Assembly (NCBI GenBank): GCA_964539825.1 | Contig: CAZIKF010000001.1 | Span: forward strand, 22,695-86,694 | From: an uncultured bacterium | GTDB lineage: Bacteria; Muiribacteriota; UBA6191 | Direction of reading: 5' to 3' | DNA length: 64,000 nt | In this document: one piece after another, positions 1 through 64,000 of the stretch | Layout: the number at the start of each line of letters is the position of its first letter | Numbering within the stretch: the stretch's first letter is position 1 | Program-made: the position numbers and the translations under genes | Notes under the pieces: generated by a model | What the model was told of the DNA's origin: nothing | Seen by the model: the letters and a program-made list of their open reading frames with translations, nothing else | The model's database searches: none

Positions 1-487
1 CCCCAGGCTCTCTAGTGTATACCTTCCCCACTTTGAGTCCACCATCCAAGATGAGATTAAAGTTCTAAAAAAAGACTTAGAATCTCATGAACATGGTGAA
101 ATTCTGGACGTTCTAACATCACTCGAACAGGTATTTCGAGAAAAAATTCTGCCCAGAAAAAGGGCTTTGGAAGAAAATCTCGACCGATATACAACCACCA
201 ACCAACTAGTCTTGCAAGATGAACTCAAGCACCAGAAAGGACTGCTCCAAGAAGCAGACGGCTTCGATAGACCCTCCATCGAACAGTCCATTCAAAGCCT
301 TGAACAAAAGCGCCTTGCATTGAAAGAAACTGAAGATGAATTGGTCCAATTTTATTCACAGACCCGGATCATTCTTAAACAGATGGAAGAGCTCAGGACG
401 AAACTGGCAGGTCCTTCGGATCCAGGGCAACTACTTACAAGCCTTACAGACGCGAATAACCTGCTCGATGAACTCTCAGAGCTCTAG
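1..487 (+). CDS. 5'-truncated hypothetical coiled-coil protein (C-terminal about 162 aa inside window)
   Basis: Frame 2 is open from position 2 to the TAG stop at 485-487. The ORF track lists only the TTG-initiated part from 167. The translation is heptad-like and charged (…LEQKRLALKETEDELVQ…). No recognisable catalytic motif. Confidence 0.4.
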   Translation, partial: PRLSSVYLPHFESTIQDEIKVLKKDLESHEHGEILDVLTSLEQVFREKILPRKRALEENLDRYTTTNQLVLQDELKHQKGLLQEADGFDRPSIEQSIQSLEQKRLALKETEDELVQFYSQTRIILKQMEELRTKLAGPSDPGQLLTSLTDANNLLDELSEL

Positions 488-3400
488 GAAGGTTGGGAGT
501 TTGTGGACTTGTAGATCTGAAGAGTAGCCATTAACAACAGAATCAACAGCAAGAATTGAAGAATCAGTTTTAACCACATTCCTTCTAACAGCCACCAAAC
601 TGGCGTTAGCGCAATCACGACCATAGTTCTTAATAGTGGGTGAGAACGCAGTACCTGTGCCACAGCAGGTGAATTTCGATAGTAGAAGGAAACAAACTCC
701 CTTCCTAATGCTGATTTTAGCAAGAATTCATCTCGAAACCTGCAAAAACTCTTCACCGCTGGATGCTCCATAGAGCCGAACGAGGCAGTCGCAATAAAGC
801 ATCCTCCCCCTCCTCCACCGCTCACAGTGAATGGAGCCGCAGCAACAACGGCCGTGGACCGGGAAAGCTTCAAAATAAGATCATCATCATCGTCGGTCTT
901 ATTGAGGATTAAGAATGCCTTTGAGCCCTTTGGATTCACAAAGTTTTCCTGGTCAATTCTCTCCACTGCCCTCATAACTGAATCCCGTGTAAAGACTTTT
1001 GCCGGTAGCAGGGGAATGGGTATGATTTTTCCCGTTGACGTGGCTACCCCTTCAGAAATTTGAAACTTCTGGGAGGCTGAACCACCATTGGTAAGGAAAA
1101 AGAGAATCTTCAAAGGGACATCAAAGGGATTTTGGACTGTTAGAAGTTTTCCAACTCGAGCGGGAATCCTCACGACCTGGTCAAGAACAGACTGGTTTTG
1201 TAACTGGCTTTCTAGAGAGGTCAAAACCTGGGTTTCCGGATCGAGTTGAACCTGGGAGTCGGGCGGTGTCTCCAGTCCCACGGTCTCAGTCTGAGGAACG
1301 GTAAAAGAGTCGGAACCGGGCAAGAAGACCTGATCCACCCATAACATTATCTTGAAATTCTGACCTCCTCCGACACCCTCAATCTTCTCCTTTAAAATGG
1401 CTGTTCTGGGGATAACCTGAAAAAGAGTAGCATTACTTCTCAGGTCAAGGGTTCTGAAGGAGGTGGTATATTCGCGAAAGGCTAGTGTATCTTCCGGTTG
1501 TTTAGCCCTTATTTCATGGAGAGGTTCATAGATGTCCCACTCCTTGATCCCAGAGGTAGAGAGAATAGTAGCTGATGACTCCCGCCTGGTAAGCTGGGGT
1601 TGAAACAATGCTTCTTTGAAGGAGGTATAAATGGACCAGGGATCTCGCACAGCTGGGAGACTCTGCTCATCCTGCCCAACCCTTTGAATTTTTGATCTGG
1701 AGAATGCTGCTCTTCGTTCCTGAAAACTTACTGAAGTCTGAGAGAGGCCCTGAAAAACAATCGCAGCGGTCCTGGATATGGAGCCAGACTGCGCCTTTTG
1801 AACAATATAGGTAGTCGTACCCGTCCTTGGGGTTGCCTGACCAAGATCCAGACGACGGGATTTCACTGATGCCGGGTCCGAGTCCACATCCCCATCTTCA
1901 AGATCAAGTTGATCCAGAAAGGGAAAGCTCACATCCGCAGTATTTCTACGGTTTTCCAGAGAAACAAATCCCAGAGAAAAGGTGGTTAAATCCAGACGAC
2001 TTTCCGAATCAGCTCCCTCATCGACAGGAACCTCACCCGCACCGGCATCAGCTGCGCCTGCGTCTCCGCCCCCGGCATCGGCATCGGCAGCCCCGGCATC
2101 GGCGGCTCCAGCATCGGCGGCACCACCGTCCGCTCCGCCCGCATCAACCACTACCTCTTCCTCCTGCTGACCCCCAACCTGATCCGGCTCACGAATAGAA
2201 CGCGTAAAGTTAATCCCCAGCCGATTTCCCGTGCTTAAAAAGGTATCATCCACAGAAGTTATGGAATCAATATCCCTCAAGTTCAAATTTCGTATCTCAA
2301 AGAGTCCAAGCGGAGTTCTGGAGGTGGCCGATGTATCCAGAAAAATCGCACTTCCCATATCGAGGAAGTAATCCGAAAAAGTACGCTCGTCCTGGTTGGG
2401 TAAGGTATTTTGGATCTGGCGTAGAGCCTGATCCAGGGCACATATTTTATCCACGGGTACCAGGCTGTTTCTATCGCAGGTCTGTGAGGTGAAAATATTT
2501 TTTGAAAGAGCATTTCCTTCGAGAGAAAAGGATCGGATCTCGCTCTTGAGGGCTTTGACCAGAAATTCATCTCCCGCGCCTCTGACATTAGCCTCCAACT
2601 GCTCCCATATGTATAAAAAGGTCAGGAATCCCATGGCTGTGGACATTTCCTGCTGGGTAAAGTCTCTCTCCACTGCATCCAGCACCTGGGAAGCCGTGGC
2701 ACCAGCTGCAGGGACTACCGGCGGTCCCAGATCAGGGTGGAAAAGACCTGGAAGGTTGTCAATAAAATCATCTGTAGGCCTGGTGAGCTGATTGTGCGGG
2801 TGTAGATAACGCACAACCGAAAAGGGAATGGCCTGGAGAGCGGAGGAGAAGCTGCTCTGGGGAGAATTAGTACAAATGTCCCGAAAGTCACTTACAGCTC
2901 CACAGGTATTGAATAGAAACTCGGTGGAATTGTCCACGCGAAGCCCTGTTCCAATTCCTATTCTCCCTTGAAGCTCCAGGGATGTGCGGGTAGCGCGAAA
3001 TCCAAGGAAGGCTCCCATGGAGCGATCCAGCCACTTATATTCCCGTACAATATCCCCCGTGGAAATCTTTGTAGAATCAACACTATAGGGATTATGAGCC
3101 TGAAAATTTAACAAGAATTGAAACGCCTGAACAAAGGACTGATAAAAAATGAACTTGTTTCCATAGAGCTTGGCCTGTGTCTTATCGGCAGCCTCCGTCG
3201 GCAGGCCCTGGGTTGGATCTAGAAGCCCTATGTCCATGAAAATTAGATTCCCAAAGTTAGAAACCTCATTGATATTAGAGATTCCCCTGGTTCTGAGTTG
3301 GTCAAAAGGAGCGAAGTATCCCTTTGCCGATAGGGCTGGGGTGGGCGAGCCATCTTCTATGTCATAGAGAAGTACATTTAGAATCAAGCTGTTTTCCTGG

Positions 3401-3594
3401 TTGGAAAAGGGACGCTGCAGAGAAATTCCCTGTATATCCAGGATATTTTGAACCAGGCTTCGCATCGTACCCGCCACTTCCTGTAACTGCGAAGATCGAT
3501 CAGGGTCTGCTGGTGGTGAATTTTGAAAAACCACTGCTCTGGTATGATTGAAAAGGAGGATAATCAGCAGAAACAAGGAAAGAAATTGCTTCAT
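484..3594 (-). CDS. large secreted protein (1036 aa) with a shared C-terminal Gly-rich/CFIATA(S/A)FG/HPxV..RFRDE/TM-helix module; paralog of the downstream 749-aa protein
   Basis: N-terminal signal peptide (MKQFLSLFLLIILLFNHTRA). Shares an internal block with the 3591..5840 protein (LILNVLLYDIEDG…YFAPFDQ versus NILLLDIQDGFEDKGSFVGAHFLPQDQ). C-terminal GGGGGGCFIATASFGSMEHPAVKSFCRFRDEFLLK…YYRNSPAVAQ… is followed by a hydrophobic helix. The central region holds a low-complexity (DAGAA)n stretch. Confidence 0.7.
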   Translation of the reverse strand: MKQFLSLFLLIILLFNHTRAVVFQNSPPADPDRSSQLQEVAGTMRSLVQNILDIQGISLQRPFSNQENSLILNVLLYDIEDGSPTPALSAKGYFAPFDQLRTRGISNINEVSNFGNLIFMDIGLLDPTQGLPTEAADKTQAKLYGNKFIFYQSFVQAFQFLLNFQAHNPYSVDSTKISTGDIVREYKWLDRSMGAFLGFRATRTSLELQGRIGIGTGLRVDNSTEFLFNTCGAVSDFRDICTNSPQSSFSSALQAIPFSVVRYLHPHNQLTRPTDDFIDNLPGLFHPDLGPPVVPAAGATASQVLDAVERDFTQQEMSTAMGFLTFLYIWEQLEANVRGAGDEFLVKALKSEIRSFSLEGNALSKNIFTSQTCDRNSLVPVDKICALDQALRQIQNTLPNQDERTFSDYFLDMGSAIFLDTSATSRTPLGLFEIRNLNLRDIDSITSVDDTFLSTGNRLGINFTRSIREPDQVGGQQEEEVVVDAGGADGGAADAGAADAGAADADAGGGDAGAADAGAGEVPVDEGADSESRLDLTTFSLGFVSLENRRNTADVSFPFLDQLDLEDGDVDSDPASVKSRRLDLGQATPRTGTTTYIVQKAQSGSISRTAAIVFQGLSQTSVSFQERRAAFSRSKIQRVGQDEQSLPAVRDPWSIYTSFKEALFQPQLTRRESSATILSTSGIKEWDIYEPLHEIRAKQPEDTLAFREYTTSFRTLDLRSNATLFQVIPRTAILKEKIEGVGGGQNFKIMLWVDQVFLPGSDSFTVPQTETVGLETPPDSQVQLDPETQVLTSLESQLQNQSVLDQVVRIPARVGKLLTVQNPFDVPLKILFFLTNGGSASQKFQISEGVATSTGKIIPIPLLPAKVFTRDSVMRAVERIDQENFVNPKGSKAFLILNKTDDDDDLILKLSRSTAVVAAAPFTVSGGGGGGCFIATASFGSMEHPAVKSFCRFRDEFLLKSALGREFVSFYYRNSPAVAQVLRSHPLLRTMVVIALTPVWWLLEGMWLKLILQFLLLILLLMATLQIYKSTNSQPS
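2030..2160. repeat. imperfect tandem nucleotide repeat (units around ccggcatcggc[g/a]gc) inside the 1036-aa CDS, encoding (D/G)-A-G-A-A repeats
   Basis: The plus-strand sequence 2041-2150 reads caccggcatcagctgcgcc / cccggcatcggcatcggcagc / cccggcatcggcggctccagcatcggcggcacc. The minus-strand translation is GGADGGAADAGAADAGAADADAGGGDAGAADAGAG. Confidence 0.6.
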
Positions 3595-5840
3595 CGTCCT
3601 CGCCCCCTAAGGACTCTCGCGAAAAAGTAAAATACCAGCAGAAATCCAGTGAAAAAGAGAGGATTCAAAAGTACCAGGGTAAATAGGGTGAGAGGTACCA
3701 ACAAGAGCTGAATAAAGAGCTTTAAAAAAGAGGACTCAGCAATGACCCCGGCCAGTGGCGGAGAAAATAGGTAATAGAGGTTTACAAAGTCCCTTCCTGA
3801 TTTAAATTTCATCAGTATCTCATCTCTAAATCTATTAAGAATCAGAACGATGGGGTGATTCTTAGTACCATAGGCCGCCGTGGCTACAAAACATCCTCCA
3901 GCGCCTCCCCCTGCAATTGCCTGTAGCTGCTCAGCGGTAAGTCCGGCACTAAGCGAACTCGCGCTCTGCCCTAAATCTGAAAATAATTCACTGTCAAATG
4001 CGCTCACAAATAAGGAAACCGTTACCGGTTGAGTATTTTCATTATAAAACGCAATGCGTGAACGGCTTCCTTCTCTTAGTATTACGACCTTCTCATCGGT
4101 TACTGGAACAAGGGAACTAAGGGATGCTAAGGATTCAGAACGGACTTCCAGCGTGATTTGAGTCGTGATGACGCTATCCTCAAGGCTCAGGCTCACTGGA
4201 AAATTAGATGAGTTCTCTATATATAGTTCAAAAATTCCTGCCTGAGAAAGAGTAATGAGGAGATTGGAAGTGGTGCTGCTGGTAGGAACCAGGGAAGTAT
4301 CAATGGGAAAAGGAGTAGCGGGCTCTACCTCTGTTTTTGATACTGTACTTTTAGCAGAATCACTCAGAAAGAGGGAAAAGGGAACCTCCTGGGTGAAGCG
4401 GGATTCAATTTGCTGAATTCTATAATTCCGTGAATCCTGCTCAAGGTTCAGCATAAATACCCATTTTTCCACTCCTGGAGGTAGGAACTCAAAGACCGAA
4501 TCATTTAGGATAATTGTCTCTACTCGGGGATTTCCCGCGGCATCCTTACGCAGAACCTTAACATCTGATTTCCCTATCCCTGAAGGAGCGGAAAAGTGAA
4601 TTTCCCGCTGGGTAGTGCCGGAGGGATTTTCAACTCTTACAATAGAAGGTTGGAAGGCCTGGACGAGGAGAACCGGAGGATCATTTGGATCATCCAACAG
4701 AGGGTATGCAAGAAGATCCAATAGCGGTACCCGGTAAGATTCCAGGTTATATTTTGTTTCTGTGGTAGGTAGCTGTAGAGCCAGAAAATAGTCTTTGTAA
4801 AGCTCTGAAAATGTACCCAGTGCTCGGGAACTCAAAGCCAAATCCAATCCTTCAATTCCATCCAATGGCTGATCCAATATTTCTCGAAACAGGCGGTCTC
4901 CATCACTGACCCTGGATCGAAAATCTCCATCCCCTCTTTGGAAGAGATAGGTAAAGAATAGATAGGAGAAACCACGAAAGTACTCGAAGTCTTTATTATC
5001 CGCCGGCTCCCTTGGGTTTTGAAAAATTCGTACTCTGTCTAGATCACTATCTTTAAAAGGAAATACTGCTCTCATTCGTGTTATGTCCTGCAAGTATGCA
5101 TTCACTTCTACGGGAGAAGCGGTTGGGGCATCTAGAATCTTGCTTGAACTTCTGGGAAAATTTACGGAATTCAAAAAGCGGTAAACGCTATACTGGGAAA
5201 TTCCTTCCTTTACCCAGTTTTCCTCGGTCGAATCTCTCTGGTACTGGATCAGGCGGGAGAGTACACGGGTTAACTCCATATAGGTCCGCCGTTTATTTAC
5301 TAAAGCATGTTGAGCTATTCCCAGGGTTCCCGGATTCAGGTCTACATAGAGAATATTCATGCCATTCCAACCACCGGCAGGGTCTTGATCCTGGGGAAGG
5401 AAGTGAGCTCCTACAAAGGACCCTTTATCTTCAAATCCATCTTGTATGTCTAATAAAAGAATATTGAGTCCAGGAGACTGAGAGCCCGTAACTTCTTGGA
5501 TTTCAAAGAGCGTACCTTCCATGGAAGGTACGAGAACAGATTTCATCCACTCAGCGAAATCATCAAGCACAGACTGACGATCCCCCTCTACAGAAACGGG
5601 ATTAAGGAGCGAATTCAAACCATTGGCGGTCGTACCCTCAAAGAGAGAGTTTTCTACCCAAACGCTTAAATCTAAACCAGGTCTTAGAGTGGCGGTTGCT
5701 CGTACCATTGCGGAGATGGAAAGAACCTGCCCCCGGTCAAAGTCAGGGACATCAAAATCCATTACGGTACCAGAGGGTGCTCCCATTAAAATGGAAAGGG
5801 AACAGCCCAGCACCAGGAATGCCAGTAACAACTTCTTCAT
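3591..5840 (-). CDS. large secreted protein / putative lipoprotein (749 aa), paralog of the upstream 1036-aa protein with the same C-terminal anchor-like module
   Basis: Signal peptide with a lipobox-like LVLGC. C-terminus …AGGGAGGCFVATAAYGTKNHPIVLILNRFRDEILMKFKSGRDFVNLYYLFSPPLAGVIAE… followed by a TM helix and a basic tail (ARVLRGRGR). 4-nt overlap with the upstream gene. Confidence 0.7.
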   Translation of the reverse strand: MKKLLLAFLVLGCSLSILMGAPSGTVMDFDVPDFDRGQVLSISAMVRATATLRPGLDLSVWVENSLFEGTTANGLNSLLNPVSVEGDRQSVLDDFAEWMKSVLVPSMEGTLFEIQEVTGSQSPGLNILLLDIQDGFEDKGSFVGAHFLPQDQDPAGGWNGMNILYVDLNPGTLGIAQHALVNKRRTYMELTRVLSRLIQYQRDSTEENWVKEGISQYSVYRFLNSVNFPRSSSKILDAPTASPVEVNAYLQDITRMRAVFPFKDSDLDRVRIFQNPREPADNKDFEYFRGFSYLFFTYLFQRGDGDFRSRVSDGDRLFREILDQPLDGIEGLDLALSSRALGTFSELYKDYFLALQLPTTETKYNLESYRVPLLDLLAYPLLDDPNDPPVLLVQAFQPSIVRVENPSGTTQREIHFSAPSGIGKSDVKVLRKDAAGNPRVETIILNDSVFEFLPPGVEKWVFMLNLEQDSRNYRIQQIESRFTQEVPFSLFLSDSAKSTVSKTEVEPATPFPIDTSLVPTSSTTSNLLITLSQAGIFELYIENSSNFPVSLSLEDSVITTQITLEVRSESLASLSSLVPVTDEKVVILREGSRSRIAFYNENTQPVTVSLFVSAFDSELFSDLGQSASSLSAGLTAEQLQAIAGGGAGGCFVATAAYGTKNHPIVLILNRFRDEILMKFKSGRDFVNLYYLFSPPLAGVIAESSFLKLFIQLLLVPLTLFTLVLLNPLFFTGFLLVFYFFARVLRGRGR

Positions 5841-6122
5841 GATCTCAATGATCTTTTCGTTATTGAAGGGAGATTCGATTAGGGGAATGAGCCGGAAAGT
5901 CCCTTATCATCCAGTAATCTGACCCGGGATTTTCTTTCGCTTTGTAGATTTTTTACCGGCGTTTGAAACAATTCAGGGTAAAACAGGGAGCTTCGTTGAA
6001 TTGGTCAAGCCGCTATACCGAAAGGTAAACGGGATACCAGTTTGCAGGTTCATGACCAAAATAAGCACATCACAGGTGAGCAAGTGCTTTTGGGTATTAA
6101 AAATCCTTTTTTAGGAAGTGAC

Positions 6123-6446
6123 TTATCCCAGACCGGGGATCTTCATCCCGCCAGTGACGGAAGACATTTGAGAGTCTTTGGCTTCCTGGGCTTTTCTCTG
6201 TGCATCCTGGATCGCCGCTAGAATTACATCTTCCAGCATCTCCACATCCTCTGGATCCACGGCTTCAGGCATTATCTTCAAGGAGATCAGTTCGAGCTTT
6301 CCATTCACTTCCGATTCCGCCATTCCGCCACCAGCGGAGCCAGAAAAGCTCATACCGTCGAGCTTCTCTTGCTCTTCAGCCATTTTTGACTGCATCTGCT
6401 GAGCTTGTTTCATCAGCTTGGCAAATTGATCATTCATCGATGGCAA
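6123..6446 (-). CDS. ybaB: nucleoid-associated protein YbaB/EbfC
   Basis: 107 aa with KLMKQAQQMQSKMAEEQEKL…EMLEDVILAAIQDA…GGMKIPGLG, which is typical of the YbaB/DUF149 family. Confidence 0.8.
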   Translation of the reverse strand: MPSMNDQFAKLMKQAQQMQSKMAEEQEKLDGMSFSGSAGGGMAESEVNGKLELISLKIMPEAVDPEDVEMLEDVILAAIQDAQRKAQEAKDSQMSSVTGGMKIPGLG

Positions 6447-6858
6447 TTCCTTTTAATCGCAGCCTTACCATGGATCGGGCTTTAGATTCTATCGCCCTTT
6501 CAGACTGTAAACTCCTCTTGGGAACCTGTGGATCTTTTCCAAGAAGTCTTTGATTAGCTCTAAACAATGCTTGCTGCGCACGCTCCACATCCACTTCTTC
6601 TGGCAGTTCAAAATAGTCCGGACACAGGGTCAGTTCATTCTCTACGAAATGTCCAATACCGTTAAAAACAACAAATTTCTCCGAGTTCTTATCATGGATA
6701 ATCTCACACATTCCAACCCCGAGCATAAATACCAGGGGGGCATGATTGGGATAAATCTCCATATACCCATCGGATGCATAAATGGAAACCTGAGTCGCTG
6801 TCATTTTTACCGGATCACGGCCCGGTGAGACAATTTTGATCGGGATTTCTTCGTCCAT
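6430..6858 (-). CDS. atpC: F1Fo ATP synthase epsilon subunit
   Basis: 142 aa lying immediately downstream of atpD. N-terminal beta-sandwich pattern (…KIVSPGRDPVKMTATQVSIYASDGYMEIYPNHAPLV…) and a C-terminal helical hairpin. Confidence 0.85.
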   Translation of the reverse strand: MDEEIPIKIVSPGRDPVKMTATQVSIYASDGYMEIYPNHAPLVFMLGVGMCEIIHDKNSEKFVVFNGIGHFVENELTLCPDYFELPEEVDVERAQQALFRANQRLLGKDPQVPKRSLQSERAIESKARSMVRLRLKGIAIDE

Positions 6859-6861
6859 GAA

Positions 6862-9170
<2,309 letters not shown>

Positions 9171-9181
9171 GGATTCTCACC

Positions 9182-10702
9182 TCAGGATGCCGTTGCACCA
9201 AAGCTGGACTTAAATTCCTTGATCAATTGATCTAAACGGGCTTTAAGTTCGTCATTGAGTTCTTTTTTCTCGCGAACTTCACTGAGAAAAGCCTCCTGAC
9301 TTGTCTCCATGTACTGATGAAATTCGGTCTCAAAACGTATCATTTCCGAAACAGGCAAATCATCCAGTGAGCCCGTGGTAACCGCATAGACAGACAGAAC
9401 CTGCATGACCACATCCATGGGTTCATATTGTCCTTGCTTGAGCATCTCAAGGGTTCGCTCTCCTCGTGCTAACTGTCTTTGGGTGGCATCATCCAGATCA
9501 GACCCAAATTGTGCGAAGGCCGCCAACTCGCGATACTGAGCCAAATCTAAGCGCAGGGAACCGGCAACCTTCTTCATCGCCTTGATCTGTGCGTCTCCAC
9601 CAACTCTAGATACGGATAATCCCACATCCACGGCTGGTCTCTGCCCGGAATTGAAAAGGTCTACATTGAGATAGATCTGACCATCAGTGATGGAAATCAC
9701 ATTGGTTGGAATATATGCTGAAACGTCCGAAGCCTGAGTCTCAATAATAGGAAGTGCTGTGATAGACCCGGCGCCCAGTTCGTCATTAAGCTTAACTGCA
9801 CGTTCTAGAAGCCTCGAATGCAAATAGAACACGTCTCCAGGATAAGCCTCACGTCCAGGAGGCCTTCTAAGAAGCAGAGATAGTTCCCGGTAAGCTACGG
9901 CATGTTTGGATAAATCATCGTAGATACACAGAACATCTTTCTTTTCTTCATACATGAATTCCTCACCCATGGTGACACCTGAATAGGGTGAGATGAATGT
10001 CAGGGGAGCTGGATCAGATCCTGCGGAAGCAACCACAATGGTATTTTCCATCGCACCTTCTTCCTCAAGCTTACGCACCACGTTAGCCACCGTGGACATC
10101 TTCTGACCTATGGCAACATAAATGGAAACTACACCGCTTCCCTTCTGATTGATGATGGTATCAATGGCGATTGCAGTCTTTCCGGACTGACGATCACCAA
10201 TGATGAGCTCTCTTTGACCTCGACCGATTGGGACCATGGAATCTATCGCTTTTAAACCTGTCTGCAGGGGAACTTTTACAGGTTGGCGGTCAATAATACC
10301 TGCCGCAATTCGCTCGATGGGGCGGGTTTTACTGGTGTTTATGGGCCCCTTACCATCAATGGGCTGACCCAGGGGATTTACCACTCGGCCTAAAAGCTCG
10401 GGACCTACTGGTACAGACATTACCCGACCGGTGGACTTTACCTGATCCCCTTCCTTGATTCGTTTAAAATCACCCATGAGAGCGACACCGACGGTACCCT
10501 CATCAAGGTTTAGAACCATTCCGTAGATTTCATTTGGGAACTCTACAAGCTCCCCGACCATGGCCTGATCAAGTCCATAAATCACGGCAATTCCATCACC
10601 TACACTGGTGACATAACCAACTTCCTTCTGGATCGAAACTTCTTCGAAGCTCTCAATCTGCTTCTTGATCAGTTTGGTAATTTCTTCCGATTTGATCTGC
10701 AT
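9182..10702 (-). CDS. atpA: F1Fo ATP synthase alpha subunit
   Basis: 506 aa with Walker [16 protein letters not shown] and overall alpha-subunit architecture. Confidence 0.97.
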
Positions 10703-10721
10703 CCCGTTTACCGCCTTGTTG

Positions 10722-11276
10722 TTACCAAATCCTCATTTTTTCTACGAGGTCTTCCAGCCGCTCTAGCTGGCCCTTTACACTATAATCAAAGATTTTGTTC
10801 TCTGTTTGGATCACAAAGCCACCCAGAAGTGTGGTGTCGTTCTCAAAACTCAGTTCTAATTTCTTGCCTACCATCTTTTCAATACCCTTTTTGAGCTTTT
10901 TCTGATCGGACTCTTGAAGATCGGCAGCCAAATAGACTCTTGCCTCTCCCCTCCCAAATCGGGAATCGGTTATCCGGACAAAATCAGTCAAAATTGAATT
11001 CAGCAGGTCAAGCCTCTGATTCTTTAGGAGAATTTTCAAAAAATTTCCTACAGATTTTGAGAGCTTCATCTTTTTGACAACTGCACCCAAGACTCCTATC
11101 TTGGCGGTCAATTGCTGAAATGGGCTCGAAAGCACTGATCTCAAATCCTCTGACTCATTGAGAAGCTCTTGAAACTCATTAATCTCTGCAACGGCCTGAT
11201 CTACTTCCTTTTCGCTTTGGAGACAAGAATCAAGCGCAGAAGAATACCTTCTGGCTATCACCATTTCATTTCCCAT
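10722..11276 (-). CDS. atpH: F1Fo ATP synthase delta (OSCP) subunit
   Basis: 184 aa sitting between atpF and atpA. N-terminal ARRYSSAL motif typical of delta. Confidence 0.8.
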
Positions 11277-11898
11277 CGCGGCCTCCGAGATTACTCACGG
11301 TATTTGAAGCATATTTTTTCAGAGATGTTTTCATTTTCTCCTCTGACAAACTGTCCACAAATATGCCGGTTAAACCGCTAAAGAATCGGCCCTTTAAATC
11401 ATCAAGACCTTCTCTGAAATGAGCGGCGGCATCAAGATCCACCTGACCTAAGATGCGCAGTTCCTGCTCCCTTGCGGATTCGATGACCTGTTCACGAATT
11501 TTGTGGGTCTGCTGAGTGGCTTCTTGAAGAATCCTGGTCTCTTCCTCACCGAGATTCTCAAGTTTCCCCTTAAGCTCCTCAACCTTTTGCTGAAATTCCC
11601 TGCGCTGGGATTCTTCCTGACTAAGCCTGGTTTCAATATCAGTAAGGTTCTCATCCACAGCTGGCAATAAGAGCTTTTTTATGACAAAGTTCCACAGCAA
11701 CAACATCAGAATAATGAAGTTGAGCCATTCCATCAGATACTGCCAGGTATGACCTCTCAAAAACTCCATGACCCCACCAGCCGTGGCTTCGCTTTCGGCC
11801 GCGTAAATAGGGGCTATCAGAAGAAAAAATAATCCTAGAAATATCCAAATTCCCGGAGTCAGATTATGCAGGAGTCTGTGCTTTGTACCATGCCTCAT
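11266..11898 (-). CDS. atpF: F1Fo ATP synthase b subunit
   Basis: 210 aa with a single N-terminal TM helix and then a long charged helix (EETRILQEATQQTHKIREQVIESAREQELRILG). Confidence 0.75.
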   Translation of the reverse strand: MRHGTKHRLLHNLTPGIWIFLGLFFLLIAPIYAAESEATAGGVMEFLRGHTWQYLMEWLNFIILMLLLWNFVIKKLLLPAVDENLTDIETRLSQEESQRREFQQKVEELKGKLENLGEEETRILQEATQQTHKIREQVIESAREQELRILGQVDLDAAAHFREGLDDLKGRFFSGLTGIFVDSLSEEKMKTSLKKYASNTVSNLGGRDGK

Positions 11899-12314
11899 GA
11901 TCCAAGAACCTTTCGATTCAGGACTTCCACGAGCTCGCCGCTGGACTTACCTAAATTCTGTTCCAATTCCTTGAGATTTTGCTCCACAACCTTGAATTTT
12001 TCTTGGGTCATTTCGACTGCCTTTGCTTCGGCATTTTCAAGGATTTTGGCTTTTTCTGCTTCCGCTTCATCTCGGGCCTTGCGCCTCAACTTCGACGCCT
12101 CGCCATGAATCCCCCCAAGCTTTGCGCGATAGGTGGACTCCAAGATTCCAATCTCACTCTTTTCGGCTGCGAATCCCTCTGCAAGTCCCGCGAAGCGAGC
12201 CTTACGTTCATCCATAACCCTAAATAAGGGTTTAAACAGAATTAAATCCAGCAGCCAATAGAGAACCAGAAAATTTAAAAGCTGGAAAAATAGGCTTATA
12301 TTAATATCAATCAT
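11895..12314 (-). CDS. atpF2: F1Fo ATP synthase b' subunit
   Basis: 139 aa with an N-terminal TM helix (FFQLLNFLVLYWLLDLILFKPL) and a charged coiled-coil tail. Sits in the position of a second b-type gene. Confidence 0.7.
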   Translation of the reverse strand: MIDINISLFFQLLNFLVLYWLLDLILFKPLFRVMDERKARFAGLAEGFAAEKSEIGILESTYRAKLGGIHGEASKLRRKARDEAEAEKAKILENAEAKAVEMTQEKFKVVEQNLKELEQNLGKSSGELVEVLNRKVLGS

Positions 12315-12340
12315 GTGAGAAAACTCCTCTTAGGATTTTC

Positions 12341-12607
12341 TTACATCGCGTACATTAAAAGCAGTGCGATCACGAGCGAATAAATCCCCGTGGACTCAGA
12401 AACCGCTTGTCCAATGAGCATTGTCCTGGTTAGAAGGTTTGCCTGCTCTGGCTGGTGAGATATGCCTTCACAAGCCTTTCCAGCCACAAAACCCTCCCCA
12501 ATTCCAGGGCCAATAGCGCCCAGACCCATACAGAGCCCGGCACCAAGGTACTTACAGCCAGTGATAATCGCTTCAGTCATTGCTACTTCATCGCCGGTCG
12601 TTGCCAT
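12341..12607 (-). CDS. atpE: F1Fo ATP synthase c subunit (single hairpin) with Na+-type ligand set
   Basis: 88 aa: …LGAIGPGIGEGFVAGKACEGISHQPE…LRTMLIGQAVSESTGIYSLVIALLLMYAM. Helix-2 E-S-T…Y and a helix-1 Glu at the position of the Na+-coordinating Gln. Confidence 0.9.
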   Translation of the reverse strand: MATTGDEVAMTEAIITGCKYLGAGLCMGLGAIGPGIGEGFVAGKACEGISHQPEQANLLTRTMLIGQAVSESTGIYSLVIALLLMYAM

Positions 12608-12628
12608 TTCTAGCCTCCTTGAATTCTT

Positions 12629-13387
12629 CTAATTCACTGTATACAGCAGTAATAAAGCCACTACCAGGGCAAACACACACACAGACTGAGCAACAGCCTG
12701 TCCTATTAACATTGTTCTGACGAGGGTGAATCGTAATGTTGGCTTCTTTGCTGTGCCGGCACATGATGATGCCGCAGGTAAACCACACCCAATTCCTGAG
12801 CCTATCGCACCAAGTCCAATCGATAATCCTGAACCTAATAGTGCCATTAATTTAGGCAGTCCCGGATAGACTGAGTAGTCGATGCTTAACAAGAGCAGCA
12901 GTGCAACCACAAGGCCGAAAACGGCCGGATTTCCCGCCACAGCGGAGCCGAGCAGGTGAACAAACTGAACATCACCCTGGGCACTTGGATTTCTTGATAT
13001 ACCCTCGACAGCTTTACTTCCCGTCAGCCCCATTCCAATTCCGCCGCCAATTGCGCCTAGACCCATGGCCAGCCCGCAGGATAATAGCCCCGCAGCCATA
13101 AACCAGAAGTTCTCCGTGGTAACCAAATAGGGAAGCGGTACAAAGAGTAAAAGGCAGGCAACCACCAGGGCAAAAATCGAAGCGGATTCTGTGACTGCCT
13201 GAGTTATGAGCATGGTTCTTAGAATCAATACATCCTGAACGGGTTGGCGCGCCATCCCCAAAACAGCAGAAGTAGCGGACCTAAAGGTACCCAATCCGGC
13301 GCCAATGGCACCAAAACCCATGCACAGACCAGCTGCAAGAAACTTAGCCCCCATCACGATCTCATTAGCATACTCAGAGAAGATCAT
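12629..13387 (-). CDS. fused triple-hairpin c-subunit-like proteolipid (252 aa, 6 predicted TM helices); only hairpin 1 retains the helix-2 carboxylate
   Basis: Three consecutive units, each with a GxGxGxG helix, a polar loop (ARQP / SRNP / AKKP) and a second helix. Hairpin 1 has AVTESASIFALVV, hairpin 2 has AVAGNPAVFGLVV, hairpin 3 has AVAQSVCVFALVV. Located between atpB and atpE. Confidence 0.75.
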   Translation of the reverse strand: MIFSEYANEIVMGAKFLAAGLCMGFGAIGAGLGTFRSATSAVLGMARQPVQDVLILRTMLITQAVTESASIFALVVACLLLFVPLPYLVTTENFWFMAAGLLSCGLAMGLGAIGGGIGMGLTGSKAVEGISRNPSAQGDVQFVHLLGSAVAGNPAVFGLVVALLLLLSIDYSVYPGLPKLMALLGSGLSIGLGAIGSGIGCGLPAASSCAGTAKKPTLRFTLVRTMLIGQAVAQSVCVFALVVALLLLYTVN

Positions 13388-14133
13388 GCGCCCTCGGCCT
13401 CCTCAACCTGCTCTTCTTCCTCTTCAATTCCATTGGAAATATAAGCCAGGGTCAGCATCGTAAACACAAAAGCTTGAATCGTACCCACGAAGATTCCGAA
13501 AAACGCTACCAATCCGACCGGTAAAATCATGTATCCCACAAGCCAGGACACGACCACAATAATCACGGCACCACCCATAATATTTCCAAATAAACGAAAA
13601 CTGATGGAAACAATTTTTGAGAGTTCCCCAATGAGATTCAGAGGAAACATAATTATGGGAATGGGTTCCATGATCATTTCCCTGAAGTATCCAAAAATGC
13701 CCTTTGATTTCATCGCTTGATAAACTGCGATTGAAAATCCTAAAAGACCTAGTGTTAAGGGGGTATTGATATTTTGGGTAGGCTCATGGAGAAAGAAAAC
13801 ACCGCTGTAGTTGCACATGAGCAAGAACATGAAAAGGGTACTAATGAAGGAGGTGAATTTTCGCCCCAGTTCCTTTCCCAGGGATTCCTGACAAAGGGAA
13901 TCCACGAAGCCAACGAGCCATTCCACCACCAGTTGGGGCCCTGTGGGCACGAGTCTTACCCCTCTTCCGATAAGCCAGCCCCCGAGAACCAAAACAATCA
14001 TGACCACATAAGTCGTCAAAAACATGTGGAGATCCGTACTCGTAATTGTGAGCCAGGTCCGCTGAGAAAGATCCTCAATCTGTCCGGTCCCGATGGTGTA
14101 ATACCAAACTTTTCCGATATCTTCGATTCTCAT
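13384..14133 (-). CDS. atpB: F1Fo ATP synthase a subunit
   Basis: 249 aa polytopic protein with the conserved stator arginine region (…SISFRLFGNIMGGAVII…). Confidence 0.85.
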   Translation of the reverse strand: MRIEDIGKVWYYTIGTGQIEDLSQRTWLTITSTDLHMFLTTYVVMIVLVLGGWLIGRGVRLVPTGPQLVVEWLVGFVDSLCQESLGKELGRKFTSFISTLFMFLLMCNYSGVFFLHEPTQNINTPLTLGLLGFSIAVYQAMKSKGIFGYFREMIMEPIPIIMFPLNLIGELSKIVSISFRLFGNIMGGAVIIVVVSWLVGYMILPVGLVAFFGIFVGTIQAFVFTMLTLAYISNGIEEEEEQVEEAEGA

Positions 14134-14136
14134 GGA

Positions 14137-14511
14137 CTAGTGGCTCCCCTTGTTTACTGCCGTACCCGCTAACCACAACAATTGTCTACCAGCAAAGGAA
14201 AACTGGAGTGTGAAGAGACCCGCAAGTAGTGCATATGGATGAAACCTTTGAAGAGACAGGGCTAGACCGACCACAACAGCCATCAAAAGTAAACGAAAGC
14301 CAAAACCTCCAAGCATTCGTTTGCTGGACCCGGAAAGCCTGAGGGACTCGCAGTCTCGAACCATCAAATGCAGATTTCCCAGGCTAATCATTCCACCAAA
14401 AAGGAAACTAAGGTTCATGTGAGGATTTTTAAAAGTCCCAAAAAGAATTAACTGCAAAACAAAGTGGGCCCAGATTAGATCCCTTGTCATATCAGTCTTT
14501 ACGTTTTCCAT
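14137..14511 (-). CDS. atpI: AtpI-like small membrane protein of the ATP synthase operon
   Basis: 124 aa with about 4 hydrophobic segments, positioned directly upstream of atpB. Confidence 0.5.
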   Translation of the reverse strand: MENVKTDMTRDLIWAHFVLQLILFGTFKNPHMNLSFLFGGMISLGNLHLMVRDCESLRLSGSSKRMLGGFGFRLLLMAVVVGLALSLQRFHPYALLAGLFTLQFSFAGRQLLWLAGTAVNKGSH

Positions 14512-14731
14512 TCTTTTTTCGACTTCCTCGGGCTGTTATGAGTCTATATATCGAAAACCCTCCAGCCACTCCTCCCAGCAAACCAAGACAGATGGATAAG
14601 ATTGGACTGCTTCCCATCCACTGGTCCAGATAGTATCCGCTCAAAATCCCCACACCCAAGCAGGTGGCAAAGACCAGGCCAACTTGTGGTATCAGGGCCA
14701 TTAATTTTAGCGCCTGGAAAAAGTGGGTCAT
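14492..14731 (-). CDS. atpZ: AtpZ/AtpR-like small membrane protein (ATP synthase gene-1 family)
   Basis: 79 aa with two TM helices and a basic C-terminal tail (RGSRKKNGKRKD). First gene of the operon. Confidence 0.5.
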   Translation of the reverse strand: MTHFFQALKLMALIPQVGLVFATCLGVGILSGYYLDQWMGSSPILSICLGLLGGVAGGFSIYRLITARGSRKKNGKRKD

Positions 14732-14852
14732 ATAGTAACCAGCCCCTCAATTCATGTCAACTAGAACCAGTTTTTTCAAGAAAATTCAAGCAGATTTTGC
14801 CCCCGCTTCCCGAGTCGAGTAGAATGAATAATTCTCTTATCCAACAGCTAAC

Positions 14853-15893
14853 ATGAGCCAAGTAAATCTGTCTATAAAACTTCTCAAGGAAGTCTTCATC
14901 GGTATGGGAGGGGGAGACCTCATTCAGGATCAAGAAGCCCTTGCCCAGCGAGAGGTACAGGGAGCCCAGACAATGCTGCGCAGTCTTGACAGCGACCTGG
15001 ATAATTTTTGTTCCCAAATTCTTGGTGCGGGAATTCAGACAGTAGAGGAATTCAAGAACCGTTTGAGAACTTTGAATTTCGAGACCATGGAAAGAAACCG
15101 GGAAAAGCTGATTGAACAAATCCATGAGAGCGAAGGTCTGCTTAACTCCTCCAAAGCACAGCACAAGTGGATAGATTCTCTTACCCAATCAGTCTTTAGT
15201 CCAGAGAAAATTGATGGATTTTGGAAGGCCCAGGGATTTCAGCTCTACGCGAACCATGACCTTGATCTATCTGGGCTTGAGAGTTCACTCATTGACTATT
15301 TCGCAGTAAGCAGGAACAAGAAGAGGGCTTATTTTATTCTTTTGGAATTGAACCGAAACGCACCCGAATCCAATGTCTTGAAACTGTACTACTACCTAAA
15401 AAATTCACGCAGCTTGTGGAACTTCGAAAACCTTGTCATTCTCCAGATTTTCTCCCCCAAGTACCTCATCGAGAAAAAGGGGAAATCTCTGGCCTTAGCC
15501 AGGGAAATGGCCCTATTTCTTGGTCATGAATTTAGCGGGGACTATGTATTTGGAGATAAGCGAGTGAAAGTCCGCTATGAGTCCGAGGTATTCAGCCCCG
15601 GTCAATACGAAGTTTTTTCAGTTTTCTGGAATCTCATGTCAGACGAGTCAGATTCAGAATCTCGTTACGAAGTACTGTGTGAAAAGCTAGCTCAAAATTC
15701 AAAGTTCCTGGAGTTATGTAAACAATATGTCCGCAGACAGGCAGCTCAAAATCTCCAAATCGAAGAACCCTTCACCAGACTTGCCGGTTCGGAAGGCACT
15801 TCTTTGGACATACACCAGATCTTTTGCAATTGGTGCTGGGAAATTGTTGGCTTTATTCGGGATAAATTCCAGCATTATGAGGGCAGGAATTAG
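14853..15893 (+). CDS. hypothetical protein (346 aa)
   Basis: Long ORF transcribed divergently from the atp operon. No recognisable motif. Confidence 0.5.
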   Translation: MSQVNLSIKLLKEVFIGMGGGDLIQDQEALAQREVQGAQTMLRSLDSDLDNFCSQILGAGIQTVEEFKNRLRTLNFETMERNREKLIEQIHESEGLLNSSKAQHKWIDSLTQSVFSPEKIDGFWKAQGFQLYANHDLDLSGLESSLIDYFAVSRNKKRAYFILLELNRNAPESNVLKLYYYLKNSRSLWNFENLVILQIFSPKYLIEKKGKSLALAREMALFLGHEFSGDYVFGDKRVKVRYESEVFSPGQYEVFSVFWNLMSDESDSESRYEVLCEKLAQNSKFLELCKQYVRRQAAQNLQIEEPFTRLAGSEGTSLDIHQIFCNWCWEIVGFIRDKFQHYEGRN

Positions 15894-15908
15894 AAAGAAT
15901 CCGAGCGC

Positions 15909-17618
15909 TTAACGGGAGCGGAAATTGCGCTCATCCTTCAAGTTTTCCAAGATGATCTTTTTCAAGGCAGGGGATTTTTCAATTTCTTCCCTGGTTACTT
16001 GTTTTACAGTCGGCACAGGGGATGTAGCAGAAGAAGAGGAAGGCGGAGTCTCAACAGGGGGTTGTAAATCCGGCGCGAGTGTCGAAGAGACCGGCTCTTT
16101 GGGAATGACAGGAACCATGACGGTGGGTCTTTTTGATAGCGCTTCCAGGGTATTTGCCTGCCGGTCCATTAACTCTGCTATTCTGGAAAGACGATCTTCC
16201 AGTCTATGAATTCTGGCCAGATTTTTTTCGTTACTCTCCTGTAATAAACTACTGATTTCCGGTTCAAGAATTTTCTGCCTACCCCTCACCTCAGGCTCTT
16301 TGGTCATTTTATCAATGGGCATCACATACACAATTCCCGATGGAGTTTTGGTCCCTGCGCTTTGAGCCTTTTCCTGCAACATCCGTGGAATCTCAGCCAA
16401 TCCAGGCAAATCCAGCCCAGCCCTCATCGGAATGACATACACATGCTCGGCGGGGGTCTCCTGCTTATCCTGCTTTTGAATCATCGCTCCAGACTTCCCC
16501 ACTTGTGCCTTATCAGGAGTAGCAATCGACTGCTTCCTATCAGGCTCCGAGGATCCCGATCTTAATCCGTGAATCATTTCTCTTGATCTTCGTATCTCAT
16601 CGAGAATCTCCTTTTCACGACGAGCTACCTGCTCATAGTATTTTTCTTCAAACCGAATATCTGCCTCAAGATCGAGAGCATCTGAACCCTTTTCACTGAT
16701 TTTCAGTTTGGCTGTATCCAGTTGATTGCGAACCGCGTGCAATGATGCTAACTTCGCGCGAATCTGCCTCACTCTGGATCTCTTCATATGAATCGATATG
16801 AGGTAGTTAATTCTATTGTTGTTCTTATCAATCAATCCAATCCGTCGCTGAACATATTTGAAACTGAGATCCCGACTCTTTTCATGGATCTCCTTTCGAC
16901 GCTCTTCCAAGAATTCGATTTTCTTGTGAATAGACTTCATTTTAGGGTATTCCAATCTCTCGAAGTCCCTCTTTAGTACCTTCTTTTTACGCATAAGGCG
17001 ACGAATCTTTTCTTTGCGCTTTAGAATGAAGTCATCATTGTATCTTGAGGTAGGATCCTCTAAATGAAGATCAATCTCGTCATATAGTCCCTGAATTTTC
17101 GAGCCCACGGAACTTATATCCGTGACTTTGACATTTTTTTCCTTCTCAAGGTCGTCCTTAAGTTTTCTTACCTTTACATGAATGTCTCTGACCTCAGCTC
17201 TTCTCAAAGTCAAAAAGCTCTGAATCTGAGCCTCCAGATCTTTATTGTCGTCCAGTATTTCCAGAATTCCAGGAACACGTTTAATTTCATGAATAATCTC
17301 TTGTTCCTGTGCTGCTATGGCCTGCTTAATATCGGTTAGCTGGCCAACATCTCCCCCTTTTGAGATACTGGTCTTGTGTTTCCAAAAAATAGGTGCGGTA
17401 CTTCGTAATAGATCGGTAACATTCAATATTTCAGGAACTTCTTGAACTGTTGGCCGCTCTTCGTAGGACATTCCCTGGTAGGGATCATTTGCCGTGAAAT
17501 CTTTAGGATCGGGAACTTCATAGACGGTACCCTGGTTAGCGGCAGCTATGGAAAGAAAAAAACCAAGAAAAAGGGATAACGACAAGAGGAAAGTTCTTTT
17601 CCTCAATTCAGAACTCAT
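15909..17618 (-). CDS. secreted coiled-coil-rich hypothetical protein (start reassigned to the internal Met)
   Basis: An ATG at 17618 is preceded by GGAGAAGGAGAG (RBS) and gives the signal peptide MSSELRKRTFLLSLSLFLGFFLSIAAANQ. The track start at 17681 lacks an RBS. The body is Lys/Glu/Arg-rich heptad-like sequence with a C-terminal Pro/Ser-rich segment. Confidence 0.6.
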   Translation of the reverse strand: MSSELRKRTFLLSLSLFLGFFLSIAAANQGTVYEVPDPKDFTANDPYQGMSYEERPTVQEVPEILNVTDLLRSTAPIFWKHKTSISKGGDVGQLTDIKQAIAAQEQEIIHEIKRVPGILEILDDNKDLEAQIQSFLTLRRAEVRDIHVKVRKLKDDLEKEKNVKVTDISSVGSKIQGLYDEIDLHLEDPTSRYNDDFILKRKEKIRRLMRKKKVLKRDFERLEYPKMKSIHKKIEFLEERRKEIHEKSRDLSFKYVQRRIGLIDKNNNRINYLISIHMKRSRVRQIRAKLASLHAVRNQLDTAKLKISEKGSDALDLEADIRFEEKYYEQVARREKEILDEIRRSREMIHGLRSGSSEPDRKQSIATPDKAQVGKSGAMIQKQDKQETPAEHVYVIPMRAGLDLPGLAEIPRMLQEKAQSAGTKTPSGIVYVMPIDKMTKEPEVRGRQKILEPEISSLLQESNEKNLARIHRLEDRLSRIAELMDRQANTLEALSKRPTVMVPVIPKEPVSSTLAPDLQPPVETPPSSSSATSPVPTVKQVTREEIEKSPALKKIILENLKDERNFRSR

Positions 17619-17762
17619 CGCTCTCCTTCTCCATGACAAACGACACAAAACCGAAAGGTTGGCAGCCAAATCCGGTAACATTTAATCCGGGCGTTCCATC
17701 TCCTCTTAACCTGTCGGCAAGAGGGGGCAGGAATGTAATACGACCAGGAAACCGAAAAGGCA

Positions 17763-20519
17763 GTGCCCATCAAAACTCTCACGGAGTATAATGATCCCAT
17801 GACCACCGAGCCCACACTTAATCTCCAAAAAATTCAGACTCTGCTGCATTCTTCTCATATGGATGAACCCATTAAAGCTCTAAAGGAATTAGAGGCATTT
17901 CCCTTAAAAGGGGAAGTTTTGGAAACCTATATCCATATTTTAGATCATGCTCTTTGGAAAGTTCGTAAATTGGCAGCCAGGCGACTAGAACAGGAAATTG
18001 GCATTACTTTCCCGCATGTAGCCAAGTGTATTCTGGATGAAACCGCTGATCGCCGCTACTGGGCTATGCATATTCTTCCCGCCGCGGGTAAAAGAGCTCT
18101 CAAGCCTTTAATGGAAGCAGTCGAGCGCCTGGAACATCCTGAAAACCTCTTCGCATTAAAGGCTCTCTCTAAATTAAAAGAGCCTTCCAGCATCCCCTTT
18201 GCGCTTGAAAAGCTCAAAGACCCAATCTGGTCTGTCCGTAAAGAGGCTTCCGAACTTTTGTGGAATTTAGGATCCCGTTCGATTCAGCCCATGAAAAAGG
18301 CCATTCAGAGTGGAACTGACGATCAGCGATATTGGTGCTTCAAAATTTTGGGACGCATTGGTGGAACCTCTGTTCTCAAAACACTCATGGAAATTCTTGT
18401 CTCTAAGGATTATGACGATAAGGTTCGTTCCTATGCACTGAGTGGAATTCAGGAAGTTCGCGCACCTCAATCGATCCCAATCTTTATCAATACCCTGGAC
18501 TCTGATCTGTGGGTCCTCCGAGCCCAGGCATCGAAAGCATTAATGGAGGCCGGTAGAGATCCCCATCGCGAACTGGTTTTAGCCATGAAGAAAGGTTCTC
18601 GTTCCGTTCGCTACTGGGGAGCGATTGTACTCAAGGAAATAGTGGAGGAAAAGCATACCGCACTCATCGAGCAATTACTAAAAACTCCAGATCTGGATCT
18701 CAGGTTCCACGCAATCTCCATCCTGGGTAAAATCCGCTCCACCTCCGCCGTGGAATTACTCGCGGGAATCCTGACAGATTCCCAGTGGTACTTACGGAAG
18801 CATGCGACAGATGTCCTGATTTCCATGGGACCGGTTTGTGTCGCGCCCCTTGCCACAAGAATTGAAGAGGGCTCTGAAGAAAAGCTGTACTGGATATGTC
18901 AGATTCTGGGGGAGGTGGGACAGCCCACTTGTTTCCATGCTCTTGAAAAACTTGTAAGAACCGGCTCTAAGGAAGTACGTCTATATGCCCTTGAGGCCAT
19001 TGCCTGCATTGGTGGAGATCGAGCGGTTTCTCTATTAATTGAAGCATTCGATAACCAGTCCTGGGTGGTCCGCTCCAGGGCACATGAGTATTTACTTCAG
19101 ATTGGTCCCCCCGCATTTTTACAGCTATTTGAAGGCTTATTAAATCCCGTAGATTCCATGCGTTTCTGGTGTGAAACAACTATTGAGGAATCTGAATATT
19201 ATGGTGCCCGCACCTTGATGAAATTTCTTGGTTCAGGGACCGAGCGTGAATCCCAGGACATTTTAAATCAACTCTCACAGCTAACAGATTCGGTTTTGAT
19301 GGAGCTTTATCAAAACTACTCCCTGAAACCGCAGGATGTCTTGGACAAGCTGTCTATCGCTCAGTCCCTCAATACATCCGCTTTGACCCATTATTCTTCT
19401 GAAAGCGCCAGTCTCGAATTCAGTTTCTTCCAAAAATCTGAGTACCCTTATGAGCAGGTTCAGCGCTTTAAAGAAATTCTTAAAGAGTCTGCGGAATTAG
19501 GAGCAACTCAGCTTCATTTACGCATCGGAACACCTCCCATGGCGCGGGTCGACGGAGTTTTATGTAAATGCGGGTCCAGGACCCTTACTAATCAAGATAT
19601 TCAGGAATTCCTCTCCCCCTATCTAAGTTCTCCCCAGGTCCAGGAATTTCAGCGCGAAGGAACCCTTGGAGTAGACATCCCTTATCAGGAACGCGGGCGA
19701 TTTAAAGCACATATTTTCCGGCAATCCAGGGGAGTTGAGTGTGTGCTGCATTATTCGACAAATACAATTCCTGATTTCCAATCTCTAAATCTTCCCTCAG
19801 ATTTTTTAAGCCATATTGCTAAACTTCCGCAGGGATTGATCCTAATTAGCGGTCCGAACCAGTCTGGCAAGAGTACTTGCTGCATCAGCCTCTTAAGTTA
19901 CATCAACCGCAATTTTGTGAAGAATATTATGACTGTGGAAGATCGCATAGAATACCCATTGCAGAGTGCGAAATCCCTCGTGTCACAAAAGGAGATGGGT
20001 AATGATCTTCACAGTCTGAGCAGTGCTGTTGAATCTCTCTCCAGGGAGGACCCTGATGTAGCTTATCTTGCTCGGATTCCTGAATCTCGCTCCCTTGAAA
20101 CACTGCTGCAGCTTGCCTGTTCCAGAAGCCTTGTGATCGTGGAATGTAATGCGAATTCATCTCGTGAAGCAATTGAGAAGATCTTATATCTATTCCCCCC
20201 GAAACTCTTAAAGGTGTATGAGAGACTCTTCCAGTCAGCGCTCCAGGCTTCGGTACACATCCGTCTTCTCAATAACGCACAAGAATCGGGCCTGGTTCCC
20301 GGGGTTGAGTACTTTCTGAATAATTCCAAAATTTCAGAGTGCCTTTCCATTGAATCTCTTGAAAAGCTCTCACGCGTTTTAAGAAGTTCAAGACAAGAAA
20401 CCAGTGTTTCTCTCGATGATTACCTTATGGGGCTCGCTTCAGAAAAGAAAATTACCTATCAGGAAGCAGTCCGTTTCATGGAGGACAAATCACGGGTGTC
20501 TGTGGATCAGATCTGGTGA
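17763..20519 (+). CDS. HEAT-repeat (PBS-lyase-like) domain fused to a PilT/PilU-family secretion-ATPase domain with degenerate Asp-box and His-box
   Basis: The N-terminal ~520 aa hold repeated …VR..A..AL..IG……L…L.D… units. The C-terminal ~400 aa align to PilT: GATQLHLRIGTPPMARVDGVL, Walker A GLILISGPNQSGKST, TVEDRIEYPL (PilT has EDPIE), SREDPDVAYLARIPE (PilT has DPDIILVGEMRD), and VIVECNANSS (PilT His box is FGTLHT). Confidence 0.75.
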   Translation: MPIKTLTEYNDPMTTEPTLNLQKIQTLLHSSHMDEPIKALKELEAFPLKGEVLETYIHILDHALWKVRKLAARRLEQEIGITFPHVAKCILDETADRRYWAMHILPAAGKRALKPLMEAVERLEHPENLFALKALSKLKEPSSIPFALEKLKDPIWSVRKEASELLWNLGSRSIQPMKKAIQSGTDDQRYWCFKILGRIGGTSVLKTLMEILVSKDYDDKVRSYALSGIQEVRAPQSIPIFINTLDSDLWVLRAQASKALMEAGRDPHRELVLAMKKGSRSVRYWGAIVLKEIVEEKHTALIEQLLKTPDLDLRFHAISILGKIRSTSAVELLAGILTDSQWYLRKHATDVLISMGPVCVAPLATRIEEGSEEKLYWICQILGEVGQPTCFHALEKLVRTGSKEVRLYALEAIACIGGDRAVSLLIEAFDNQSWVVRSRAHEYLLQIGPPAFLQLFEGLLNPVDSMRFWCETTIEESEYYGARTLMKFLGSGTERESQDILNQLSQLTDSVLMELYQNYSLKPQDVLDKLSIAQSLNTSALTHYSSESASLEFSFFQKSEYPYEQVQRFKEILKESAELGATQLHLRIGTPPMARVDGVLCKCGSRTLTNQDIQEFLSPYLSSPQVQEFQREGTLGVDIPYQERGRFKAHIFRQSRGVECVLHYSTNTIPDFQSLNLPSDFLSHIAKLPQGLILISGPNQSGKSTCCISLLSYINRNFVKNIMTVEDRIEYPLQSAKSLVSQKEMGNDLHSLSSAVESLSREDPDVAYLARIPESRSLETLLQLACSRSLVIVECNANSSREAIEKILYLFPPKLLKVYERLFQSALQASVHIRLLNNAQESGLVPGVEYFLNNSKISECLSIESLEKLSRVLRSSRQETSVSLDDYLMGLASEKKITYQEAVRFMEDKSRVSVDQIW

Positions 20520-20600
20520 TTCTATCTATTTACCCAAACACGATTTGGCTTGTCTGGATTCCCGACCAGACCAGGAATTAGCAACCGGGTATACCGATTG

Positions 20601-22706
20601 TTATTCGGTATAGAAGGAAGCTGCTTCCGGTAATGCCAGCTCTTCCCATACTGTCCGTATGAGGTATTTTTCCTGGGGACTTAAAGGAACCAGATTTCTC
20701 CCCTGAACCCACTGGTTTGCGTCACGAAATTTTCGTGCTTGGATGTAAAGAATCAGTTGGTACCATGGATTTTTATCCGAAGGATTAATTCTCTCAGCTG
20801 GGTCTGAGATTAAGATCCCAGGGAATTCCCTGAACACCCTTTCTTTAAATAGCTGCTGCAAAAACGTCCCTGAATTTCGAATTTCCCAGTGGGAATTCTT
20901 GCTAAATTCCTCAAAAGACTTCAGGGCACTGCCCTGGAGTTCTCCACTCACCAGCAAAGTTTCAAAAAAACGAAAATCCTCGCCGAGCGAATCCCATTCT
21001 CGAAGTTCACGAATAATTCTGTGAGCTACCCCATCCATACCCTGGTGATAAAACTGAAGAGCAAAACCTTGCCATAGAGTTAAGTCTAGAGGGCGAGCTT
21101 CCCGGGCTAGAACATCATCCACCTGAAGAAAAACCAACTGTTGTCTGAGTTTGTCGAGGTCAACTGTTGACTTGCCTTCAATAGTACCTAAAAATTGCGA
21201 GATCGAGAGACTTGCTGCAAAATTTTTCTTATTGAGGTTTTTAACCCTGGGTAAAAGTCCTGAATAAACAGCTAAACCATCTTCAAGAAAAAGAATTTTT
21301 GCAGCAGGAAAAGTTTTTGAAAATGGAGCTAGAAGAGTTTTAAGGTCCCTGGCCTTATAGGATTTTGCGGTAAAGATCAGAATGCCTCCCGAAAGGCGAT
21401 CAGATAAAAACCGAATCCACTCCGCATATTCTCCTGCCTTCAATATTCTATGAAAGCTCATCGCCAGATAGTTTGGTTTCTTTTTTGACAGTAGATGTCT
21501 GACCTTTGTGCGCGAAATGGAGCCCCTCAATTCTGCCAGATAAAAAGTAGGGTTGAGCTTTTCAGTGCTCGAGCTTTTTTCTAAATCAAACACTCGAACC
21601 GCGTCCCCTTGATCCGCGTCATCCAGTAAATTGAAAAGAATCCAGGGTTTCTCCCCATAGACATCCTCAAAGTGGTCGCTCAAGGAAACTTTGCGGTAAA
21701 GAGTGATTTCACCATTTTGAACTCGGGACAATTGATGAAATTGAAGAAGTTTAGGTTGAGTGCCAGCAACAGACTTCATCAACGCAGCTTCATTAGGAAG
21801 ATGGGTAAGCCCGTAATAAAACACAAAACCAACGAGGCCCATCGCGATCCACGAATGCCCGGAGCCATAAAATATTAGCAAACGAGCGGAAAGAAAAAAG
21901 TGCCACAAAACGATTCTTTGATTGGGACTTTGCAAGTCAAAAAGAGTGCATAGGACCAAAAAAATCAACACGGAAAGAGAAGTTGAAATTCCAGACCTTC
22001 TAATCGGAGGGGAAGGGACCACAAGGCAAACAATCATTGAGCCCACTACCAGGGCACTCATGGCAGGGCTGGGATAAAGTAGAAAAAAGGAGCCCAGTAA
22101 AAATGCATGGAAGAAGGTCCAATCAAAAACCCTACGACTCATTCGCTCCAACCAAAACTTTCTTGGCTTTCCCTCTAAGAACAGAAGAAAAAACGCGCTA
22201 CATCCGGCAAGAACCTCAGGTCGCACACCGGCTGAGAGAAAAACTAAGCCTAATACAACACCAATCCATATTTCCCTCTCTATGGGCCTGCACCGCTTTT
22301 GATTCCTGACAATTTGGGTTTGGCCAAGAAGAAACAAAAAGCCGGCCAGTAAGAGGAACCCGGATAAGACCCAGCCTGTAGTGAAAACCCCCGATATGGC
22401 TAAAAATAAAGCCATCAGGGTGCACAAGGGAAAACCGGGGGACGGCAAAAAACGTGAGTTCCTTAGAGATACATAGAGAAAAGCCCATGGAATCCAGCTG
22501 AAAAAAAGAACTACAAAAAGTATGAAAATGTGGGAACGATGGTATGCCTCCAATAGATAGAACTGTGTCTGTAACAGGTCTAACAGATGAACAAAAAGAA
22601 ACTTCGGAAATCCTGCTAACACAAGAATTAGAGATCCGAGAAAGAAAACTCTACCTACCTGATCGTAAAGGGGATCCTTTTGAAGGGTCCGCTGTACGAA
22701 TAGCAC
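20601..22706 (-). CDS. polytopic membrane protein with a large C-terminal soluble domain (701 aa), function unknown
   Basis: The N-terminal ~350 aa hold 9 or more hydrophobic segments. The C-terminal half is hydrophilic with no recognised motif. Confidence 0.55.
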   Translation of the reverse strand: MLFVQRTLQKDPLYDQVGRVFFLGSLILVLAGFPKFLFVHLLDLLQTQFYLLEAYHRSHIFILFVVLFFSWIPWAFLYVSLRNSRFLPSPGFPLCTLMALFLAISGVFTTGWVLSGFLLLAGFLFLLGQTQIVRNQKRCRPIEREIWIGVVLGLVFLSAGVRPEVLAGCSAFFLLFLEGKPRKFWLERMSRRVFDWTFFHAFLLGSFFLLYPSPAMSALVVGSMIVCLVVPSPPIRRSGISTSLSVLIFLVLCTLFDLQSPNQRIVLWHFFLSARLLIFYGSGHSWIAMGLVGFVFYYGLTHLPNEAALMKSVAGTQPKLLQFHQLSRVQNGEITLYRKVSLSDHFEDVYGEKPWILFNLLDDADQGDAVRVFDLEKSSSTEKLNPTFYLAELRGSISRTKVRHLLSKKKPNYLAMSFHRILKAGEYAEWIRFLSDRLSGGILIFTAKSYKARDLKTLLAPFSKTFPAAKILFLEDGLAVYSGLLPRVKNLNKKNFAASLSISQFLGTIEGKSTVDLDKLRQQLVFLQVDDVLAREARPLDLTLWQGFALQFYHQGMDGVAHRIIRELREWDSLGEDFRFFETLLVSGELQGSALKSFEEFSKNSHWEIRNSGTFLQQLFKERVFREFPGILISDPAERINPSDKNPWYQLILYIQARKFRDANQWVQGRNLVPLSPQEKYLIRTVWEELALPEAASFYTE

Positions 22707-22827
22707 AGCAAGGATGAAAGAAATGAGAACGGCCTCTCGAATTAAAGGTTCAGAGACGGCTTCCAGACAGAATTGAAAGAGTTCTACCTGAAGAAGAAGC
22801 GCAAAAAAAAAGCGAGGAATGCCAAGG

Positions 22828-23772
22828 TTAGTAGATAACTTTCCCTAATGCGGATTCAATGAGAGAGAGGGCTGTACGCGCGGTTTGGTTCGAGTGATCC
22901 AACAATGGATTTACCTCTACCATATCCATGCTGCGGATCGCATTTGTTTCCGAGAATAATTCTAAAACAAGATGAGCTTCCCGCAGGGTTAGTCCACCCG
23001 CGACTGGTGTCCCCGTACCTGGAACTGACCGCTCATCAACGCCGTCTATATCAAAGCTTATATGGATAGGCTCTCCCTTAGGTGAACAAATTCCAATTGC
23101 CTCTCGAATGCATTTTACAGCACCTTGTTCATCAATGTCCTTCATGGAAAAAACTTTGATTCCCAAGTCTTTTACAATGGAACTCTCTTCGGGATCAACG
23201 CTGCGGACTCCAAATAAGACAACTCTGGAAGGATCAATAAATTTCCCGTCAAAGAGTTCACACAATCTTGTATGACCTTTACCTAGTGCTACCGCTAACG
23301 GCATTCCATGCACATTTCCTGAAGGACTAGTCCGATCAGTATTGAGGTCTGCATGAGCATCGAACCAGAGTAAGCCCGGCGTTGTCCAATGCTGTCTCCA
23401 ATAAGAGTTAATCGCGGAAATTGAACCCATTGCTACGGAATGATCACCGCCCAAAACTAGTGGTAAAAACCCCTTTTCCAAAGACTGAAATACCTTGGCA
23501 CGTACCTGTTCCTGAAAAGGTATGATTTCCTCAAGATAACGAATTTGCCTGGGCGCAAACCCTACAGGTGGATAGGGCTCTTCAAGAGTGTTTAAATTCC
23601 CCTGATCTACACATTTCCAGCCCAGACGGTCTATCCTCTCCCGTAAACCAGCAAGACGTATCGCATCCGGACCTAGAGATACTCCTTTAGAAGGAGAAGC
23701 TAATCCTATAGGTGCGCCAATTACCTCGATTACTTTGGGAGTCGTATTCTGCGAGGAGCCATTTTTTTCCAT
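22828..23772 (-). CDS. rocF: arginase / ureohydrolase-family enzyme
   Basis: Mn-binding motifs LVLGGDHSVAMGSI, WFDAHADLNT and SFDIDGVDERSVPGTGTPVAGGLTLREA, plus MVEVNPLLD. The closest resemblance is to arginases rather than agmatinases. Confidence 0.8.
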   Translation of the reverse strand: MEKNGSSQNTTPKVIEVIGAPIGLASPSKGVSLGPDAIRLAGLRERIDRLGWKCVDQGNLNTLEEPYPPVGFAPRQIRYLEEIIPFQEQVRAKVFQSLEKGFLPLVLGGDHSVAMGSISAINSYWRQHWTTPGLLWFDAHADLNTDRTSPSGNVHGMPLAVALGKGHTRLCELFDGKFIDPSRVVLFGVRSVDPEESSIVKDLGIKVFSMKDIDEQGAVKCIREAIGICSPKGEPIHISFDIDGVDERSVPGTGTPVAGGLTLREAHLVLELFSETNAIRSMDMVEVNPLLDHSNQTARTALSLIESALGKVIY

Positions 23773-23777
23773 AGGCT

Positions 23778-23927
23778 CTTATTATATACTCAAAATGAAG
23801 TGTTTTGCCCGGATTCCCGGATAAAACGGAATCTTACGATTCCCGAGCTCATCTGCGATTGAGCCTTCTTGAGTATGAACCAACAAGTGGGTAAACCACC
23901 TGCTTTCGGTATCTATCCAAACTGGGG
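23778..23927. repeat. copy 1 of a ~150-nt intergenic element family (TATTATATAC box, CAAAATGAAGT, GGATTCC/GGAATC-N4-GATTCC repeats, ATGAACCAACAAGTGGGTAAACCAC block) abutting the arginase start
   Basis: Compared directly with 36160..36322 and 41036..41100. Read on the minus strand, the conserved core is ACTTCATTTTG(A/G)GT[ATATAATA]. Confidence 0.6.
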
Positions 23928-23928
23928 A

Positions 23929-25077
23929 TTAACGATCTAATTCATCGGAAAAGGACTCATCGGGGCGGACCTCTGAGTTTTTAGGAAGGGTATTCGTATT
24001 TGGGTGCCCTTCCCTTCCAGCAGGTAAATCTAATTCTTTTAATGCTTCACTCCACCTATCTCTGGCATCCTGCTCAAGTTCTGAAACTCCGGTCAGGATC
24101 AGCCCCTTACTCTTAACTTCCTGGGAAGGATTTACAAAGACGGAGGGCTGGTTTGAGGTCAGGGAACGCACTTCAACCCGTCCCTCAAAAACTGAGACTA
24201 CGGAGAGAGTCGCAAGCGGCCCCCTGGTACCAGTGGATACAGAATCTCCCTCTACATCCACGGAAAAGACTGTTCCACGAACCGCGGCGATGAGATTGGG
24301 AGTTTTAACTTCAAACTTAGTGCCTTTTCGAACAATATGTACCCAGGAACTACCATGGAAAAGACGTAGAGAATTGCGAGCAATTTGAATCCTGGTGCGA
24401 GATTTGAGCCGTAGACGGACCTTATCTTCGGGATAAACAATCGAAGCGGTGGCCTTCGCTCCAGTGCGCACCTCATCCAGGAATGCCAGCGAATGTATCT
24501 CTCCATTCTTAATGATTTGGAATCCATTGGAATTGCGGACATGTACCACACCGCCAGAAACTTCAAGCTTCAGAGGGAATTCACCTCCACCCATTTGATG
24601 CTGAGTGGGATCGCTGCTCGATCCATCCCCACTTAACCCGTGAAAGGATTGGTCGATCTCCCCCCCGGCATCCACTCTCACAGTCATAGTGGGATCCGGT
24701 CCAGAATTCTTGTTCCATGGAAAATGAAAGGGTAAATCTAACTGTGTAATGGAAACAACAAAGACCGCGGCAACTGCCATTCCTGCATATTTCAGATAAG
24801 GGGCAATAGACTCAAAGCCACTCCCATAACCTTTTGCCCGGGTATTTTGAAAGGAAACATCGGGAAGTGAGCTCATTACCCTTTGAGTGAAGTCTGCGGG
24901 AAGGTCCGGACAGGAATCCTCCTCTTCAAAGAGTTCCACTAAGCGCTTATATGACTGGAGCTCCTCACGGCAGCGGGAGCAAAGCTCTACGTGCTTCTCA
25001 AGCTGAATTCTTTGTTCATGCGATAGGGAGAGATCCAGATAGTGTTGGATCAGCTCATCAACCATTTCGCATTTCAT
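23929..25077 (-). CDS. membrane-anchored anti-sigma-factor-like protein (N-terminal zf-HC2 H..C..C motif, TM helix, FecR-like C-terminal domain)
   Basis: HYLDLSLSHEQRIQLEKHVELCSRCREEL (HxxxCxxC zinc-finger anti-sigma motif). TM segment AGMAVAAVFVVSITQL. C-terminal …AAVRGTVFSVDVEGDSV… resembles the FecR fold. Confidence 0.55.
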   Translation of the reverse strand: MKCEMVDELIQHYLDLSLSHEQRIQLEKHVELCSRCREELQSYKRLVELFEEEDSCPDLPADFTQRVMSSLPDVSFQNTRAKGYGSGFESIAPYLKYAGMAVAAVFVVSITQLDLPFHFPWNKNSGPDPTMTVRVDAGGEIDQSFHGLSGDGSSSDPTQHQMGGGEFPLKLEVSGGVVHVRNSNGFQIIKNGEIHSLAFLDEVRTGAKATASIVYPEDKVRLRLKSRTRIQIARNSLRLFHGSSWVHIVRKGTKFEVKTPNLIAAVRGTVFSVDVEGDSVSTGTRGPLATLSVVSVFEGRVEVRSLTSNQPSVFVNPSQEVKSKGLILTGVSELEQDARDRWSEALKELDLPAGREGHPNTNTLPKNSEVRPDESFSDELDR

Positions 25078-25162
25078 TAGTTCAACCTTCTTTGAATTCC
25101 CTCACCCATAATTACGAACTGCAGGGAAAAAGGTTGCAGAGTATTTCCGAATCTTTCCGGAT

Positions 25163-25405
25163 TCAGGAGACTTGAAGAGAACTCACAGAACTGCTTGAAC
25201 CCGCTTCCAGGTCCTTCATTTCTGTCCTCATGAGGAGATCTACAGTAAAGGACAGCTTACGATTCATTTTTCTTAATCTTTCAAGTTCCAGCTCCAGGCT
25301 ATCCATACGGATCTGCAGCGCCTGAACGCTTGCTCGCTTATTGCTTGTTTGAAAGATACTGTCCAACCACATAGAATTGGTCCTGTTTGTCATAGATGAG
25401 TTCAA
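25163..25405 (-). CDS. small hypothetical coiled-coil protein (80 aa)
   Basis: Supported only by the ORF itself, which sits upstream on the same strand as the anti-sigma gene. Confidence 0.25.
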   Translation of the reverse strand: MNSSMTNRTNSMWLDSIFQTSNKRASVQALQIRMDSLELELERLRKMNRKLSFTVDLLMRTEMKDLEAGSSSSVSSLQVS

Positions 25406-25867
25406 ATGAAGTATCGACCAAATCAGTTTCTATTTAACCTTTTTTGTTTGGTTTGGATTGCCCTTAACGGCTGCTCCACTCCTTCCTTTTTTGAAAAATA
25501 TGCCATTAAGGGTGAAAAGGTAGGAGTAGAACTCCATTCTTCCAGATCATTTCCACCCTCTCTGTCATTCGAGAGTCCTAAAAAAACTCTTTTGATTGCC
25601 GGAGAGCGAGACGGGTTTTCTTGCTTTGTAGAGTATTACGAATTGCAAAACCTGGCACAGAATTCAGCAAAGCCACCCAGCGCAGAAGAATGGCAAAATC
25701 TCTCGGCGGGATTATTTTTAAAACAAAGAGATTTTTTGCTAAAACAGACTGTCTATTACGAGACATATGTCTACTTTAGTGAGGGTCCTTACGCTCTATA
25801 CGGCCATTTTCTAGGACAGGAACCCCAGGAAATAAGAAACCTTTTTCCCGCACTATTCAAAGACTAG
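25406..25867 (+). CDS. hypothetical lipoprotein (153 aa)
   Basis: Signal peptide ending in a lipobox-like ALNGC followed by S. Convergent with ftsZ. Confidence 0.45.
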   Translation: MKYRPNQFLFNLFCLVWIALNGCSTPSFFEKYAIKGEKVGVELHSSRSFPPSLSFESPKKTLLIAGERDGFSCFVEYYELQNLAQNSAKPPSAEEWQNLSAGLFLKQRDFLLKQTVYYETYVYFSEGPYALYGHFLGQEPQEIRNLFPALFKD

Positions 25868-25880
25868 ACTTGAGTAAAGT

Positions 25881-27011
25881 TCAGGACTTATTGCTGGTAT
25901 GACGTCGTAGGAAAGCGGGGATATCTCGGTCATCGGACTGAGAAGCCACAATCTTCATGTCATCCGCTTTTACCTGGGTCTTTTTCTCTGTAGGTAGTGG
26001 CTTGGGAGGATCATAAATCTTACGAACATTGGCCGCCATCTCTTTTGCATGAGGTTGTGAATCTTCTTCAAACCTCGTGGCGATTACCGTGATTCGCAAT
26101 CCTTCGCCAATATTCTCATCTACAGATGATCCGAAAATAATCTCCGCTTCATCATGTACGGCATTCTGAATGATTTGACAGGCCTGGTTCACTTCAAGCA
26201 TTCCCAGTGTCATCGGACCGGTAATATTGATCAGGACCGATCTTGCGCCTTCAATACTAGATTCCAGAAGCGGAGAATCAATGGCCATTTGCGCCGCTTT
26301 TTCCGCTCTTCCTTCTCCCTCTGCCATTCCTATTCCCATTACCGCACGACCTGAGTCACTCATTACAGTCTTAACATCGGCAAAGTCACAATTTATCATC
26401 CCAGGAACTGTAATCAGGTCCGTTATCCCCTGAACACCCTGCCGCAGAACATTATCAGCCAGGCCAAATGCCTCAATCATGGAAGTATTGCTGTCGGAGA
26501 TCTGTAACAACCGGTCATTTGGAATTACGATGAGCGAATCAACAGATTCACGTAGATTTTTAATTCCAACCTCTGCAATTTGATTCCGCTTTTTGCCTTC
26601 AAATCCAAAGGGCTTGGTAACAACCGCGACCGTTAGAATCCCCTTCTCCTTAGCAGCTTGAGCAATGATGGGAGCCGCACCAGTTCCGGTGCCTCCACCC
26701 ATACCCGCTGTAATAAAGAGCATATCTGCGCCTTCAATGGAGGCGCAAATTTTTTCCTGGTCCTCTTCCGCAGCCTTTTTCCCGACTTCAAAGTTGGCCC
26801 CAGCTCCCAATCCCTTGGTTAATTTATCCCCAATCTGAATCTTTATTCTGGCCTCTGAAAGAACCAGTGCCTGAGCGTCAGTGTTTGCGGCGATAAAATC
26901 CACTCCAGACATCTCGCTATTGATCATGCGGTTCACAGCGTTGCCGCCACCGCCACCTATACCGATAACTTTTATGTCCGCTGACCGTTCTACCGCTTCG
27001 AACTCAAACAT
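25881..27011 (-). CDS. ftsZ: cell division GTPase FtsZ
   Basis: GGGTGTG tubulin signature ([16 protein letters not shown]), N-terminal [17 protein letters not shown], and a C-terminal conserved tail (DIPAFLRR). Confidence 0.97.
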
Positions 27012-27147
27012 CGACTAACTCCTTGCAAGAAGCTCCATTAGGGCAATTAGAGGATTCTAACACAAACCCGCAGGGTACAAAACCTGTTTTGAAGCACTTT
27101 CATCGCTTACCTGAATACACCTAAACCTAACCCAATTGGAGTCAATT

Positions 27148-28368
27148 CTAAACGAACCAACCCTTTATCGTGCTTATAACCCGTTCAAAAAAAGACTCTT
27201 CATGAAGACTTCTCATCACCATTTCATGATTTCGATATCCATAAAAAATGAGTCCTACCCCGGTTGCAAAAACCGGACTGGAAACTTTTTCCACCAAACC
27301 GGTCACATCGCGAATTTTTCCTATTCTTACGGGTAATCCACCCAGATCCTGGAAAAGCACATCCAAGCCTCGGGTTTGAGAACCTCCACCGGTCAGCACG
27401 ATACCGGCTCCTAGCTGTTGCAATTCGCCCACGCTCTCAAAAATGTCTTCCAGAACTAATTCCGCCAACTCTTCGCCGCGAGCTCGCAGTACTTCTGCGA
27501 CGGCTCCTACGGTAACTTTACGCCTTTCCTCGCCACCTACAGCTGGAACTTCGAGGCTCTGACCGAGGTCGGATTGGTGCAGGTCCACACTGCCATAGCG
27601 AATTTTTAGCTTTTCCGCTTCCGAGTACGGACTGCGCAGGTAAACGGACAAATCATTTGTAAAATGCCCTCCGCCAAGGGGAATCACCCTGGTGTGAGTG
27701 AGCTGTCCTTTTTGAAATACCGCGATATCAGTAGTCCCGCCGCCAATGTCCACCAGGACAACACCCATTTTCTTTTCATCTTCGGTCAGGATAGCTTCCG
27801 CTGAGGCAAGAGGCTGAAGAATGACTTCGGCCACATCAAGGTTCACATTATGGGCGCAGCGAACCAGGTCCCTGATCGCGCTAATAGCTCCTAGCACAAT
27901 ATGAACCGTTACTTTTAACTTGGATCCAGTCATGCCTACGGGATCCTTGAGGCCTCGGTTTTCATCCAGGGAATATTCTCGAATAATGGTGTGGATGATT
28001 TCCTTATCTTCAGGAACCTGGATATCTTTGGCCATGGACAGTATCAAATCCACATCTTCTTGAGTAACGCAGGTATTGGGCTCTCTCAAGTCGATTTCGA
28101 CAGTACGATTCACAGATTCGATATGACCGCCGGCAATTCCGATGTACACATAGTCGATGGCCATGTCAGCCATTCTTTGTGCTTTATCAATGGCTTCCTG
28201 GATACACGCTGAAGTTTCTTCAACGTTCTTAACGATCCCCTTCTCCATTCCACGGGAAGGAGTGATTCCCATTCCGATGACCTTTGTGTGGGTTTCATCA
28301 ATCATTTCCCCCACAACCGCTGTCACCTTCGTGGTGCCTATATCGAGACCTACGACGGTACTATACAT
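27148..28368 (-). CDS. ftsA: cell division protein FtsA
   Basis: Actin-like ATPase motifs (VGLDIGTTKV…, VLVDIGGGTTDIAVF). Positioned upstream of ftsZ. Confidence 0.95.
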   Translation of the reverse strand: MYSTVVGLDIGTTKVTAVVGEMIDETHTKVIGMGITPSRGMEKGIVKNVEETSACIQEAIDKAQRMADMAIDYVYIGIAGGHIESVNRTVEIDLREPNTCVTQEDVDLILSMAKDIQVPEDKEIIHTIIREYSLDENRGLKDPVGMTGSKLKVTVHIVLGAISAIRDLVRCAHNVNLDVAEVILQPLASAEAILTEDEKKMGVVLVDIGGGTTDIAVFQKGQLTHTRVIPLGGGHFTNDLSVYLRSPYSEAEKLKIRYGSVDLHQSDLGQSLEVPAVGGEERRKVTVGAVAEVLRARGEELAELVLEDIFESVGELQQLGAGIVLTGGGSQTRGLDVLFQDLGGLPVRIGKIRDVTGLVEKVSSPVFATGVGLIFYGYRNHEMVMRSLHEESFFERVISTIKGWFV

Positions 28369-28395
28369 TTATCCCTTTTGAGAAAGGCTGGTAGT

Positions 28396-29160
28396 TTAAC
28401 CCATCTTTACTACCATATCCTCGAATCGGGCATCAATATATTCTATCGTTTTCCCGGTCTGGAGCACTTCCTTTAAGAAAATAGGTATCTTTGATTGATG
28501 TTCCAAGAATCGCTCCACATCTTCGAGGTAGATGCGAATGCCTTGAAAAGTCACGAAAAAGGTCGAGAGATCCTCCAGGGAAAGTACATCAAACTGCGCT
28601 AAAGGAGATTTCTCAAGAATCTCTACCCATTGTTTTAATAATTCTTGTTTCTCCTGCGATAGACGAAATATTTTCCACTCAGATTCTCCCAGTTTTATTC
28701 GAATCCTTGGTTTGGTACCCGGATCTTGAATGGGGAAAAAAAAGCCCTCTTCAGTCACACCAAAGACTGAAGACTGTCCCCACACTTGTAACCATTCTTT
28801 GCGTTCAGTTATCGTGATTTGAACTTTCCGTGGAGAAATTTGCAATAATGACGCTTCCGAAATTCTGGGATGTTCAGATATTTTCCTGGCAATTTCCTCA
28901 AAATCCATTCCGAAAGTCCGTTGCCCCATCTCCAACTTTCCAAGTGTAAGAATCATTTCGGTTTCGACAGTCCGGTTCCCCTTCACTGTGATCCCCTCCA
29001 GTGTGAAATAGGAGGAGTAGAACAGCAGATACCAGGCCTGAAATACACAAAACGCCCCGAGTGCCAAAATTATGAAACCCGCTACATAACGGGGCTCATC
29101 AAAGAGCCTGGGAACGGTTAGTTCCCTCTTTCGCTCATATTGAATCCATTGGCGCTTCAT
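28396..29160 (-). CDS. ftsQ: cell division protein FtsQ/DivIB
   Basis: 254 aa bitopic protein with a single N-terminal TM helix, then a POTRA-like region (…FTLEGITVKGNRTVETEMIL…). Sits in the conserved slot upstream of ftsA. Confidence 0.65.
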   Translation of the reverse strand: MKRQWIQYERKRELTVPRLFDEPRYVAGFIILALGAFCVFQAWYLLFYSSYFTLEGITVKGNRTVETEMILTLGKLEMGQRTFGMDFEEIARKISEHPRISEASLLQISPRKVQITITERKEWLQVWGQSSVFGVTEEGFFFPIQDPGTKPRIRIKLGESEWKIFRLSQEKQELLKQWVEILEKSPLAQFDVLSLEDLSTFFVTFQGIRIYLEDVERFLEHQSKIPIFLKEVLQTGKTIEYIDARFEDMVVKMG

Positions 29161-29194
29161 AAATTCTCAGATCGATCTTAGTTACTCATACAGG

Positions 29195-30091
29195 TCAGGC
29201 GACCTGAAAAATCGCTTCGTTGGCGTACTGGAGTTCTCGCTCAAGCAAAATTCCATATTTTTCAAATACACGACCGCGTACCCTGGATACCAATTCACGA
29301 ATGGATGAAGCTGTGGCCTCTCCTGTGTTCACGATGAAATTGGCATGGAGATCTGAAACTTCAGCTCCGCCACATCTCATCTTCTTGCACCCGCTTCGGT
29401 CAATGAGTTGACCGGCGGAAAAAGAGGTAGGGTTCTTAAATACACAACCTGCACTAGGGAATCTAAGCGGTTGAGTAGCCTTTCTGTAGCGGTTCAAGTC
29501 TTCAAAGTTACGGTCTTTTAGGCTTTGATCCGCCCTCGAGAATGCGGCCCTGAGAATAAGGAAGTTCCCTCTCAGAGAGCAGCGGCGGTAAGAAAATTTG
29601 ATCTCACTTGCGGGAATTCTCTGAAATTCTCCATTTAGATGGAAACCCTCCACCCACAGCAGGCTGTGCGCAATATCTTTACCAAAAGCACCCGCGTTAT
29701 TCGCGATACTACCCCCTATATTTCCAGGAATTTTGCCAAGAAAGTCCAGGGTGTGGCAGTGGTTTTTCTGGGAAAATCTTACCAATGATGAGAGTTTTTT
29801 TCCTGCGGGAGCAGTGAGCAAGTCATCACTAGCCTGAAAGTCTTCAAATTGACTGGAAATTCGTAGGATTAACCCGTCGAATCCTTCATCATCAAATAGA
29901 ATATTACTCCCATTCCCCAGGAGAATAAGAGGAAGGGAACGATGTCTGACAAATTCAAAAGTTTCAAAAATATCTTCCGTAGAAACCGCGTCTACAAAGT
30001 ATCTTGCCTCCCCGCCAATACGGTAAGAACAGAGCCGGCTCAGAGGCTCGTTCACACGAAAGTCTCCTTGTATCTTTTTTACAAAACTCAT
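29195..30091 (-). CDS. murB: UDP-N-acetylenolpyruvoylglucosamine reductase
   Basis: 298 aa with an FAD-binding N-terminus (…YRIGGEARYFVDAVSTEDI…LILLGNGSNILF) and a C-terminal MurB domain. Confidence 0.85.
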   Translation of the reverse strand: MSFVKKIQGDFRVNEPLSRLCSYRIGGEARYFVDAVSTEDIFETFEFVRHRSLPLILLGNGSNILFDDEGFDGLILRISSQFEDFQASDDLLTAPAGKKLSSLVRFSQKNHCHTLDFLGKIPGNIGGSIANNAGAFGKDIAHSLLWVEGFHLNGEFQRIPASEIKFSYRRCSLRGNFLILRAAFSRADQSLKDRNFEDLNRYRKATQPLRFPSAGCVFKNPTSFSAGQLIDRSGCKKMRCGGAEVSDLHANFIVNTGEATASSIRELVSRVRGRVFEKYGILLERELQYANEAIFQVA

Positions 30092-30687
30092 TCCAAATCC
30101 ATTAATTGAAATTCAATGAACAACAAATCACGCATGGCTTCACTGGTGTGTCGATTTAAATCCAGCGACCCAACCCCCTCTAACAGCCTTCCCTCCTGAA
30201 ATCGAAAACTCTCTCGACTTATCTCCCCAAGGGCCAGTCGGCCGGCCAATCTTCGATATTCCTGTGCAAAACGTAAAGTAATTGCATAAATTCGCGGCTC
30301 GTATGAGGTTGAATCAAAATACCCTGAAAGTGATTTTCTCATCCTCTCGAATTCCCTGTTCAAAAGCCAGAGGTAATTCTTACGAACCCATGCCGTATTC
30401 TCAAACCGGGACGGTGAAACATGCATAGATGAGGAAAGAAATTGGAGTAAAGCATTTCCAAAATAAGAAAGTTCCAGATGATTCTTGAAGTCCTTAACGG
30501 AACTCTTAGTTACAAACTCAGTGTAAATCCTGCGTGATTTCTCAAGATAGAAGAGAACAAAAATTCGTTGAAAATTCTTGGACCGTGCTTCACGCATGGC
30601 TGCTTTTTGTAAAAAGCCCTCTGCCTGAATGCTACTGCCTAAGAGAAAGGCAAGCGCAATGAACCTCAACAGCCTGACATGCTTCAT
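30088..30687 (-). CDS. secreted hypothetical protein (199 aa) embedded in the dcw cluster
   Basis: Signal peptide MKHVRLLRFIALAFLLGSSIQA. Stop and start overlap with murC and murB. No recognisable motif. Confidence 0.5.
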   Translation of the reverse strand: MKHVRLLRFIALAFLLGSSIQAEGFLQKAAMREARSKNFQRIFVLFYLEKSRRIYTEFVTKSSVKDFKNHLELSYFGNALLQFLSSSMHVSPSRFENTAWVRKNYLWLLNREFERMRKSLSGYFDSTSYEPRIYAITLRFAQEYRRLAGRLALGEISRESFRFQEGRLLEGVGSLDLNRHTSEAMRDLLFIEFQLMDLE

Positions 30688-32060
30688 ACCACCAGGCTTG
30701 AACTCCCCATGCAGCGGCCTAACCGTGTCACATCTCCCGCTCCCATGGTAAGAAGCACATCTCCTGGGACAAGTTCCGCTCTAATCGCGGAGGAATATGA
30801 CTCCAAGGACCCCTCATCGAAAACATGAACCCGTGAACGGTCCATCAACAGATCATGATAGAGATTTCGAGTGGAAACGCCTGATATAGGGGTTTCCCCT
30901 GCCCCATACACGGGAAGTAGGTAAAGAAAATCGCATTCTTGAAAACAATCTCTGAATTCAGAACTTAAGGCATTGAGCCTTGAGTATCGGTGAGGTTGGA
31001 AACAAACTACTAGTTTTCCTGAACGTGTCTGCATCATGGCTCGAGCGGCAGCCAATGTGGAACGAACCTCGGTAGGATGGTGCGCATAATCATCGTAAAT
31101 AAGAATATCCTTGTCGTCGGATATTAATTCAAAGCGCCGCTGTACTCCCTGGAAATTCTCAAGTCCCAGTTTCAGATATTCTTTTTGAATTCCTAGTTGA
31201 TCGCAAAGAGCAATCGCTCCTGCGGCATTTAGCACATTGTGCTGACCAGGAATCTTCAGTAAAACACGAATCCAGGTGCCGCACTTTAGACAAATTTCAA
31301 AGGATGTCCGCAGCTTTTCCTGAACCACATTTCGAACTACATAGTCAGAATCAACGGAGAATCCATAATCAACGATCTTCTTAGGATATTTCTGTCTAAA
31401 TTCCTTCAGGTTGGGATCATTCCCACAAAGAACAACAAGAGAAGAAGTGTTCTCTATGAATTGAGAAAAGGCTCTCAAAACTGCACGAAAAGAGCCGTAA
31501 TAATCCAGGTGATCATTATCAATATTTGTGATAATTGAATACTTTGAAGGTAAAAATAGAAAGCTACCATCACTTTCATCCGCCTCCGCAACCAGGTATT
31601 GTCCGCTGCCGAATTTAGCGTTCCCCCCCACATGCGAAGCCTCTCCACCTACCACTGTTGAGGGGTCCAGGCCGGCCACCGTAAGGATTGAAGACACCAT
31701 AGTGGTAGTCGTAGTCTTCCCATGACATCCAGCCACGGCTATACCGTCCCTATCTTGCATAAACCAGCCGAGAACTTCGGCGCGTTTTTTAATCGGCAAG
31801 CCCAGCGCTTTGGCTACACCAAGTTCTTCATTGGATTCAGGAATCGCCGAAGAAACTACGAGAACTGTGTCCTCAGGCACGTTCTTAGAAGAATGGGGAT
31901 AATGAATGACTGCCCCTAAATCCTGAAGCCTGGAAGTATTTAAGGAACTTCTAAGATCGGAACCGGTTACCTGGTATCCCTCGGCCAAGCACATGTGCGC
32001 GAGACCACTCATGCCAGCACCACCGATACCTACGAAATGAAGTTTTTTTTGTCTCAGCAT
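30684..32060 (-). CDS. murC: UDP-N-acetylmuramate--L-alanine ligase
   Basis: N-terminal HFVGIGGAGMSGLA and Mur-ligase central P-loop AVAGCHGKTTTTTM. 458 aa. Confidence 0.9.
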   Translation of the reverse strand: MLRQKKLHFVGIGGAGMSGLAHMCLAEGYQVTGSDLRSSLNTSRLQDLGAVIHYPHSSKNVPEDTVLVVSSAIPESNEELGVAKALGLPIKKRAEVLGWFMQDRDGIAVAGCHGKTTTTTMVSSILTVAGLDPSTVVGGEASHVGGNAKFGSGQYLVAEADESDGSFLFLPSKYSIITNIDNDHLDYYGSFRAVLRAFSQFIENTSSLVVLCGNDPNLKEFRQKYPKKIVDYGFSVDSDYVVRNVVQEKLRTSFEICLKCGTWIRVLLKIPGQHNVLNAAGAIALCDQLGIQKEYLKLGLENFQGVQRRFELISDDKDILIYDDYAHHPTEVRSTLAAARAMMQTRSGKLVVCFQPHRYSRLNALSSEFRDCFQECDFLYLLPVYGAGETPISGVSTRNLYHDLLMDRSRVHVFDEGSLESYSSAIRAELVPGDVLLTMGAGDVTRLGRCMGSSSLVV

Positions 32061-32251
32061 GAATTACGTCTCGTGCCCCCGAATTTGGGGAATCAGGTGA
32101 GGACCTCATGATATCTACAATCTTTTGTACTTGGTCCACTGAGGGGATAATCGACTAAATTTGCACAAAAATTCACGAAATCGAATACTTTTTGAATGGT
32201 TAAAGTTGGGGGTAGTGTATCATTTCTGTTGAATTTTTCAAAAATCTTCTT

Positions 32252-33289
32252 TCAACAATTCAGAATCCTTTCCACAATCCGGGTTCGTACTTCATCCGGT
32301 TTTAGGATTGGGGGAAAAGCCTCACGCATGCGCTTAATCTCCGCTCCACTCCGAAGCAGAGGAGTGAGAAAGTCGTTACCGGAATCCAAATCAAGGTCGG
32401 TTTCCTCCTTCAGAAGACACGCTCCTGATTGGATTAATTCGCCAGCATTTAAATACTGTTGTCGATCTTGATGATGGGGGTAAGGAACCAGAACCGCCGG
32501 TATCCTAAATGTTTTTAACTCAGAGATTGTCCCTGCCCCCGCCCGTGTGAGCGCGAGGGTAGCCCGACGATACTGAAATTCCATATCATTGAGGTAATCA
32601 TAGACCTCTATTTTTCCCTCAAGTCGCCTTGAACGATATTGACTGAATTCGCCCCTGCCGGTGATCCAGACAACCAGAACCGGCAGTTCCTCCCCAAGCC
32701 TTCGTAACCAGTTATCTATGAAGCGATTAATAGAAGATGCTCCCTGACTCGCACCAAAAACTAGTAAACATTCGCCCTCATGCGTCGGCTCGATACACTT
32801 ATACGGCAAGGGATTGCCGGTACGAATCAAGTTTTTTAGACGGGGGATCCTCTCGGTACCCATCTCAGAAGTAAAAACTGCGCGTGCGAAGGGAGCAAAC
32901 CAACGATTTACCTTTCCACAAATCCGATTAGGTTCAAGGATAAATAGGGGAAGCCTCCACAAAACAGCGCAGATATAAACTGGAAAGGAGCCATATCCCC
33001 CAGTCCCAAGAACACTTCTGGGTCTATCTTTTAGAAAGATCAAACCTACTTGAAGAATGGAATAAAGGATCTTCCAAGCCACGAAAAGAGGACTGCCTGA
33101 AACTAGTTTTCCATAGCTGATTTTCTTGTATCTAAGACCCTTTTGGCTACAAAAATCGAGATCAAAGGAGTTGTTGGGTATCAGAAAGTAAGGAAGCCAG
33201 CCGCAACGCTCTAGCTCCTGGTAGACAGCGAGGTTAGGAACAAGATGACCACCCGTACCCCCACCGCAAAGACAGATGAAACGACTCAT
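32252..33289 (-). CDS. murG: undecaprenyldiphospho-muramoylpentapeptide beta-N-acetylglucosaminyltransferase
   Basis: GGTGGH motif at the N-terminus (CGGGTGGHLVPNLAV), GT28 architecture, 345 aa. Confidence 0.85.
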   Translation of the reverse strand: MSRFICLCGGGTGGHLVPNLAVYQELERCGWLPYFLIPNNSFDLDFCSQKGLRYKKISYGKLVSGSPLFVAWKILYSILQVGLIFLKDRPRSVLGTGGYGSFPVYICAVLWRLPLFILEPNRICGKVNRWFAPFARAVFTSEMGTERIPRLKNLIRTGNPLPYKCIEPTHEGECLLVFGASQGASSINRFIDNWLRRLGEELPVLVVWITGRGEFSQYRSRRLEGKIEVYDYLNDMEFQYRRATLALTRAGAGTISELKTFRIPAVLVPYPHHQDRQQYLNAGELIQSGACLLKEETDLDLDSGNDFLTPLLRSGAEIKRMREAFPPILKPDEVRTRIVERILNC

Positions 33290-34512
33290 CTGGAACTATC
33301 TACATACCGGGAAATATTGAGTAAAATCCCTACTCCCAATAAGTTTGTGATCATGGCGTTTCCACCATAACTCAGAAAGGGAAGGGGAAGCCCTGTCGGC
33401 GGCGCTAGACCCGCCACAACCATAAGGTTGAGCAGCACCTGTATCGTGATATATCCAGTCACGCCATAGGCTAACAGTTTGCCCGTGTAGTCAGGTGCCC
33501 GTAATGCAATCCTTATTCCCCGGAAAAGAAAAATCGAAAAGCCCAGAATAATGAGAAATGACCCTAGAAATCCAAATTCTTCCCCAAGAATCGCAAATAT
33601 GAAATCCGTATGCTCCTCCGGCAAATACAGATATTTCTGCCTAGATTGACCAAGCCCCAGACCAATAAAGCCGCCGCTACCAAGAGATATTTTGGATTGA
33701 ATCAATTGATAACCCGAACTAAGCTGATGATCCGCAGGATTAAGAAAGGCCACGACTCGTCTAAGCCGGTAAGGGGTCTTCCATATCTGGTATGCCAGGG
33801 TCAGGGTACTCAAAATAGCCACAATGAATACCACCTTAGGGCTTGAATATAGAGAGAAAATCATGAAAAACCCAATCAAGGCAATTAATAGCGCTGTGGA
33901 AAGATCGGGTTGAAACAAAACCAGGGCTGAAACGAAGGTTAAGAAAAGCAAATGGGGAAGAATTAGGTTACTAAATTTGTTTTTGACTCTCGATATCTGC
34001 GACAAAGAGCCTGCCAGAAAAAGGATATAAAATACTTTGAAATATTCGGAGGGCTGAATACGGAAGAAAAAGTCTATCCAGCGCTTGGACCCTCCTCCTT
34101 CCACTCCAACTCCAGGAACATAGACAAGGATCAATAAAGCAGTAAACAACAGACAAAGAGGAGCTGAGATCTTCACCAGTTTTCGGTAATCCAGGTATAC
34201 AAAAACAACCATCAAGAACAATCCGATTAAGATTCTCCAGGCTTGTTTCTTTACAAAAAAAACCGAGTCGTCGTACTTGTGCATGGAAACAACCGAAGAC
34301 GACGAATAAACCATGACCAACCCAATGGCCAGGAGAGACAGAGTCACAAAAAGCAATACCTGGTCAGGATACCTGGAACGTGGATCCACATGTCCGGGTC
34401 TCTTATAACGGATCTTTACAGGTGTTGCACAAATTCCTTGAATCTTCTCCCCCTTTCTTCGTATGACGGCAATTGATCTAGACTGGAAAACCCTGGACTC
34501 AAAAGAATACAA
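33286..34512 (-). CDS. ftsW: peptidoglycan glycosyltransferase FtsW (SEDS family)
   Basis: 408 aa polytopic protein with a SEDS-type C-terminal region (…PLPFLSYGGNAMITNLLGVGILLNISR). The annotated start overlaps the murD 3' end by 97 nt, so the true start may be a downstream alternative codon. Confidence 0.8.
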   Translation of the reverse strand: MYSFESRVFQSRSIAVIRRKGEKIQGICATPVKIRYKRPGHVDPRSRYPDQVLLFVTLSLLAIGLVMVYSSSSVVSMHKYDDSVFFVKKQAWRILIGLFLMVVFVYLDYRKLVKISAPLCLLFTALLILVYVPGVGVEGGGSKRWIDFFFRIQPSEYFKVFYILFLAGSLSQISRVKNKFSNLILPHLLFLTFVSALVLFQPDLSTALLIALIGFFMIFSLYSSPKVVFIVAILSTLTLAYQIWKTPYRLRRVVAFLNPADHQLSSGYQLIQSKISLGSGGFIGLGLGQSRQKYLYLPEEHTDFIFAILGEEFGFLGSFLIILGFSIFLFRGIRIALRAPDYTGKLLAYGVTGYITIQVLLNLMVVAGLAPPTGLPLPFLSYGGNAMITNLLGVGILLNISRYVDSSR

Positions 34513-35693
34513 TCTCCTTTATCAGGCTCTCTTTTGAGCTGTTCGAGAGTATCTTCGAAGCCATTTCGAGCTTCCACCTCAAAGCCCCTGGTTTGTAGAG
34601 TGGGGACATGTCGTACAAATTCACCATAGGCAAATATTTTGTGAATCTTAGCCCTACGAGATTCAAGTCCATCGAAGAGTGGGCTTAACTCCGCCCCTTT
34701 TTCCTTGCCCCCCATAATCAAGACAATCTTATCCCGCTTCACTCTATCTAGCGCAAAAAGGGTCGCCCCAGGGGTTGTAGCCTTGGAATCATTGACACAC
34801 AAAACCCCAAGCACTTCTTCTACTTCTTCAAGGCGATGCTCCAATCCCTGGAATGAAAACTCCAGGATTGGGTTCGGCTCTAATCCCAGTTTCTGCATTG
34901 CCATAAAACCAAGGAGAAATGAGGGTAAGAGCGAGTCATCCACGGAGGGCAAATTAACCTCTCCACCGGGATGGATAAAGCCTCTATCAACCAGAGTATA
35001 CCCGCAGCTCTCTTCACCGTAGGAGAATCTGGCTGCATTTTCGACGGAACTCTCCCAGTTGGAGGGCATAATTGCAGAGCCTCCCGGCTGAAGAAGGCTA
35101 AAAATTCGAGCTTTTGCTTCCCGATAAGATTTCAAGTCTCCATGCCAATCCAGGTGGTCAGGCTCAAAAGAAGTCAGAATAGCCAGGTCCAAGAAAGGCC
35201 TGTGAAGAGAACATAGTTGGAAACTTGAGAGCTCAAGGATGACAAAATCCACTTCTCTTTTCGTTGGCAAAAAAGAGCACAGGGGAGAGCCGTAATTCCC
35301 GGCTAAGACACATTCGTACCCGCTAGACTGAAGATAATCAAACAGCAGCTTGCATAGCGTGGATTTCCCATTGGTACCGGTCACTCCTATCATTTTTGAT
35401 GAAAAGAAGGGGGTGGAATATTCCAATTCATTGCAGATTTTACCCATTTTGTGTACATGGTGGGACTTTGGGACACCGGGGACACAATAGATCTCATCAA
35501 AGTCTTTTGTATCCAACTGATCAGAAGCTAGAATCTGGTTTGGGGGGAACTCTGCCAGTTCCTGAGGATTGTCTGAGGAAAGAAAAACTTCAACGTCCGA
35601 CTCTGCAAGGAGAGCATGATACAGGGGTAGATTGGACCTACCCAGACCAAAGAGAAGTACTCGCTTCATACCGGGATTCCGGACAGTATACAC
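34416..35693 (-). CDS. murD: UDP-N-acetylmuramoylalanine--D-glutamate ligase
   Basis: Mur ligase P-loop GVTGTNGKSTL, an N-terminal Rossmann-like segment (VLLFGLGRSNLPL), 425 aa. Confidence 0.85.
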   Translation of the reverse strand: MYTVRNPGMKRVLLFGLGRSNLPLYHALLAESDVEVFLSSDNPQELAEFPPNQILASDQLDTKDFDEIYCVPGVPKSHHVHKMGKICNELEYSTPFFSSKMIGVTGTNGKSTLCKLLFDYLQSSGYECVLAGNYGSPLCSFLPTKREVDFVILELSSFQLCSLHRPFLDLAILTSFEPDHLDWHGDLKSYREAKARIFSLLQPGGSAIMPSNWESSVENAARFSYGEESCGYTLVDRGFIHPGGEVNLPSVDDSLLPSFLLGFMAMQKLGLEPNPILEFSFQGLEHRLEEVEEVLGVLCVNDSKATTPGATLFALDRVKRDKIVLIMGGKEKGAELSPLFDGLESRRAKIHKIFAYGEFVRHVPTLQTRGFEVEARNGFEDTLEQLKREPDKGDCILLSPGFSSLDQLPSYEERGRRFKEFVQHL

Positions 35694-35746
35694 GATCTCC
35701 CATTAAATCAGACAAAAACTGTCTAATTCCCCTGGCTTTTGTCAAC

Positions 35747-36124
35747 TCATTGGGATCTGGGCTTAAGGTCTAGATGGCAGCGGGGACAACTCTCTTTGGT
35801 ATAAATACGACAGGTCTTACAACGCCAGCGATAAAATCGGCGCTTCGCCCAAAGATTCAGTGTTTTCCCAGACTCCTTCTTCTTTAAGTGAACCTTGCCG
35901 CTGCTTTCCTCAGCCAAAGAAGAACCTGGGTCTGATCGAAGGGCTGCAATTGATTTGGAAGGAATATAGGGCTGCCCCAGGAGCCATGACAATTGTTTTC
36001 GTATCCATTCAATCCTCGTCATTGTTGGGCTCACATTCTCCCTCTCAATCTCACCCTGCACTGCCCCTGAAGCGCTACTCAAACAAACAACCAAAAGAAT
36101 CCATCCAAAATGTTTCGTCTTCAC
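35747..36124 (-). CDS. small secreted protein with a C-terminal CxxC…CxxC zinc-ribbon-like motif (GTG start)
   Basis: Signal peptide (ILLVVCLSSASGA) and a C-terminal RWRCKTCRIYTKESCPRCH. Confidence 0.4.
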   Translation of the reverse strand: MKTKHFGWILLVVCLSSASGAVQGEIERENVSPTMTRIEWIRKQLSWLLGQPYIPSKSIAALRSDPGSSLAEESSGKVHLKKKESGKTLNLWAKRRFYRWRCKTCRIYTKESCPRCHLDLKPRSQ

Positions 36125-36159
36125 TTTGACTCCCTACTCCAAAAAATTATTCTAATCCA

Positions 36160-36322
36160 AATTCAGCACTCTTCATCACCCAAAATGAAATCTTCTGACC
36201 CATAAATGGTCCCGACCAGAATCTCGTGATTCCTGATCTCGGCTCGAATGAGCAGTGCATAGGCATGAACCAACAAGTGGGCAAATCACATGCGTCACGA
36301 TATAGGTTTCGGACCAATTGGA
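36160..36322. repeat. copy 2 of the intergenic element family (CCCAAAATGAAATC, GAATC-N4-GATTC palindrome, CATGAACCAACAAGTGGGCAAATCAC)
   Basis: An ~85-nt stretch aligns with 23826..23909, and a 17/17 identical core ATGAACCAACAAGTGGG is shared. Lies upstream of the minus-strand small Cys-rich gene and divergent from acyP. Confidence 0.6.
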
Positions 36323-36437
36323 ACCTCCCTTAACTCAAAGATAAAAGAGGAGTTCCTTGAAGTTGAAGAAGCTGGAACTTTACAAAAGAGCAAGATCGGT
36401 GGAAAATGGGGACTCTCTTCCTAAGTCCTAGAGAGCC

Positions 36438-36710
36438 ATGAAAAGGTGTATTTCATTTCGAGTCACAGGTCGGGTACAGGGAGTCGGTTACCGTTATTTT
36501 GCCTACCATCAAGCTTTAGAGCTAGGAATTTCGGGTGTTATTCGCAATGAAGCAGATGATTCCGTTACAGGAGAAGCCCAGGGATCCGTTGAAGCTCTGG
36601 AGGAGTTCTTGAGGAGACTAAATGCAGGGCCCTCCCTTTCTCGAGTCGACCTTGTTGAAAGCAGGGATTTACAGTCCGACATGGGGCCAGGTTTTCATAT
36701 CGAAACTTGA
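36438..36710 (+). CDS. acyP: acylphosphatase
   Basis: 90 aa with FRVTGRVQGVGYRYFA and GVIRNEADDSVTGEAQG, which are the acylphosphatase signatures. Confidence 0.8.
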   Translation: MKRCISFRVTGRVQGVGYRYFAYHQALELGISGVIRNEADDSVTGEAQGSVEALEEFLRRLNAGPSLSRVDLVESRDLQSDMGPGFHIET

Positions 36711-36731
36711 TTAAATTTGAGCTACTGAAGT

Positions 36732-37493
36732 ATGAGTGATCAAAAAGATAAATTGACACAACTAATTGAGGCCAAATCGGAGGCACTCTCTCACCGAAAA
36801 TCAGATTCCCCATTGGAGAAAATATTTCATCAGATCCAACCGGCCAAAACTGATTTATACCAAAAAATTCTAAGCTATAATGGCCTATCTCTAATTCTTG
36901 AAGCAGACCGACTGGTGATGGGAGATTGCCGAACCAAGGACTTCCCTCCCCTTGAGGCCCCCTGGTTCGCTGGTATTTCAGTTCAATACGGCGTTAACTT
37001 TCCAGCCTCTCCAGAGGATCTGAATGCTGCTTCGCCTGAATCATGGAGGCAACACGGCAAGATAATTTCGGATTTAATCATTGAACCTTATGAGATCTAT
37101 CACGCACGATATTGCGGATTCGATTGTATTACGATTTACATGGGATCCGTGACAGATTCAGAGTTGCTAACCTTGTTTTTATTGGGAAGGCAATTTTCTA
37201 TGTCTACCATTTTGGTGACCGGTAGCGAGAAGGAGCTGGACTCCGCCAATTCAACTCCAGCGCGCATGATAGCAATGCATGAACGTGACTCTTTTGGAAA
37301 CTGCCTGGATCTTGAAGAGATTTGTGAACTGGCTGAGGCAGTACCTGAACAAACTCTTCTTCTTACAAGGCTGGCATCCCCGTCACCAGAGAAATTGGAT
37401 ATGTTGAAGGAAGCCGAAATAAACGCCGTGATCCTGAGCCTTGAAGACTTCCACATGAACCAAAAAAAATTCCAAGAATTCTTTCCACTTTAG
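36732..37493 (+). CDS. TrpC-like (indole-3-glycerol-phosphate synthase family) TIM-barrel protein, apparently degenerate at catalytic positions
   Basis: Blocks align with IGPS (IIEPYEIYHARYCGFDCITIY versus IIDPYQIYLARYYQADACLL, and ILVTGSEKELDSA versus VLTEVSNEEEQERA). The IGPS Lys-containing motifs (KKASPSKG, CKDFII) are replaced (RKSDSPLE, ISDLII). No other trp genes nearby. Confidence 0.45.
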   Translation: MSDQKDKLTQLIEAKSEALSHRKSDSPLEKIFHQIQPAKTDLYQKILSYNGLSLILEADRLVMGDCRTKDFPPLEAPWFAGISVQYGVNFPASPEDLNAASPESWRQHGKIISDLIIEPYEIYHARYCGFDCITIYMGSVTDSELLTLFLLGRQFSMSTILVTGSEKELDSANSTPARMIAMHERDSFGNCLDLEEICELAEAVPEQTLLLTRLASPSPEKLDMLKEAEINAVILSLEDFHMNQKKFQEFFPL

Positions 37494-37539
37494 GTTTAGA
37501 AGGCAAAACTCGTCCGCAGGCCAGGATAATCGAAGATTC

Positions 37540-38541
37540 TTAAGGTAAGGGGTGGAATCCAATCGAATCCCTTAACTGCTCCAGAGTATTCTCTGCAAGT
37601 TTCCGTGCGGTTCGAGCCCCTTCGTTGAGAATATCCATGAGGTTGTCAGGATCTCTCATCAATTCCTCGTAGTGTTCTCTTACTGGCTTCAGAAAGTCAC
37701 TCACCACTCTGGCAGTTTCGATTTTGAGATGCCCATACTGCAATTGAGCGAATTCTGTTTGAGCTGCTGTAAAGGATTTTCCTGTGATAGAACAATAGAT
37801 GGTCAATAGGTTTGAAACTCCCGGCTTCGAAGCCGGATCATAACAAATCACAGTATCAGAATCCGTCACGGAGGATTTGAGTTTTTTTTCGATTTGCTTG
37901 GGTGAGTCTAAAAGCCATAGATTAGCTTTATCGTCCTCATCAGACTTGGACATTTTTTTAAGAGGATCCTGCAAGGACATAATCCTGGCCCCCAACTTAG
38001 GAATAAAAGGCTTGGGAATCTTAAAGAGTTCTTTCCTATAGTGACTGTTAAGCCTCTGTGCCAAATCTCTGGTAAGCTCCAAATGCTGCTTTTGATCTTC
38101 TCCTACAGGAACAAGATCTGTTTGGTACAACAAAATATCAGCAGCCATCAAAATGGGATAAGTAAGCAAACCTGCATTCAGATTCTTTGCATACTTTTCC
38201 GATTTTTCCTTGAATTGAGTCATTCTCTGCAATTCACCCAATCCCGTAAAACATCCCAACATCCAGGCTAATTCGGTGTGCTGATGAACATGAGATTGAA
38301 GAAAGAGGGAGCATCTTTTCGGATCAAGCCCACAGGCAATATATTGAGCTACAAAAGAAAGGCAGCGATTTCGAAACTGCTCGGGATCCTGTCTGACAGT
38401 GATTGCATGTAAATCCACCACCATGTACAGGCAGCTATATTCTTCCTGAAGCGCAACCCAATTTTTAACTGCCCCTATAAAGGTGCCTATATTTAGATTT
38501 CCCGTTGGCTGAATTCCGCTAAGAATGATTTTCTTGGACAT
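37540..38541 (-). CDS. trpS: tryptophan--tRNA ligase
   Basis: Class I motifs SGIQPTGNLNIGTFIGAV (HIGH region) and KMSKS. I use the ATG at 38541 (MSKKIILSGIQ…, preceded by AAGAAGGGA). The ORF-track start at 38601 adds 20 residues not seen in TrpS N-termini. Confidence 0.88.
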   Translation of the reverse strand: MSKKIILSGIQPTGNLNIGTFIGAVKNWVALQEEYSCLYMVVDLHAITVRQDPEQFRNRCLSFVAQYIACGLDPKRCSLFLQSHVHQHTELAWMLGCFTGLGELQRMTQFKEKSEKYAKNLNAGLLTYPILMAADILLYQTDLVPVGEDQKQHLELTRDLAQRLNSHYRKELFKIPKPFIPKLGARIMSLQDPLKKMSKSDEDDKANLWLLDSPKQIEKKLKSSVTDSDTVICYDPASKPGVSNLLTIYCSITGKSFTAAQTEFAQLQYGHLKIETARVVSDFLKPVREHYEELMRDPDNLMDILNEGARTARKLAENTLEQLRDSIGFHPLP

Positions 38542-38670
38542 TTTCAATCCCTTCTTTACTGCAAAATAAGTGACTTTTCCACTTACCTGGTCCAAACTCA
38601 ATAAGCCTCAACCGAAATGAGCCCGGAAATCCTAAAATTCTACTCTCGGCGAGAATCCGGACTAGGGAAT

Positions 38671-39441
38671 TCATGGGGAACATAAATAAGAACTACCCAA
38701 ACAAAAAACTTCTCCGAGACTTAGTTCGAATTCCCCAAATGAATCTTCCGCTGATTCCAACTTAACTCTGACCAGATCTTGGATTTTTCCGCAAATTCTA
38801 TTGGAAAACTCATGCGGAAAGGTACGATGGGATCGAATTCGATCCTCCAGCTCATGGAGCAATGGACGATGCACAGGAATCCTGACAAGATTAGTTCCAC
38901 TCCGATCAAATCCCGCTGTGATAGTGAGCCTCCACATATCTCGAAGACTCTTGGATGAATTCAAATCTTCAATCCTCAAGGCTGGTTCCAGGGAATAAGG
39001 CAACCAATCAGGCATAAATTCAGGGAGGTAGTAACGGATCAAAAGAGCCCCCTCTGGATGGAGATACAGCCTTGCCTTTCTTAATACCTCCAGTACGTCG
39101 CCATAGGTTGGCTTCGTAGCATCCCAGTAGAGAAAATGAAAAAAGCCTTCCGGAAATCCGAATTTTAGAAATTCACGACCAAAAACAAGGAATTGCGGCT
39201 CTTTCCTTCTAAGTTCGTGCAGAAGAGAAGGATCTTCTTCCATTCCATAAAACTCAATCAGTTTTGGAAAAGGGAAGGCTTCAGCCTGCTTCTTCAGCCA
39301 GCCTCCCTCTGAACATTGAATCTGTAATACCCTGATAGGCTTAAGAATACCAAGCCTTGAATACAACAATCCCTCCAGGTAGGGCTCCTGAAAAGGGAGG
39401 GAAATACCTCCCGGAATTCCAGGTACGGAGAGGTCAGGCAT
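38671..39441 (-). CDS. hypothetical protein with a weak class-I methyltransferase-like pattern
   Basis: Segments resembling MTase motif I (IRVLQIQCSEGGW) and the post-III motif (LHPEGALLIRY), but without the canonical GxGxG. Confidence 0.4.
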   Translation of the reverse strand: MPDLSVPGIPGGISLPFQEPYLEGLLYSRLGILKPIRVLQIQCSEGGWLKKQAEAFPFPKLIEFYGMEEDPSLLHELRRKEPQFLVFGREFLKFGFPEGFFHFLYWDATKPTYGDVLEVLRKARLYLHPEGALLIRYYLPEFMPDWLPYSLEPALRIEDLNSSKSLRDMWRLTITAGFDRSGTNLVRIPVHRPLLHELEDRIRSHRTFPHEFSNRICGKIQDLVRVKLESAEDSFGEFELSLGEVFCLGSSYLCSP

Positions 39442-48472: not shown

Positions 48473-50872
48473 CTACCTACCCAGATTAACTAACTGATCA
48501 AGCATCTGAGTTGCCGTATTAATTACCCTTGCTGACGCATTGAATCCCTGCTGGAACTGGATCATCTGGGTCAATTCCTCGTCTATAGACACACCACTTA
48601 CCGCCAGACGCTCATTTTCCAGTTGAGTACTGACAACTTTTGTATTTTCTTCCAGTTTAAGCATTTCCTGTGCTCTTACCCCCACGTTGGAAACCACCCC
48701 TGCATAGTAGTCGATAACACTTTGCGGCTCATCCAGAAACCGTGCATTCAAGTTTGCTGACTCGATGAGCCTCGAACCATTTCCACTGGCTCCCGACGAA
48801 ACCGTAAGATGTAAATCTGAGGCGGTGCTTCCGGCCCCTTCGCTAAAAGAAATATTCTTATCATTAGAAATCACACGAATAGTTCCTTCCGCCAGCGGAG
48901 AGAGCGTCACCCTGGAGGAAAATCCGTTGAGGTCAAGGGCTTCATTTACCTGTTCCTGTAAATCAAACAAGGTGGAATCATCATCAAAGTCTTCCAGGGT
49001 CACCACGGCATTTTTTTCACCATCGGAAACCACGAAGTTTGACTGAGACCGGCCATAATCAACACCTTCACCGGCATTAAGAGAGGAAAGTCTTGTACTA
49101 AGACCAAATTCTGTGTGCCCCACAATTCTGGCGAATTTTAATTGAGCCATTCTCAGAGCGTTTCTACCATCCCCACTACCACTACTCACGGGAACCCGAT
49201 CTCTCTCCTTCAGGAATACGCCCTGCGCCGCTGCCACCGCTGAGGTGTTGTTTTGAATAAATTCGTCCACTTGAATAGCCCTTGCCGCACCCTTTTCAAA
49301 GATATGGGCATCTGGACTCTTAAAATCTTTAAAAAAGAGTCTTTGGGAAGCGCCATCAAGTCCAAAACCCTCGTAATGTATCTTGTTAAACTCCTTGACC
49401 ATAGCGTACGCCATACGATCGAGGTCCATCATTTGACCATCGAGGTGTCTATCCTGATATTCCAATAGACCCCGAAGTTTCCCGCCAACAATGTCATGCC
49501 TGACCTTGATGTTAGTGGAACCAACCTCATTGAGAACCACGTCCACTCCCATCACGAGATCTTCAACAAAGTTTGAAGATGCCTGATAGGTTTCGCCATG
49601 GATAGCGAACCTGGCATCTCGTACCTTGCCGTCAAAGATTACATTGGCCTCACTATCAAGTTCTCTCTCATCAGAAAATCCCATCACTTCAAGAAGATTA
49701 GAAGTTCCCTCAGAGAGGACCATCTCATTGGAGGTTCCGGTTCTAAGAGATTTCATCACGAGTCTGCCTCTTTCGAAGAAAGCACTTACCCCAAGTCCGG
49801 ATTTGTTGATGGTGTCTCTTAGATCAGAGACCGTATCCTGATTCTCGATAAAGACTTGAACCCCGTTGATAAAAAAAGAACCGGTTGTGACACCCGCTGT
49901 TTCCAAGGTGGTTCCTTCCTGGAAATTATTTTTGATGTCAATCAATGCCTCGGACTGCAGTTGATGATTATTCGCGGTCTGAAAAACAGTGAGAGTGAAA
50001 TTTTGATTGTCCGCATCCCCCCCAACAAAGACATCTGCGATTCGGGGATTGTTATGGTCAGGCAGTAGAAATTCATCGGACTCCACTGACTTGAGCCCGT
50101 CTCTAAAGTTGTTTCGAATAAAGTTCAGATCATAGGACTTTCCACCCTGAACCAGAAGATGTTCTCCCACCCTGACAAATAAATTCTGATCACTGTCTTC
50201 GTGTATATCTATGTTGACCAGTTCGGATAATTCATCTAGAAGAAGATCCCTACTATCCAGAATATCATTAGGGTTTTGATCAGAATTACGCACTTTATTA
50301 ATTTCCAGATTCAAATCCGTCAGGCTTTTCGCTATCGAATTGATCCTGGTTAAATTCTGTTCAATCTCAAGATTCACATTATCTCTTTCCTGTTCAATTT
50401 TTCCGCTGGTGAAGTTTAGAAATGTAGAGAGGGATTTGGCACGCTCAATGAGCGTTACTCGGACCGAAGCCTTCTCGGGCTGATTGTTCAGATCCTCCAG
50501 GGACTGAAACATGAGATCTATGGCCGATCTGACATTGTTGTCGCTGGGTTCGTTCAAAATGGTCTGTAACTTTCCTAATCCCGTTGAAAGAGAATCTACA
50601 AAGCCTTGAAATGATTTCTGATCCCTCAACTGGTCATCGATGAATTCATCTCGAATTCTGCGAACTTCCCCCAAAGTTACTCCGGTACCAATCTGACCGG
50701 CCGCTAACCCTTCAATATTCAGCGCTTTCGTGGTCTTTAAGCTGACCACCTGGCGACTATAACCCTTGGTTTCAGCGTTGGTGATATTATGTCCCACCAC
50801 GTTGAGAGCTTGCTGGTGTGCGATGACACCCTTTTTGCCTATCTCAAGGCCTAAAAACGCTCCAAGTGACAT
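48473..50872 (-). CDS. flgK: flagellar hook-associated protein 1
   Basis: N-terminus GLEIGKKGVIAHQQALNVVGHNITNAETKGYSRQ. An internal flagellin-IN-like GSFFINGVQVFIENQDTVSDLRDTINKS. C-terminus QMIQFQQGFNASARVINTATQMLDQLVNL. Preceded by GAGGGAG. Confidence 0.9.
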   Translation of the reverse strand: MSLGAFLGLEIGKKGVIAHQQALNVVGHNITNAETKGYSRQVVSLKTTKALNIEGLAAGQIGTGVTLGEVRRIRDEFIDDQLRDQKSFQGFVDSLSTGLGKLQTILNEPSDNNVRSAIDLMFQSLEDLNNQPEKASVRVTLIERAKSLSTFLNFTSGKIEQERDNVNLEIEQNLTRINSIAKSLTDLNLEINKVRNSDQNPNDILDSRDLLLDELSELVNIDIHEDSDQNLFVRVGEHLLVQGGKSYDLNFIRNNFRDGLKSVESDEFLLPDHNNPRIADVFVGGDADNQNFTLTVFQTANNHQLQSEALIDIKNNFQEGTTLETAGVTTGSFFINGVQVFIENQDTVSDLRDTINKSGLGVSAFFERGRLVMKSLRTGTSNEMVLSEGTSNLLEVMGFSDERELDSEANVIFDGKVRDARFAIHGETYQASSNFVEDLVMGVDVVLNEVGSTNIKVRHDIVGGKLRGLLEYQDRHLDGQMMDLDRMAYAMVKEFNKIHYEGFGLDGASQRLFFKDFKSPDAHIFEKGAARAIQVDEFIQNNTSAVAAAQGVFLKERDRVPVSSGSGDGRNALRMAQLKFARIVGHTEFGLSTRLSSLNAGEGVDYGRSQSNFVVSDGEKNAVVTLEDFDDDSTLFDLQEQVNEALDLNGFSSRVTLSPLAEGTIRVISNDKNISFSEGAGSTASDLHLTVSSGASGNGSRLIESANLNARFLDEPQSVIDYYAGVVSNVGVRAQEMLKLEENTKVVSTQLENERLAVSGVSIDEELTQMIQFQQGFNASARVINTATQMLDQLVNLGR

Positions 50873-50925
50873 GAATACTCTCCCTCGTTAACCTCTCTGA
50901 TCCAGATCAGACTAAAATTCAGACA

Positions 50926-50958
50926 TAAAAAAAAGCCCAACACATCCAATGTGTTAGG
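50926..50958 (-). terminator. rho-independent terminator between flgN and flgK (minus-strand RNA GCCUAACACAU-UGG-AUGUGUUGGGC followed by U8)
   Basis: On the plus strand, A8 at 50926-50933 is followed by an 11-bp inverted repeat gcccaacacat/atgtgttaggc with a 3-nt loop. Confidence 0.6.
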
Positions 50959-50996
50959 CTTTCCTTAGCCAGTATTTTTGCCGATCCGGGCTTTCC

Positions 50997-51506
50997 TCAG
51001 GCTGTCAGGTTCACAGAATTATAAGATTGAACCTTTGAGCTTTTTTGGATTCTCGAATAGGTTAATTCCTCGGGAAATGCCAGGTCCTTAACAGCCTGGA
51101 TCACCTTTCGTACGATCTTAATCGATACTCCGAGCAATAATTTGTTCCGGTCATTTATCTTACCCAGGTCCCGCGCTAAATCTTTAATTTGAACTTTGAT
51201 TTGCATTAGAGGCTGCTGAAACTCGCCAGCCTCCTGGGCAATCTCATCAAACCCTCGTTCGGAGCATATTTTCCTTCTCCTGGACTCAAGCTCCTGTAAG
51301 AGTGAAACAACCGTTACTTCTTTTTGTACGAGTTGTTGCAAGCTCTTTGGATCTCTATCCTGGGTTTCGGATAAATATACCGCCTTTTCGCGGGCAAATC
51401 CCAGCAGCCTTTCATATTGTTCAAGCTGCGATTCGAGATTTTGATGAACTGCCTTAGCGATTTTCATTTGATTAAGCGCTTTCTTGTCCTCTCTCTCAAA
51501 GGACAA
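50997..51506 (-). CDS. flgN: FlgN-like flagellar export chaperone (tentative)
   Basis: 169 aa helical protein sitting between flgM and flgK. Charged heptad pattern. Assigned mostly by position. Confidence 0.45.
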   Translation of the reverse strand: MSFEREDKKALNQMKIAKAVHQNLESQLEQYERLLGFAREKAVYLSETQDRDPKSLQQLVQKEVTVVSLLQELESRRRKICSERGFDEIAQEAGEFQQPLMQIKVQIKDLARDLGKINDRNKLLLGVSIKIVRKVIQAVKDLAFPEELTYSRIQKSSKVQSYNSVNLTA

Positions 51507-51542
51507 ATCTATTGCATTAATGCAACGGGTTAGGATCTTCCT

Positions 51543-51932
51543 TTATGTTAAATCGTCAAGAACCCCTGAATTCAGGAGTCTTTCTGCAACCTTTTCTGAA
51601 TCAACAGTCTTGAAATATGCGTCAACCCCTCCTTCATCAATCAGCTTTTTGATCTCATCGACACGAGAATTGGCCTCTTCAGGACTATTGAGAACCTCTC
51701 GTACAATGGGATCCACCTGTGACTTTGGAGACGAACTATCCGCTCTTCTAAATGTAGGTGGTGCATAGCTCGTATTTACAGGACTTGGATTAGAACCGAT
51801 TTTTACTGAATCCCCTACGGACTTCTTAGACTGTAGGGTGTTTTCAAAACCGGAAGCTTTATCTGCCCGTTTGGCCTTAGAACGCTTCGTATTATCGACA
51901 TGATGATTGGGCGAATTGCCTATGATCTTCAT
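51543..51932 (-). CDS. flgM: anti-sigma-28 factor FlgM
   Basis: The C-terminal VDEIKKLIDEGGVDAYFKTVDSEKVAERLL resembles the FlgM sigma-28-binding region. Preceded by a disordered Ser/Pro-rich N-terminus. 129 aa. Confidence 0.6.
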   Translation of the reverse strand: MKIIGNSPNHHVDNTKRSKAKRADKASGFENTLQSKKSVGDSVKIGSNPSPVNTSYAPPTFRRADSSSPKSQVDPIVREVLNSPEEANSRVDEIKKLIDEGGVDAYFKTVDSEKVAERLLNSGVLDDLT

Positions 51933-52130
51933 GACAGCACCTCTTTTTCCTTACTTAACTGACTATAACCGACATATATACTGTCGTCTCTTTGAATAAG
52001 ACCCTTTAGCTCAATTCTACCGTGTGAGGATAAAATATCGCTATTTTTTGAGCCTTTTCTACAATTATCTCTACTTTTTACTGTGTATTGTTTTGAGGTC
52101 ATTTATTTACCTGCTTTTAATCTCTAATCC

Positions 52131-52409
52131 TTATTCTCTAATCTTTAATCTACCCTGTCTGACGAACCGCAAGATGACCCTTTCACGAATTTCAGTTTCC
52201 TTGGCGACTTCTTCCACAGTGCAACCGGGATGCTCCCAGACATATTCTCTCACGCTGCGAAAGATCTCGATTTCTTCCAATCTACACTTTTGGCAAAGTT
52301 CAGTTCCAAGGGGTAAGTTGACTGTTTCCCCACAGTTCTCACATGTTGCTATTGGCATTGTAACCAGTGCTCCGATCCCGCAAATTCTGAAAGGCGAGAA
52401 TGAACCCAT
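52131..52409 (-). CDS. zinc-ribbon flagellar-operon protein (YvyF/TIGR03826-like)
   Basis: CENCGE…CQKC paired CxxC motifs in a ~90-aa protein directly upstream of flgM. The annotated start overlaps comFC, so the true start is probably an internal Met (MPIATCENC…). Confidence 0.4.
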   Translation of the reverse strand: MGSFSPFRICGIGALVTMPIATCENCGETVNLPLGTELCQKCRLEEIEIFRSVREYVWEHPGCTVEEVAKETEIRERVILRFVRQGRLKIRE

Positions 52410-53028
52410 AGATCTGCTGATATCCTAAACTGCGCAAAAGTGAAACACAAGTCCTCATGCTAGTTCCGGTACTCATTACATCATCTATGAGCAAGGCCTT
52501 CTTTGATCCTTTTTCGAAATCGTCACGAGGTATGAAAAGATTCACCCCATTTTCTTTTCTTTCTTTTCGATTTAATAGCTTCTGTGACAATTTTGAAGGA
52601 TTTCTATCCAAAGCTGAAAGAAGGGAGTTTCTAAGTTCATCGGGTAGACCGTTTTCCATCCAGTGGTCACCCTTACTTGAAGGTATGAAAATTAAATCAT
52701 ACTTTGCAGATGTAAACTCACCGGGTAAAAATTCCCACCATGGAAACAGGGTCGGAGGAAATTCTTCCATTTTGGTGAACAGAATCCACTTTCCCAACTC
52801 ATCATAACTGCTTAAAGCTTTAAATCCATCGATTCCAAGCCTCTTGGAGCAGGTCTTGCAGCCAGAGACCCCCAGGGGTTTCAAACACAAGATACAACGG
52901 TTTCTATGACGCAAGCTCTTAAAACAAGCCTCACATAAAGGATCTGGTGTTGAATGCGAACAAATGGCACAGGGAACAGGGAATGCAATTCCTAGTAATA
53001 ACCTGGAGATCCAATTCAAGTGAATCAA
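52339..53028 (-). CDS. comFC: ComF-family (ComFC-like) phosphoribosyltransferase-domain protein
   Basis: N-terminal CxxC…CxxC (CAICSH…CEAC, CILC…C) and a C-terminal PRTase motif ALLIDDVMSTGTSM. Confidence 0.7.
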   Translation of the reverse strand: MIHLNWISRLLLGIAFPVPCAICSHSTPDPLCEACFKSLRHRNRCILCLKPLGVSGCKTCSKRLGIDGFKALSSYDELGKWILFTKMEEFPPTLFPWWEFLPGEFTSAKYDLIFIPSSKGDHWMENGLPDELRNSLLSALDRNPSKLSQKLLNRKERKENGVNLFIPRDDFEKGSKKALLIDDVMSTGTSMRTCVSLLRSLGYQQIYGFILAFQNLRDRSTGYNANSNM

Positions 53029-53048
53029 GAAGTGATGGGCCTGAGGTC

Positions 53049-53825
53049 TTACCCTCGAACTATTCCGCGATCACTCTTTTCAAGAAATTCCAGAAGTCTG
53101 CGCAGGGCGGCGGTCTCCTCAAGATCACTGCGTATTTCTTCAATTGCCTGGGAAACATTATAGCCAGAACGATAAAGAAAATTATAAGCCTGCCGCAGTA
53201 CCCTTCTCTCGGTCTTATCAACTCCATTTCTTTCGAGGCCGACCGAATTCATTCCAAACACTCTGGCAGGAATCCCCTGAACTTTCATATAGGGAGGTAC
53301 ATCTTTGGTAACTTTTGACATTCCCCCTACCATAGCCATGGTCCCAATCTTACAAAATTGGTGAATTCCAACGTACCCGGCAATGACTGCTGCATCTTCA
53401 ACAACCACATGACCAGCGAGTGTGGAGAGATTTGACATGATGACGTGATCACCGACAATACAGTCATGAGCAATGTGGGTATATGCCAGGAAATTGTTAT
53501 CATGTCCCACGATAGTTTTGGTTCCGTCGGCAGTACCTCTATTCACTGTCACGTATTCCCGAATGACATTCCTATCTCCAACTTCCAGAAAAGTTTGGCC
53601 CCCATCATATTTTAAATCCTGGGTCAGAGAACCTACAATGGCCCCCTGGTAGACCTGATTACTCTTCCCGATGTGGGTATTCTCTCCGATGAAAACATGC
53701 CCGTGGATGACGGTACCTTGGTCGATTCTGGCATTCCCTTCAATTACGGAATACGGACCAATAATTACATCGCTAGCTAACTCTGCATAGCGTGATACTT
53801 GTGCTGTTTCATGAACCTCAGCCAT
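53049..53825 (-). CDS. lpxA: acyl-ACP--UDP-GlcNAc O-acyltransferase
   Basis: 258 aa left-handed beta-helix hexapeptide repeats with a C-terminal helical domain. First gene of the lipid A cluster. Confidence 0.9.
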   Translation of the reverse strand: MAEVHETAQVSRYAELASDVIIGPYSVIEGNARIDQGTVIHGHVFIGENTHIGKSNQVYQGAIVGSLTQDLKYDGGQTFLEVGDRNVIREYVTVNRGTADGTKTIVGHDNNFLAYTHIAHDCIVGDHVIMSNLSTLAGHVVVEDAAVIAGYVGIHQFCKIGTMAMVGGMSKVTKDVPPYMKVQGIPARVFGMNSVGLERNGVDKTERRVLRQAYNFLYRSGYNVSQAIEEIRSDLEETAALRRLLEFLEKSDRGIVRG

Positions 53826-53851
53826 TTCCCCTTACTCCCCATTACTCCCCA

Positions 53852-55132
53852 TTACTTAATCATGAAGCTCAGCTTCCCTTCCACATGGACCTGTCCGTTT
53901 ACTCTTGCCACTCCATCGACTTTTCCAGTTCCGCCTCTGAGCTTTAACACCGAAATTTCGAGTTCCAATTGATCTCCAGGATAAACCGGCTTACGAAATC
54001 TAACTGAATCAAGACCGGTGAAAAACGGGGTCTTACCGTAATTTCCCATCATGGAGAGTAAGCAAACCCCAGCCACCTGGGCAAGAGCTTCTACGATGAG
54101 AACTCCCGGCATCAAAGGACGATCGGGGAAGTGTCCATTGAAGAATTCTTCATTTCCCGTCACACTCTTTATCCCTACAGCCCCCTTTCCAACCTCCATG
54201 CGAACTATGCGGTCCACAAGCAGGAAGGGATAGCGATGTGGAATGATGCGCTTAATATCATTGAGGTCCAGAGATTCGCCATCTTCCAGACCAACCTCCC
54301 GAACCAGACACTCTTCTTCGATCATTTTCTTCAACAGTCGTATATTTGTTCTATGGCCGGACTTGATACCCACAAATTTTCCAAGAATTGGAAATCCGAA
54401 GACATTCATATCTCCGTAAAAATCCATAATTTTATGCCAGGCAAATTCGTTAGGAAACCGGAGACCTTCCTCATTTAAGCACTTCTGCCCATCGACCACA
54501 ACAGCGTTTCGTAGACTACCACCAAGCGCCTGTCCAGCTCTATGCTGATGCTCAACCTCTTCGAGTAAGCAGAATGTTCGCGCTCGAAGTAATTTCTCGG
54601 CCGGGTCAATATCCTGAAAATTTACTTTTAGATGGCGGACACCAATCATGGTCCCAGAATAATCCAGAGTATAGGAAATGCTGAACTCATTAGAAGGATA
54701 GGCAATCAGGACCGCGTCATTATCCTCAACCTCACAGGTCTTGACTACGCGATATTGCGGCAACTCGACATCTTGTTCAACAATCCCGGCATCCACAAAA
54801 TTTTGATAAAATTCAATACCGCTACCGTCAAGAATTGGTGGTTCGTCGGAATCAATTTCAAGTGTTAGATTGGTGAGATGCAAGGCCCCAATCGCTGCCA
54901 TGAGATGCTCAAAGGTATAGATGGATTCATTACCGTCACTAAGATTGGTACCCCTCGAGATACCGTGTACATGGTCTACCGAAACCTTCAAACGATAATC
55001 GTCTTTATGCTTTTTTACAAAGACTAGACCGTGATTAGGTTCGGCAGGGCATGCCTTAAGTGTGACAGGCTTTCCCGTGTGCAGTCCCAGATCGGTAAAC
55101 TCCACCGGACTCGCCAAAGTCCTTTGCTTCAT
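53852..55132 (-). CDS. lpxC/fabZ: bifunctional UDP-3-O-acyl-GlcNAc deacetylase / 3-hydroxyacyl-ACP dehydratase (LpxC::FabZ fusion)
   Basis: N-terminal LpxC (MKQRTLASPVEFTDLGLHTGKPVTL…HLMAAIGAL…) is continuous with a C-terminal FabZ hot-dog domain (GHFPDRPLMPGVLIVEALAQVAG). 426 aa. Confidence 0.9.
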   Translation of the reverse strand: MKQRTLASPVEFTDLGLHTGKPVTLKACPAEPNHGLVFVKKHKDDYRLKVSVDHVHGISRGTNLSDGNESIYTFEHLMAAIGALHLTNLTLEIDSDEPPILDGSGIEFYQNFVDAGIVEQDVELPQYRVVKTCEVEDNDAVLIAYPSNEFSISYTLDYSGTMIGVRHLKVNFQDIDPAEKLLRARTFCLLEEVEHQHRAGQALGGSLRNAVVVDGQKCLNEEGLRFPNEFAWHKIMDFYGDMNVFGFPILGKFVGIKSGHRTNIRLLKKMIEEECLVREVGLEDGESLDLNDIKRIIPHRYPFLLVDRIVRMEVGKGAVGIKSVTGNEEFFNGHFPDRPLMPGVLIVEALAQVAGVCLLSMMGNYGKTPFFTGLDSVRFRKPVYPGDQLELEISVLKLRGGTGKVDGVARVNGQVHVEGKLSFMIK

Positions 55133-55162
55133 GGCTTCATATCCGTATTCAACGTTGTTAAT

Positions 55163-56182
55163 TCAATTCTTCAGGCTTAAGCTTTTTATTGCTTCTCTTA
55201 ATTCTCGCCTCAGCCCTACAATCCGCCCTTGCGCTGCTAAAATTTTCATCTGTAGACGATGGTCCCGCCCGGGAAAACCCGAAATCATGGAACCTTCCGG
55301 GACATCCTTCGCAGGTGCCCCCCGCGCTACAATTGTAGCATTAGATCCTATTGTTATATGACCTACAGAACCGGATTGTCCACCAAAGGTTACATAATCT
55401 CCCAGAATTGTGGAACCCGAAAGCCCGGATTGGGACGCCATAAGGCATCCAATTCCCATTTTTACATTGTGTCCGACCTGCACCAGGTTATCAAGTTTGG
55501 TGCCATTCCCAATCCAGGTTTCACGAAAAGTACCTCTATCTATGGTGGTACCAGCCCCTACTTCAACATCATCGCCAAGGATGACAGTACCCAACTGGGG
55601 AATCTTGTGATGTACTCCCTTGTGAGGAGCGTACCCATAACCATCACTTCCTATAACGGCATTAGGCTGGAGAATCACTCGATCTCCAATTTTGACACTT
55701 TCACGTATAGAACAATTGGAGTGAATCAAACAATCTTCGCCAATGGTCACCCCCTGCCCGAGGGAGACATTTGCGTAGACTACTGTCCGATCCCCTATAG
55801 AAACCCCAGCATCAACAAATACCCCCGGGTATAGAACTACATCCGTCCCGATCTGCGCAGTCTCATGTATTGAAGTGTTTGGGTGAATACGATCATAGGT
55901 AGGGACGTATGAGTCCATCACGCGCAAAACCTTGGCGAATGCTAAATAAGGATTTGTGACTTTTACATGGGGAATTTTAAGCCGCCATGTACCTTGAGGA
56001 AGGATGGCGAAAGAAGCCTGGCAGGATTCTACTAATTGCGCCTTTTCTTTTGAGACCGCGTAAACAAGGTCTCCAGCTCTGGCGGAACTGATTTCAGATA
56101 CCCCTCCGATAAGAATATCTTCATCACCAACCCATTCTCCCTGAATATGGCTCCGGAGTTCGTGAGTCGTAACCGCTCTCAT
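55163..56182 (-). CDS. lpxD: UDP-3-O-acylglucosamine N-acyltransferase
   Basis: 339 aa with an N-terminal LpxD domain and then hexapeptide repeats (…IGDRTVVYANVSLGQGVTIGEDCLIHSNCSI…). Confidence 0.9.
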   Translation of the reverse strand: MRAVTTHELRSHIQGEWVGDEDILIGGVSEISSARAGDLVYAVSKEKAQLVESCQASFAILPQGTWRLKIPHVKVTNPYLAFAKVLRVMDSYVPTYDRIHPNTSIHETAQIGTDVVLYPGVFVDAGVSIGDRTVVYANVSLGQGVTIGEDCLIHSNCSIRESVKIGDRVILQPNAVIGSDGYGYAPHKGVHHKIPQLGTVILGDDVEVGAGTTIDRGTFRETWIGNGTKLDNLVQVGHNVKMGIGCLMASQSGLSGSTILGDYVTFGGQSGSVGHITIGSNATIVARGAPAKDVPEGSMISGFPGRDHRLQMKILAAQGRIVGLRRELREAIKSLSLKN

Positions 56183-56189
56183 GAGAGCT

Positions 56190-56744
56190 CTAATTCTTTC
56201 GTGACCTTCGTTTGGCAGAAGTGCCCTTGGTGGGGGATTTCCCCTTGCGATTTAAAATTTCTATGAGTTCATCCGTCAAATCGAGGGCATCTCCAAAATA
56301 CAGTTGCTTCTGATCAAAGACATAATCAAGTTTTCTAACCTGAGCGATTCTGGAAATCTCATCAAATACGACCGCTTTGATTTTTTCAAGATCCTCTTCC
56401 TTGGACTCATCAAGTTTCTTTTTATATTGTTCGTACTTTCTTTGGAGATCAAACATCTTTCGAGAAAAGTCACCTTCCAAAGCTTGCTTATCATCCTCAG
56501 AAACAGCGGTGTTCTGTAGTTTTTGCTTTATTCCGTTAAGCTCCTTCTCCATTTCATTGAGTTCATTTTCATACCGACTGGACCGATTCGCCAGTTCGAT
56601 TCTTAGAATCTTAAATTCATCATAAAAGAAAAGAACTTTTTGGAGGTCCACCACTCCAACCCTCAATGAGGGTGCGGCAGCATTCATCGCTATACAGAAA
56701 AGAAAGGTTAAGATGAACCGAATCATTGCTTTCATAGTTTTCAC
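56190..56744 (-). CDS. skp: periplasmic chaperone Skp/OmpH
   Basis: 184 aa with a signal peptide, then a Lys/Glu-rich helical body. In the conserved position upstream of lpxD. Confidence 0.7.
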   Translation of the reverse strand: MKTMKAMIRFILTFLFCIAMNAAAPSLRVGVVDLQKVLFFYDEFKILRIELANRSSRYENELNEMEKELNGIKQKLQNTAVSEDDKQALEGDFSRKMFDLQRKYEQYKKKLDESKEEDLEKIKAVVFDEISRIAQVRKLDYVFDQKQLYFGDALDLTDELIEILNRKGKSPTKGTSAKRRSRKN

Positions 56745-56937
56745 CTTACAAGGTCGGGAGCAAAAGGAATGGGTTTCGAGCTACCCACCGACCCTTTGTT
56801 CTAGCATTCACTTCCCGAAGCTGAATCTGTCCGGGATAAGAGCGTGTATCATACGAAAAATTTCACTTTTGGACAATAATTTGTCCCAATAACGGAGGAC
56901 CTCCGTATTTGATGCGCCCTCACCTTGAGGATCACAA

Positions 56938-58170
56938 TTACCGGCGAGCGATAACGCGGCCCCCATATGAACCAGGCAGAGGGCCAATAAAGTCTTCCGG
57001 ATCCACTATTTTTCCTTTTTTTCTTAACTCAAAATGCAGATGCGGTCCAGTAGCTAAACCTGTGGCGCCAACCTTTGCAATGACCTGCCCCTGAATTACG
57101 GTCTCGCCACCTTTTGCTGAAAGGGAGGAACAGTGGGCATAGCGACTCGTATATCCCCCATCATGCTGGAGAATAATCAGGTTTCCGTATCCTCGTGAAG
57201 CTCCTGAATACAAGACTTTCCCGGTAGCGGATGCTACGATCTTCTGCCCTTTAGGCGCAGCAATATCGACCCCTTTATGATAGTCTCTCTTGCGAGTCAC
57301 AGGATGGATTCTCCAACCCAATTGATCGCTCACTCTCCCAGTTACCGGCCACATAAACCTCGATTTTGTCTTTCGAGCCAGAATCACTCGTTGAACAGAC
57401 TCCTGCGAGAGATCATCAATGCGGATCTTGATACGCTGCCCGGCGATAAGCCAGTCTTCTTTCAAACCGTTTAAGGTCTTAAGGAGCTTTACACCAACAC
57501 CATAAAGGCGCGAGACGGACCATAGTGTGTCGCCTTCTCTCACCGTATGAAAAAACTCTTTTTCGACAGCTATCTTAAGGCTATAACCAGGATAAATATG
57601 ATCAGGATCACTAATTCCGTTGGTTAGCACAAGCTGTGAAACCGTCATATCATAGAGCTTCACAATTGAGGATAGAGTTTCTCCCCTCAACACCTTATGG
57701 TAGATAAACTCGCCGTTCTTGATCTGATTTTTCAGCGGGTTTACTTTTGGCGATTTAACTTTGGATTTTAAACTTCCTTGCTGTGACTCAGCTGATTTTG
57801 AAGAAATACTTGAATGTGATCCCTCACCTGTCTGGGTGCTCTTTTCTCCTGCCTTACCTTCAGCGTTGAAACTCATCTCCGGGTGATCAAACTCCACGGC
57901 GAGCGGCTTTGCCATTTCGGAGATTTCTCGCATTTCTTCTAGAGACGCTACAAGTGCGACCGGATGAACTTTCATATTTTCCGGTTCCACCTGCCTAAGA
58001 AAGGCAAAATCTTCTGTGACCATCAGAATTGGCTTTTCTTTGGGGGTCATGAGCTGATCCCTGGAAATGGCAATGCCCTGCAGGACAGCAACCGACAAAA
58101 GAACGGTAATCCAGAGGATGTACTTGTTACCAATAAGCATCTGCATTCGAGACCCCGCCTCTCGCTCCAT
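56938..58170 (-). CDS. M23 family metallopeptidase with two LysM domains
   Basis: LysM repeats (HKVLRGETLSSIVKLYDMTVSQL and HTVREGDTLWSVSRLYGV). M23 motifs HKGVDIAAPKG and GPHLHFELR. Confidence 0.85.
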   Translation of the reverse strand: MEREAGSRMQMLIGNKYILWITVLLSVAVLQGIAISRDQLMTPKEKPILMVTEDFAFLRQVEPENMKVHPVALVASLEEMREISEMAKPLAVEFDHPEMSFNAEGKAGEKSTQTGEGSHSSISSKSAESQQGSLKSKVKSPKVNPLKNQIKNGEFIYHKVLRGETLSSIVKLYDMTVSQLVLTNGISDPDHIYPGYSLKIAVEKEFFHTVREGDTLWSVSRLYGVGVKLLKTLNGLKEDWLIAGQRIKIRIDDLSQESVQRVILARKTKSRFMWPVTGRVSDQLGWRIHPVTRKRDYHKGVDIAAPKGQKIVASATGKVLYSGASRGYGNLIILQHDGGYTSRYAHCSSLSAKGGETVIQGQVIAKVGATGLATGPHLHFELRKKGKIVDPEDFIGPLPGSYGGRVIARR

Positions 58171-58332
58171 AATAATGCCAAATCGGTGCAGACGGGACCA
58201 GTGTTTACAAAAAATAGCAGGAATTGCATATTTTTGTCTATGTTTTCAACTTTACCTGTTCGTCTTATTTACCACTTCATTAAAAGGCATCTTTGAAAAA
58301 CCGCCCCCCGGATGTGGTAGTATTAACTCGCG

Positions 58333-58797
58333 ATGCCTTCACCGGACCGGGATGCCCGGGACGCTACCCATAGATTCATCGAGTTTCTCAAGCAAAAGAG
58401 GCTTAAGCAGACGCAGCAAAGAATGGATGTCCTTCGAAAGCTGCTTAGTCTCCAAACGCACGTCAATGCTGAGGAACTGTTTCATGCGTTGAGAAAAGAA
58501 AATCCCTCAATCGGATACTCCACGGTCTATCGAACCCTTAAATTACTCACTGAATGCGGAATCGCAAAGGAAAACCAATTCGGAGATCGAATCACACGCT
58601 ACGAAAGTAGCTTTAATCGAAAACATCATGATCATATTGTTTGTGTGGAATGTAATGAAATCTATGAGTTTGAGAACGAGCAAATTGAGACGCTGCAAAG
58701 GGAAGTGGCGAAGAATCTTGGATTCCAAATGCTTGATCATAAGCTTGAAATTTACGGGATCTGTAAGTTATGCCTGCGGAGTAAGGAGTCATTATGA
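58333..58797 (+). CDS. fur: Fur-family metalloregulator
   Basis: 154 aa with an N-terminal winged helix (RLKQTQQRMDVLRKLL…HVNAEELF) and C-terminal HHDH…CxxC (HHDHIVCVECN…CKLC). Confidence 0.85.
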   Translation: MPSPDRDARDATHRFIEFLKQKRLKQTQQRMDVLRKLLSLQTHVNAEELFHALRKENPSIGYSTVYRTLKLLTECGIAKENQFGDRITRYESSFNRKHHDHIVCVECNEIYEFENEQIETLQREVAKNLGFQMLDHKLEIYGICKLCLRSKESL

Positions 58798-59636
58798 GCA
58801 GCTTGGAAACAATTAGAGAGTCCGCTGGCTACCTTAAAGAGCATCTTTGCAACAGCGCTGAAATTGGAATTATTTGTGGTACTGGACTGGGGCCGATCGC
58901 TGATGAAATTGAAGTTCATTCGTCCCTCTCCTACGAAGAGATCCCCCACTTCCCCATGGGCTCCGTAGCTGGACATTCCAACCGAGCCTTATATGGGCTG
59001 CTGGAGGGGAAGGAAGTGATTGCCTTCCAGGGAAGGTTTCACTATTACGAGGGACATTCCCTGAGCGTTGCCACACTCCCGGTCCGAGTTATGGCTGAAA
59101 TGGGAGTCCGGTCTTTGATCGTCACCAACGCCGCAGGTGGTTTGAACCGCAACTTCCAGGTCGGCGACATCATGATTATTGAAGATCAGATTAATTTTCT
59201 TTTTCAAAATCCGCTCACTGGAGAAAACCATGAAGAGTTAGGCCCCCGATTTCCAGACATGTCCGCCCCATACTCTCAAGAGGCCATGAAGCTGCTCGAA
59301 AAAATTGCCATGGAAAAAGGGACTCGGACCCAAAGAGGAGTCTACATGGCGGTGACAGGACCCAGTTATGAGACTCGAGCGGAGCTGAGATATTTCTCAC
59401 GACAGGCGGACGCCATTGGCATGTCTACAGTACCGGAAGTCATTACAGCCTGCCATGCCGGAATTGATCACATCATAGGACTTTCCGTGATCACCAATAA
59501 GGCAACTGGTGAAGATATACATCAGGAATCTCACGAAGCAGTTGTGCAGGCGGCCAATGAAGCCACTCCAAGGGTAGTACAACTGGTCAAATCATTCGTT
59601 TCTTGCTGGAAGCCGGAAGAATCTAAGTTGTCCTGA
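58794..59636 (+). CDS. punA: purine nucleoside phosphorylase (trimeric PNP/MTAP family)
   Basis: GIICGTGLG, FQGRFHYYEG and LIVTNAAGGLN motifs. 280 aa. Confidence 0.85.
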   Translation: MSSLETIRESAGYLKEHLCNSAEIGIICGTGLGPIADEIEVHSSLSYEEIPHFPMGSVAGHSNRALYGLLEGKEVIAFQGRFHYYEGHSLSVATLPVRVMAEMGVRSLIVTNAAGGLNRNFQVGDIMIIEDQINFLFQNPLTGENHEELGPRFPDMSAPYSQEAMKLLEKIAMEKGTRTQRGVYMAVTGPSYETRAELRYFSRQADAIGMSTVPEVITACHAGIDHIIGLSVITNKATGEDIHQESHEAVVQAANEATPRVVQLVKSFVSCWKPEESKLS

Positions 59637-59650
59637 ATTGAGCCGATCCT

Positions 59651-60733
59651 ATGCTGGTTGAAAAACAAATAAAAGACCTCCTCGTTCATCATGAACAGGT
59701 CAAGTCACTGATCGCCGACCCCGAAGTCGTGAGCGACTTGGAGAGGTATAAGGAACTCGCGCGTGAGTTCAAGCGCTGTGAACCGATTGTCACCTTATGG
59801 GGCGAATTGGTGGGCTGCCGATCAGAGGTCGAAGAGGCTCAGAATCTTCTTTCAGATCCTGAGCTGGAAGAAGAAATGCGTGAGTGGGCTGAGCAGCAGC
59901 TTGCTGAAACGTCTCGGTCCGTTGAATCTTTGGAGATACGGCTGCAGTCGCTATTGTTACCCAAAGACCCCCTGGATGAGAAAAATATCATTGTCGAGTT
60001 GAGAGCGGGGGCCGGGGGAGATGAGGCCGGGCTTTTCGTGGCTGACTTATCCCGCATGTATTCCAAATTTTCTGAATCTCAGGGCTGGAAGGTAGAAACC
60101 CTCTCATCGCATGAAACAGGAGTAGGAGGATTTAAGGAGATCATTCTTTCCATACAAGGCGAATTGGTCTATTCCAAGATGAAATTTGAGAGTGGAGTTC
60201 ACCGTGTACAGAGAGTCCCCACCACGGAATCTTCAGGAAGAATCCATACTTCAACGATTACTGTGGCTGTACTTCCAGAGGTAGAAGAAATTGATTTTGA
60301 AATCCACCAGCAAGATGTTCGAGTGGACACCTTTTGCGCTTCCGGTCCTGGAGGACAATCAGTAAATACAACCTATTCCGCGGTTAGACTTACCCATGTC
60401 CCCACAGGAACCACCGTATCTTGTCAGGATGAAAAGTCCCAGATTAAGAACAAAGACAAGGCTTTTAAAGTCTTGCGAGCTCGATTAGCCGCTGAAGACA
60501 GGAAAAGACGGGAAGCTGAATTAGCCGCAAATCGCTCCTCGCAGGTAGGAACCGGCGAGAGATCTGAAAAAATTCGCACCTACAATTTCCCCCAGGGCAG
60601 AGTTTCAGACCATCGAATCGGCCTTACACTACATTCTCTACAAGCTGTTTTGGAAGGCGAGCTCCAAGACGTGATTGAGGCCCTTACCCTGGATGAAGAA
60701 CGCCGCAAACTTGAGGCACTTCAAGCGGGCTAG
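59651..60733 (+). CDS. prfA: peptide chain release factor 1
   Basis: GGQ motif (GPGGQSVNTT) and an RF1-type P(T/A)T tripeptide (VPTTESSGRIHTS). 360 aa with no frameshift site. Confidence 0.95.
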   Translation: MLVEKQIKDLLVHHEQVKSLIADPEVVSDLERYKELAREFKRCEPIVTLWGELVGCRSEVEEAQNLLSDPELEEEMREWAEQQLAETSRSVESLEIRLQSLLLPKDPLDEKNIIVELRAGAGGDEAGLFVADLSRMYSKFSESQGWKVETLSSHETGVGGFKEIILSIQGELVYSKMKFESGVHRVQRVPTTESSGRIHTSTITVAVLPEVEEIDFEIHQQDVRVDTFCASGPGGQSVNTTYSAVRLTHVPTGTTVSCQDEKSQIKNKDKAFKVLRARLAAEDRKRREAELAANRSSQVGTGERSEKIRTYNFPQGRVSDHRIGLTLHSLQAVLEGELQDVIEALTLDEERRKLEALQAG

Positions 60734-60766
60734 GACTCTTAGAAATTCCTCTTCTGTACACCGATC

Positions 60767-61624
60767 ATGCCCCCCAAAGAAAGACTTTCTGCAAGGATGC
60801 TTTATAGAAGCGGGGTCTTACGGCTTAAAAAAGTAACCCCCTTTCCTGAAAAGGAATATCTCGCGATTCTGGCCAGCATCCTAAATGTTTCCAATCCATC
60901 CTCCCTGGTAGGGGAAATGGACAGATTAAAACTGGACGGGGAGGTCGAGTCTCGCCTGGAATGTCTTTTGGTACGAAGGGAAAGCTTCGAACCGTTAGCC
61001 TATATTTTAGGTTTTGAGCACTTTTGGGGGCGTCGGTTTGTAGTCAATCCTCACGTCCTGATCCCCAGACCCGAAACCGAACTACTTCTGCAGCAATTTC
61101 TATCTGAAGTTCAGCCCGATGCCCAGGGAGTGGCACTTGATCTCGGCACAGGAAGCGGGATCATTGCCATCAGTATCGCAATGGAGAGAAGAAAGATTCA
61201 GATCATCGGCAGTGACCTATCCCAGGAAGCCTTAAAGACAGCACGAGTGAATTCATTCTTTCATGGGGTAAGTCCCTCCTGGGTCCAGGGGGATTTGCTA
61301 CGGTTTATTCCAGAAAACAGCCTTGATTACCTCATTTCAAATCCCCCCTACGTCCCGGAAAAGTCGAGAAACACGCTCCCCCCGACAGTCTTGCGTTTTG
61401 AGCCGCAAACGGCTCTCTTTTCAGGAGACGACGGACTGCGCCATATCCTCAGGATTCTTAAGGATATTCCGAGAGTACTAAAGCCTGGCGGACAAGCATT
61501 CCTTGAAATTGGAAAGGACCAGTCGGATACCCTGGAACAAGTTCTGTGTAAAACACCCATTCAGAAATTCATTTTTCTCCCGGACTTTGCACAAATCCCC
61601 AGAATATTGGTAATCAAAAAATGA
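60767..61624 (+). CDS. prmC: release factor glutamine N5-methyltransferase (HemK/PrmC)
   Basis: LDLGTGSGIIAI SAM motif and the NPPY motif (ISNPPYVP). Immediately downstream of prfA. Confidence 0.85.
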   Translation: MPPKERLSARMLYRSGVLRLKKVTPFPEKEYLAILASILNVSNPSSLVGEMDRLKLDGEVESRLECLLVRRESFEPLAYILGFEHFWGRRFVVNPHVLIPRPETELLLQQFLSEVQPDAQGVALDLGTGSGIIAISIAMERRKIQIIGSDLSQEALKTARVNSFFHGVSPSWVQGDLLRFIPENSLDYLISNPPYVPEKSRNTLPPTVLRFEPQTALFSGDDGLRHILRILKDIPRVLKPGGQAFLEIGKDQSDTLEQVLCKTPIQKFIFLPDFAQIPRILVIKK

Positions 61625-62199
61625 ACCTGGAGCCAGTTTTCGCACTCGCCACCGACACTTTGTGGGGACTGGCCTGCCGCGCTGACGATTACGATTCTGT
61701 GCAAAAAATTTTCCAACTCAAGGGCCGGCAGTTTGATCAGCCACTTACTCTCTTTGTTGCAGACCATCAAGCGGCAGGGAAAATACAGCATATCCCTCAA
61801 GACCTCATACCGTGGCTGGAGCACCACTGGCCTGGACCACTCACCTTCATTTCCAGGTCCGTCTCCCGGGCATATCAACACTGCCACCCCTCGAGCGAAA
61901 GGATTGGAATCAGGATCCCCAGGCATGAAGGCACTCTGGACCTATTAAGGGAACTTTCAATTCCCCTGGCCGTCACTTCCTTTAATCTATCTGGCCAGAA
62001 ACCCGCCAAAACCAGGACTGAACTGCTTCAACTATTTTCGGGGCAAGTGACCCAGATCGTTGGTAATATGTGCTCCCATTCCATAGAATCCAGCGTCATT
62101 ACCCTCGATGGAACCGACCTGAGAATCCTGAGAGGAACTCGGGTTCAAACCCAGGAACTAAAGTTAAGCCTGCCACACCCCTACAAAATTCTACCCTAG
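61621..62199 (+). CDS. tsaC: L-threonylcarbamoyladenylate synthase (YrdC/Sua5 family, TsaC-type)
   Basis: 192 aa with YrdC-domain signatures (…ALATDTLWGLAC…, PGPLTFI, SFNLSGQ). Confidence 0.75.
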   Translation: MNLEPVFALATDTLWGLACRADDYDSVQKIFQLKGRQFDQPLTLFVADHQAAGKIQHIPQDLIPWLEHHWPGPLTFISRSVSRAYQHCHPSSERIGIRIPRHEGTLDLLRELSIPLAVTSFNLSGQKPAKTRTELLQLFSGQVTQIVGNMCSHSIESSVITLDGTDLRILRGTRVQTQELKLSLPHPYKILP

Positions 62200-62234
62200 G
62201 AGTCTGTCGGAGCAATTGATGCTAAAATCCATCC

Positions 62235-62930
62235 ATGGCTCTTGAGGAATCCCGGGTTCTTGAAACCTACTTTGATCAAATCGCTCCAAATTATCAGTTT
62301 ATGAATGGACTGTTAAGCCTTAATCTGGACAAGGGTTGGAGAAATCAACTCCTAAGAGCATGCCCATTAACTAAGGGAAATCTCATCCTCGATGTGGCTT
62401 GCGGTACCGGCGACGTCACTTCCCTTCTAAAAAAAACTGAACCAGACATAACCGCGCTTGGACTGGACCTGTCTTTCGGAATGCTGCAGATTGCCAAACA
62501 GCATGAGCCCGAACTTCCTTTTTTAAGGGGAACTGGCGTTCTCACACCTTTTCAAGCAGAGAGCTTTCATGGCTTGACCATCGCCTTTGGCTTCAGGAAT
62601 ATGCCCGACCATAGTGAGTTTCTCAAAGAAGCCCACAGAATCTTAAAGCCGGGGGGCAAGCTTTTGATTTTGGAACTGACCCAACCTGAAAACCCACTCC
62701 TAAGATCTCTTAATTCTAAATACCTTAGAACTGTACTTCCGCTGGTCTCTTGGTTCTTTGGTAGAAATCGTGAAGCCTACAAATACCTGGCAGACTCCAT
62801 TGAATCTTTCCCTCCCCAGGCTATGGTAGCCCGTATGCTGCTCGAACACGGCTTCACCAAAAGCTCCTACCAGCTTCTAAGTTTTGGAATTGTGACTCTA
62901 TTTTCAGCATCTAAACCCGCAGCCGCATAA
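62235..62930 (+). CDS. ubiE: UbiE/MenG-family SAM-dependent methyltransferase
   Basis: LDVACGTGDV motif I, the UbiE-like N-terminus (YFDQIAPNYQFMN) and LKPGGKLLILE. Confidence 0.8.
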   Translation: MALEESRVLETYFDQIAPNYQFMNGLLSLNLDKGWRNQLLRACPLTKGNLILDVACGTGDVTSLLKKTEPDITALGLDLSFGMLQIAKQHEPELPFLRGTGVLTPFQAESFHGLTIAFGFRNMPDHSEFLKEAHRILKPGGKLLILELTQPENPLLRSLNSKYLRTVLPLVSWFFGRNREAYKYLADSIESFPPQAMVARMLLEHGFTKSSYQLLSFGIVTLFSASKPAAA

Positions 62931-63159
62931 CTAATCAGACTGAGACTACACTAATGGTTGAGTACCCAGGGAAGGGGCCGAAACATCGCTACATGGCGCT
63001 GAATCCACCTCCCCCGTGTCTACCTCGAACAAATGATCTACAGAATTGGTTCTACAAAAATGGTAATATTTAAAAGCTTTTTGTATACTCTTGAAGTCGA
63101 GGAGTCCTTTAAAAAGACTGTGGTTGTTCCTGGCATCCCAGGTTCTTTGGACCCGATTT

Positions 63160-64000
63160 ATGAATGAATCAAAGTACTGGAACCGGGCCGCCTTAATAGG
63201 ATTTCTCCTCACCCTGCTGCTCCAGGGATGCGGGGGCGGGGGCGGGGGTATTCCCTCTTCAGGTGGAACCACCGGCACTCCTACGGCACCAGGCTCGCCT
63301 TCTCAAAGTGCCGGAGTTGTGGCTCAAGTCAATGGAGAAGTGGGAGTTCCGCAATCCACCAGCCAGTCTATTCTTCGAAATTTGTCCAGGGTCTCCAAAG
63401 TTGTTTCCAATGTAGATCTCCAGAGGCAGACTAATTCACCGCTTTCAGGTGTCACGGTTGAGCTCTGGGCAGTCCGCGATGAAGGCGACATTGGCGAAGT
63501 TGAGTATCTCAAATTAGGGCAGGCTCTCACCGGGGCAGACGGTAAATATCAGATATCCATTTTAGGTACCGTCAACACCCAACTCCCATCACTATCAAAA
63601 ACTAGCTGTGTTACTAGCCCCCCATCCCTTTCCAAAACCATCTGTGTCACTAGCCTGGCATCCCTGTATATCTCTACCCACCTTGTCAAAATCAAGCTCA
63701 AAAGACCAAATTTTTCCCCACCCATAGATAAGAGCATCACTTTTCGCCCATCGGTTAATAACAAAATACTGGGGGAGGCGGATTCCTCTGTTGACCTCAC
63801 TATTGACGCTTCCATAGACGTACAGCAAGGACAGAATCTAAAGGTTGAGGTTATTAGTACAAGGGAACTGGAAGAGTGGGATAGGCGCCTCTCCGGCTTT
63901 CGTACTGATTTTGCTCAAAACCCAGGCTCCTTTGATTGGAATCCCAATGAATGGATTCCTCAAGATCTGAGCGAAAGACTTGTAATTCAGGAGCAGGTAG
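63160..64000 (+). CDS. 3'-truncated secreted lipoprotein (not in the supplied ORF track because it has no in-window stop)
   Basis: An in-frame stop at 63064-66 is followed by the first ATG at 63160. I translated it codon by codon to position 63999 without a stop. N-terminus MNESKYWNRAALIGFLLTLLLQGCGGGGGGIPSSGGTTGTP… is a signal peptide with a lipobox Cys and a Gly/Thr/Pro linker. All four listed minus-strand ORFs in this interval are antisense to it. Confidence 0.55.
   Translation, partial: MNESKYWNRAALIGFLLTLLLQGCGGGGGGIPSSGGTTGTPTAPGSPSQSAGVVAQVNGEVGVPQSTSQSILRNLSRVSKVVSNVDLQRQTNSPLSGVTVELWAVRDEGDIGEVEYLKLGQALTGADGKYQISILGTVNTQLPSLSKTSCVTSPPSLSKTICVTSLASLYISTHLVKIKLKRPNFSPPIDKSITFRPSVNNKILGEADSSVDLTIDASIDVQQGQNLKVEVISTRELEEWDRRLSGFRTDFAQNPGSFDWNPNEWIPQDLSERLVIQEQV

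Follow-up and report, generated by a model that had tools for sequence, protein, structure and literature searches.

We found that two tandem genes near the start of the analyzed stretch of bacterial DNA (the window, 64 kb), here called B and A, are best read as new members of a known and functionally uncharacterized family, CFI-box-CTERM (NCBIfam NF041770), and we lean toward the view that they form a coupled operon of two Sec-exported pseudopeptidases that this C-terminal module would tether to the membrane. Gene B lies upstream of gene A on the minus strand, and both large reading frames exist exactly as a first-pass annotation of the window had described them (Table 1).

Table 1. Positions in the window of the B/A gene pair, its predicted domains and its convergent neighbor.
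Feature	Position	Strand	Remarks
Gene B	3591..5840	-	749 aa; signal peptide (by inspection), predicted M30-like pseudopeptidase domain, beta-rich region, Gly linker, CFI-box, TM segment, basic tail
B signal-peptide-like N-terminus, aa 1-20	5781..5840	-	by inspection
B M30-like (lugdulysin-like) metallopeptidase-fold domain (predicted), aa ~58-361	4758..5669	-	catalytically degenerate
B R192-V-L-S-R196 in place of HExxH	5253..5267	-	gap-free register against active paralog
B Glu212 (WVKEGISQ), equivalent of third zinc ligand, retained	5205..5207	-	
B beta-rich region, aa ~390-620	3981..4673	-	AF2 strands
B linker, short helix LTAEQLQAIA then GGGAGG, aa 632-649	3894..3947	-	
B CFI-box core, aa 650-717, from invariant Cys650	3690..3893	-	NF041770 74.9 bits
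B distal hydrophobic helix and basic tail, aa 718-749, ...ARVLRGRGR	3594..3689	-	
ATGA overlap, B stop TGA / A start ATG	3591..3594	-	
Gene A	484..3594	-	1036 aa; signal peptide (by inspection), more degenerate M30-like domain (predicted), acidic low-complexity linker, beta-rich region, Gly run, CFI-box, TM segment
A degenerate M30-like domain (predicted), aa ~27-422	2329..3516	-	QAFQF for HExxH; Arg (WLDRS) for Glu ligand
A Gly/Ala/Asp-rich low-complexity linker, aa ~470-530	2005..2187	-	
A CFI-box core, aa 932-999, from Cys932 after GGGGGG	598..801	-	NF041770 80.1 bits
A distal hydrophobic helix and short weakly basic tail, aa 1000-1036	487..597	-	
Convergent gene, 3' part	1..487	+	full product 226 aa, N-terminal TM segment, coiled-coil-like remainder

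Both proteins end in the same module, as the first-pass annotation had claimed: the A and B copies align without a gap over 68 residues at 43% identity (BLASTP E=5e-15), and the profiles built from their respective families match each other with an hhalign E value of 5.8e-27. The biased composition of Gly runs and hydrophobic tails could by itself produce a likeness between two unrelated genes; there is virtually no prospect that such a chance or low-complexity resemblance accounts for the match, as the alignment lies outside the Gly run, both copies exceed the curated family cut-off by about 35-40 bits, and the N-terminal domains of A and B are homologous as well. The annotation had been unable to place the module in a named family, yet each copy covers positions 1-68 of the 69-position NF041770 profile and scores far above its cut-off of 40 bits (scores in Table 1), and the RefSeq annotation already applies the CFI-box-CTERM name. 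On these profile matches, the tail of A and B is that of an already named and widespread family and not a new kind of sorting signal. It did not prove to be a well-characterized domain with a non-sorting role either: a literature search on CFI-box-CTERM and NF041770 found no relevant or experimental paper.

In the window, CF[IV]AT modules occur in these two proteins only. Together with their homologues, A and B carry all signature residues of the family (C-F-[IV]-A-T-A, G9, R-D, G33, Y-Y, S-P and A48), and nothing essential sets them apart from it, B having CFV for CFI and A having SPA for SPP as well as the weakly basic tail. The layout originally described also holds, with a Gly run, CF[IV]ATA, FRD, YY..SP and a hydrophobic segment about 60 residues after the Cys, except that a strongly basic tail is present in B only (RGRGR), A ending in YKSTNSQPS; the tails of A homologues carry RSR, KRR or RFRRR. 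From the CFI core to the stop codon there are 32 residues in B and 37 in A, which puts it at the extreme C-terminus, as in nearly all of the best 150 matches.

CFI-box-CTERM is very common and highly conserved. A search with the module profile returned 28,043 cluster representatives (clustered at 50% identity) at E<=1e-3 from many bacterial phyla and from archaea, with the module almost always at the extreme C-terminus. Its exported passengers include Ig-like/ASH/PKD domains, S8 subtilases, M6 peptidases and GDSL lipases, which makes the module a portable C-terminal unit that resembles a membrane anchor and is shared by many otherwise unrelated surface proteins, in agreement with the anchor-like character noted in the first-pass annotation. 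Cultivated bacteria of the Geobacter group, such as Geomonas edaphica Red53 (locus L060), are among the carriers. Across 247 sequences, the first ~70 residues align without insertions or deletions; C1, F2, T5, G9 and Y40 are invariant, and R23 (246/247), D24 (245/247), G33, Y41, S44, P45 and A48 are near-invariant, each kept in at least 245 of the 247. A Gly precedes the Cys in 242 of 254 sequences, forming a Gly-Gly-Cys junction. The hydrophobic stretch spans positions ~63-91, and the family tails carry a mean net charge of +3.6 over their last 15 residues. AF2 predicted that the module folds into a small domain made up entirely of helices, after which come a pair of hydrophobic helices (~20 residues each) and the basic tail, with a pLDDT of 93-98 inside full-length B and of 87, again all helical, when modeled alone; a search among solved structures returned no relative of this model. 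Two further candidates were rejected. A metal site was discarded since only Cys1 and Asp24 are conserved among the possible ligands, those at positions 13, 15, 54 and 55 being variable. A double-glycine (Nif11/NHLP/CCRG-2) leader in the B linker was discarded at an NF033456 score of 18.6 bits against a cut-off of 24, the match lying at aa 634-646 of 749 and not where an N-terminal leader would be; the motif is confined to the B family.

The bodies of the two proteins, which would otherwise stand as "hypothetical", are best read as predicted pseudopeptidases, with an N-terminal domain derived from an M30-type zinc metallopeptidase that has lost its HExxH motif. The B-family profile matched the M30 peptidase lugdulysin (PDB 7bb8/7bb9) at E=1e-9, and B matched a paralog that bears an intact HEFQH motif (locus L086, 7467-9836) at a BLASTP E value of 2e-36, with 28% identity over 326 residues; this intact paralog (HEFQH...WLNEGLSQ) itself matched lugdulysin at E=1.5e-12. 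The B profile and the active paralog both align to the catalytic part of lugdulysin, which belongs to M30 along with hyicolysin-like neutral metalloproteases, and the alignment takes in the HExxH helix as well as the W-x-N-E-[GA] motif of the Glu ligand. Unlike lugdulysin, B and A lack HExxH, with RVLSR and QAFQF respectively at its position, and both proteins bear long beta-rich extensions and the CFI-box. The register for B and A comes from a gap-free alignment to the active paralog (LAHEFQHLL...WLNEGLSQF), which replaced a first HMMER register that had set RTYxE on the HEYQH of lugdulysin. R192 and R196 do not vary among the window protein and five homologues; a further relative, in locus L096, has RALGY at the HExxH position. 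Glu212 is invariant in the B family and aligns with the motif that reads WLNEALS in lugdulysin and WLNEGLS in the active paralog. In A, this ligand is lost too (WLDRSMG). The homology of A to M30 peptidases is indirect, through B and through the active paralog (BLASTP E value of 2e-5 to the latter), as the A profile aligned with lugdulysin over the same region at no better than E~0.2.

The internal block that the first-pass annotation had seen shared between A and B is real but weak, and the two are distant paralogs: residues 32-109 of A matched residues 87-162 of B (BLASTP E=0.001), and with the C-termini removed the bodies matched at an hhalign E value of 2.3e-5 over 141 columns, with a second collinear block at E=0.026. 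Neighboring paralogs in loci L086, L095, L096 and L097 keep HE[FMI]QH, and in L086 and L096 an active paralog lies directly upstream of the pair. A metagenome scan with the active paralog as single query gave no match; with the alignment as query, it gave three loci. Pfam scans of A, B and all homologues yielded nothing but noise, including a GH30 beta-sandwich match below threshold. In the AF2 model of full-length B, built from an alignment with six full-length homologues, most of the body had a pLDDT below 50, and strands in the beta-rich region reached 70-89 only at aa ~500-560 and 590-620, a region (aa ~390-620) that the model suggests probably comprises beta-sandwich domains. A Foldseek search with this low-confidence body model found no significant fold match, and the predicted peptidase fold of B is drawn from sequence profiles.

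Both proteins appear to be exported, in line with the first-pass call of two signal peptides, as their N-termini (MKQFLSLFLLIILLFNHTRA and MKKLLLAFLVLGCSLSILMG) resemble Sec signal peptides by inspection. In B, the sequence VLGC at aa 10-13 raised the option of a lipoprotein. We rejected it because every homologue either lacks the Cys at aa 13 or has it displaced; the homologues retain a hydrophobic N-terminus ending in A-x-A/S, which favors a signal peptide of type I over one of the lipoprotein type. A has no lipobox of the form [LVI][ASTVI][GAS]C at the end of its signal peptide.

The stop codon of B and the start codon of A overlap in ATGA, with GAGGA located 5 nt ahead of the A start codon, and the gene coordinates of relatives give the same 4-base overlap, indicating that B and A may be translationally coupled. 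A protein identical to B is on record in public assemblies; six B homologues span 40-100% identity, and homologues of A were found as well (P0007-P0009). The order B, A, a convergent gene of ~230 aa and a guanylate-cyclase gene is kept among relatives down to 40% identity. Taking the observed family membership, domain anatomy, loss of catalytic motifs and conserved gene order together, we suggest that B and A would be produced from one coupled operon, exported by Sec, and tethered on the outer side of the cytoplasmic membrane through the CFI-box-CTERM, each carrying an N-terminal domain that presumably descended from an M30-type (lugdulysin/hyicolysin-like) zinc metallopeptidase. In this reading the module comprises, in order, a flexible Gly-rich linker, a compact helical core (~55-70 residues) with its invariant first Cys, a hydrophobic membrane segment and a basic cytoplasmic tail. 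It would act chiefly as an anchor that stays in place and bears an interaction domain next to the membrane, rather than being cleaved like a sortase-type signal. The degenerate peptidase domains may bind ligands, or partner an active paralog, instead of cleaving.

The proposed topology, with passenger and CFI core outside and the tail inside, is judged from inspection and from three in-frame fusions (P0132, P0134 and P0200) in which the basic tail runs directly into the next signal peptide. Because the tail abuts a signal peptide in these fusions, it is likely to be cytoplasmic, with an odd number of membrane spans. Two points argue against this reading. If both hydrophobic helices of the AF2 model were to span the membrane, the basic tail would end up outside. 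Furthermore, the near-invariant Gly-Gly-Cys junction and the conservation of a 70-residue core exceed what a passive anchor would need, and would suit a site of cleavage or modification.

Such a site might belong to a true sorting signal, in which an enzyme encoded elsewhere would recognize the core, cut at or near the Gly-Cys bond and transfer the passenger to a lipid or envelope polymer, in a manner resembling sortase, exosortase, rhombosortase, myxosortase or the T9SS C-terminal domain handled by PorU. Known tripartite C-terminal signals (LPXTG/sortase, PEP-CTERM/exosortase, GlyGly-CTERM/rhombosortase and MYXO-CTERM) combine a signature with a hydrophobic segment and a basic tail, the signature being a motif of 3-6 residues that abuts the TM segment; MYXO-CTERM also has an invariant Cys. 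The CFI-box shares with these the C-terminal position on varied and unrelated secreted passengers and the tripartite look, with a flexible Gly linker ahead of its invariant Cys and a hydrophobic segment followed by a basic cluster in B (weakly basic in A), and its core is conserved across ~28,000 clusters, as might be expected if conserved machinery recognized it. Its signature, however, is a folded ~70-residue helical domain instead of a short motif, and lies ~60 residues from the membrane segment, a distance that the first-pass annotation had correctly pointed out.

Moreover, the neighborhoods yielded no partner enzyme for such a signal. After clustering 933 ORFs all-against-all from 80 CFI-box loci (+/-10 kb), we found no conserved neighbor enzyme, only lineage-specific synteny such as Geobacteraceae housekeeping genes, and the annotated parts of the window likewise showed no sorting enzyme; given the spread over many phyla and archaea, the partner enzyme would need to be equally widespread. 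The core is further present (67-90 bits) in proteins with neither a signal peptide nor a TM helix, fused to cytoplasmic cold-shock (CSD), Mrr+WYL or TPR domains, where an extracytoplasmic enzyme could not act. In this class the residues ahead of the Cys are GGGSQ, DDS or KG, versus a Gly run in the exported class, and its plasmid-borne members are fused to cold-shock or Mrr+WYL domains. Because such members exist, the conserved core cannot be solely a signal for exported proteins. We consider the sorting-signal reading unlikely, and the analogy to sortase and exosortase signals drawn in the first-pass annotation found no support in the sequence features and neighborhoods compared.

The occurrence in both protein classes bears on yet another reading, in which the invariant Cys would attack the preceding bond in an N-to-S acyl shift and free or transfer the passenger in any compartment. 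The domain starts exactly at this Cys after a flexible linker, in exported and cytoplasmic-type proteins alike, a thiol conserved in both compartments is poorly explained by Lgt-type lipidation or a disulfide, and Thr5, Arg23 and Asp24 are invariant or nearly so. The cleavage site of Hedgehog proteins is likewise a Gly followed by Cys-Phe (G/CF), so that the CFI-box shares with Hedgehog/intein Hint domains a Gly-Cys-Phe junction that opens a C-terminal domain, with a linker before it. The likeness ends there: the CFI-box is a small all-helical domain of ~70 residues, about half the size of the ~150-residue beta fold of Hint, comparison of the two revealed no structural or sequence similarity and no Hint beta-fold with blocks A and B, and the module lacks a conserved His/Asn set like that of known autoprocessing sites (positions 13, 15 and 54 vary). 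Self-processing by the module thus appears very unlikely to us, and a broader version, in which an all-helical processing module would act in either compartment with the invariant Cys as the site of self-catalyzed or enzyme-assisted cleavage or transfer, quite unlikely. If true, such processing would amount to new protein-processing chemistry rather than an anchor, and would explain why the same 70-residue core is found on thousands of exported proteins as well as on plasmid-borne cold-shock and Mrr+WYL proteins.

For the locus itself, in our preferred reading of anchored pseudopeptidases, the outcome is mostly one of tidying up, with a curated-family tail and degenerate M30-type peptidase bodies; both genes gain an annotation and a candidate partner in the intact paralog that lies upstream in relatives. 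For the family, the analysis adds constraints on mechanism: a confident helical fold without a solved relative, no conserved adjoining sorting enzyme, and the occurrence on TM-less cytoplasmic proteins. Around the pair, scans for Rfam families, promoters and terminators gave nothing above background. The end of the convergent gene overlaps the end of A by 4 bp, and its 226-residue product had no Pfam match. The low-complexity linker of A contains short tandem repeats of 15/21 bp at 2070-2125, and a phage search for the module returned one unannotated record.

The tails of A and B, the two minus-strand gene products under study, are a portable, anchor-like C-terminal module already known as the CFI-box-CTERM family (NCBIfam NF041770). 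Their C-termini align over 68 residues without a gap (43% identity, E=5e-15), and the profiles of the two module families align at E=5.8e-27, values far beyond chance that bear out the homology claimed in the first-pass annotation and refute the virtually inconceivable alternative of an accidental resemblance. That annotation described the layout of the module accurately and left it unassigned; the latter did not hold, as both copies belong to a named family because they match NF041770 ("CFI-box-CTERM domain-containing protein") at profile positions 1-68/69 with 80.1 and 74.9 bits, well above the curated cut-off of 40 bits. RefSeq annotation already uses the name, no model for the module was found in Pfam, and the window contains only these two CF[IV]AT modules. 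A full-text literature search by name, accession and motif found no paper on CFI-box-CTERM, and we therefore treat the family as named, experimentally uncharacterised and an attractive target.

The profile search of public databases suggested at first reading, run with 11 modules (A, B, their homologues and one beta-propeller protein), retrieved 28,043 cluster representatives (50% identity) at E<=1e-3, of which 20,923 reach E<=1e-10, with the match almost always at the extreme C-terminus. Species-representative genomes held at least 576 confirmed loci, the best 80 of which include Geobacteraceae, other Desulfobacterota, Nitrospirota, Gammaproteobacteria, Omnitrophota, Spirochaetota and Chloroflexi, and other searches added archaeal carriers (Methanosarcinaceae, Haloquadratum). 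Among the passengers in 67 full-length proteins are Ig-like/ASH/PKD arrays, S8 subtilases, M6 peptidases, GDSL lipases, DUF11 and He_PIG, as is typical of proteins that are secreted or displayed on the cell surface.

Numbered from the Cys (position 1) in 247 sequences, positions 1 to ~70 align without indels: C1, F2, T5, G9 and Y40 are invariant, A4, A6, R23, D24, G33, Y41, S44, P45 and A48 are kept in at least 245, and R58 and R62 mark mostly basic positions. A hydrophobic span covers positions ~63-91, with a mild break at ~73-79, and the tail is basic (mean net charge of +3.6 in the final 15 residues). AlphaFold2 modeled the module with a pLDDT of 93-98 inside full-length B and of 87 (pTM 0.68) alone, with CFVATAAY as a short helix, one helix over V..LRxFRDxxL, another over GRxFVxxYYxxSPPxAxxI, and two hydrophobic helices of ~20 residues each. 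Position -1 is Gly in 242 of 254 sequences, and 92.5% of sequences have at least four Gly among the six residues preceding the Cys; that the module processes itself at this Gly|Cys junction seems to us very unlikely. In the B family only, the sequence L[ST]xE[EQ]LxxIAGGGxGG just upstream of the Cys looks like the final part of double-glycine (Nif11/NHLP/CCRG-2) leader peptides; B matches NF033456 there with 18.6 bits, under its cut-off of 24, and the motif was found neither in A nor in 224 other CFI-box proteins checked.

Between the exported passenger and the CFI core, no stretch is hydrophobic enough to span the membrane, so the core should lie outside. In three public proteins with in-frame fusions (P0132, a B-like/A-like pair in one protein; P0134; and P0200, whose second signal peptide has a lipobox), the basic tail of the module is directly followed by the hydrophobic region of another signal peptide, that of a second passenger; these could be genuine proteins with two passengers or result from the loss of stop codons. 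The n-region of a signal peptide is basic and cytoplasmic. Since the tail precedes a signal peptide in these fusions, it is expected on the cytoplasmic side, with the hydrophobic region spanning the membrane an odd number of times, while the two separate AlphaFold2 helices make a hairpin possible.

The likeness to a sorting signal noted at first reading stands insofar as the module is portable, C-terminal and anchor-like, but its neighbors and its cytoplasmic carriers argue against a simple sortase-like signal. Upon clustering 933 ORFs from 80 CFI-box loci (+/-10 kb), we found no neighbor family common to diverse lineages, only local synteny, and the co-occurring dedicated sorting enzyme envisaged at first reading did not emerge from the window either, where no candidate protease or transpeptidase was found in the annotated parts (ATP synthase operon, ybaB, mur and ftsW genes, flagellar genes, M17 peptidase). 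More tellingly, a tblastn search of plasmids recovered the core in proteins without signal peptide or TM helix, namely cold-shock domain plus zinc ribbon (Burkholderia, Comamonadaceae), Mrr_cat plus WYL (Haloquadratum PL47), TPR (small plasmids of Acinetobacter lwoffii) and CAP (Paracoccus) fusions and small ~140-aa proteins (Rhodanobacter, Denitratisoma), all scoring 67-90 bits with NF041770. Judged from these carriers, the core would function in the cytoplasm as well, which is hard to square with a signal whose sole reader is a sorting enzyme outside the cytoplasm. We regard a cleaved sorting signal with its enzyme encoded at a distance as unlikely. Either of two broad roles would fit the core, that of a general domain for self-association or the membrane interface or that of a self-contained processing unit around the invariant Cys. 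The cold-shock and zinc-ribbon part bears a weak resemblance to the retron Se72 effector. The plasmid genes neighbor Lar anti-restriction, restriction endonuclease, Cas4-like, Fic/VbhA and zeta-toxin genes and may take part in mobile-element conflict.

The bodies of A and B point to M30-like peptidases that have lost their catalytic motif. A profile of B and five homologues matched lugdulysin (PDB 7bb8/7bb9, "neutral metalloprotease"), an M30-family enzyme, at E=1e-9, in line with the protease folds that the first reading had proposed to look for in the N-terminal bodies; the A profile matched the same region weakly (E~0.2). Alignment of the two profiles without their C-termini gave E=2.3e-5 across 141 columns, with a collinear second block (E=0.026), which agrees with the internal block reported earlier and indicates real but distant paralogs. 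An intact third paralog of 789 aa in a relative (locus L086, GCA_023954715.1) retains HEFQH...WLNEGLSQ and a variant CFL-box (65 bits with NF041770), and aligns with lugdulysin (1.5e-12, HEFQH on HEYQH), B (2e-36) and the N-terminus of A (2e-5). In the gap-free alignment with this paralog, HExxH is replaced by R192-V-L-S-R196 in B and by Q-A-F-Q-F in A, whereas the Glu ligand is kept in B only (E212; Arg in A). Because HExxH is replaced in both, B and A are predicted pseudopeptidases. The C-terminal halves of both are beta-rich and were only partly modeled by AlphaFold2.

Intact paralogs (HE[FMI]QH) also occur in loci L095, L096 and L097, and in two relatives (L086, L096) such a peptidase with a CFI/CFL-box adjoins the pair upstream. 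In the window, no intact HExxH paralog was found; ybaB and the ATP synthase operon occupy its place in this lineage. We somewhat favor the reading that the module would retain A and B as two membrane-tethered pseudo-M30 peptidases, perhaps acting together with an active paralog whose gene lies elsewhere.

Positions of the features discussed, in the window unless a locus (L) is named
Feature	Position	Strand	Remark
Convergent gene, 3' part	1..487	+	continues past left window edge; 4-bp overlap with 3' end of A
Gene A	484..3594	-	ORF, 1036 aa; downstream of B
Linker of A (aa ~470-530)	2005..2187	-	acidic, low-complexity, Gly/Ala/Asp-rich; partly encoded by tandem repeats
15/21-bp tandem repeats	2070-2125		encode part of the linker of A
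Gene B	3591..5840	-	ORF, 749 aa; upstream of A
Leader-like motif of B	3894..3947		B aa 632-649
ATP-synt_C gene	12629..13387	-	252 aa; inside ATP synthase operon
Large ORF	42306..48452	-	2048 aa; sole Pfam match Flagellin_N
FlgK-like gene	48473..50872	-	799 aa; upstream of large ORF
Intact paralog	L086:7467-9836		directly upstream of B-like and A-like genes
Intact paralog	L096:8007-10340		directly upstream of B-like/A-like pair
Plasmid CFI-box genes	L088:3653-4234, L094:2608-3249, L091:2218-3252, L089:1333-2184, L092:2788-3222, L093:2818-3228		no TM helix or signal peptide

The tandem of large ORFs was confirmed. B and A lie head to tail on the same strand, with the TGA stop of B overlapping the ATG of A (ATGA) and GAGGA 5 nt before the start of A, the usual sign of translational coupling, by which the two genes would be coupled. 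By inspection, both N-termini have a short basic stretch and then a hydrophobic one, and thus look like Sec signal peptides, in line with the signal peptides initially described. The linker of A varies in length and composition among homologues. Gene order is conserved in relatives with as little as 40% identity: B is followed by A (4-bp overlap), then by a convergent gene of ~230 aa, a HEAT/guanylate-cyclase gene of ~960 aa and a TPR gene of ~870 aa. These last three genes accompany the pair in every relative examined. The full 226-aa product of the convergent gene has a TM segment at its N-terminus and is coiled-coil-like in the rest; no Pfam match was found for it. The B/A family is rare, with six homologues of B and three of A among 5.8 billion proteins; one relative is labelled Cloacimonetes.

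Two further genes in the window are of unusual size. The 2048-aa ORF directly follows the FlgK-like gene, in the flgL position, but is about six times as long as FlgL usually is, suggesting a giant protein of the hook-associated or flagellin-like kind. ATP-synt_C proteins are normally ~80 aa long; the 252-aa product, encoded next to a gene for an ordinary 88-aa c-subunit and behind ATPase_gene1 and ATP-synt_I genes, could be a c-subunit that was multiplied or fused.

Follow-up and report, generated by a model that had tools for sequence, protein, structure and literature searches.

A triple-hairpin c subunit in an F-type ATP synthase operon: a candidate rotor subunit of a mixed Na+ ring

The operon and its two c-subunit genes

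The window, i.e., the whole 64-kb stretch of DNA that was analysed, contains a complete and canonical F-type ATP synthase operon in the order atpZ-I-B-c3-c-b'-b-delta-alpha-gamma-beta-epsilon (Table 1). Between atpB and the gene for an 88-aa single-hairpin c subunit lies a second c-subunit gene, here called c3, which encodes a 252-aa protein. The stop of atpB and the start codon of c3 share the tetranucleotide ATGA (13384-13387). Each of the two c genes has one Shine-Dalgarno sequence, GAGGAGG upstream of the c3 start and AAGGAGG for the 88-aa c, which starts 21 nt past c3. The stator arginine of the a subunit, Arg180, is found within an SFRLFGN motif, and the alpha subunit is 88% identical to that of the related locus L001. 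The epsilon subunit has a best NCBIfam E-value of 1.5e-17, yet it scores under all curated cut-offs (e.g., 52.8 versus 67.25 bits for TIGR01216). Neither a second ATPase nor the Na+ pumps Rnf or Nqr were found within the 64-kb window, nor were there any rRNA, tRNA, or Rfam matches in it.

Table 1. Genes of the ATP synthase operon and parts of c3, with positions in the window
Feature	Positions	Strand	Evidence and remarks
atpZ-like small membrane protein (ATPase_gene1)	14492..14731	minus	PF09527
atpI	14137..14511	minus	PF03899
atpB, a subunit, 249 aa	13384..14133	minus	PF00119, E 5.5e-46; Arg180 codon 13594-13596
c3, triple-hairpin c subunit, 252 aa	12629..13387	minus	ORF; PF00137 three times; six helices in AlphaFold2 model; stop TAG at 12629-12631
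c3 hairpin 1, residues 1-84	13136..13387	minus	keeps carboxylate Glu67 (codon 13187-13189) and Ser68
c3 linker 1, residues 85-93, PLPYLVTTE	13109..13135	minus	hairpin 1 outer helix to hairpin 2 inner helix
c3 hairpin 2, residues 94-168	12884..13108	minus	silent site, Gly152 (codon 12932-12934) in carboxylate place
c3 linker 2, residues 169-176, IDYSVYPG	12860..12883	minus	non-helical in AlphaFold2 model at residues 168-176
c3 hairpin 3, residues 177-252	12632..12859	minus	silent site, Gln234 (codon 12686-12688) in carboxylate place
88-aa single-hairpin c	12341..12607	minus	PF00137; PDB matches 4bem_J, 3zk1
b' subunit	11895..12314	minus	PF00430
b subunit	11266..11898	minus	PF00430
delta (OSCP) subunit	10722..11276	minus	ORF; L001 orthologue matches PF00213
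alpha subunit	9182..10702	minus	ORF; L001 orthologue matches PF00006
gamma subunit	8283..9170	minus	ORF; L001 orthologue matches PF00231
beta subunit	6862..8265	minus	ORF; L001 orthologue matches PF00006
epsilon subunit	6430..6858	minus	NCBIfam F0F1 epsilon models; L001 orthologue matches PF02823

An earlier note on this DNA had read c3 as three c-subunit hairpins in tandem, and both profile searches agree with it. With PF00137, c3 scores 138.8 bits (E 6.6e-41; cut-off 24) over three distinct stretches, the best of which spans profile positions 1-60 of 60. Hairpins 2 and 3 also align to the c-subunit family. A purpose-built hairpin HMM finds three full-length domains (residues 12-83, 97-168, and 180-250) at 97-108 bits each. 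The polar loops of hairpins 1, 2, and 3 read ARQP, SRNP, and AKKP, as previously quoted, and are of the R/K-x-P type; the inner helices carry GxGxGxG motifs. In size and hairpin number c3 departs from the usual F-type c subunit, a single hairpin of ~70-90 aa. The AlphaFold2 model (mean pLDDT 93.1, pTM 0.85) has six long helices that pair into three hairpins (residues 3-47/49-82, 94-132/134-167, and 177-214/216-249). Residues 83-93, which include linker 1, are non-helical in this model. In an 11-sequence family alignment F82, V83, T90, and N93 around linker 1 are invariant, as is D170 in linker 2, where Y171 and S172 are nearly so.

The second helices of the three hairpins contain the strings QAVTESAS, SAVAGNPAV, and QAVAQSV, in which alignment with the 88-aa c and with the c subunits of I. 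tartaricus and E. coli places Glu67, Gly152, and Gln234 at the carboxylate position. This is position 65 in the aligned numbering, from which the residue numbers of c3 differ (Glu67 is aligned 65 and Thr34 is aligned 32). A mid-helix-2 carboxylate is therefore present in hairpin 1 only, in line with the original claim. For hairpin 2 one detail has to be amended: Gly occupies the site itself and Asn the position after it. Gly152, Asn153, and Pro154 are all invariant in the family, as is Glu67. Gln234 is followed by a retained Ser235. Of the Na+ motif, hairpin 1 has E65 and S66 only (aligned numbering), with Thr34 at aligned position 32 and Ala and Phe at positions 67 and 70. In hairpin 3, the latter two positions are Val and Phe in c3 and Thr and Tyr in the relatives P0006, P0007, P0009, and L005-L007.

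The 88-aa partner, on the other hand, has the complete two-carboxylate Na+ motif E32/V63/E65/S66/T67/Y70 (V-S-E-S-T..Y). It matches the Fusobacterium nucleatum c subunit (3zk1) at E 7.5e-24, and the Na+ ligands of that solved site have been defined (PMC3692424). The same motif occurs in 81 of the 82 single-hairpin c genes of related loci.

A conserved family of F-type c subunits

The architecture of c3 is repeated in nine close homologues with 69-99% identity, and such agreement goes far past what chance would give. The fusion is found in the same operon, at 251-252 aa, in three independent assemblies from different samples (ENA, Logan, and JGI contigs), and it is also present in the GTDB genomes L005-L008 and L018; the search of related genomes that the earlier note had proposed as a check thus returned the same fusion. 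Between c3 and its 95%-identical L001 orthologue, pN is 0.05 and pS is 0.74 (saturated), giving a pN/pS of ~0.07, and for hairpin 2 the values are 0.043 and 0.83; the silent hairpins are under constraint equal to that on hairpin 1. Conservation of c3 also exceeds that of the alpha, a, delta, and b subunits. Invariant in the family alignment are the Gly-rich motifs of the inner helices, the R/K-x-P loops, which face F1, and Glu67. At the DNA level, the hairpins resemble one another only over 17-23 nt where the Gly and ALVVA motifs are encoded, and c3 contains neither a tandem array nor a repeat able to cause mis-assembly, which rules out a recent tandem duplication or a mis-assembly via DNA repeats. 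The case that the earlier note had named as refuting its reading, in which errors of sequencing or assembly deleted the stops between three neighbouring atpE genes, is extremely improbable, as is a decaying pseudogene; nothing was found in favour of either, given the recurrence of the fusion in independent contigs and genomes, the conservation of the linkers at the protein level, the intact frame despite saturated synonymous sites, and the absence of repeats that could mis-assemble. Judged from these sequences, c3 is a real, strongly conserved gene under strong purifying selection on all three hairpins.

The closest structure in the PDB is that of c1 from Acetobacterium woodii (4bem_J), both in sequence (E 3.2e-21) and in fold (Foldseek E 8e-9, TM 0.80, rmsd 1.6 Å), and this c1 of the F/V-hybrid ring, the double-hairpin subunit that the earlier note had cited, is therefore the nearest solved relative. 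Among the NCBIfam models, whose scores for c3 are sums over three hairpins, the F-type models NF009999 (137.7 versus a cut-off of 124), NF005608 (132.6 versus 128), and TIGR01260 (96.8 versus 44) are exceeded, whereas c3 remains below the cut-offs of the V-type K model NF004913 (62 versus 211) and of alt_F1F0_F0_C, the alternate N-ATPase c model (88 versus 131). These scores and the PDB ranking rule out a V/A-type proteolipid or an N-ATPase c transferred into the operon. By sequence, all three hairpins of c3 are c-subunit hairpins, of F-type rather than V-type affinity.

It is noteworthy that a c gene of 3, 4, or 5 hairpins lies directly upstream of a single-hairpin c with the Na+ motif in 75 of 83 related loci. 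The hosts include MAGs assigned to "Cloacimonadota", Planctomycetota/Brocadiaceae, and Verrucomicrobiota, as well as Desulfobacterales and the cultured Desulfosarcina widdelii and D. cetonica. Therefore, while the triplicated c that the earlier note considered unusual is itself upheld, it is not a singleton but one branch of a broad 3-/4-/5-hairpin F-type family. Within the clade of c3, hairpins at the same position share 60-89% (H1-H1), 55-76% (H2-H2), and 51-66% (H3-H3) identity; with the Desulfobacterales 4-/5-hairpin proteins positional identity is too weak to assign orthology. F-type c subunits of three or more hairpins were not described in the full-text literature that we searched, nor were the multi-hairpin Desulfobacterales proteins in particular; earlier mention, e.g., in reviews, is possible. 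Such proteins are currently annotated simply as 'ATP synthase F0 subunit C'.

Packing of the hairpins and the ion-to-ATP ratio

In solved c-rings, ion sites are built across two adjacent hairpins (PMC3692424). Among the internal neighbours in 200 multi-hairpin proteins, Tyr70 of hairpin i is present in all 69 of 69 cases in which hairpin i+1 has Glu65 and never where this Glu is absent, although these are raw counts from sequences related by descent, with shared ancestry uncorrected. Tyr70 is unrelated to the Glu of its own hairpin. This coupling fits sites that span two adjacent hairpins, as in the solved rings, and, at the sequence level, argues that the hairpins pack as c-ring neighbours. 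The last hairpin carries S-T-Y in 183 of the 200 proteins, suggesting that a Glu-bearing hairpin comes next in the ring. In the subclade of c3 the last hairpin has Val67 and Phe70, which by the coupling rule is unusual before a Glu-bearing hairpin. The rule is equally met if copies of c3 follow each other, as hairpin 1 always has the Glu.

We consider it probable, at roughly two chances in three, that c3 is a Na+-coupled F1Fo rotor subunit which extends the A. woodii c1 design and resides in a mixed ring with a lowered ion-to-ATP ratio. A hetero-oligomeric ring of lower ion-to-ATP ratio, as the earlier note had proposed, is the best-supported reading that we infer from the sequences. In such a ring, c3 would fill three adjacent hairpin positions with a single ion-carrying carboxylate, Glu67 of hairpin 1, and the remaining positions would be occupied by copies of the 88-aa c, each with a full Na+ site. 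Hairpins 2 (Gly152) and 3 (Gln234) would pass the stator Arg180 without ion uptake or release, so that each copy of c3 would remove two ions per turn. A ring of 11 hairpins with one c3 would thus use 9 Na+ per 3 ATP (3.0); the ratio is 3.67 in a plain c11 ring and 3.33 in A. woodii. The likely purpose would be to obtain more ATP per ion at low phosphorylation potentials in energy-limited anaerobes, conditions that a low ion number has been argued to suit (PMC9171764); alternatively, an enzyme working in the reverse direction may be able to build a steeper gradient. What we infer in this proposal is that c3 assembles together with the 88-aa c and that Na+ rather than H+ is used, along with the copy number, the ring size, and the physiological purpose.

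Two observations sit somewhat uneasily with the mixed Na+ ring. Position 32 of hairpin 1 is Thr, and not Glu or Gln, and the single site of c3 may therefore differ in ion affinity from those of its partners. In addition, ATP synthesis was lost altogether when an engineered fused c10 ring of Bacillus PS3 carried a single E56Q (Mitome 2004, as cited in PMC8809890); tolerance of two silent sites in a row is not trivial.

Another reading, which we regard as unlikely, is that c3 forms a homo-oligomeric ring of its own, an alternative rotor to a ring of 88-aa c only, so that two enzyme forms would exist. Four copies, for example, would provide 12 hairpins and 4 sites, and the ion-to-ATP ratios of the two forms, in use under different conditions, would be very different. 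The coupling rule would hold in such a ring when the last hairpin meets hairpin 1 of another copy, which always has the Glu, and c3 and the 88-aa c do each have their own Shine-Dalgarno sequence. However, c3 and the single c are co-transcribed neighbours in the 75 of 83 loci, in which separate regulation is not evident, and the one precedent with a solved structure, from A. woodii, combines one c1 and nine c2/3 in a single ring (PMC9171764; 4BEM). Furthermore, one site per three hairpins corresponds to ~1.3 ions per ATP, which is thermodynamically implausible for ATP synthesis, given that driving forces of 90-150 mV have been reported for enzymes of this kind (PMC9171764).

Quite unlikely, in our view, is a c-like paralogue outside the working rotor, e.g., an assembly scaffold or 'ruler' that sizes or nucleates the ring, or a protein with another membrane role. 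The Gly motifs, the F1-facing R/K-x-P loops, and Glu67 are invariant, the neighbour coupling mirrors real ion sites, conservation is above that of the catalytic alpha subunit, and A. woodii c1 does sit in the ring. These features weigh against such a role more than the two dead sites, the atypical Thr at position 32 of hairpin 1, and the lack of Thr67 and Tyr70 in the last hairpin of the c3 subclade speak for it. A hybrid ring that is H+-coupled or promiscuous rather than Na+-coupled would be consistent with the lack of Glu/Gln32, Thr67, and Tyr70 in hairpin 1, and with an ion selectivity that in c-rings is governed by subtle features as well as by ion concentrations (PMC3692424). Nevertheless, the far more numerous partner c has every F. 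nucleatum Na+ ligand, kept in nearly all single-hairpin c genes of the related loci, and we hold this reading to be very unlikely.

A wider and more tentative proposal, for which we would give somewhat less than even odds, is that c3 is the 3-hairpin representative of a class of bacterial Na+ F-type ATP synthases, so far undescribed, in whose rings a subunit with 3, 4, or 5 hairpins inserts a block of 2 to 4 consecutive non-ion-binding positions. Such a block would span about 65 to 130 degrees of an 11-hairpin ring, and ion transfer would be absent from a part of each turn that comes close to an entire 120-degree catalytic step. Ion-to-ATP ratios would lie between 3.0 and about 2.3, no higher than the lowest value known among F-type enzymes and partly under it, and elastic energy storage would have to exceed what current models and the PS3 E56Q result permit.

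The ATP yield that a cell draws from the gradient across its membrane is set by the ion-to-ATP ratio. Normally, the number of single-hairpin c subunits per ring determines this ratio, and the only F-type escape from that rule, to our knowledge, is the A. woodii ring with its one silent site. c3 would carry this idea further, with two consecutive silent sites in one polypeptide encoded in a textbook operon, while its relatives have three or four. In view of the PS3 result, it makes the passage of a rotor over a long ion-free arc accessible to a natural test. The family also suggests that energy-limited anaerobes, among them sulfate reducers and anammox relatives, commonly tune their bioenergetic 'gearing', in which case estimates of ATP yield for the carrier organisms would change. 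As cultured Desulfosarcina strains possess the 4-hairpin form, the question is directly testable.

Comparison with known c subunits and proteolipids

The proteolipid of Methanocaldococcus jannaschii has three hairpins with two carboxylates, i.e., it keeps two of three sites, and it forms a ring alone. Like that protein, c3 has three hairpins in one polypeptide. However, it does not share the A-type operon, the A/V affinity, or the second carboxylate. More generally, proteolipids of 1, 2, 3, or 13 hairpins are known from archaeal A1AO enzymes, and these resemble c3 where a triplicated hairpin has fewer carboxylates than hairpins (PMC9171764). They differ in belonging to A-type enzymes and operons, whereas c3 is F-type, retains one site of three, and is co-encoded with a separate single-hairpin c. 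The V-type proteolipids (Enterococcus hirae NtpK, 2BL2, and the eukaryotic c, c', and c'') have duplicated hairpins with one carboxylate per two, and they are the next-best fold matches of c3. In sequence they are far more distant (E about 1e-4 to 1e-5, versus 3e-21 for c1), c3 falls far under the cut-offs of the V-type NCBIfam models, and their silent sites alternate with active ones, in contrast to the consecutive silent sites of c3.

With respect to the single-hairpin partner, the best counterpart is the F. nucleatum c11 ring (3ZK1), with which the 88-aa c shares GPGIGEG...QAV(A/S)ESTGIY and every listed ligand of the solved site. That ring is homomeric, and a multi-hairpin subunit has not been reported there. 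The Desulfobacterales 4-/5-hairpin proteins (e.g., of D. widdelii PP31 and D. cetonica JCM 12296) follow the same plan as c3: a Glu in the first hairpin, silent internal hairpins (Q-T-P-F), and a last hairpin that is usually S-T-Y, followed by a single c with the Na+ motif. Relative to c3, to which they are ~40-47% identical, they have more hairpins, position 32 of hairpin 1 is occupied by Glu and not Thr, and the silent sites carry Gln in place of Gly. In D. widdelii, moreover, the Fo genes are in a cluster apart from F1.

The closest known system is A. woodii c1 (atpE1) of the c1(c2/3)9 F/V-hybrid ring (4BEM). As with c3, a multi-hairpin c gene is located directly upstream of a single-hairpin c with the Na+ motif in an F-type operon, and in Clostridium aceticum, as in A. 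woodii, atpE1 precedes atpE2/E3, an arrangement paralleled by the c3-c order. In both proteins the first hairpin keeps its carboxylate and what follows is neutral (E/G/Q in c3, E/Q in c1), and in both systems the ring subunits include the Na+ motif, here contributed by the 88-aa c. However, c1 is a protein of about 18 kDa with just two hairpins, or four transmembrane helices, and one silent site, whereas c3 has three hairpins (six helices) and two consecutive silent sites, one of which is Gly-Asn-Pro and not Gln-Thr-Thr. Position 32 of hairpin 1 is Gln in c1 and Thr in c3, and the A. woodii partner uses Q..ET, while that of c3 has two carboxylates (E32/E65). The hosts are also different, A. 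woodii being a member of the Firmicutes and the nearest named genomes of c3 being MAGs labelled Candidatus Cloacimonadota. Despite these differences, the c1 sequence, Q..VAETS..F followed by Q..VAQTT..Y, has the Glu and Phe70 of its first hairpin and the Gln65 of its last in common with c3. The ends of the two proteins thus agree, and what c3 adds is one more silent hairpin in between.

The three-hairpin c subunit and its operon

A complete set of F-type ATP synthase genes forms an operon on the minus strand of the window (see table), in which the 252-aa open reading frame under study, here called c3, stands between the gene for subunit a and an 88-aa single-hairpin c gene. The ATG start of c3 overlaps the atpB stop as ATGA and has a GAGGAGG motif upstream, and a gap of 21 nt separates c3 from the 88-aa gene, which has its own AAGGAGG. 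The stator arginine of subunit a, Arg180, lies within an SFRLFGN motif. Three of five large open reading frames (346-1036 aa) that gave no Pfam family at E <= 1e-5 directly flank the operon.

Features of the window discussed in the text
Feature	Position	Strand	Remark
atpZ-like	14492-14731	-	PF09527
atpI	14137-14511	-	
atpB (a)	13384-14133	-	
c3	12629-13387	-	252 aa
c	12341-12607	-	88 aa
b'	11895-12314	-	
b	11266-11898	-	
delta	10722-11276	-	
alpha	9182-10702	-	
gamma	8283-9170	-	
beta	6862-8265	-	
epsilon	6430-6858	-	
Large ORF	484-3594		no Pfam family
Large ORF	3591-5840		no Pfam family
Large ORF	14853-15893		no Pfam family
Large ORF	15909-17681		no Pfam family
Large ORF	20601-22706		no Pfam family
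HEAT-T2SSE	17763-20519	+	918 aa
Flagellin-like	42306-48452	-	2048 aa
FlgK homologue	48473-50872	-	799 aa
LpxC-FabA/FabZ-like	53852-55132	-	426 aa
LpxD	55163-56182		

The earlier note had read c3 as three tandem c-subunit hairpins, two of which have lost the ion-binding carboxylate, and our analysis bears out both points; the motifs that it quoted are all present in the sequence. Three stretches match Pfam PF00137 (E 6.6e-41), and a hairpin HMM delimits three full-length domains (residues 12-83, 97-168 and 180-250). Identity among these domains is 35-41%, and to the 88-aa c subunit it is 39-48%. At the helix-2 carboxylate position (position 65 in the site numbering used below), Glu is found only in hairpin 1 (Glu67); it is replaced by Gly152 in hairpin 2, where Asn-Pro comes next, and by Gln234 in hairpin 3. 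Hairpins without the Glu are termed silent here. In the AlphaFold2 model, c3 is predicted to form six long helices arranged as three hairpins (mean pLDDT 93.1, pTM 0.85).

A search of related genomes, proposed in the earlier note, recovered the same fusion. Contigs of ENA, Logan and JGI samples (loci L001-L003) have an operon of the same kind that encodes a 95%-identical protein, and the GTDB genomes L005-L008 and L018 contain further three-hairpin orthologues. Both linkers are conserved, with invariant F82, V83, T90, N93 and D170. Between c3 and its L001 orthologue pN is 0.05 and pS, at saturated synonymous sites, is 0.74, and constraint on the silent hairpins matches that on hairpin 1 (pN 0.043 for hairpin 2 and 0.027 for hairpin 3). 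At 95% identity to L001, c3 is conserved above the rest of the operon (alpha 88%, a 87%, delta 63%, b 58%). No DNA-level repeat was found among the three segments, and the triplication is therefore old. An assembly artefact or a pseudogene is rejected on the independent contigs, the conserved linkers, a pN far below pS and the lack of a DNA-level repeat.

Several other genes of the window deserve mention. The 2048-aa open reading frame gave a single Pfam match, to Flagellin_N at the N-terminal end (residues 6-128); it encodes a giant flagellin-like protein and adjoins a FlgK homologue. The 918-aa protein is a fusion of HEAT repeats and a T2SSE (type II/IV secretion ATPase) domain, and in L001-L003 a homologue of its gene is found at the equivalent place (1-972), several genes away from the ATP synthase genes. 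The 426-aa protein unites an LpxC deacetylase with a FabA/FabZ-like dehydratase domain and is followed by LpxD.

A family of three-, four- and five-hairpin c subunits

Homologue searches returned nine close proteins (249-252 aa) and more than 100 longer ones, with lengths near 324 and 404 aa, which a census identified as four- and five-hairpin forms. Written hairpin by hairpin, the carboxylate patterns are EGQ (9) for three hairpins; EQQE (23), EQQQ (16), EQEE (9) and ESGG (2) for four; and EQQQQ (36) and EQQQE (23) for five. Glu is present in the first hairpin of 119 of 120 proteins; the exception, P0054, starts mid-hairpin and is N-terminally truncated. The ESGG proteins P0010 and P0030 (333-334 aa) are a four-hairpin form inside the window's own clade, with an extra hairpin-2-type copy inserted and Gly at the carboxylate position even in the last hairpin. 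At E <= 1e-30 an exhaustive search of 50%-identity representatives gave 46 clusters, and at E <= 1e-10 it gave 242. Among these representatives are c-subunit-like proteins with 4-8 matched stretches (P0168, 1139 aa; P0203, 968 aa; P0254, 631 aa; P0243, 524 aa), proteolipids with very many hairpins per chain.

Scanning GTDB species genomes gave 416 stretches that encode a c3 relative. Among the best 80 of these plus the three contig loci (83 loci, window left out), a multi-hairpin gene is followed by a single-hairpin gene as 4 + 1 in 50 loci, 3 + 1 in 19 and 5 + 1 in six (L013, L050, L051, L059, L060 and L078); two loci are 4 + 1 + 1, and six are other or incomplete (three 1 + 2, and L004, L034 and L064 with only the multi-hairpin gene called). 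The single-hairpin partner carries the signature E..V-x-E-S-T..Y in 81 of 82 cases. In L016, L023 and L036 (Desulfobacterales/Deltaproteobacteria) the order is reversed, a two-hairpin c following the single-hairpin one, and two of the three keep Glu in both hairpins; either another state of fusion or a gene call that was split may explain these loci.

Of the named relatives, metagenome-assembled genomes labelled Candidatus Cloacimonadota stand nearest to the window (c3 68-70% and alpha 75% identical). Other carriers belong to Planctomycetota/Brocadiaceae, Verrucomicrobiota and many Desulfobacterales, and the arrangement is present in the cultured Desulfosarcina widdelii PP31 and D. cetonica JCM 12296. 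In D. widdelii (L014, NZ_AP021875.1) an Fo-only cluster of a, the four-hairpin c (c4), the single c, b' and b spans 5302-8460 with no alpha or delta gene directly after it, and the Fo and F1 genes appear to be split.

Coupling between neighbouring hairpins

Each site of the solved Na+ c-rings combines two residues of one hairpin, Glu32 and Glu65, with Val63 and Ser66 from its neighbour, and Tyr70 and Ser66 are hydrogen-bonded to Glu65 (PMC3692424). We took 200 multi-hairpin proteins with 105 distinct signatures and counted residues at neighbouring hairpins inside each chain, as raw counts that ignore shared ancestry. In all 69 cases with Tyr70 in one hairpin the next hairpin has Glu65, and in all 540 cases in which the next hairpin is without Glu, Tyr70 is absent. 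Tyr70 is unrelated to the Glu of its own hairpin (odds ratio about 1), and Thr/Ser67 is coupled in the same direction as Tyr70. The rule also accounts for Ala67/Phe70 in first hairpins, since the hairpin after them is silent. Of 200 last hairpins, 183 retain S-T-Y, which would fit a Glu-bearing hairpin coming next. Acetobacterium woodii c1 fits the rule, its hairpin 1 having Phe70 before a Gln hairpin and its hairpin 2 Tyr70 before the Glu-bearing c2/3 of the ring.

These sequence patterns are strong indirect evidence that c3 sits in a c-ring with its hairpins packed as ring neighbours; the rule fits a single c or another c3 copy as the neighbour alike. Two features depart from the otherwise strict pattern. 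In the window's subclade the last hairpin (12632-12859) reads Q-S-V..F (Val67/Phe70), where relatives usually have Q-S-T..Y, and throughout the window's clade position 32 of hairpin 1 is Thr (Thr34 here, codon 13286-13288), where other clades have Glu. These substitutions may weaken one or two sites.

Proposed rotor function and relation to known c-rings

The best solved sequence relative of c3 is A. woodii c1 (4bem_J, E 3.2e-21), aligned over hairpins 2-3; it is also the top fold match (Foldseek E 8e-9, target TM 0.80, rmsd 1.6 Å), with V-type proteolipids next. No solved chain in the Foldseek search spans all six helices (query-normalised TM-score <= 0.58). Among NCBIfam models, c3 passes the cut-offs set for F-type c but falls short of those for the alternate (N-ATPase) c and for V-type K. 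The 88-aa partner most closely resembles the c1 and c2 subunits of A. woodii and Fusobacterium nucleatum c (3zk1, E 7.5e-24), sharing the motif GPGIGEG...QAVxESTGIY with the F. nucleatum subunit; its Glu32, Val63, Glu65, Ser66, Thr67 and Tyr70 are exactly the Na+ ligands or hydrogen-bond partners of the solved two-carboxylate site (PMC3692424).

In the mechanism that we propose, ring size, copy number and ion species are inferred. One c3 would fill three ring positions and carry one ion, and the 88-aa subunit would supply the remaining positions. The silent hairpins would go past Arg180 of subunit a without ion exchange, and therefore the ions per turn would equal the hairpin number minus two per c3 copy; a ring of 11 hairpins with one c3 would use 9 ions per 3 ATP. 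It has been argued that V-type c subunits, having fewer sites, are an advantage to energy-limited anaerobes with their low phosphorylation potentials, and enzymes with V-type c subunits synthesize ATP at 90-150 mV (PMC9171764). According to Mitome 2004, as cited in PMC8809890, ATP synthesis is lost when an engineered PS3 c10 ring carries one E56Q. The way in which a rotor gets past two to four silent positions in a row is a genuine question of mechanism.

The A. woodii ring combines nine single-hairpin subunits with one V-type subunit (PMC9171764). In the searchable literature, subunits with 1, 2, 3 and 13 hairpins are described for archaeal A-type enzymes only (PMC9171764), and for Desulfatiglandales one recent paper mentions only 'two to four atpE copies'. 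The same literature yielded no account of an F-type c subunit that has at least three hairpins. As only the two-hairpin c1 of A. woodii and C. aceticum was found described in F-type enzymes, we rate c3 as an extension of this known subunit, that is, an extended F/V-hybrid rotor subunit.

Follow-up and report, generated by a model that had tools for sequence, protein, structure and literature searches.

Introduction

The closest described systems to the protein presented here are PilT and PilU, the retraction ATPases of the type IVa pilus (TIGR01420; structures 2ewv, 3jvv, 6ojx and 9n32), with which it has in common the complete two-domain fold, the P-loop, the acidic residues of the Asp box and the Walker B Asp-x-Asp. 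Published accounts of this superfamily treat its catalytic Glu, its two arginine fingers and a Glu of the Asp box as completely conserved, and they assign to the His box the binding of gamma-phosphate and cooperativity between chains (PMC5424180; PMC11656802). PilT variants that are defective in ATP binding or in hydrolysis still support retraction that depends on PilU (Adams et al. 2019, PMC6762196), i.e., a PilT fold that does not hydrolyse ATP can have a structural or coupling role. For the other half of the protein, the PBS-lyase-type HEAT-like proteins NblB, CpcE/F and YibA and the alphaRep scaffolds offer a resemblance at the level of the repeat only. On HEAT-PilT fusions, or on naturally inactive PilT paralogues, no paper was found in the literature.

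Here we describe such a fusion from an uncultured bacterium, encoded in a 64-kb stretch of DNA that was analysed as a whole (the window; positions below are counted from its first letter). Its PilT module has kept the fold and the P-loop and has lost the catalytic Glu and both His of the His box, and it probably serves as an ATP-binding scaffold or adaptor.

Results and Discussion

The gene and its product

The coding sequence lies at 17763..20519 on the forward (+) strand and gives 918 aa when read from the GTG at 17763. The ATG at 17799 is the likelier start, as the resulting 906-aa form (P0001) is the version given by most gene callers, and its Met matches the Met of “MNTKP” in P0002 and of “MNNQP” in P0003 in the alignment of orthologues. 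The preliminary description of this locus had read it as a single-ORF fusion, to be abandoned if two genes proved to have been joined by mistake. Because the identical gene was found on 18 contigs from independent samples, and 15 distinct orthologues (43–77% identity) have the same fused architecture with the frame intact over 906–930 aa, an artefact of assembly can be excluded, and the ORF is one real, conserved gene for a cytoplasmic protein of two modules. When contigs were searched with the single fusion protein no relatives were obtained, while a search with the family alignment recovered five MAG loci. MAGs with orthologues include CAZRLV01, CAZYUV01, JAYZAC01, CAZRWM01 and JACFNL01, and P0001 is found on contigs of 344–535 kb. 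An Rfam scan of the window gave no match, and the scan for promoters and terminators around the gene returned counts at or below the shuffled expectation.

The N-terminal module (17823..19358, + strand) is a HEAT-like alpha-solenoid of PBS type, about 510 aa long, with some 30 helices arranged in five super-repeats of about 92 aa, and in each super-repeat a W-x-[VL]-R-K motif is followed 35 aa on by R-[YF]-W. Pfam HEAT_2 matches it in 7 stretches (E 8.7e-43), in agreement with the earlier assignment of the N-terminal ~520 aa to PBS-lyase-type HEAT repeats. The fusion scores far under the equivalog cutoffs of NblB (75 vs. 300), CpcE (41 vs. 330) and CpcF (44 vs. 220), and there is no evidence in favour of a lyase function for the HEAT arm. 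The only PADLOC match on the fusion was the generic HEAT-ARM model, which leaves a reading as a defence system unsupported. A linker (19359..19439, + strand) joins the solenoid to the PilT module and is partly predicted to be disordered, with pLDDT below 50 at residues 534–541 of the 906-aa form; the structure prediction gave a pTM of 0.50 for the full-length fusion vs. 0.83 for the ATPase module alone.

The PilT module consists of an N-terminal, PAS-like domain (19440..19790, + strand), where “ATQLHL” stands for ASDIHL of PilT and “GRFKAHIF” for GRFRANVF, and of a RecA-like C-terminal ATPase domain (19791..20516, + strand). T2SSE (PF00437) is found by Pfam at aa 680–809 with 53.6 bits, above the gathering threshold of 24.9, and the NCBIfam model pilT_fam (TIGR01420) is aligned over positions 2–340 of its 343 at aa 569–908, with 219 bits that do not reach its curated cutoff of 319.1. 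Aquifex PilT (2ewv) aligns with the module end to end (E 2.4e-48), so the earlier claim that the C-terminal ~400 aa align to PilT over their full length is borne out. The AF2 model (pLDDT 92.3) has the two-domain PilT fold, and Foldseek superposes it on PilT4, PilU and PilT with TM scores of 0.86–0.89, the range obtained for 6ojx, 6ojy and 5fl3. The identity to PilT and PilU is nevertheless only 24–31%, and the fusion differs from them also by the added N-terminal 510-aa solenoid and by the lack of pilus genes nearby.

Catalytic motifs

The catalytic motifs were compared in a census of 15 members of the clade to which the fusion belongs and 67 comparators, the latter made up of 35 stand-alone PilTs and 32 other HEAT-PilT fusions. 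The Walker A motif, or P-loop, GPNQSGKST (aa 697–705; 19851..19877, + strand) is present as first reported and fits GxxxxGK[ST], and its Gly, Lys and Ser/Thr are retained in all 15 clade members. The Asp box reads VEDRIE (aa 725–730; 19935..19952, + strand); the preliminary description gave its letters (EDRIE) correctly but went too far in calling it degenerate, since the one change is that of Pro to Arg, and the acidic residues (Glu, Asp and Glu), with the glutamates that coordinate Mg2+, all remain here. Across the clade the Asp-box Glu-Asp and the Walker B Asp-x-Asp are kept, while the last Glu of the box is kept in 8 and lost in 7 of the 15 members.

The Walker B region REDPDVAYLARIPE (aa 761–774; 20043..20084, + strand) is atypical, with the Glu replaced by Arg771, the preceding Gly by Ala and the Arg of GEMRD by Pro; it can be seen that DPDVAYLARIPE within this stretch has AR in place of the GE of GEMRD. 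The catalytic Glu position, which follows the atypical Walker B (hhhhGE), is occupied by Arg (9) or Lys (6) in the whole clade, and by Glu in 66 of the 67 comparators. The Gly before it, present in 67/67 comparators, has given way to Ala or Ser in 15/15 members of the clade, and the GEMRD Arg is Pro in every clade member and Arg in every comparator. In the His-box region CSRSLVIVECNAN (aa 786–798; 20118..20156, + strand) Ser789 stands in place of the first His, Glu794 in place of the Thr and Asn796 in place of the second His, so that the fusion has SRS...ECNA where PilT has TGHLVFGTLHT. The first His is lost in all 15 clade members (kept in 66/67 comparators), the second is Asn in 14 of them (His in 60/67) and the Thr is Glu in all 15 (Thr or Ser in 67/67).

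The altered catalytic Glu region and the loss of His from VECNAN had both been noticed before, and both stand: a profile alignment that scores the catalytic residues, which had been proposed as a check, finds the Glu and the two His absent and not conserved, and the His are gone clade-wide from positions that are near-invariant in the 67 comparators. According to the alignments, the losses extend beyond those first listed, to the Arg of GEMRD, the RFR arginines, the AIRNLIRE motif and the Asp of SDxH in the N-domain, which is replaced in the fusion. The RFR motif of the N-domain, whose arginines we take to be the published arginine fingers, reads RFK in the fusion, and these arginines are kept in 3/15 and 4/15 clade members vs. 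67/67 comparators each. AIRNLIRE is typical of the PilT C-terminus and was reportedly found to be important by Aukema et al. in 2005; its position (20322..20348, + strand) reads NSKISECLS, with KISECLSI standing opposite AIRNLIRE in the alignment with Aquifex PilT. In comparison with PilT and PilU, the fusion has thus replaced the catalytic Glu, the GEMRD Arg, both His of the His box, the second Arg of RFR and AIRNLIRE.

Family and evolution

Besides the orthologues, no fewer than 30 clusters at 50% identity have the fused architecture, and judging by their sequences HEAT-PilT fusions are a broad, undescribed family whose catalytic sites are mostly intact. The phylogenetic distribution, another check named at the outset, shows the degenerate clade nested within this family. 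The preliminary description had tied the fusion to the degeneracy, and this has to be given up, because the fusion is ancestral and its catalytic sites are in most cases intact. The intact fusions (e.g., P0180, P0181, P0185 and P0187, and from the P0013 cluster the Vicinamibacteria protein MBP6701897.1) have the same architecture as the clade, and the nearest of them also the same super-repeat motifs and a colinear HEAT domain; unlike the clade, they keep all of the catalytic motifs. The family profile aligns in one stretch over approx. 10–897 of P0180, P0181, P0185 and P0187, and the HEAT domain of the clade is colinear with that of P0180 (31% identity, E 4e-75) and also with those of the other three.

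Because of the very long branch of the clade, which made it the outgroup under midpoint rooting, the NJ tree of the ATPase domain was uninformative, and the HEAT domain was used for phylogeny instead. Bootstraps of an NJ tree built on the HEAT domain support the monophyly of the clade (100/100) and the intact P0180 as its sister (99/100). The intact relatives are 41–48% identical to one another in the ATPase module and 23–30% in the HEAT part; between the clade and these relatives the values are 23–32% and 24–34%, respectively, while within the clade the ATPase module is again 42–61% identical. With such low identity between the clade and its relatives and high identity within the clade, the ATPase module has changed in a burst and has afterwards come under purifying selection again. 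A second degenerate lineage (P0206 and P0211) has a HEAT domain colinear with that of the clade and has likewise lost the catalytic Glu and the His box, but its substitutions are unlike those of the clade (Arg for the Walker A Lys, Asp for Glu, Arg for the second His). As none of 100 bootstraps of the HEAT-domain tree grouped it with the clade, its loss of the catalytic residues was an independent one.

Genomic neighbourhood

Directly downstream and convergent with the fusion lies a gene for a 701-aa protein (20601..22706, – strand), for which a TM scan gives approx. 8–10 TM segments (aa 16–310) and a soluble C-terminal part of about 390 aa. Its homologue takes the same place in 8/8 non-identical loci, with the 3′ ends 2–81 bp apart or overlapping, and it is still adjacent in L006 and L007, despite the break in atp and dcw synteny there. 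This protein is the only stable gene neighbour of the fusion and a possible candidate for its partner; as the two genes are convergent, they are not co-transcribed. The divergent gene upstream (15909..17681, – strand) encodes 590 aa with an N-terminal membrane anchor and is conserved as a neighbour of the fusion in most of the loci: L004 (with two extra genes in between), L005 and L008–L011 have a homologue, L006 and L007 have none. The flanking proteins of 701, 590 and 346 aa have no significant match in Pfam, NCBIfam, PDB or PADLOC, and for the 701-aa protein a profile built from nine orthologues gave none either. Judged by AtpD, the nearest sequences (79–92% identity) are those of MAGs, in part labelled Cloacimonadota/Cloacimonetes by their submitters, and a second tier, at 74–75%, includes named Silvanigrellales isolates among many other sequences.

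Pilus genes are absent from the 64-kb window and from 10 kb past each of its ends (approx. 84 kb), which extends the earlier observation that none lie nearby, and they are also absent beside the intact relatives in L013, L016 and L017. On a Vicinamibacteria contig (L014) an intact HEAT-PilT fusion is directly followed by a stand-alone gene for a 359-aa PilT-like protein.

Proposed function and its alternatives

The fusion is, in our view, probably a PilT-like scaffold or adaptor that binds ATP and does not hydrolyse it, and not a force-generating motor. Its ancestor would have been a catalytically intact HEAT-PilT fusion, in whose descendants the P-loop was kept while the catalytic Glu, the GEMRD Arg, both His and, for the most part, the RFR arginines were replaced, several of the replacements being now fixed themselves (Arg or Lys for Glu, Pro for Arg, Glu for Thr and Asn for His). 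The invariant P-loop fits a module that still binds nucleotide, and this module is predicted to hold ATP with hydrolysis that is nil or very slow. It would probably assemble into a PilT-like ring, from which the HEAT solenoids, each tethered by a short flexible linker, may reach out as arms that hold partner proteins. ATP binding, the loss of hydrolysis, the formation of a ring, the scaffold role and the identity of the partner are all what we infer. At the sequence level the original idea of a catalytically impaired PilT paralog is upheld, since the Glu and both His are lost clade-wide; the nucleotide-binding scaffold or regulator proposed along with it is a role that the fusion may have. The precedent set by Adams et al. 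concerns ATPase-defective variants, engineered or natural, that differ from a canonical PilT by point changes and belong to a pilus system already known, whereas the clade is natural and long-diverged, carries a HEAT arm and has no known pilus context.

Among ASCE ATPases the strand that carries the catalytic Glu varies from family to family. Glu794 and Asn796, invariant or nearly so on the strand beside Walker B, could in principle rebuild an active site, with Glu794 as catalytic base and Asn796 as a sensor-1-like ligand of gamma-phosphate, and the fusion would then be an active ATPase with a rewired site. The fixation of Thr to Glu (15/15) and of His to Asn (14/15) indicates new constraints and not decay, the P-loop, the Asp-box Glu-Asp and the Walker B Asp-x-Asp are all in place, and five fusions that are intact in other respects (e.g., P0010 and P0011) already have Asn for the second His. 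However, where the catalytic Glu once stood all 15 members have a positively charged Arg or Lys, the RFR arginines are mostly lost, the last Asp-box Glu is missing from 7/15 and the GEMRD Arg is Pro throughout; with so many independent elements lost, efficient hydrolysis is hard to reconcile with the data, and we hold this reading to be unlikely. Decay to a pseudogene, or an artefact of assembly or gene calling that joined two genes, has hardly any credibility: the altered motifs, and nothing else, would speak for it, and it is ruled out by conservation, namely the intact frames of the orthologues, the identical gene on 18 contigs, the invariance of the altered positions and the fused architecture of the further clusters.

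The scaffold could also be linked to pili, as an inactive ring that sits on the pilus platform or is co-assembled with active PilT/PilU and regulates or recruits the motor. The PilU-dependent retraction supported by catalytically dead PilT variants (PMC6762196) is consistent with this, and the arrangement in L014 resembles a pilT-pilU pair; as no pilus gene was found within approx. 84 kb of the fusion or beside the intact relatives named above, and the PilT-specific AIRNLIRE motif is lost, we regard a pilus adaptor as possible but doubtful. It is improbable, too, that the fusion is the cytoplasmic part of a pilus-independent membrane system together with the adjacent polytopic protein of about 700 aa. 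Their adjacency in all eight non-identical loci, including the two with broken synteny, argues for it, but the loci come from related genomes, so that it may be mere inherited synteny, the genes are convergent and not co-transcribed, and the membrane protein matches no known family and evolves faster (22–52% identity vs. 43–77% for the fusion). To go further, the degenerate PilT ring, the HEAT arms and the membrane protein of about 700 aa might together form a new pilus-independent, membrane-associated machine, in which a motor was turned into a switch or sensor that only binds ATP, and the family would have produced such a switch twice independently from active HEAT-PilT ancestors; this is speculative, and we give it a small chance.

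Conclusions

With only the P-loop kept, the clade is a natural, conserved exception to what has been reported (PMC5424180, PMC11656802) as universal, namely the catalytic Glu, the His box and the arginine fingers, and it suggests that a PilT fold may persist for purposes besides work driven by hydrolysis. With it an apparently unstudied HEAT-PilT family is brought to light, in which catalysis appears to have been lost at least twice, and its matched active and inactive relatives offer a direct test of a non-turnover PilT ring and of binding by the HEAT arm. If the fusion is indeed linked to the membrane protein, an uncultured lineage of bacteria would have a membrane-associated system that is new.

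Catalytic Motifs of the ATPase Module

The functional columns were read from an alignment of the ATPase modules of the degenerate clade (the fusion protein and its orthologues, 15 sequences) with those of 67 comparators, 35 of them stand-alone PilTs and 32 HEAT-PilT fusions from outside the clade. In the clade the P-loop is held constant while the catalytic apparatus is replaced. The Walker A Gly, Lys and Ser/Thr (GPNQSGKST, aa 697–705) and the Walker B Asp-x-Asp are kept in 15/15, and the Glu-Asp of the Asp box in 14/15 (Glu) and 15/15 (Asp), as they are in the comparators. The catalytic Glu, present in 66/67 comparators, is Arg in nine members of the clade and Lys in six; the Gly before it (67/67) is always Ala or Ser, and the Arg of GEMRD (67/67) is always Pro. 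The Walker B/catalytic Glu region of the protein reads DPDVAYLARIPE (GE to AR), and its His box CSRSLVIVECNAN, where PilT has TGHLVFGTLHT. The first His of this box (66/67) is gone in all 15, the second (60/67) is Asn in 14, and the Thr (Thr or Ser in 67/67) is Glu in every case. The RFR arginines, each found in 67/67 comparators, are retained in 3/15 and 4/15, the last Asp-box Glu (67/67) in 8/15, and the Asp of the N-domain SDxH motif (66/67) is Gln in 14/15. From these counts it follows that the apparatus was replaced partly by new fixed residues. Structural work found the catalytic Glu, two arginine fingers and one Asp-box Glu completely conserved in the superfamily, and assigned to the His box gamma-phosphate binding and inter-subunit cooperativity (PMC5424180, PMC11656802).

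All motifs quoted in the preliminary description are present where it placed them, and its loss of the catalytic Glu and of the His-box His extends to the whole clade. It had also called the Asp box degenerate; in this protein the box is altered (EDRIE), but every acidic residue is kept, so Pro to Arg is the sole change there.

Gene Structure and Orthologues

The reading frame at 17763–20519 (+) is open for 918 codons from a GTG; most gene callers start at the ATG at 17799, which gives a 906-aa product (P0001, 100% identical), and NCBI MBT3786062.1 is the 918-aa form, annotated as a TadA-type pilus ATPase. Pfam assigns seven stretches of HEAT_2 (E 8.7e-43), with HEAT_PBS and HEAT also matched, and T2SSE at aa 680–809 (53.6 bits, above the threshold of 24.9). 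The PilT/PilU model TIGR01420 of NCBIfam is matched over positions 2–340 of 343 at aa 569–908, and Aquifex PilT (2ewv) is covered over its full length (E 2.4e-48). The HEAT solenoid has a higher-order period of five units of about 92 aa, in each of which an R-[YF]-W motif comes 35 residues after a W-x-[VL]-R-K motif. No transmembrane segment is predicted in the protein. The identical gene occurs on 18 contigs from independent samples, and the protein databases and GTDB genomes yielded 15 distinct orthologues (43–77% identity, each 898–930 aa), all in the fused form, which speaks against the artefactual joining of two genes.

Origin of the Degenerate Clade

A family profile searched against 1.84 billion cluster representatives scored the clade above 1000 bits and retrieved below it a tier of 800–950-aa proteins aligning in one stretch near full length, including P0180, P0181, P0185 and P0187. 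Their sequences have the HEAT-PilT architecture too, and in them the ATPase motifs are all canonical. The fusions retrieved form at least 30 distinct clusters at 50% identity, one annotated as Vicinamibacteria, and make up a broad family in which canonical motifs prevail. In its HEAT domain the protein runs colinear with P0180 (31% identity, E 4e-75), as it does with P0181, P0187 and P0185; remoter fusions match this domain only out of register. The nearest stand-alone PilTs are just 29–31% identical to the protein.

Neighbour-joining on the HEAT domains makes the clade monophyletic (100/100) and sister to the intact P0180 (99/100), and two other altered fusions, P0206 and P0211, group with it in 0/100; an ATPase-only tree was uninformative because of the long branch of the clade. 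P0206 and P0211 have a Walker A of GxxxSGR[ST] (Lys to Arg), Asp for the Walker B Glu and Arg for the second His, and are a second HEAT-PilT lineage that degenerated independently. The HEAT tree and this differing pattern argue that the fusion is ancestral and, by predicted catalytic sites, mostly active, with catalysis lost at least twice. Identity among the intact relatives is 41–48% in the ATPase and 23–30% in the HEAT domain, between them and the clade 23–32% and 24–34%, and within the clade 42–61% and 37–49%; these rates favour a relaxation of the ATPase module and then new constraint. Searches of the literature turned up no account of the HEAT-PilT family, nor of PilT paralogues that are naturally inactive.

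Outside the window, P0200, P0204, P0231 and P0315 each join two PilT modules in tandem and have no HEAT repeats; the copies of P0315 read 'MGEMKE...GILVFGEQV' and 'ISELPD...GRLVIATVPG', neither of them canonical.

Genomic Context

The window is ordinary chromosome of a diderm, flagellated bacterium, with an atp operon, a dcw/ftsQAZ cluster, flgK, flgN, lpxA/C/D, skp, fur and prfA. Its closest AtpD matches (79–92% identity) include MAGs labelled Cloacimonadota by their submitters, and the next tier (74–75%) has named Silvanigrellales isolates among its matches. As first reported, pilus genes are lacking nearby: none lies within the 64 kb or 10 kb past either end. Over eight non-identical loci the sole always-present neighbour is the convergent gene immediately downstream (20601–22706 in the window), whose 3' end either overlaps the fusion or is 2–81 bp away from it, and which is present even at L006 and L007, two loci that have lost the atp and dcw synteny. 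It encodes about 630–750 aa with about 8–10 transmembrane segments and a soluble part of about 390 aa, and has no match in Pfam, NCBIfam, PDB or PADLOC, profile search included. The divergent upstream gene, for a 590-aa membrane-anchored protein, is kept at most loci, not all. The intact relatives at L013, L016 and L017 have no adjoining pilus genes; the exception is a Vicinamibacteria locus (L014 10001–15623), where the next genes directly after an intact fusion are a stand-alone 359-aa PilT-like one and one for a Ser/Thr kinase, a layout that resembles a pilT-pilU pair.

In the atp operon one gene (12629–13387, −) codes for a 252-aa c subunit of three fused ATP-synt_C hairpins (PF00137 three times), with the ion-binding Glu in the first only ('AVTES'; then 'AVAGN' and 'AVAQS'), adjoining an ordinary 88-aa c subunit (12341–12607, −) whose site, GQAVSESTGIYSLVIAL, we take to be a Na+-type signature. 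The pair, kept at L004 and L005, looks like the hybrid rotor of Acetobacterium woodii but differs by a 6-TM c subunit with a single carboxylate. A 2048-aa Flagellin_N protein (42306–48452, −), a giant flagellin or FlgL-like, adjoins a 799-aa FlgK (48473–50872, −) and FlgN (50997–51506, −). Two adjacent proteins of 1036 and 749 aa (484–3594 and 3591–5840, both −) have no Pfam domain; a CFI-box-CTERM domain (NF041770, 80 and 75 bits) forms the end of each. Just upstream of window position 1, a 964-aa protein (L019 13854–16748) with a faint HEAT_2 match and an adenylate/guanylate cyclase domain would be another HEAT-fused signalling protein; just beyond the window end, on the same contig, lies a gene (L018, from 10926) for a giant protein, over 5900 aa long, with FG-GAP and Laminin_G domains.

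Proposed Function and Naming

The invariance of the P-loop supports ATP binding by the PilT-fold module, and the loss of the catalytic base, of the gamma-phosphate-sensing histidines and, mostly, of the arginine fingers argues against hydrolysis. We think it probable, with some reserve, that the module binds ATP without a useful rate of hydrolysis; its role may be that of a scaffold or adaptor that binds nucleotide, and the HEAT arms would hold its partners. An impaired PilT serving as a nucleotide-binding scaffold or regulator had been proposed at the outset: the losses are indeed fixed and the P-loop kept, while the role is read from sequence. A precedent for a non-hydrolysing role comes from PilT itself, whose variants with impaired binding or hydrolysis of ATP still sustain retraction that depends on PilU (PMC6762196). 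In the clade, Arg or Lys at the old Glu position always goes with the Glu that has newly arisen on the adjacent His-box strand, and in P0206 and P0211 the charges are reversed (Asp on Walker B, Arg at the His position), which suggests that a salt bridge may fill the former catalytic pocket.

A site rewired yet active, using Glu794 and Asn796, would accommodate the new fixed residues, but the missing base and histidines tell against hydrolysis, and we regard it as improbable. Unlikely, too, is a pilus-linked adaptor serving a motor encoded elsewhere, no pilus gene lying in the 64 kb or the 10 kb to either side. A pilus-independent system formed together with the constant membrane-protein neighbour is about as doubtful as the rewired site. 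That the gene is a pseudogene or artefact is refuted by its conservation and deserves practically no credence.

Public annotations name the protein a PilT retraction ATPase. By sequence it is PilT/PilU-like and PilT/PilU-derived; unlike PilT/PilU, it does not reach the TIGR01420 cutoff (219 bits against 319) and lacks the catalytic Glu, the His box, the RFR arginines and the AIRNLIRE motif, and therefore it should not be filed under that name. It belongs among the HEAT-PilT fusions, a family that has no name. Pseudo-enzymes are common; a conserved PilT, dead as judged from its residues, among active HEAT-fused relatives and with a second independent loss, makes a clean natural experiment.

Follow-up and report, generated by a model that had tools for sequence, protein, structure and literature searches.

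Bacterial MITEs are described as sequences of <200 bp with terminal inverted repeats, 5'TA3' termini, a target-site duplication, and long stem-loops (PMC2229807), and the occurrence of long and short forms is also among their published traits (Delihas 2008, PMC2229807). The 64,000-nt stretch of DNA analyzed here (the window) contains a repeat that shows small size, no coding sequence, dispersed copies in both orientations, filled and empty sites, and terminal inverted repeats, in agreement with this description. With these features, the element is very probably a dispersed, noncoding, nonautonomous mobile repeat, that is, a bacterial MITE. When compared by description, it belongs to no named family, with no evident sequence relationship to Correia/NEMIS, ERIC, RUP, or RPE elements, and represents a new family of a known kind, previously undescribed, in an uncultured marine bacterium.

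The Correia/NEMIS elements of Neisseria resemble this family in several respects. They are small, noncoding, and dispersed and have a long form (155 bp) and, through internal deletion, a short one (107 bp), compared to ∼130 and 84 bp here; their terminal inverted repeats begin with TA, and insertion takes place at TA; they often lie just upstream of genes, and their ends together with the flank can make −10-like boxes, as is also seen here; and their transcripts form long stem-loops (PMC2229807). In contrast to the Correia repeats of 24 to 26 bp, the terminal repeats of the element described here are ∼11 nt long and less perfect, no IHF site was identified in it, it has an additional 5' hairpin module and a third terminal motif in its interior, and the host is a marine bacterium and not a betaproteobacterium. 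The termini (TATACCGAAAG) are presumably also unlike the Correia terminal repeat, which we take to indicate a likeness in behavior and not membership.

Similar parallels exist with other families. ERIC/IRU is likewise an imperfect palindrome (∼127 bp) found in transcribed spacers in either orientation and inside operons, with short terminal repeats (7 bp in ERIC) and TA termini, and ERIC reportedly affects mRNA stability in a manner that depends on its orientation (PMC2229807). Two of the copies described below, c1 and c4, sit at what are operon junctions in relatives. ERIC is conserved over many enterobacterial genera, whereas the copies found here are lineage specific and absent from the sites of sister species, and the two show no sequence similarity. 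The RUP element of Streptococcus pneumoniae is comparable in its length of ∼107 bp, its short terminal repeats of 9 bp, and its TA target, and it contains stops in all six frames and is presumed to be mobilized in trans (PMC2229807); its partner with matching terminal repeats, IS630-Spn1, is known, in contrast to the present family, for which the window and the fetched loci yielded no partner. The RPE of Rickettsia are palindromic repeats of 105 to 146 bp that can insert into genes and add coding sequence, and c4 and c5 here also supply last codons and stops; RPE, however, are inserted in frame within open reading frames and are translated internally, whereas the present element, with stops in all frames, replaces nothing but the ends of genes. 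REP/BIME units of 20 to 40 nt, which are often clustered, do not match the single copies of 84 to 131 nt found here, and no RAYT gene was seen among the partly annotated open reading frames of the window.

The window holds six copies of the element, four long (∼130 nt; 129 to 131) and two short (∼84 nt; 84 to 85), with four on the minus strand, two on the plus strand, and unrelated contexts. The earlier note had recognized three of them upstream of the genes for arginase, a small Cys-rich protein, and pepA. All three are indeed homologous, but c4, c5, and c6 had been overlooked, and the region of 23778 to 23927 assigned to the first copy overlaps an element that is slightly narrower (23785 to 23913). 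Copies c1, c2, and c3 align without gaps over ∼130 to 135 nt on the minus strand, and their likeness far exceeds that of shuffled controls (local-alignment z of 24 for c1-c2 and c1-c3 and 7.7 for c2-c3; nhmmer E values of ∼1e-8 to 1e-9). The sequence blocks described as shared are real as well: ATGAACCAACAAGTGGG is found at exactly two positions in the window, 23875 and 36265 (chance expectation, 0.01), as is TATTATATACYCAAAATGAAGT (23780 and 41039; chance expectation, 0), and the GGAATC-N4-GATTCC palindrome is present in copies 1 and 2. With c1 as the sole nhmmer query against the window, c3, c2, and c4 are recovered with E values of 4.5e-9, 1.1e-8, and 2e-9, respectively. A profile built from c1 to c3 alone recovers c4 (E of 1e-5) and yields a partial match near 20520 to 20590, and a profile of six sequences, together with a terminal-motif search, served to delimit the short forms c5 and c6; over all copies, the nhmmer E values range from 1e-9 to 0.07. 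Copy c1 is closer to each other copy than those are to one another, and such a star-like similarity is the pattern of a repeat family derived from one master sequence. The ungapped alignment prompted a coding hypothesis, which was dropped because stop codons occur in every frame of c1 to c3, leaving the element without an open reading frame. No tRNA or tmRNA was found near the element.

The long copy c1 (129 nt, 23785 to 23913, minus strand) is, among the copies in the window, the one nearest the family consensus and lies between a FecR-type anti-sigma gene (23929 to 25077) and the arginase gene (22828 to 23772). The pairing of these two genes is an unusual conserved one, with a FecR/zf-HC2 anti-sigma gene directly upstream of arginase at a distance of 26 to 55 nt in all relatives represented by loci L071 to L076; in the window, the pair occupies 22828 to 25077 (minus strand) and is pulled apart by c1 in this species. 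The diverged long copy c2 (36175 to 36304, minus strand) is located upstream of a conserved 125-amino-acid (aa) Cys-rich open reading frame (35747 to 36124), in the spacer that separates this frame from a divergent acylphosphatase gene, and the long copy c3 (41044 to 41174, minus strand), also diverged, lies upstream of pepA (39434 to 40969). The distances to start codons given in the earlier note were roughly right: the TATAAT box next to c1 ends 8 nt before the arginase ATG, and the element ends ∼50 nt before the 125-aa open reading frame and ∼74 nt before pepA. Copy c4 (long form, 38555 to 38684, plus strand) is antisense within an operon of pepA, a 256-aa gene, and trpS and now parts the 256-aa gene (38671 to 39441) from trpS (37540 to 38541).

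Of the two short forms, c5 (84 nt, 20529 to 20612, minus strand; E of 8e-4 with the six-sequence profile) is situated between convergent genes, namely, a 701-aa open reading frame (20601 to 22706, minus strand) and a HEAT-PilT fusion (17763 to 20519, plus strand). The latter gene encodes a protein of 918 aa in which a long HEAT-repeat region is fused to a PilT/T2SSE-type ATPase, an arrangement conserved in relatives. Copy c6 (85 nt, 6014 to 6098, plus strand) occupies the spacer between ybaB and a 749-aa gene, antisense to both; it is the weakest member (E of 0.07 with the profile and 0.06 against c1, local-alignment z of 7.6) and retains both termini, TATACCGAAAG...TTTTGGGTATT. According to Pfam and NCBIfam annotation, the genes neighboring the copies are functionally incoherent. 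No copies beyond c6 came to light when 10 kb was added on either side of the window. A seventh copy from the same species, 88% identical to c1, was found in the ndk/Nif3 spacer of L061/L082, co-oriented with its downstream gene. A rough extrapolation from 5 long copies in ∼105 kb of DNA from this species suggests on the order of 100 or more copies per genome.

The ends of the element are imperfect terminal inverted repeats of the form (TA)TACCGAAAG...CTTTTGRGTA(TA). In the multiple alignment, similarity begins at (C)TATACCGAAAG and stops at TTTTGRGTATA; the two repeats, TATACCGAAAG and TATACYCAAAA, are short and imperfect, with ∼7 to 8 of 11 positions matching, and are found in c1, c3, c5, c6, L061, and L053. 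The motif TATACYSAAAR stands at both ends in inverted orientation. In c1, the 5' repeat is GATACCGAAAG (23903 to 23913, minus strand; family consensus TATACCGAAAG), a motif that also opens L061, L053, c5, and c6, and the 3' repeat is TTTTGAGTATA (23785 to 23795, minus strand), with the reverse complement TATACTCAAAA. A third copy of the terminal motif, ATACTCAAGAAG, is located internally. A partner bearing an open reading frame would share the bounds TACCGAAAG...CTTTCGGTA; neither the window nor the fetched loci contained a transposase or full-length insertion sequence with matching ends. One pair of terminal motifs, at 46498 (plus strand) and 48133 (minus strand), was considered as a candidate transposon and rejected since both lie within one continuous 2,048-aa open reading frame. 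The protein encoded there (42306 to 48452, minus strand) has an FlgL/flagellin-N terminus (hook-associated protein 3) and is several times the usual size, and it is conserved in relatives with 2,049 and 2,063 aa (L077 and L078).

The cleanest junction is that of c5, which has coding sequence on both flanks. The window reads TTC[TA]{TACCGAATAAC...GTTTGGGTA}[AA]TAGATAGAA, compared to TTC[TA]TAGGTAGAG at the empty site in L071, and this fits a TA target duplication with one copy mutated. A TA stands beside TACCG...GGGTA at 5 of 7 left junctions and 5 of 8 right junctions; off the pattern are the left copy of c1, which is GA, and the empty sites of c4, which show AA or A where TA would be expected. 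As judged from relatives with flanks that are ∼20% diverged, a TA target duplication at insertion is probable. For c1 and c3, insertion-point models with TA, ATA, a longer duplication, or an att-like core were compared, the flanks being too diverged to choose among them. The insertions also reach into coding sequence. The 5' end of c5 gives the 701-aa open reading frame its last codons (T-E-stop), with FYTE* here compared to FYR* and FYH* in relatives, and the c4 sequence now encodes the final codons and stop of the 256-aa gene, while the N terminus of trpS is shortened.

Comparison with syntenic loci of relatives, fetched through homologues of arginase and pepA, decides the nature of these sites. 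Two related species, relative A (L071, L072, and L077) and relative B (L073, L074, L113, and L114), show 77 to 81% and 76 to 77% protein identity, respectively, and more distant relatives (L075, L076, and L078) show 64 to 68%; the exact arginase protein of the window is itself encoded on many marine metagenome contigs and in the NCBI MAG GCA_018654805.1. Gene order is conserved in all relatives, and c1 to c5 are absent from the syntenic loci (1 to 3 related species for each site). The spacer between the FecR-type gene and arginase, which holds c1, measures 156 nt here, compared to 26 to 28 nt in L071 to L074 and 55 nt in L075 and L076, and the convergent genes at the c5 site are 81 nt apart here but 8, 7, and 2 nt apart in L071, L073, and L075. 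Between the 256-aa gene and trpS, the c4 site has ∼130 nt here, compared to 3 nt in L077, an overlap in L078, and abutting genes without a spacer in L113. At the c3 site, the ferredoxin-pepA spacer is 356 nt long compared to 251 nt, and the gap is clean in both L077 and L113; at the c2 site, 313 nt stands against 181 nt in L077, with a gap that coincides with the element. In the MAFFT alignments, the element corresponds to one clean gap at each site, and nhmmer detects no copy with an E value of <1 in any fetched locus of the relatives. The empty orthologous sites together with the conserved synteny mark c1 to c5 as lineage-specific insertions and not as conserved regulatory DNA; with respect to conservation in related genomes, a point raised in the earlier note, all five testable sites (c1 to c5) are empty there.

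The ndk/Nif3 site is less simple. Relatives A and B contain here a 60-nt stretch with 30 of 60 positions identical to the 3' half of the element, a score reached by 34 of 2,000 shuffles. This stretch may be an ancient decayed copy, in which case the family would predate the species split, and the weak similarity indicates that not every site is a simple recent insertion. In this spacer, the weakly similar segment shared by relatives A and B spans ∼70 nt (L079, 9825 to 9896; L115, ∼6740 to 6810). In the same region, the assembly L083 diverges fully from the same-species assemblies L082 and L084 past ∼10858, ∼1 kb downstream of the ndk/Nif3 spacer, which reflects either a rearrangement or an assembly chimera.

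Searches elsewhere returned few members. A scan of a genome collection with TTCATTTTGRGTATATAAT gave 34 hits, all of them single chance matches in unrelated AT-rich genomes, and the source species is evidently not in the collection. A scan of metagenome contigs with GATTCYG-N24-26-AYTTCATTTTGRGT gave 23 loci, among which only L061 and L053 are true copies, both in other contexts; L046 and L055 match by chance, in DNA whose GC content differs, and were rejected. Viral contigs, searched with two patterns, and plasmids, searched with blastn, contained no true copies. Copy c1 is 100% identical in six independent assemblies of the species and thus fixed. Three Logan contigs from independent assemblies end inside c1, and in the NCBI MAG, a contig end near c3 cuts pepA short; these assembly breaks are hints of repetitiveness.

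The earlier note had left a choice among a promoter/operator, a structured RNA, and a MITE-like repeat, and only the last survives, with its dispersed copies and empty orthologous sites. A very unlikely rival reading holds that the element is the shared promoter/operator of a regulon for amino acid or peptide catabolism, with a regulator bound at the GAATC/GATTC palindromes, TATAAT as the −10 hexamer, and a near-leaderless arginase transcript. Arginase and pepA are both enzymes of nitrogen and peptide catabolism, and c1, c2, c3, and the L061 copy are co-oriented with the downstream gene; however, the element is missing upstream of the orthologous genes for arginase, pepA, and the small open reading frame in every relative examined, c3 and c4 no longer carry the palindrome, and the remaining copies are misplaced for such a role, with c4 antisense in an operon, c5 between convergent genes, and c6 antisense in a spacer. 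The neighbors are also unrelated in function (Nif3, the trpS operon, and a TPR lipoprotein). The TATAAT hexamer, found after c1 and c3 as the earlier note had stated, is not a part carried by the element but a junction of its TA with an older host box. At c1, the hexamer (23781 to 23786, minus strand) straddles the element end, which contributes the first 1 to 2 bases, and the host flank, and boxes already exist at the empty sites, with GATAAT at the c1 site (L071 and L073) and TTATAAT at the c3 site (L077). The empty-site sequences are TTGTTATAATTGCGG in L077 and TTGATAATATGAGCC in L071, reading TTTGTTATAATTGCGG and TTTTGATAATATGAGCC, respectively, across the site. The presence of the box at empty sites shows the −10-like box to be older than the insertion, so that, as read from these alignments, the element would have inserted at the TA of a box already rich in AT rather than bringing the box with it. 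When c1 and the element strand of c3 were scanned with the sigma-70 consensus, neither a −35/−10 pair nor a promoter belonging to the element itself was detected. Position and orientation relative to genes are not fixed among the copies, a sigma-70-like site is missing from the scanned copies, and the genes are conserved without the element. At c1 and c3, the empty-site sequence is similar to the last ∼12 nt of the element (TTTTGA or TTTG before a TA-rich box), and this may reflect a target preference, sequence-specific targeting, or another integration mechanism. An unlikely extension of the MITE reading is that the element seeks promoters, preferring a TA just upstream of or within existing TTTG-N-TATAAT (−10-type) boxes, and has been co-opted as an insulator or attenuator cassette; if true, the native upstream promoter context would be replaced by a portable, strongly folding module with a terminator-like hairpin, uncoupling arginase from the anti-sigma gene and rewiring pepA and other genes in the lineage. 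Very unlikely is a mobile repeat that moves by a different mechanism, either as an IS200/IS605-type single-strand element (PATE/REP-like), a type with subterminal hairpins that inserts beside a specific short target and makes no duplication, or as a site-specific module integrating beside TTTTG-N-TATA-like sequences. Subterminal hairpins near both ends, the target duplication that is not clean at c4, and the resemblance of the c1, c3, and Nif3 empty sites to the 3'-terminal TTTTGRGTATA would suit such a mechanism, but the terminal inverted repeats, the TA at both junctions in most copies, and the fit of the c5 junction to a simple TA duplication argue against it, as do the lack of a conserved 4- to 5-nt target on one side only and a length of 130 nt, far longer than REP units.

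A structured cis-regulatory RNA, such as a riboswitch-like leader, or a multicopy family of small RNA genes is a further reading, close to the small structured RNA of the earlier note, and is highly improbable. On the gene-sense strand, c1 and L061 fold far beyond shuffled sequences (z of −5.75 and −5.69), with a 5' hairpin and a ∼90-nt domain that holds three hairpins and is closed by pairing of the internal ATACTCAAGAAG with the 3' end (alignment columns 46 to 53 with 129 to 136). The differences between these two copies avoid paired positions (6 of 92 paired columns compared to 10 of 38 unpaired columns), and a terminator-like hairpin lies inside the element. Against an RNA function, c2, c3, and c4 show no stronger folding than shuffled sequences do (z of −0.39, −0.10, and −0.53), the covariance check gave an RNAalifold covariation term of 0, and no strictly compensatory changes occur between the young copies. 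Rfam yielded no match at the gathering threshold over the whole window or at E values of up to 10 around c1. The opposite strand of c1 folds as well (z of −2.8), as expected of a DNA palindrome; moreover, copies exist in both orientations, their insertion is polymorphic between species, and the element has no detected promoter of its own. A riboswitch-type leader is likewise contradicted by the absence of the element from orthologous sites and the lack of covariation support. Structure thus belongs to young or master copies and is lost as copies stay in place, and its loss from c2 to c4 is evidence against an RNA function being selected for at the arginase, pepA, and Cys-rich protein genes. 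The terminator-like hairpin GGAATCGTAAGATTCC, followed by GTTTTAT (23821 to 23843, minus strand), passes a terminator-like scan and is kept in the young copies c1, L061, and L053; in c1, it stands in sense orientation between the anti-sigma gene and arginase, where the candidate terminator could exert a local effect on the junction.

With the element taken as a MITE, a course of events can be proposed. The repeat would have multiplied in this lineage by inserting at TA in AT-rich DNA, both within short spacers and where genes end, probably mobilized in trans by a TA-duplicating transposase of the IS630/Tc1-mariner type. Insertion of c1 would have split the tight anti-sigma/arginase junction, placed a strongly folding RNA segment with a terminator-like hairpin and U-tract before arginase, and left the older −10-like box beside this gene, while c4 and c5 would have replaced the last codons of two genes. 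The ∼84-bp forms may represent deletion forms of the ∼130-bp element, and the older copies c2 to c4 would decay neutrally with loss of the fold. The local consequences are by-products of insertion and not a shared regulatory design. The analysis removes a false lead since no signal of an arginase/pepA regulon is present, and it leaves the general view of bacterial repeats unchanged. The filled and empty pairs show how such repeats open operon junctions (from 26 to 156 nt), rewrite the 3' ends of genes, and break metagenome assemblies, and the family is useful in annotating and binning this lineage and in marking strains or species.

Several further features of the window were observed. GANTC was considered as a CIR-like methylation feature of the repeat and rejected because its 8 sites in 786 nt of element sequence are not a significant enrichment. 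In the window as a whole, GANTC is overrepresented, with 390 sites compared to 245 expected from base composition and 140 to 281 sites for other N-centered palindromic 5-mers, which could point to a methyltransferase specific for GANTC or to a codon effect. The ATP synthase operon contains a 252-aa ATP-synt_C gene (12629 to 13387, minus strand) beside a normal 88-aa c-subunit gene (L067, 208 to 1254), and a gene for a 5,927-aa FG-GAP/Laminin_G/He_PIG giant protein begins just past the window end at 64000 (L069, 10926 to 20696). The best named homologues of several window proteins come from Cloacimonadota-labeled MAGs with 55 to 60% identity, and the source lineage may be related to the FCB group; an LpxC-FabZ fusion (NF009667) is encoded at 53852 to 55132 on the minus strand.
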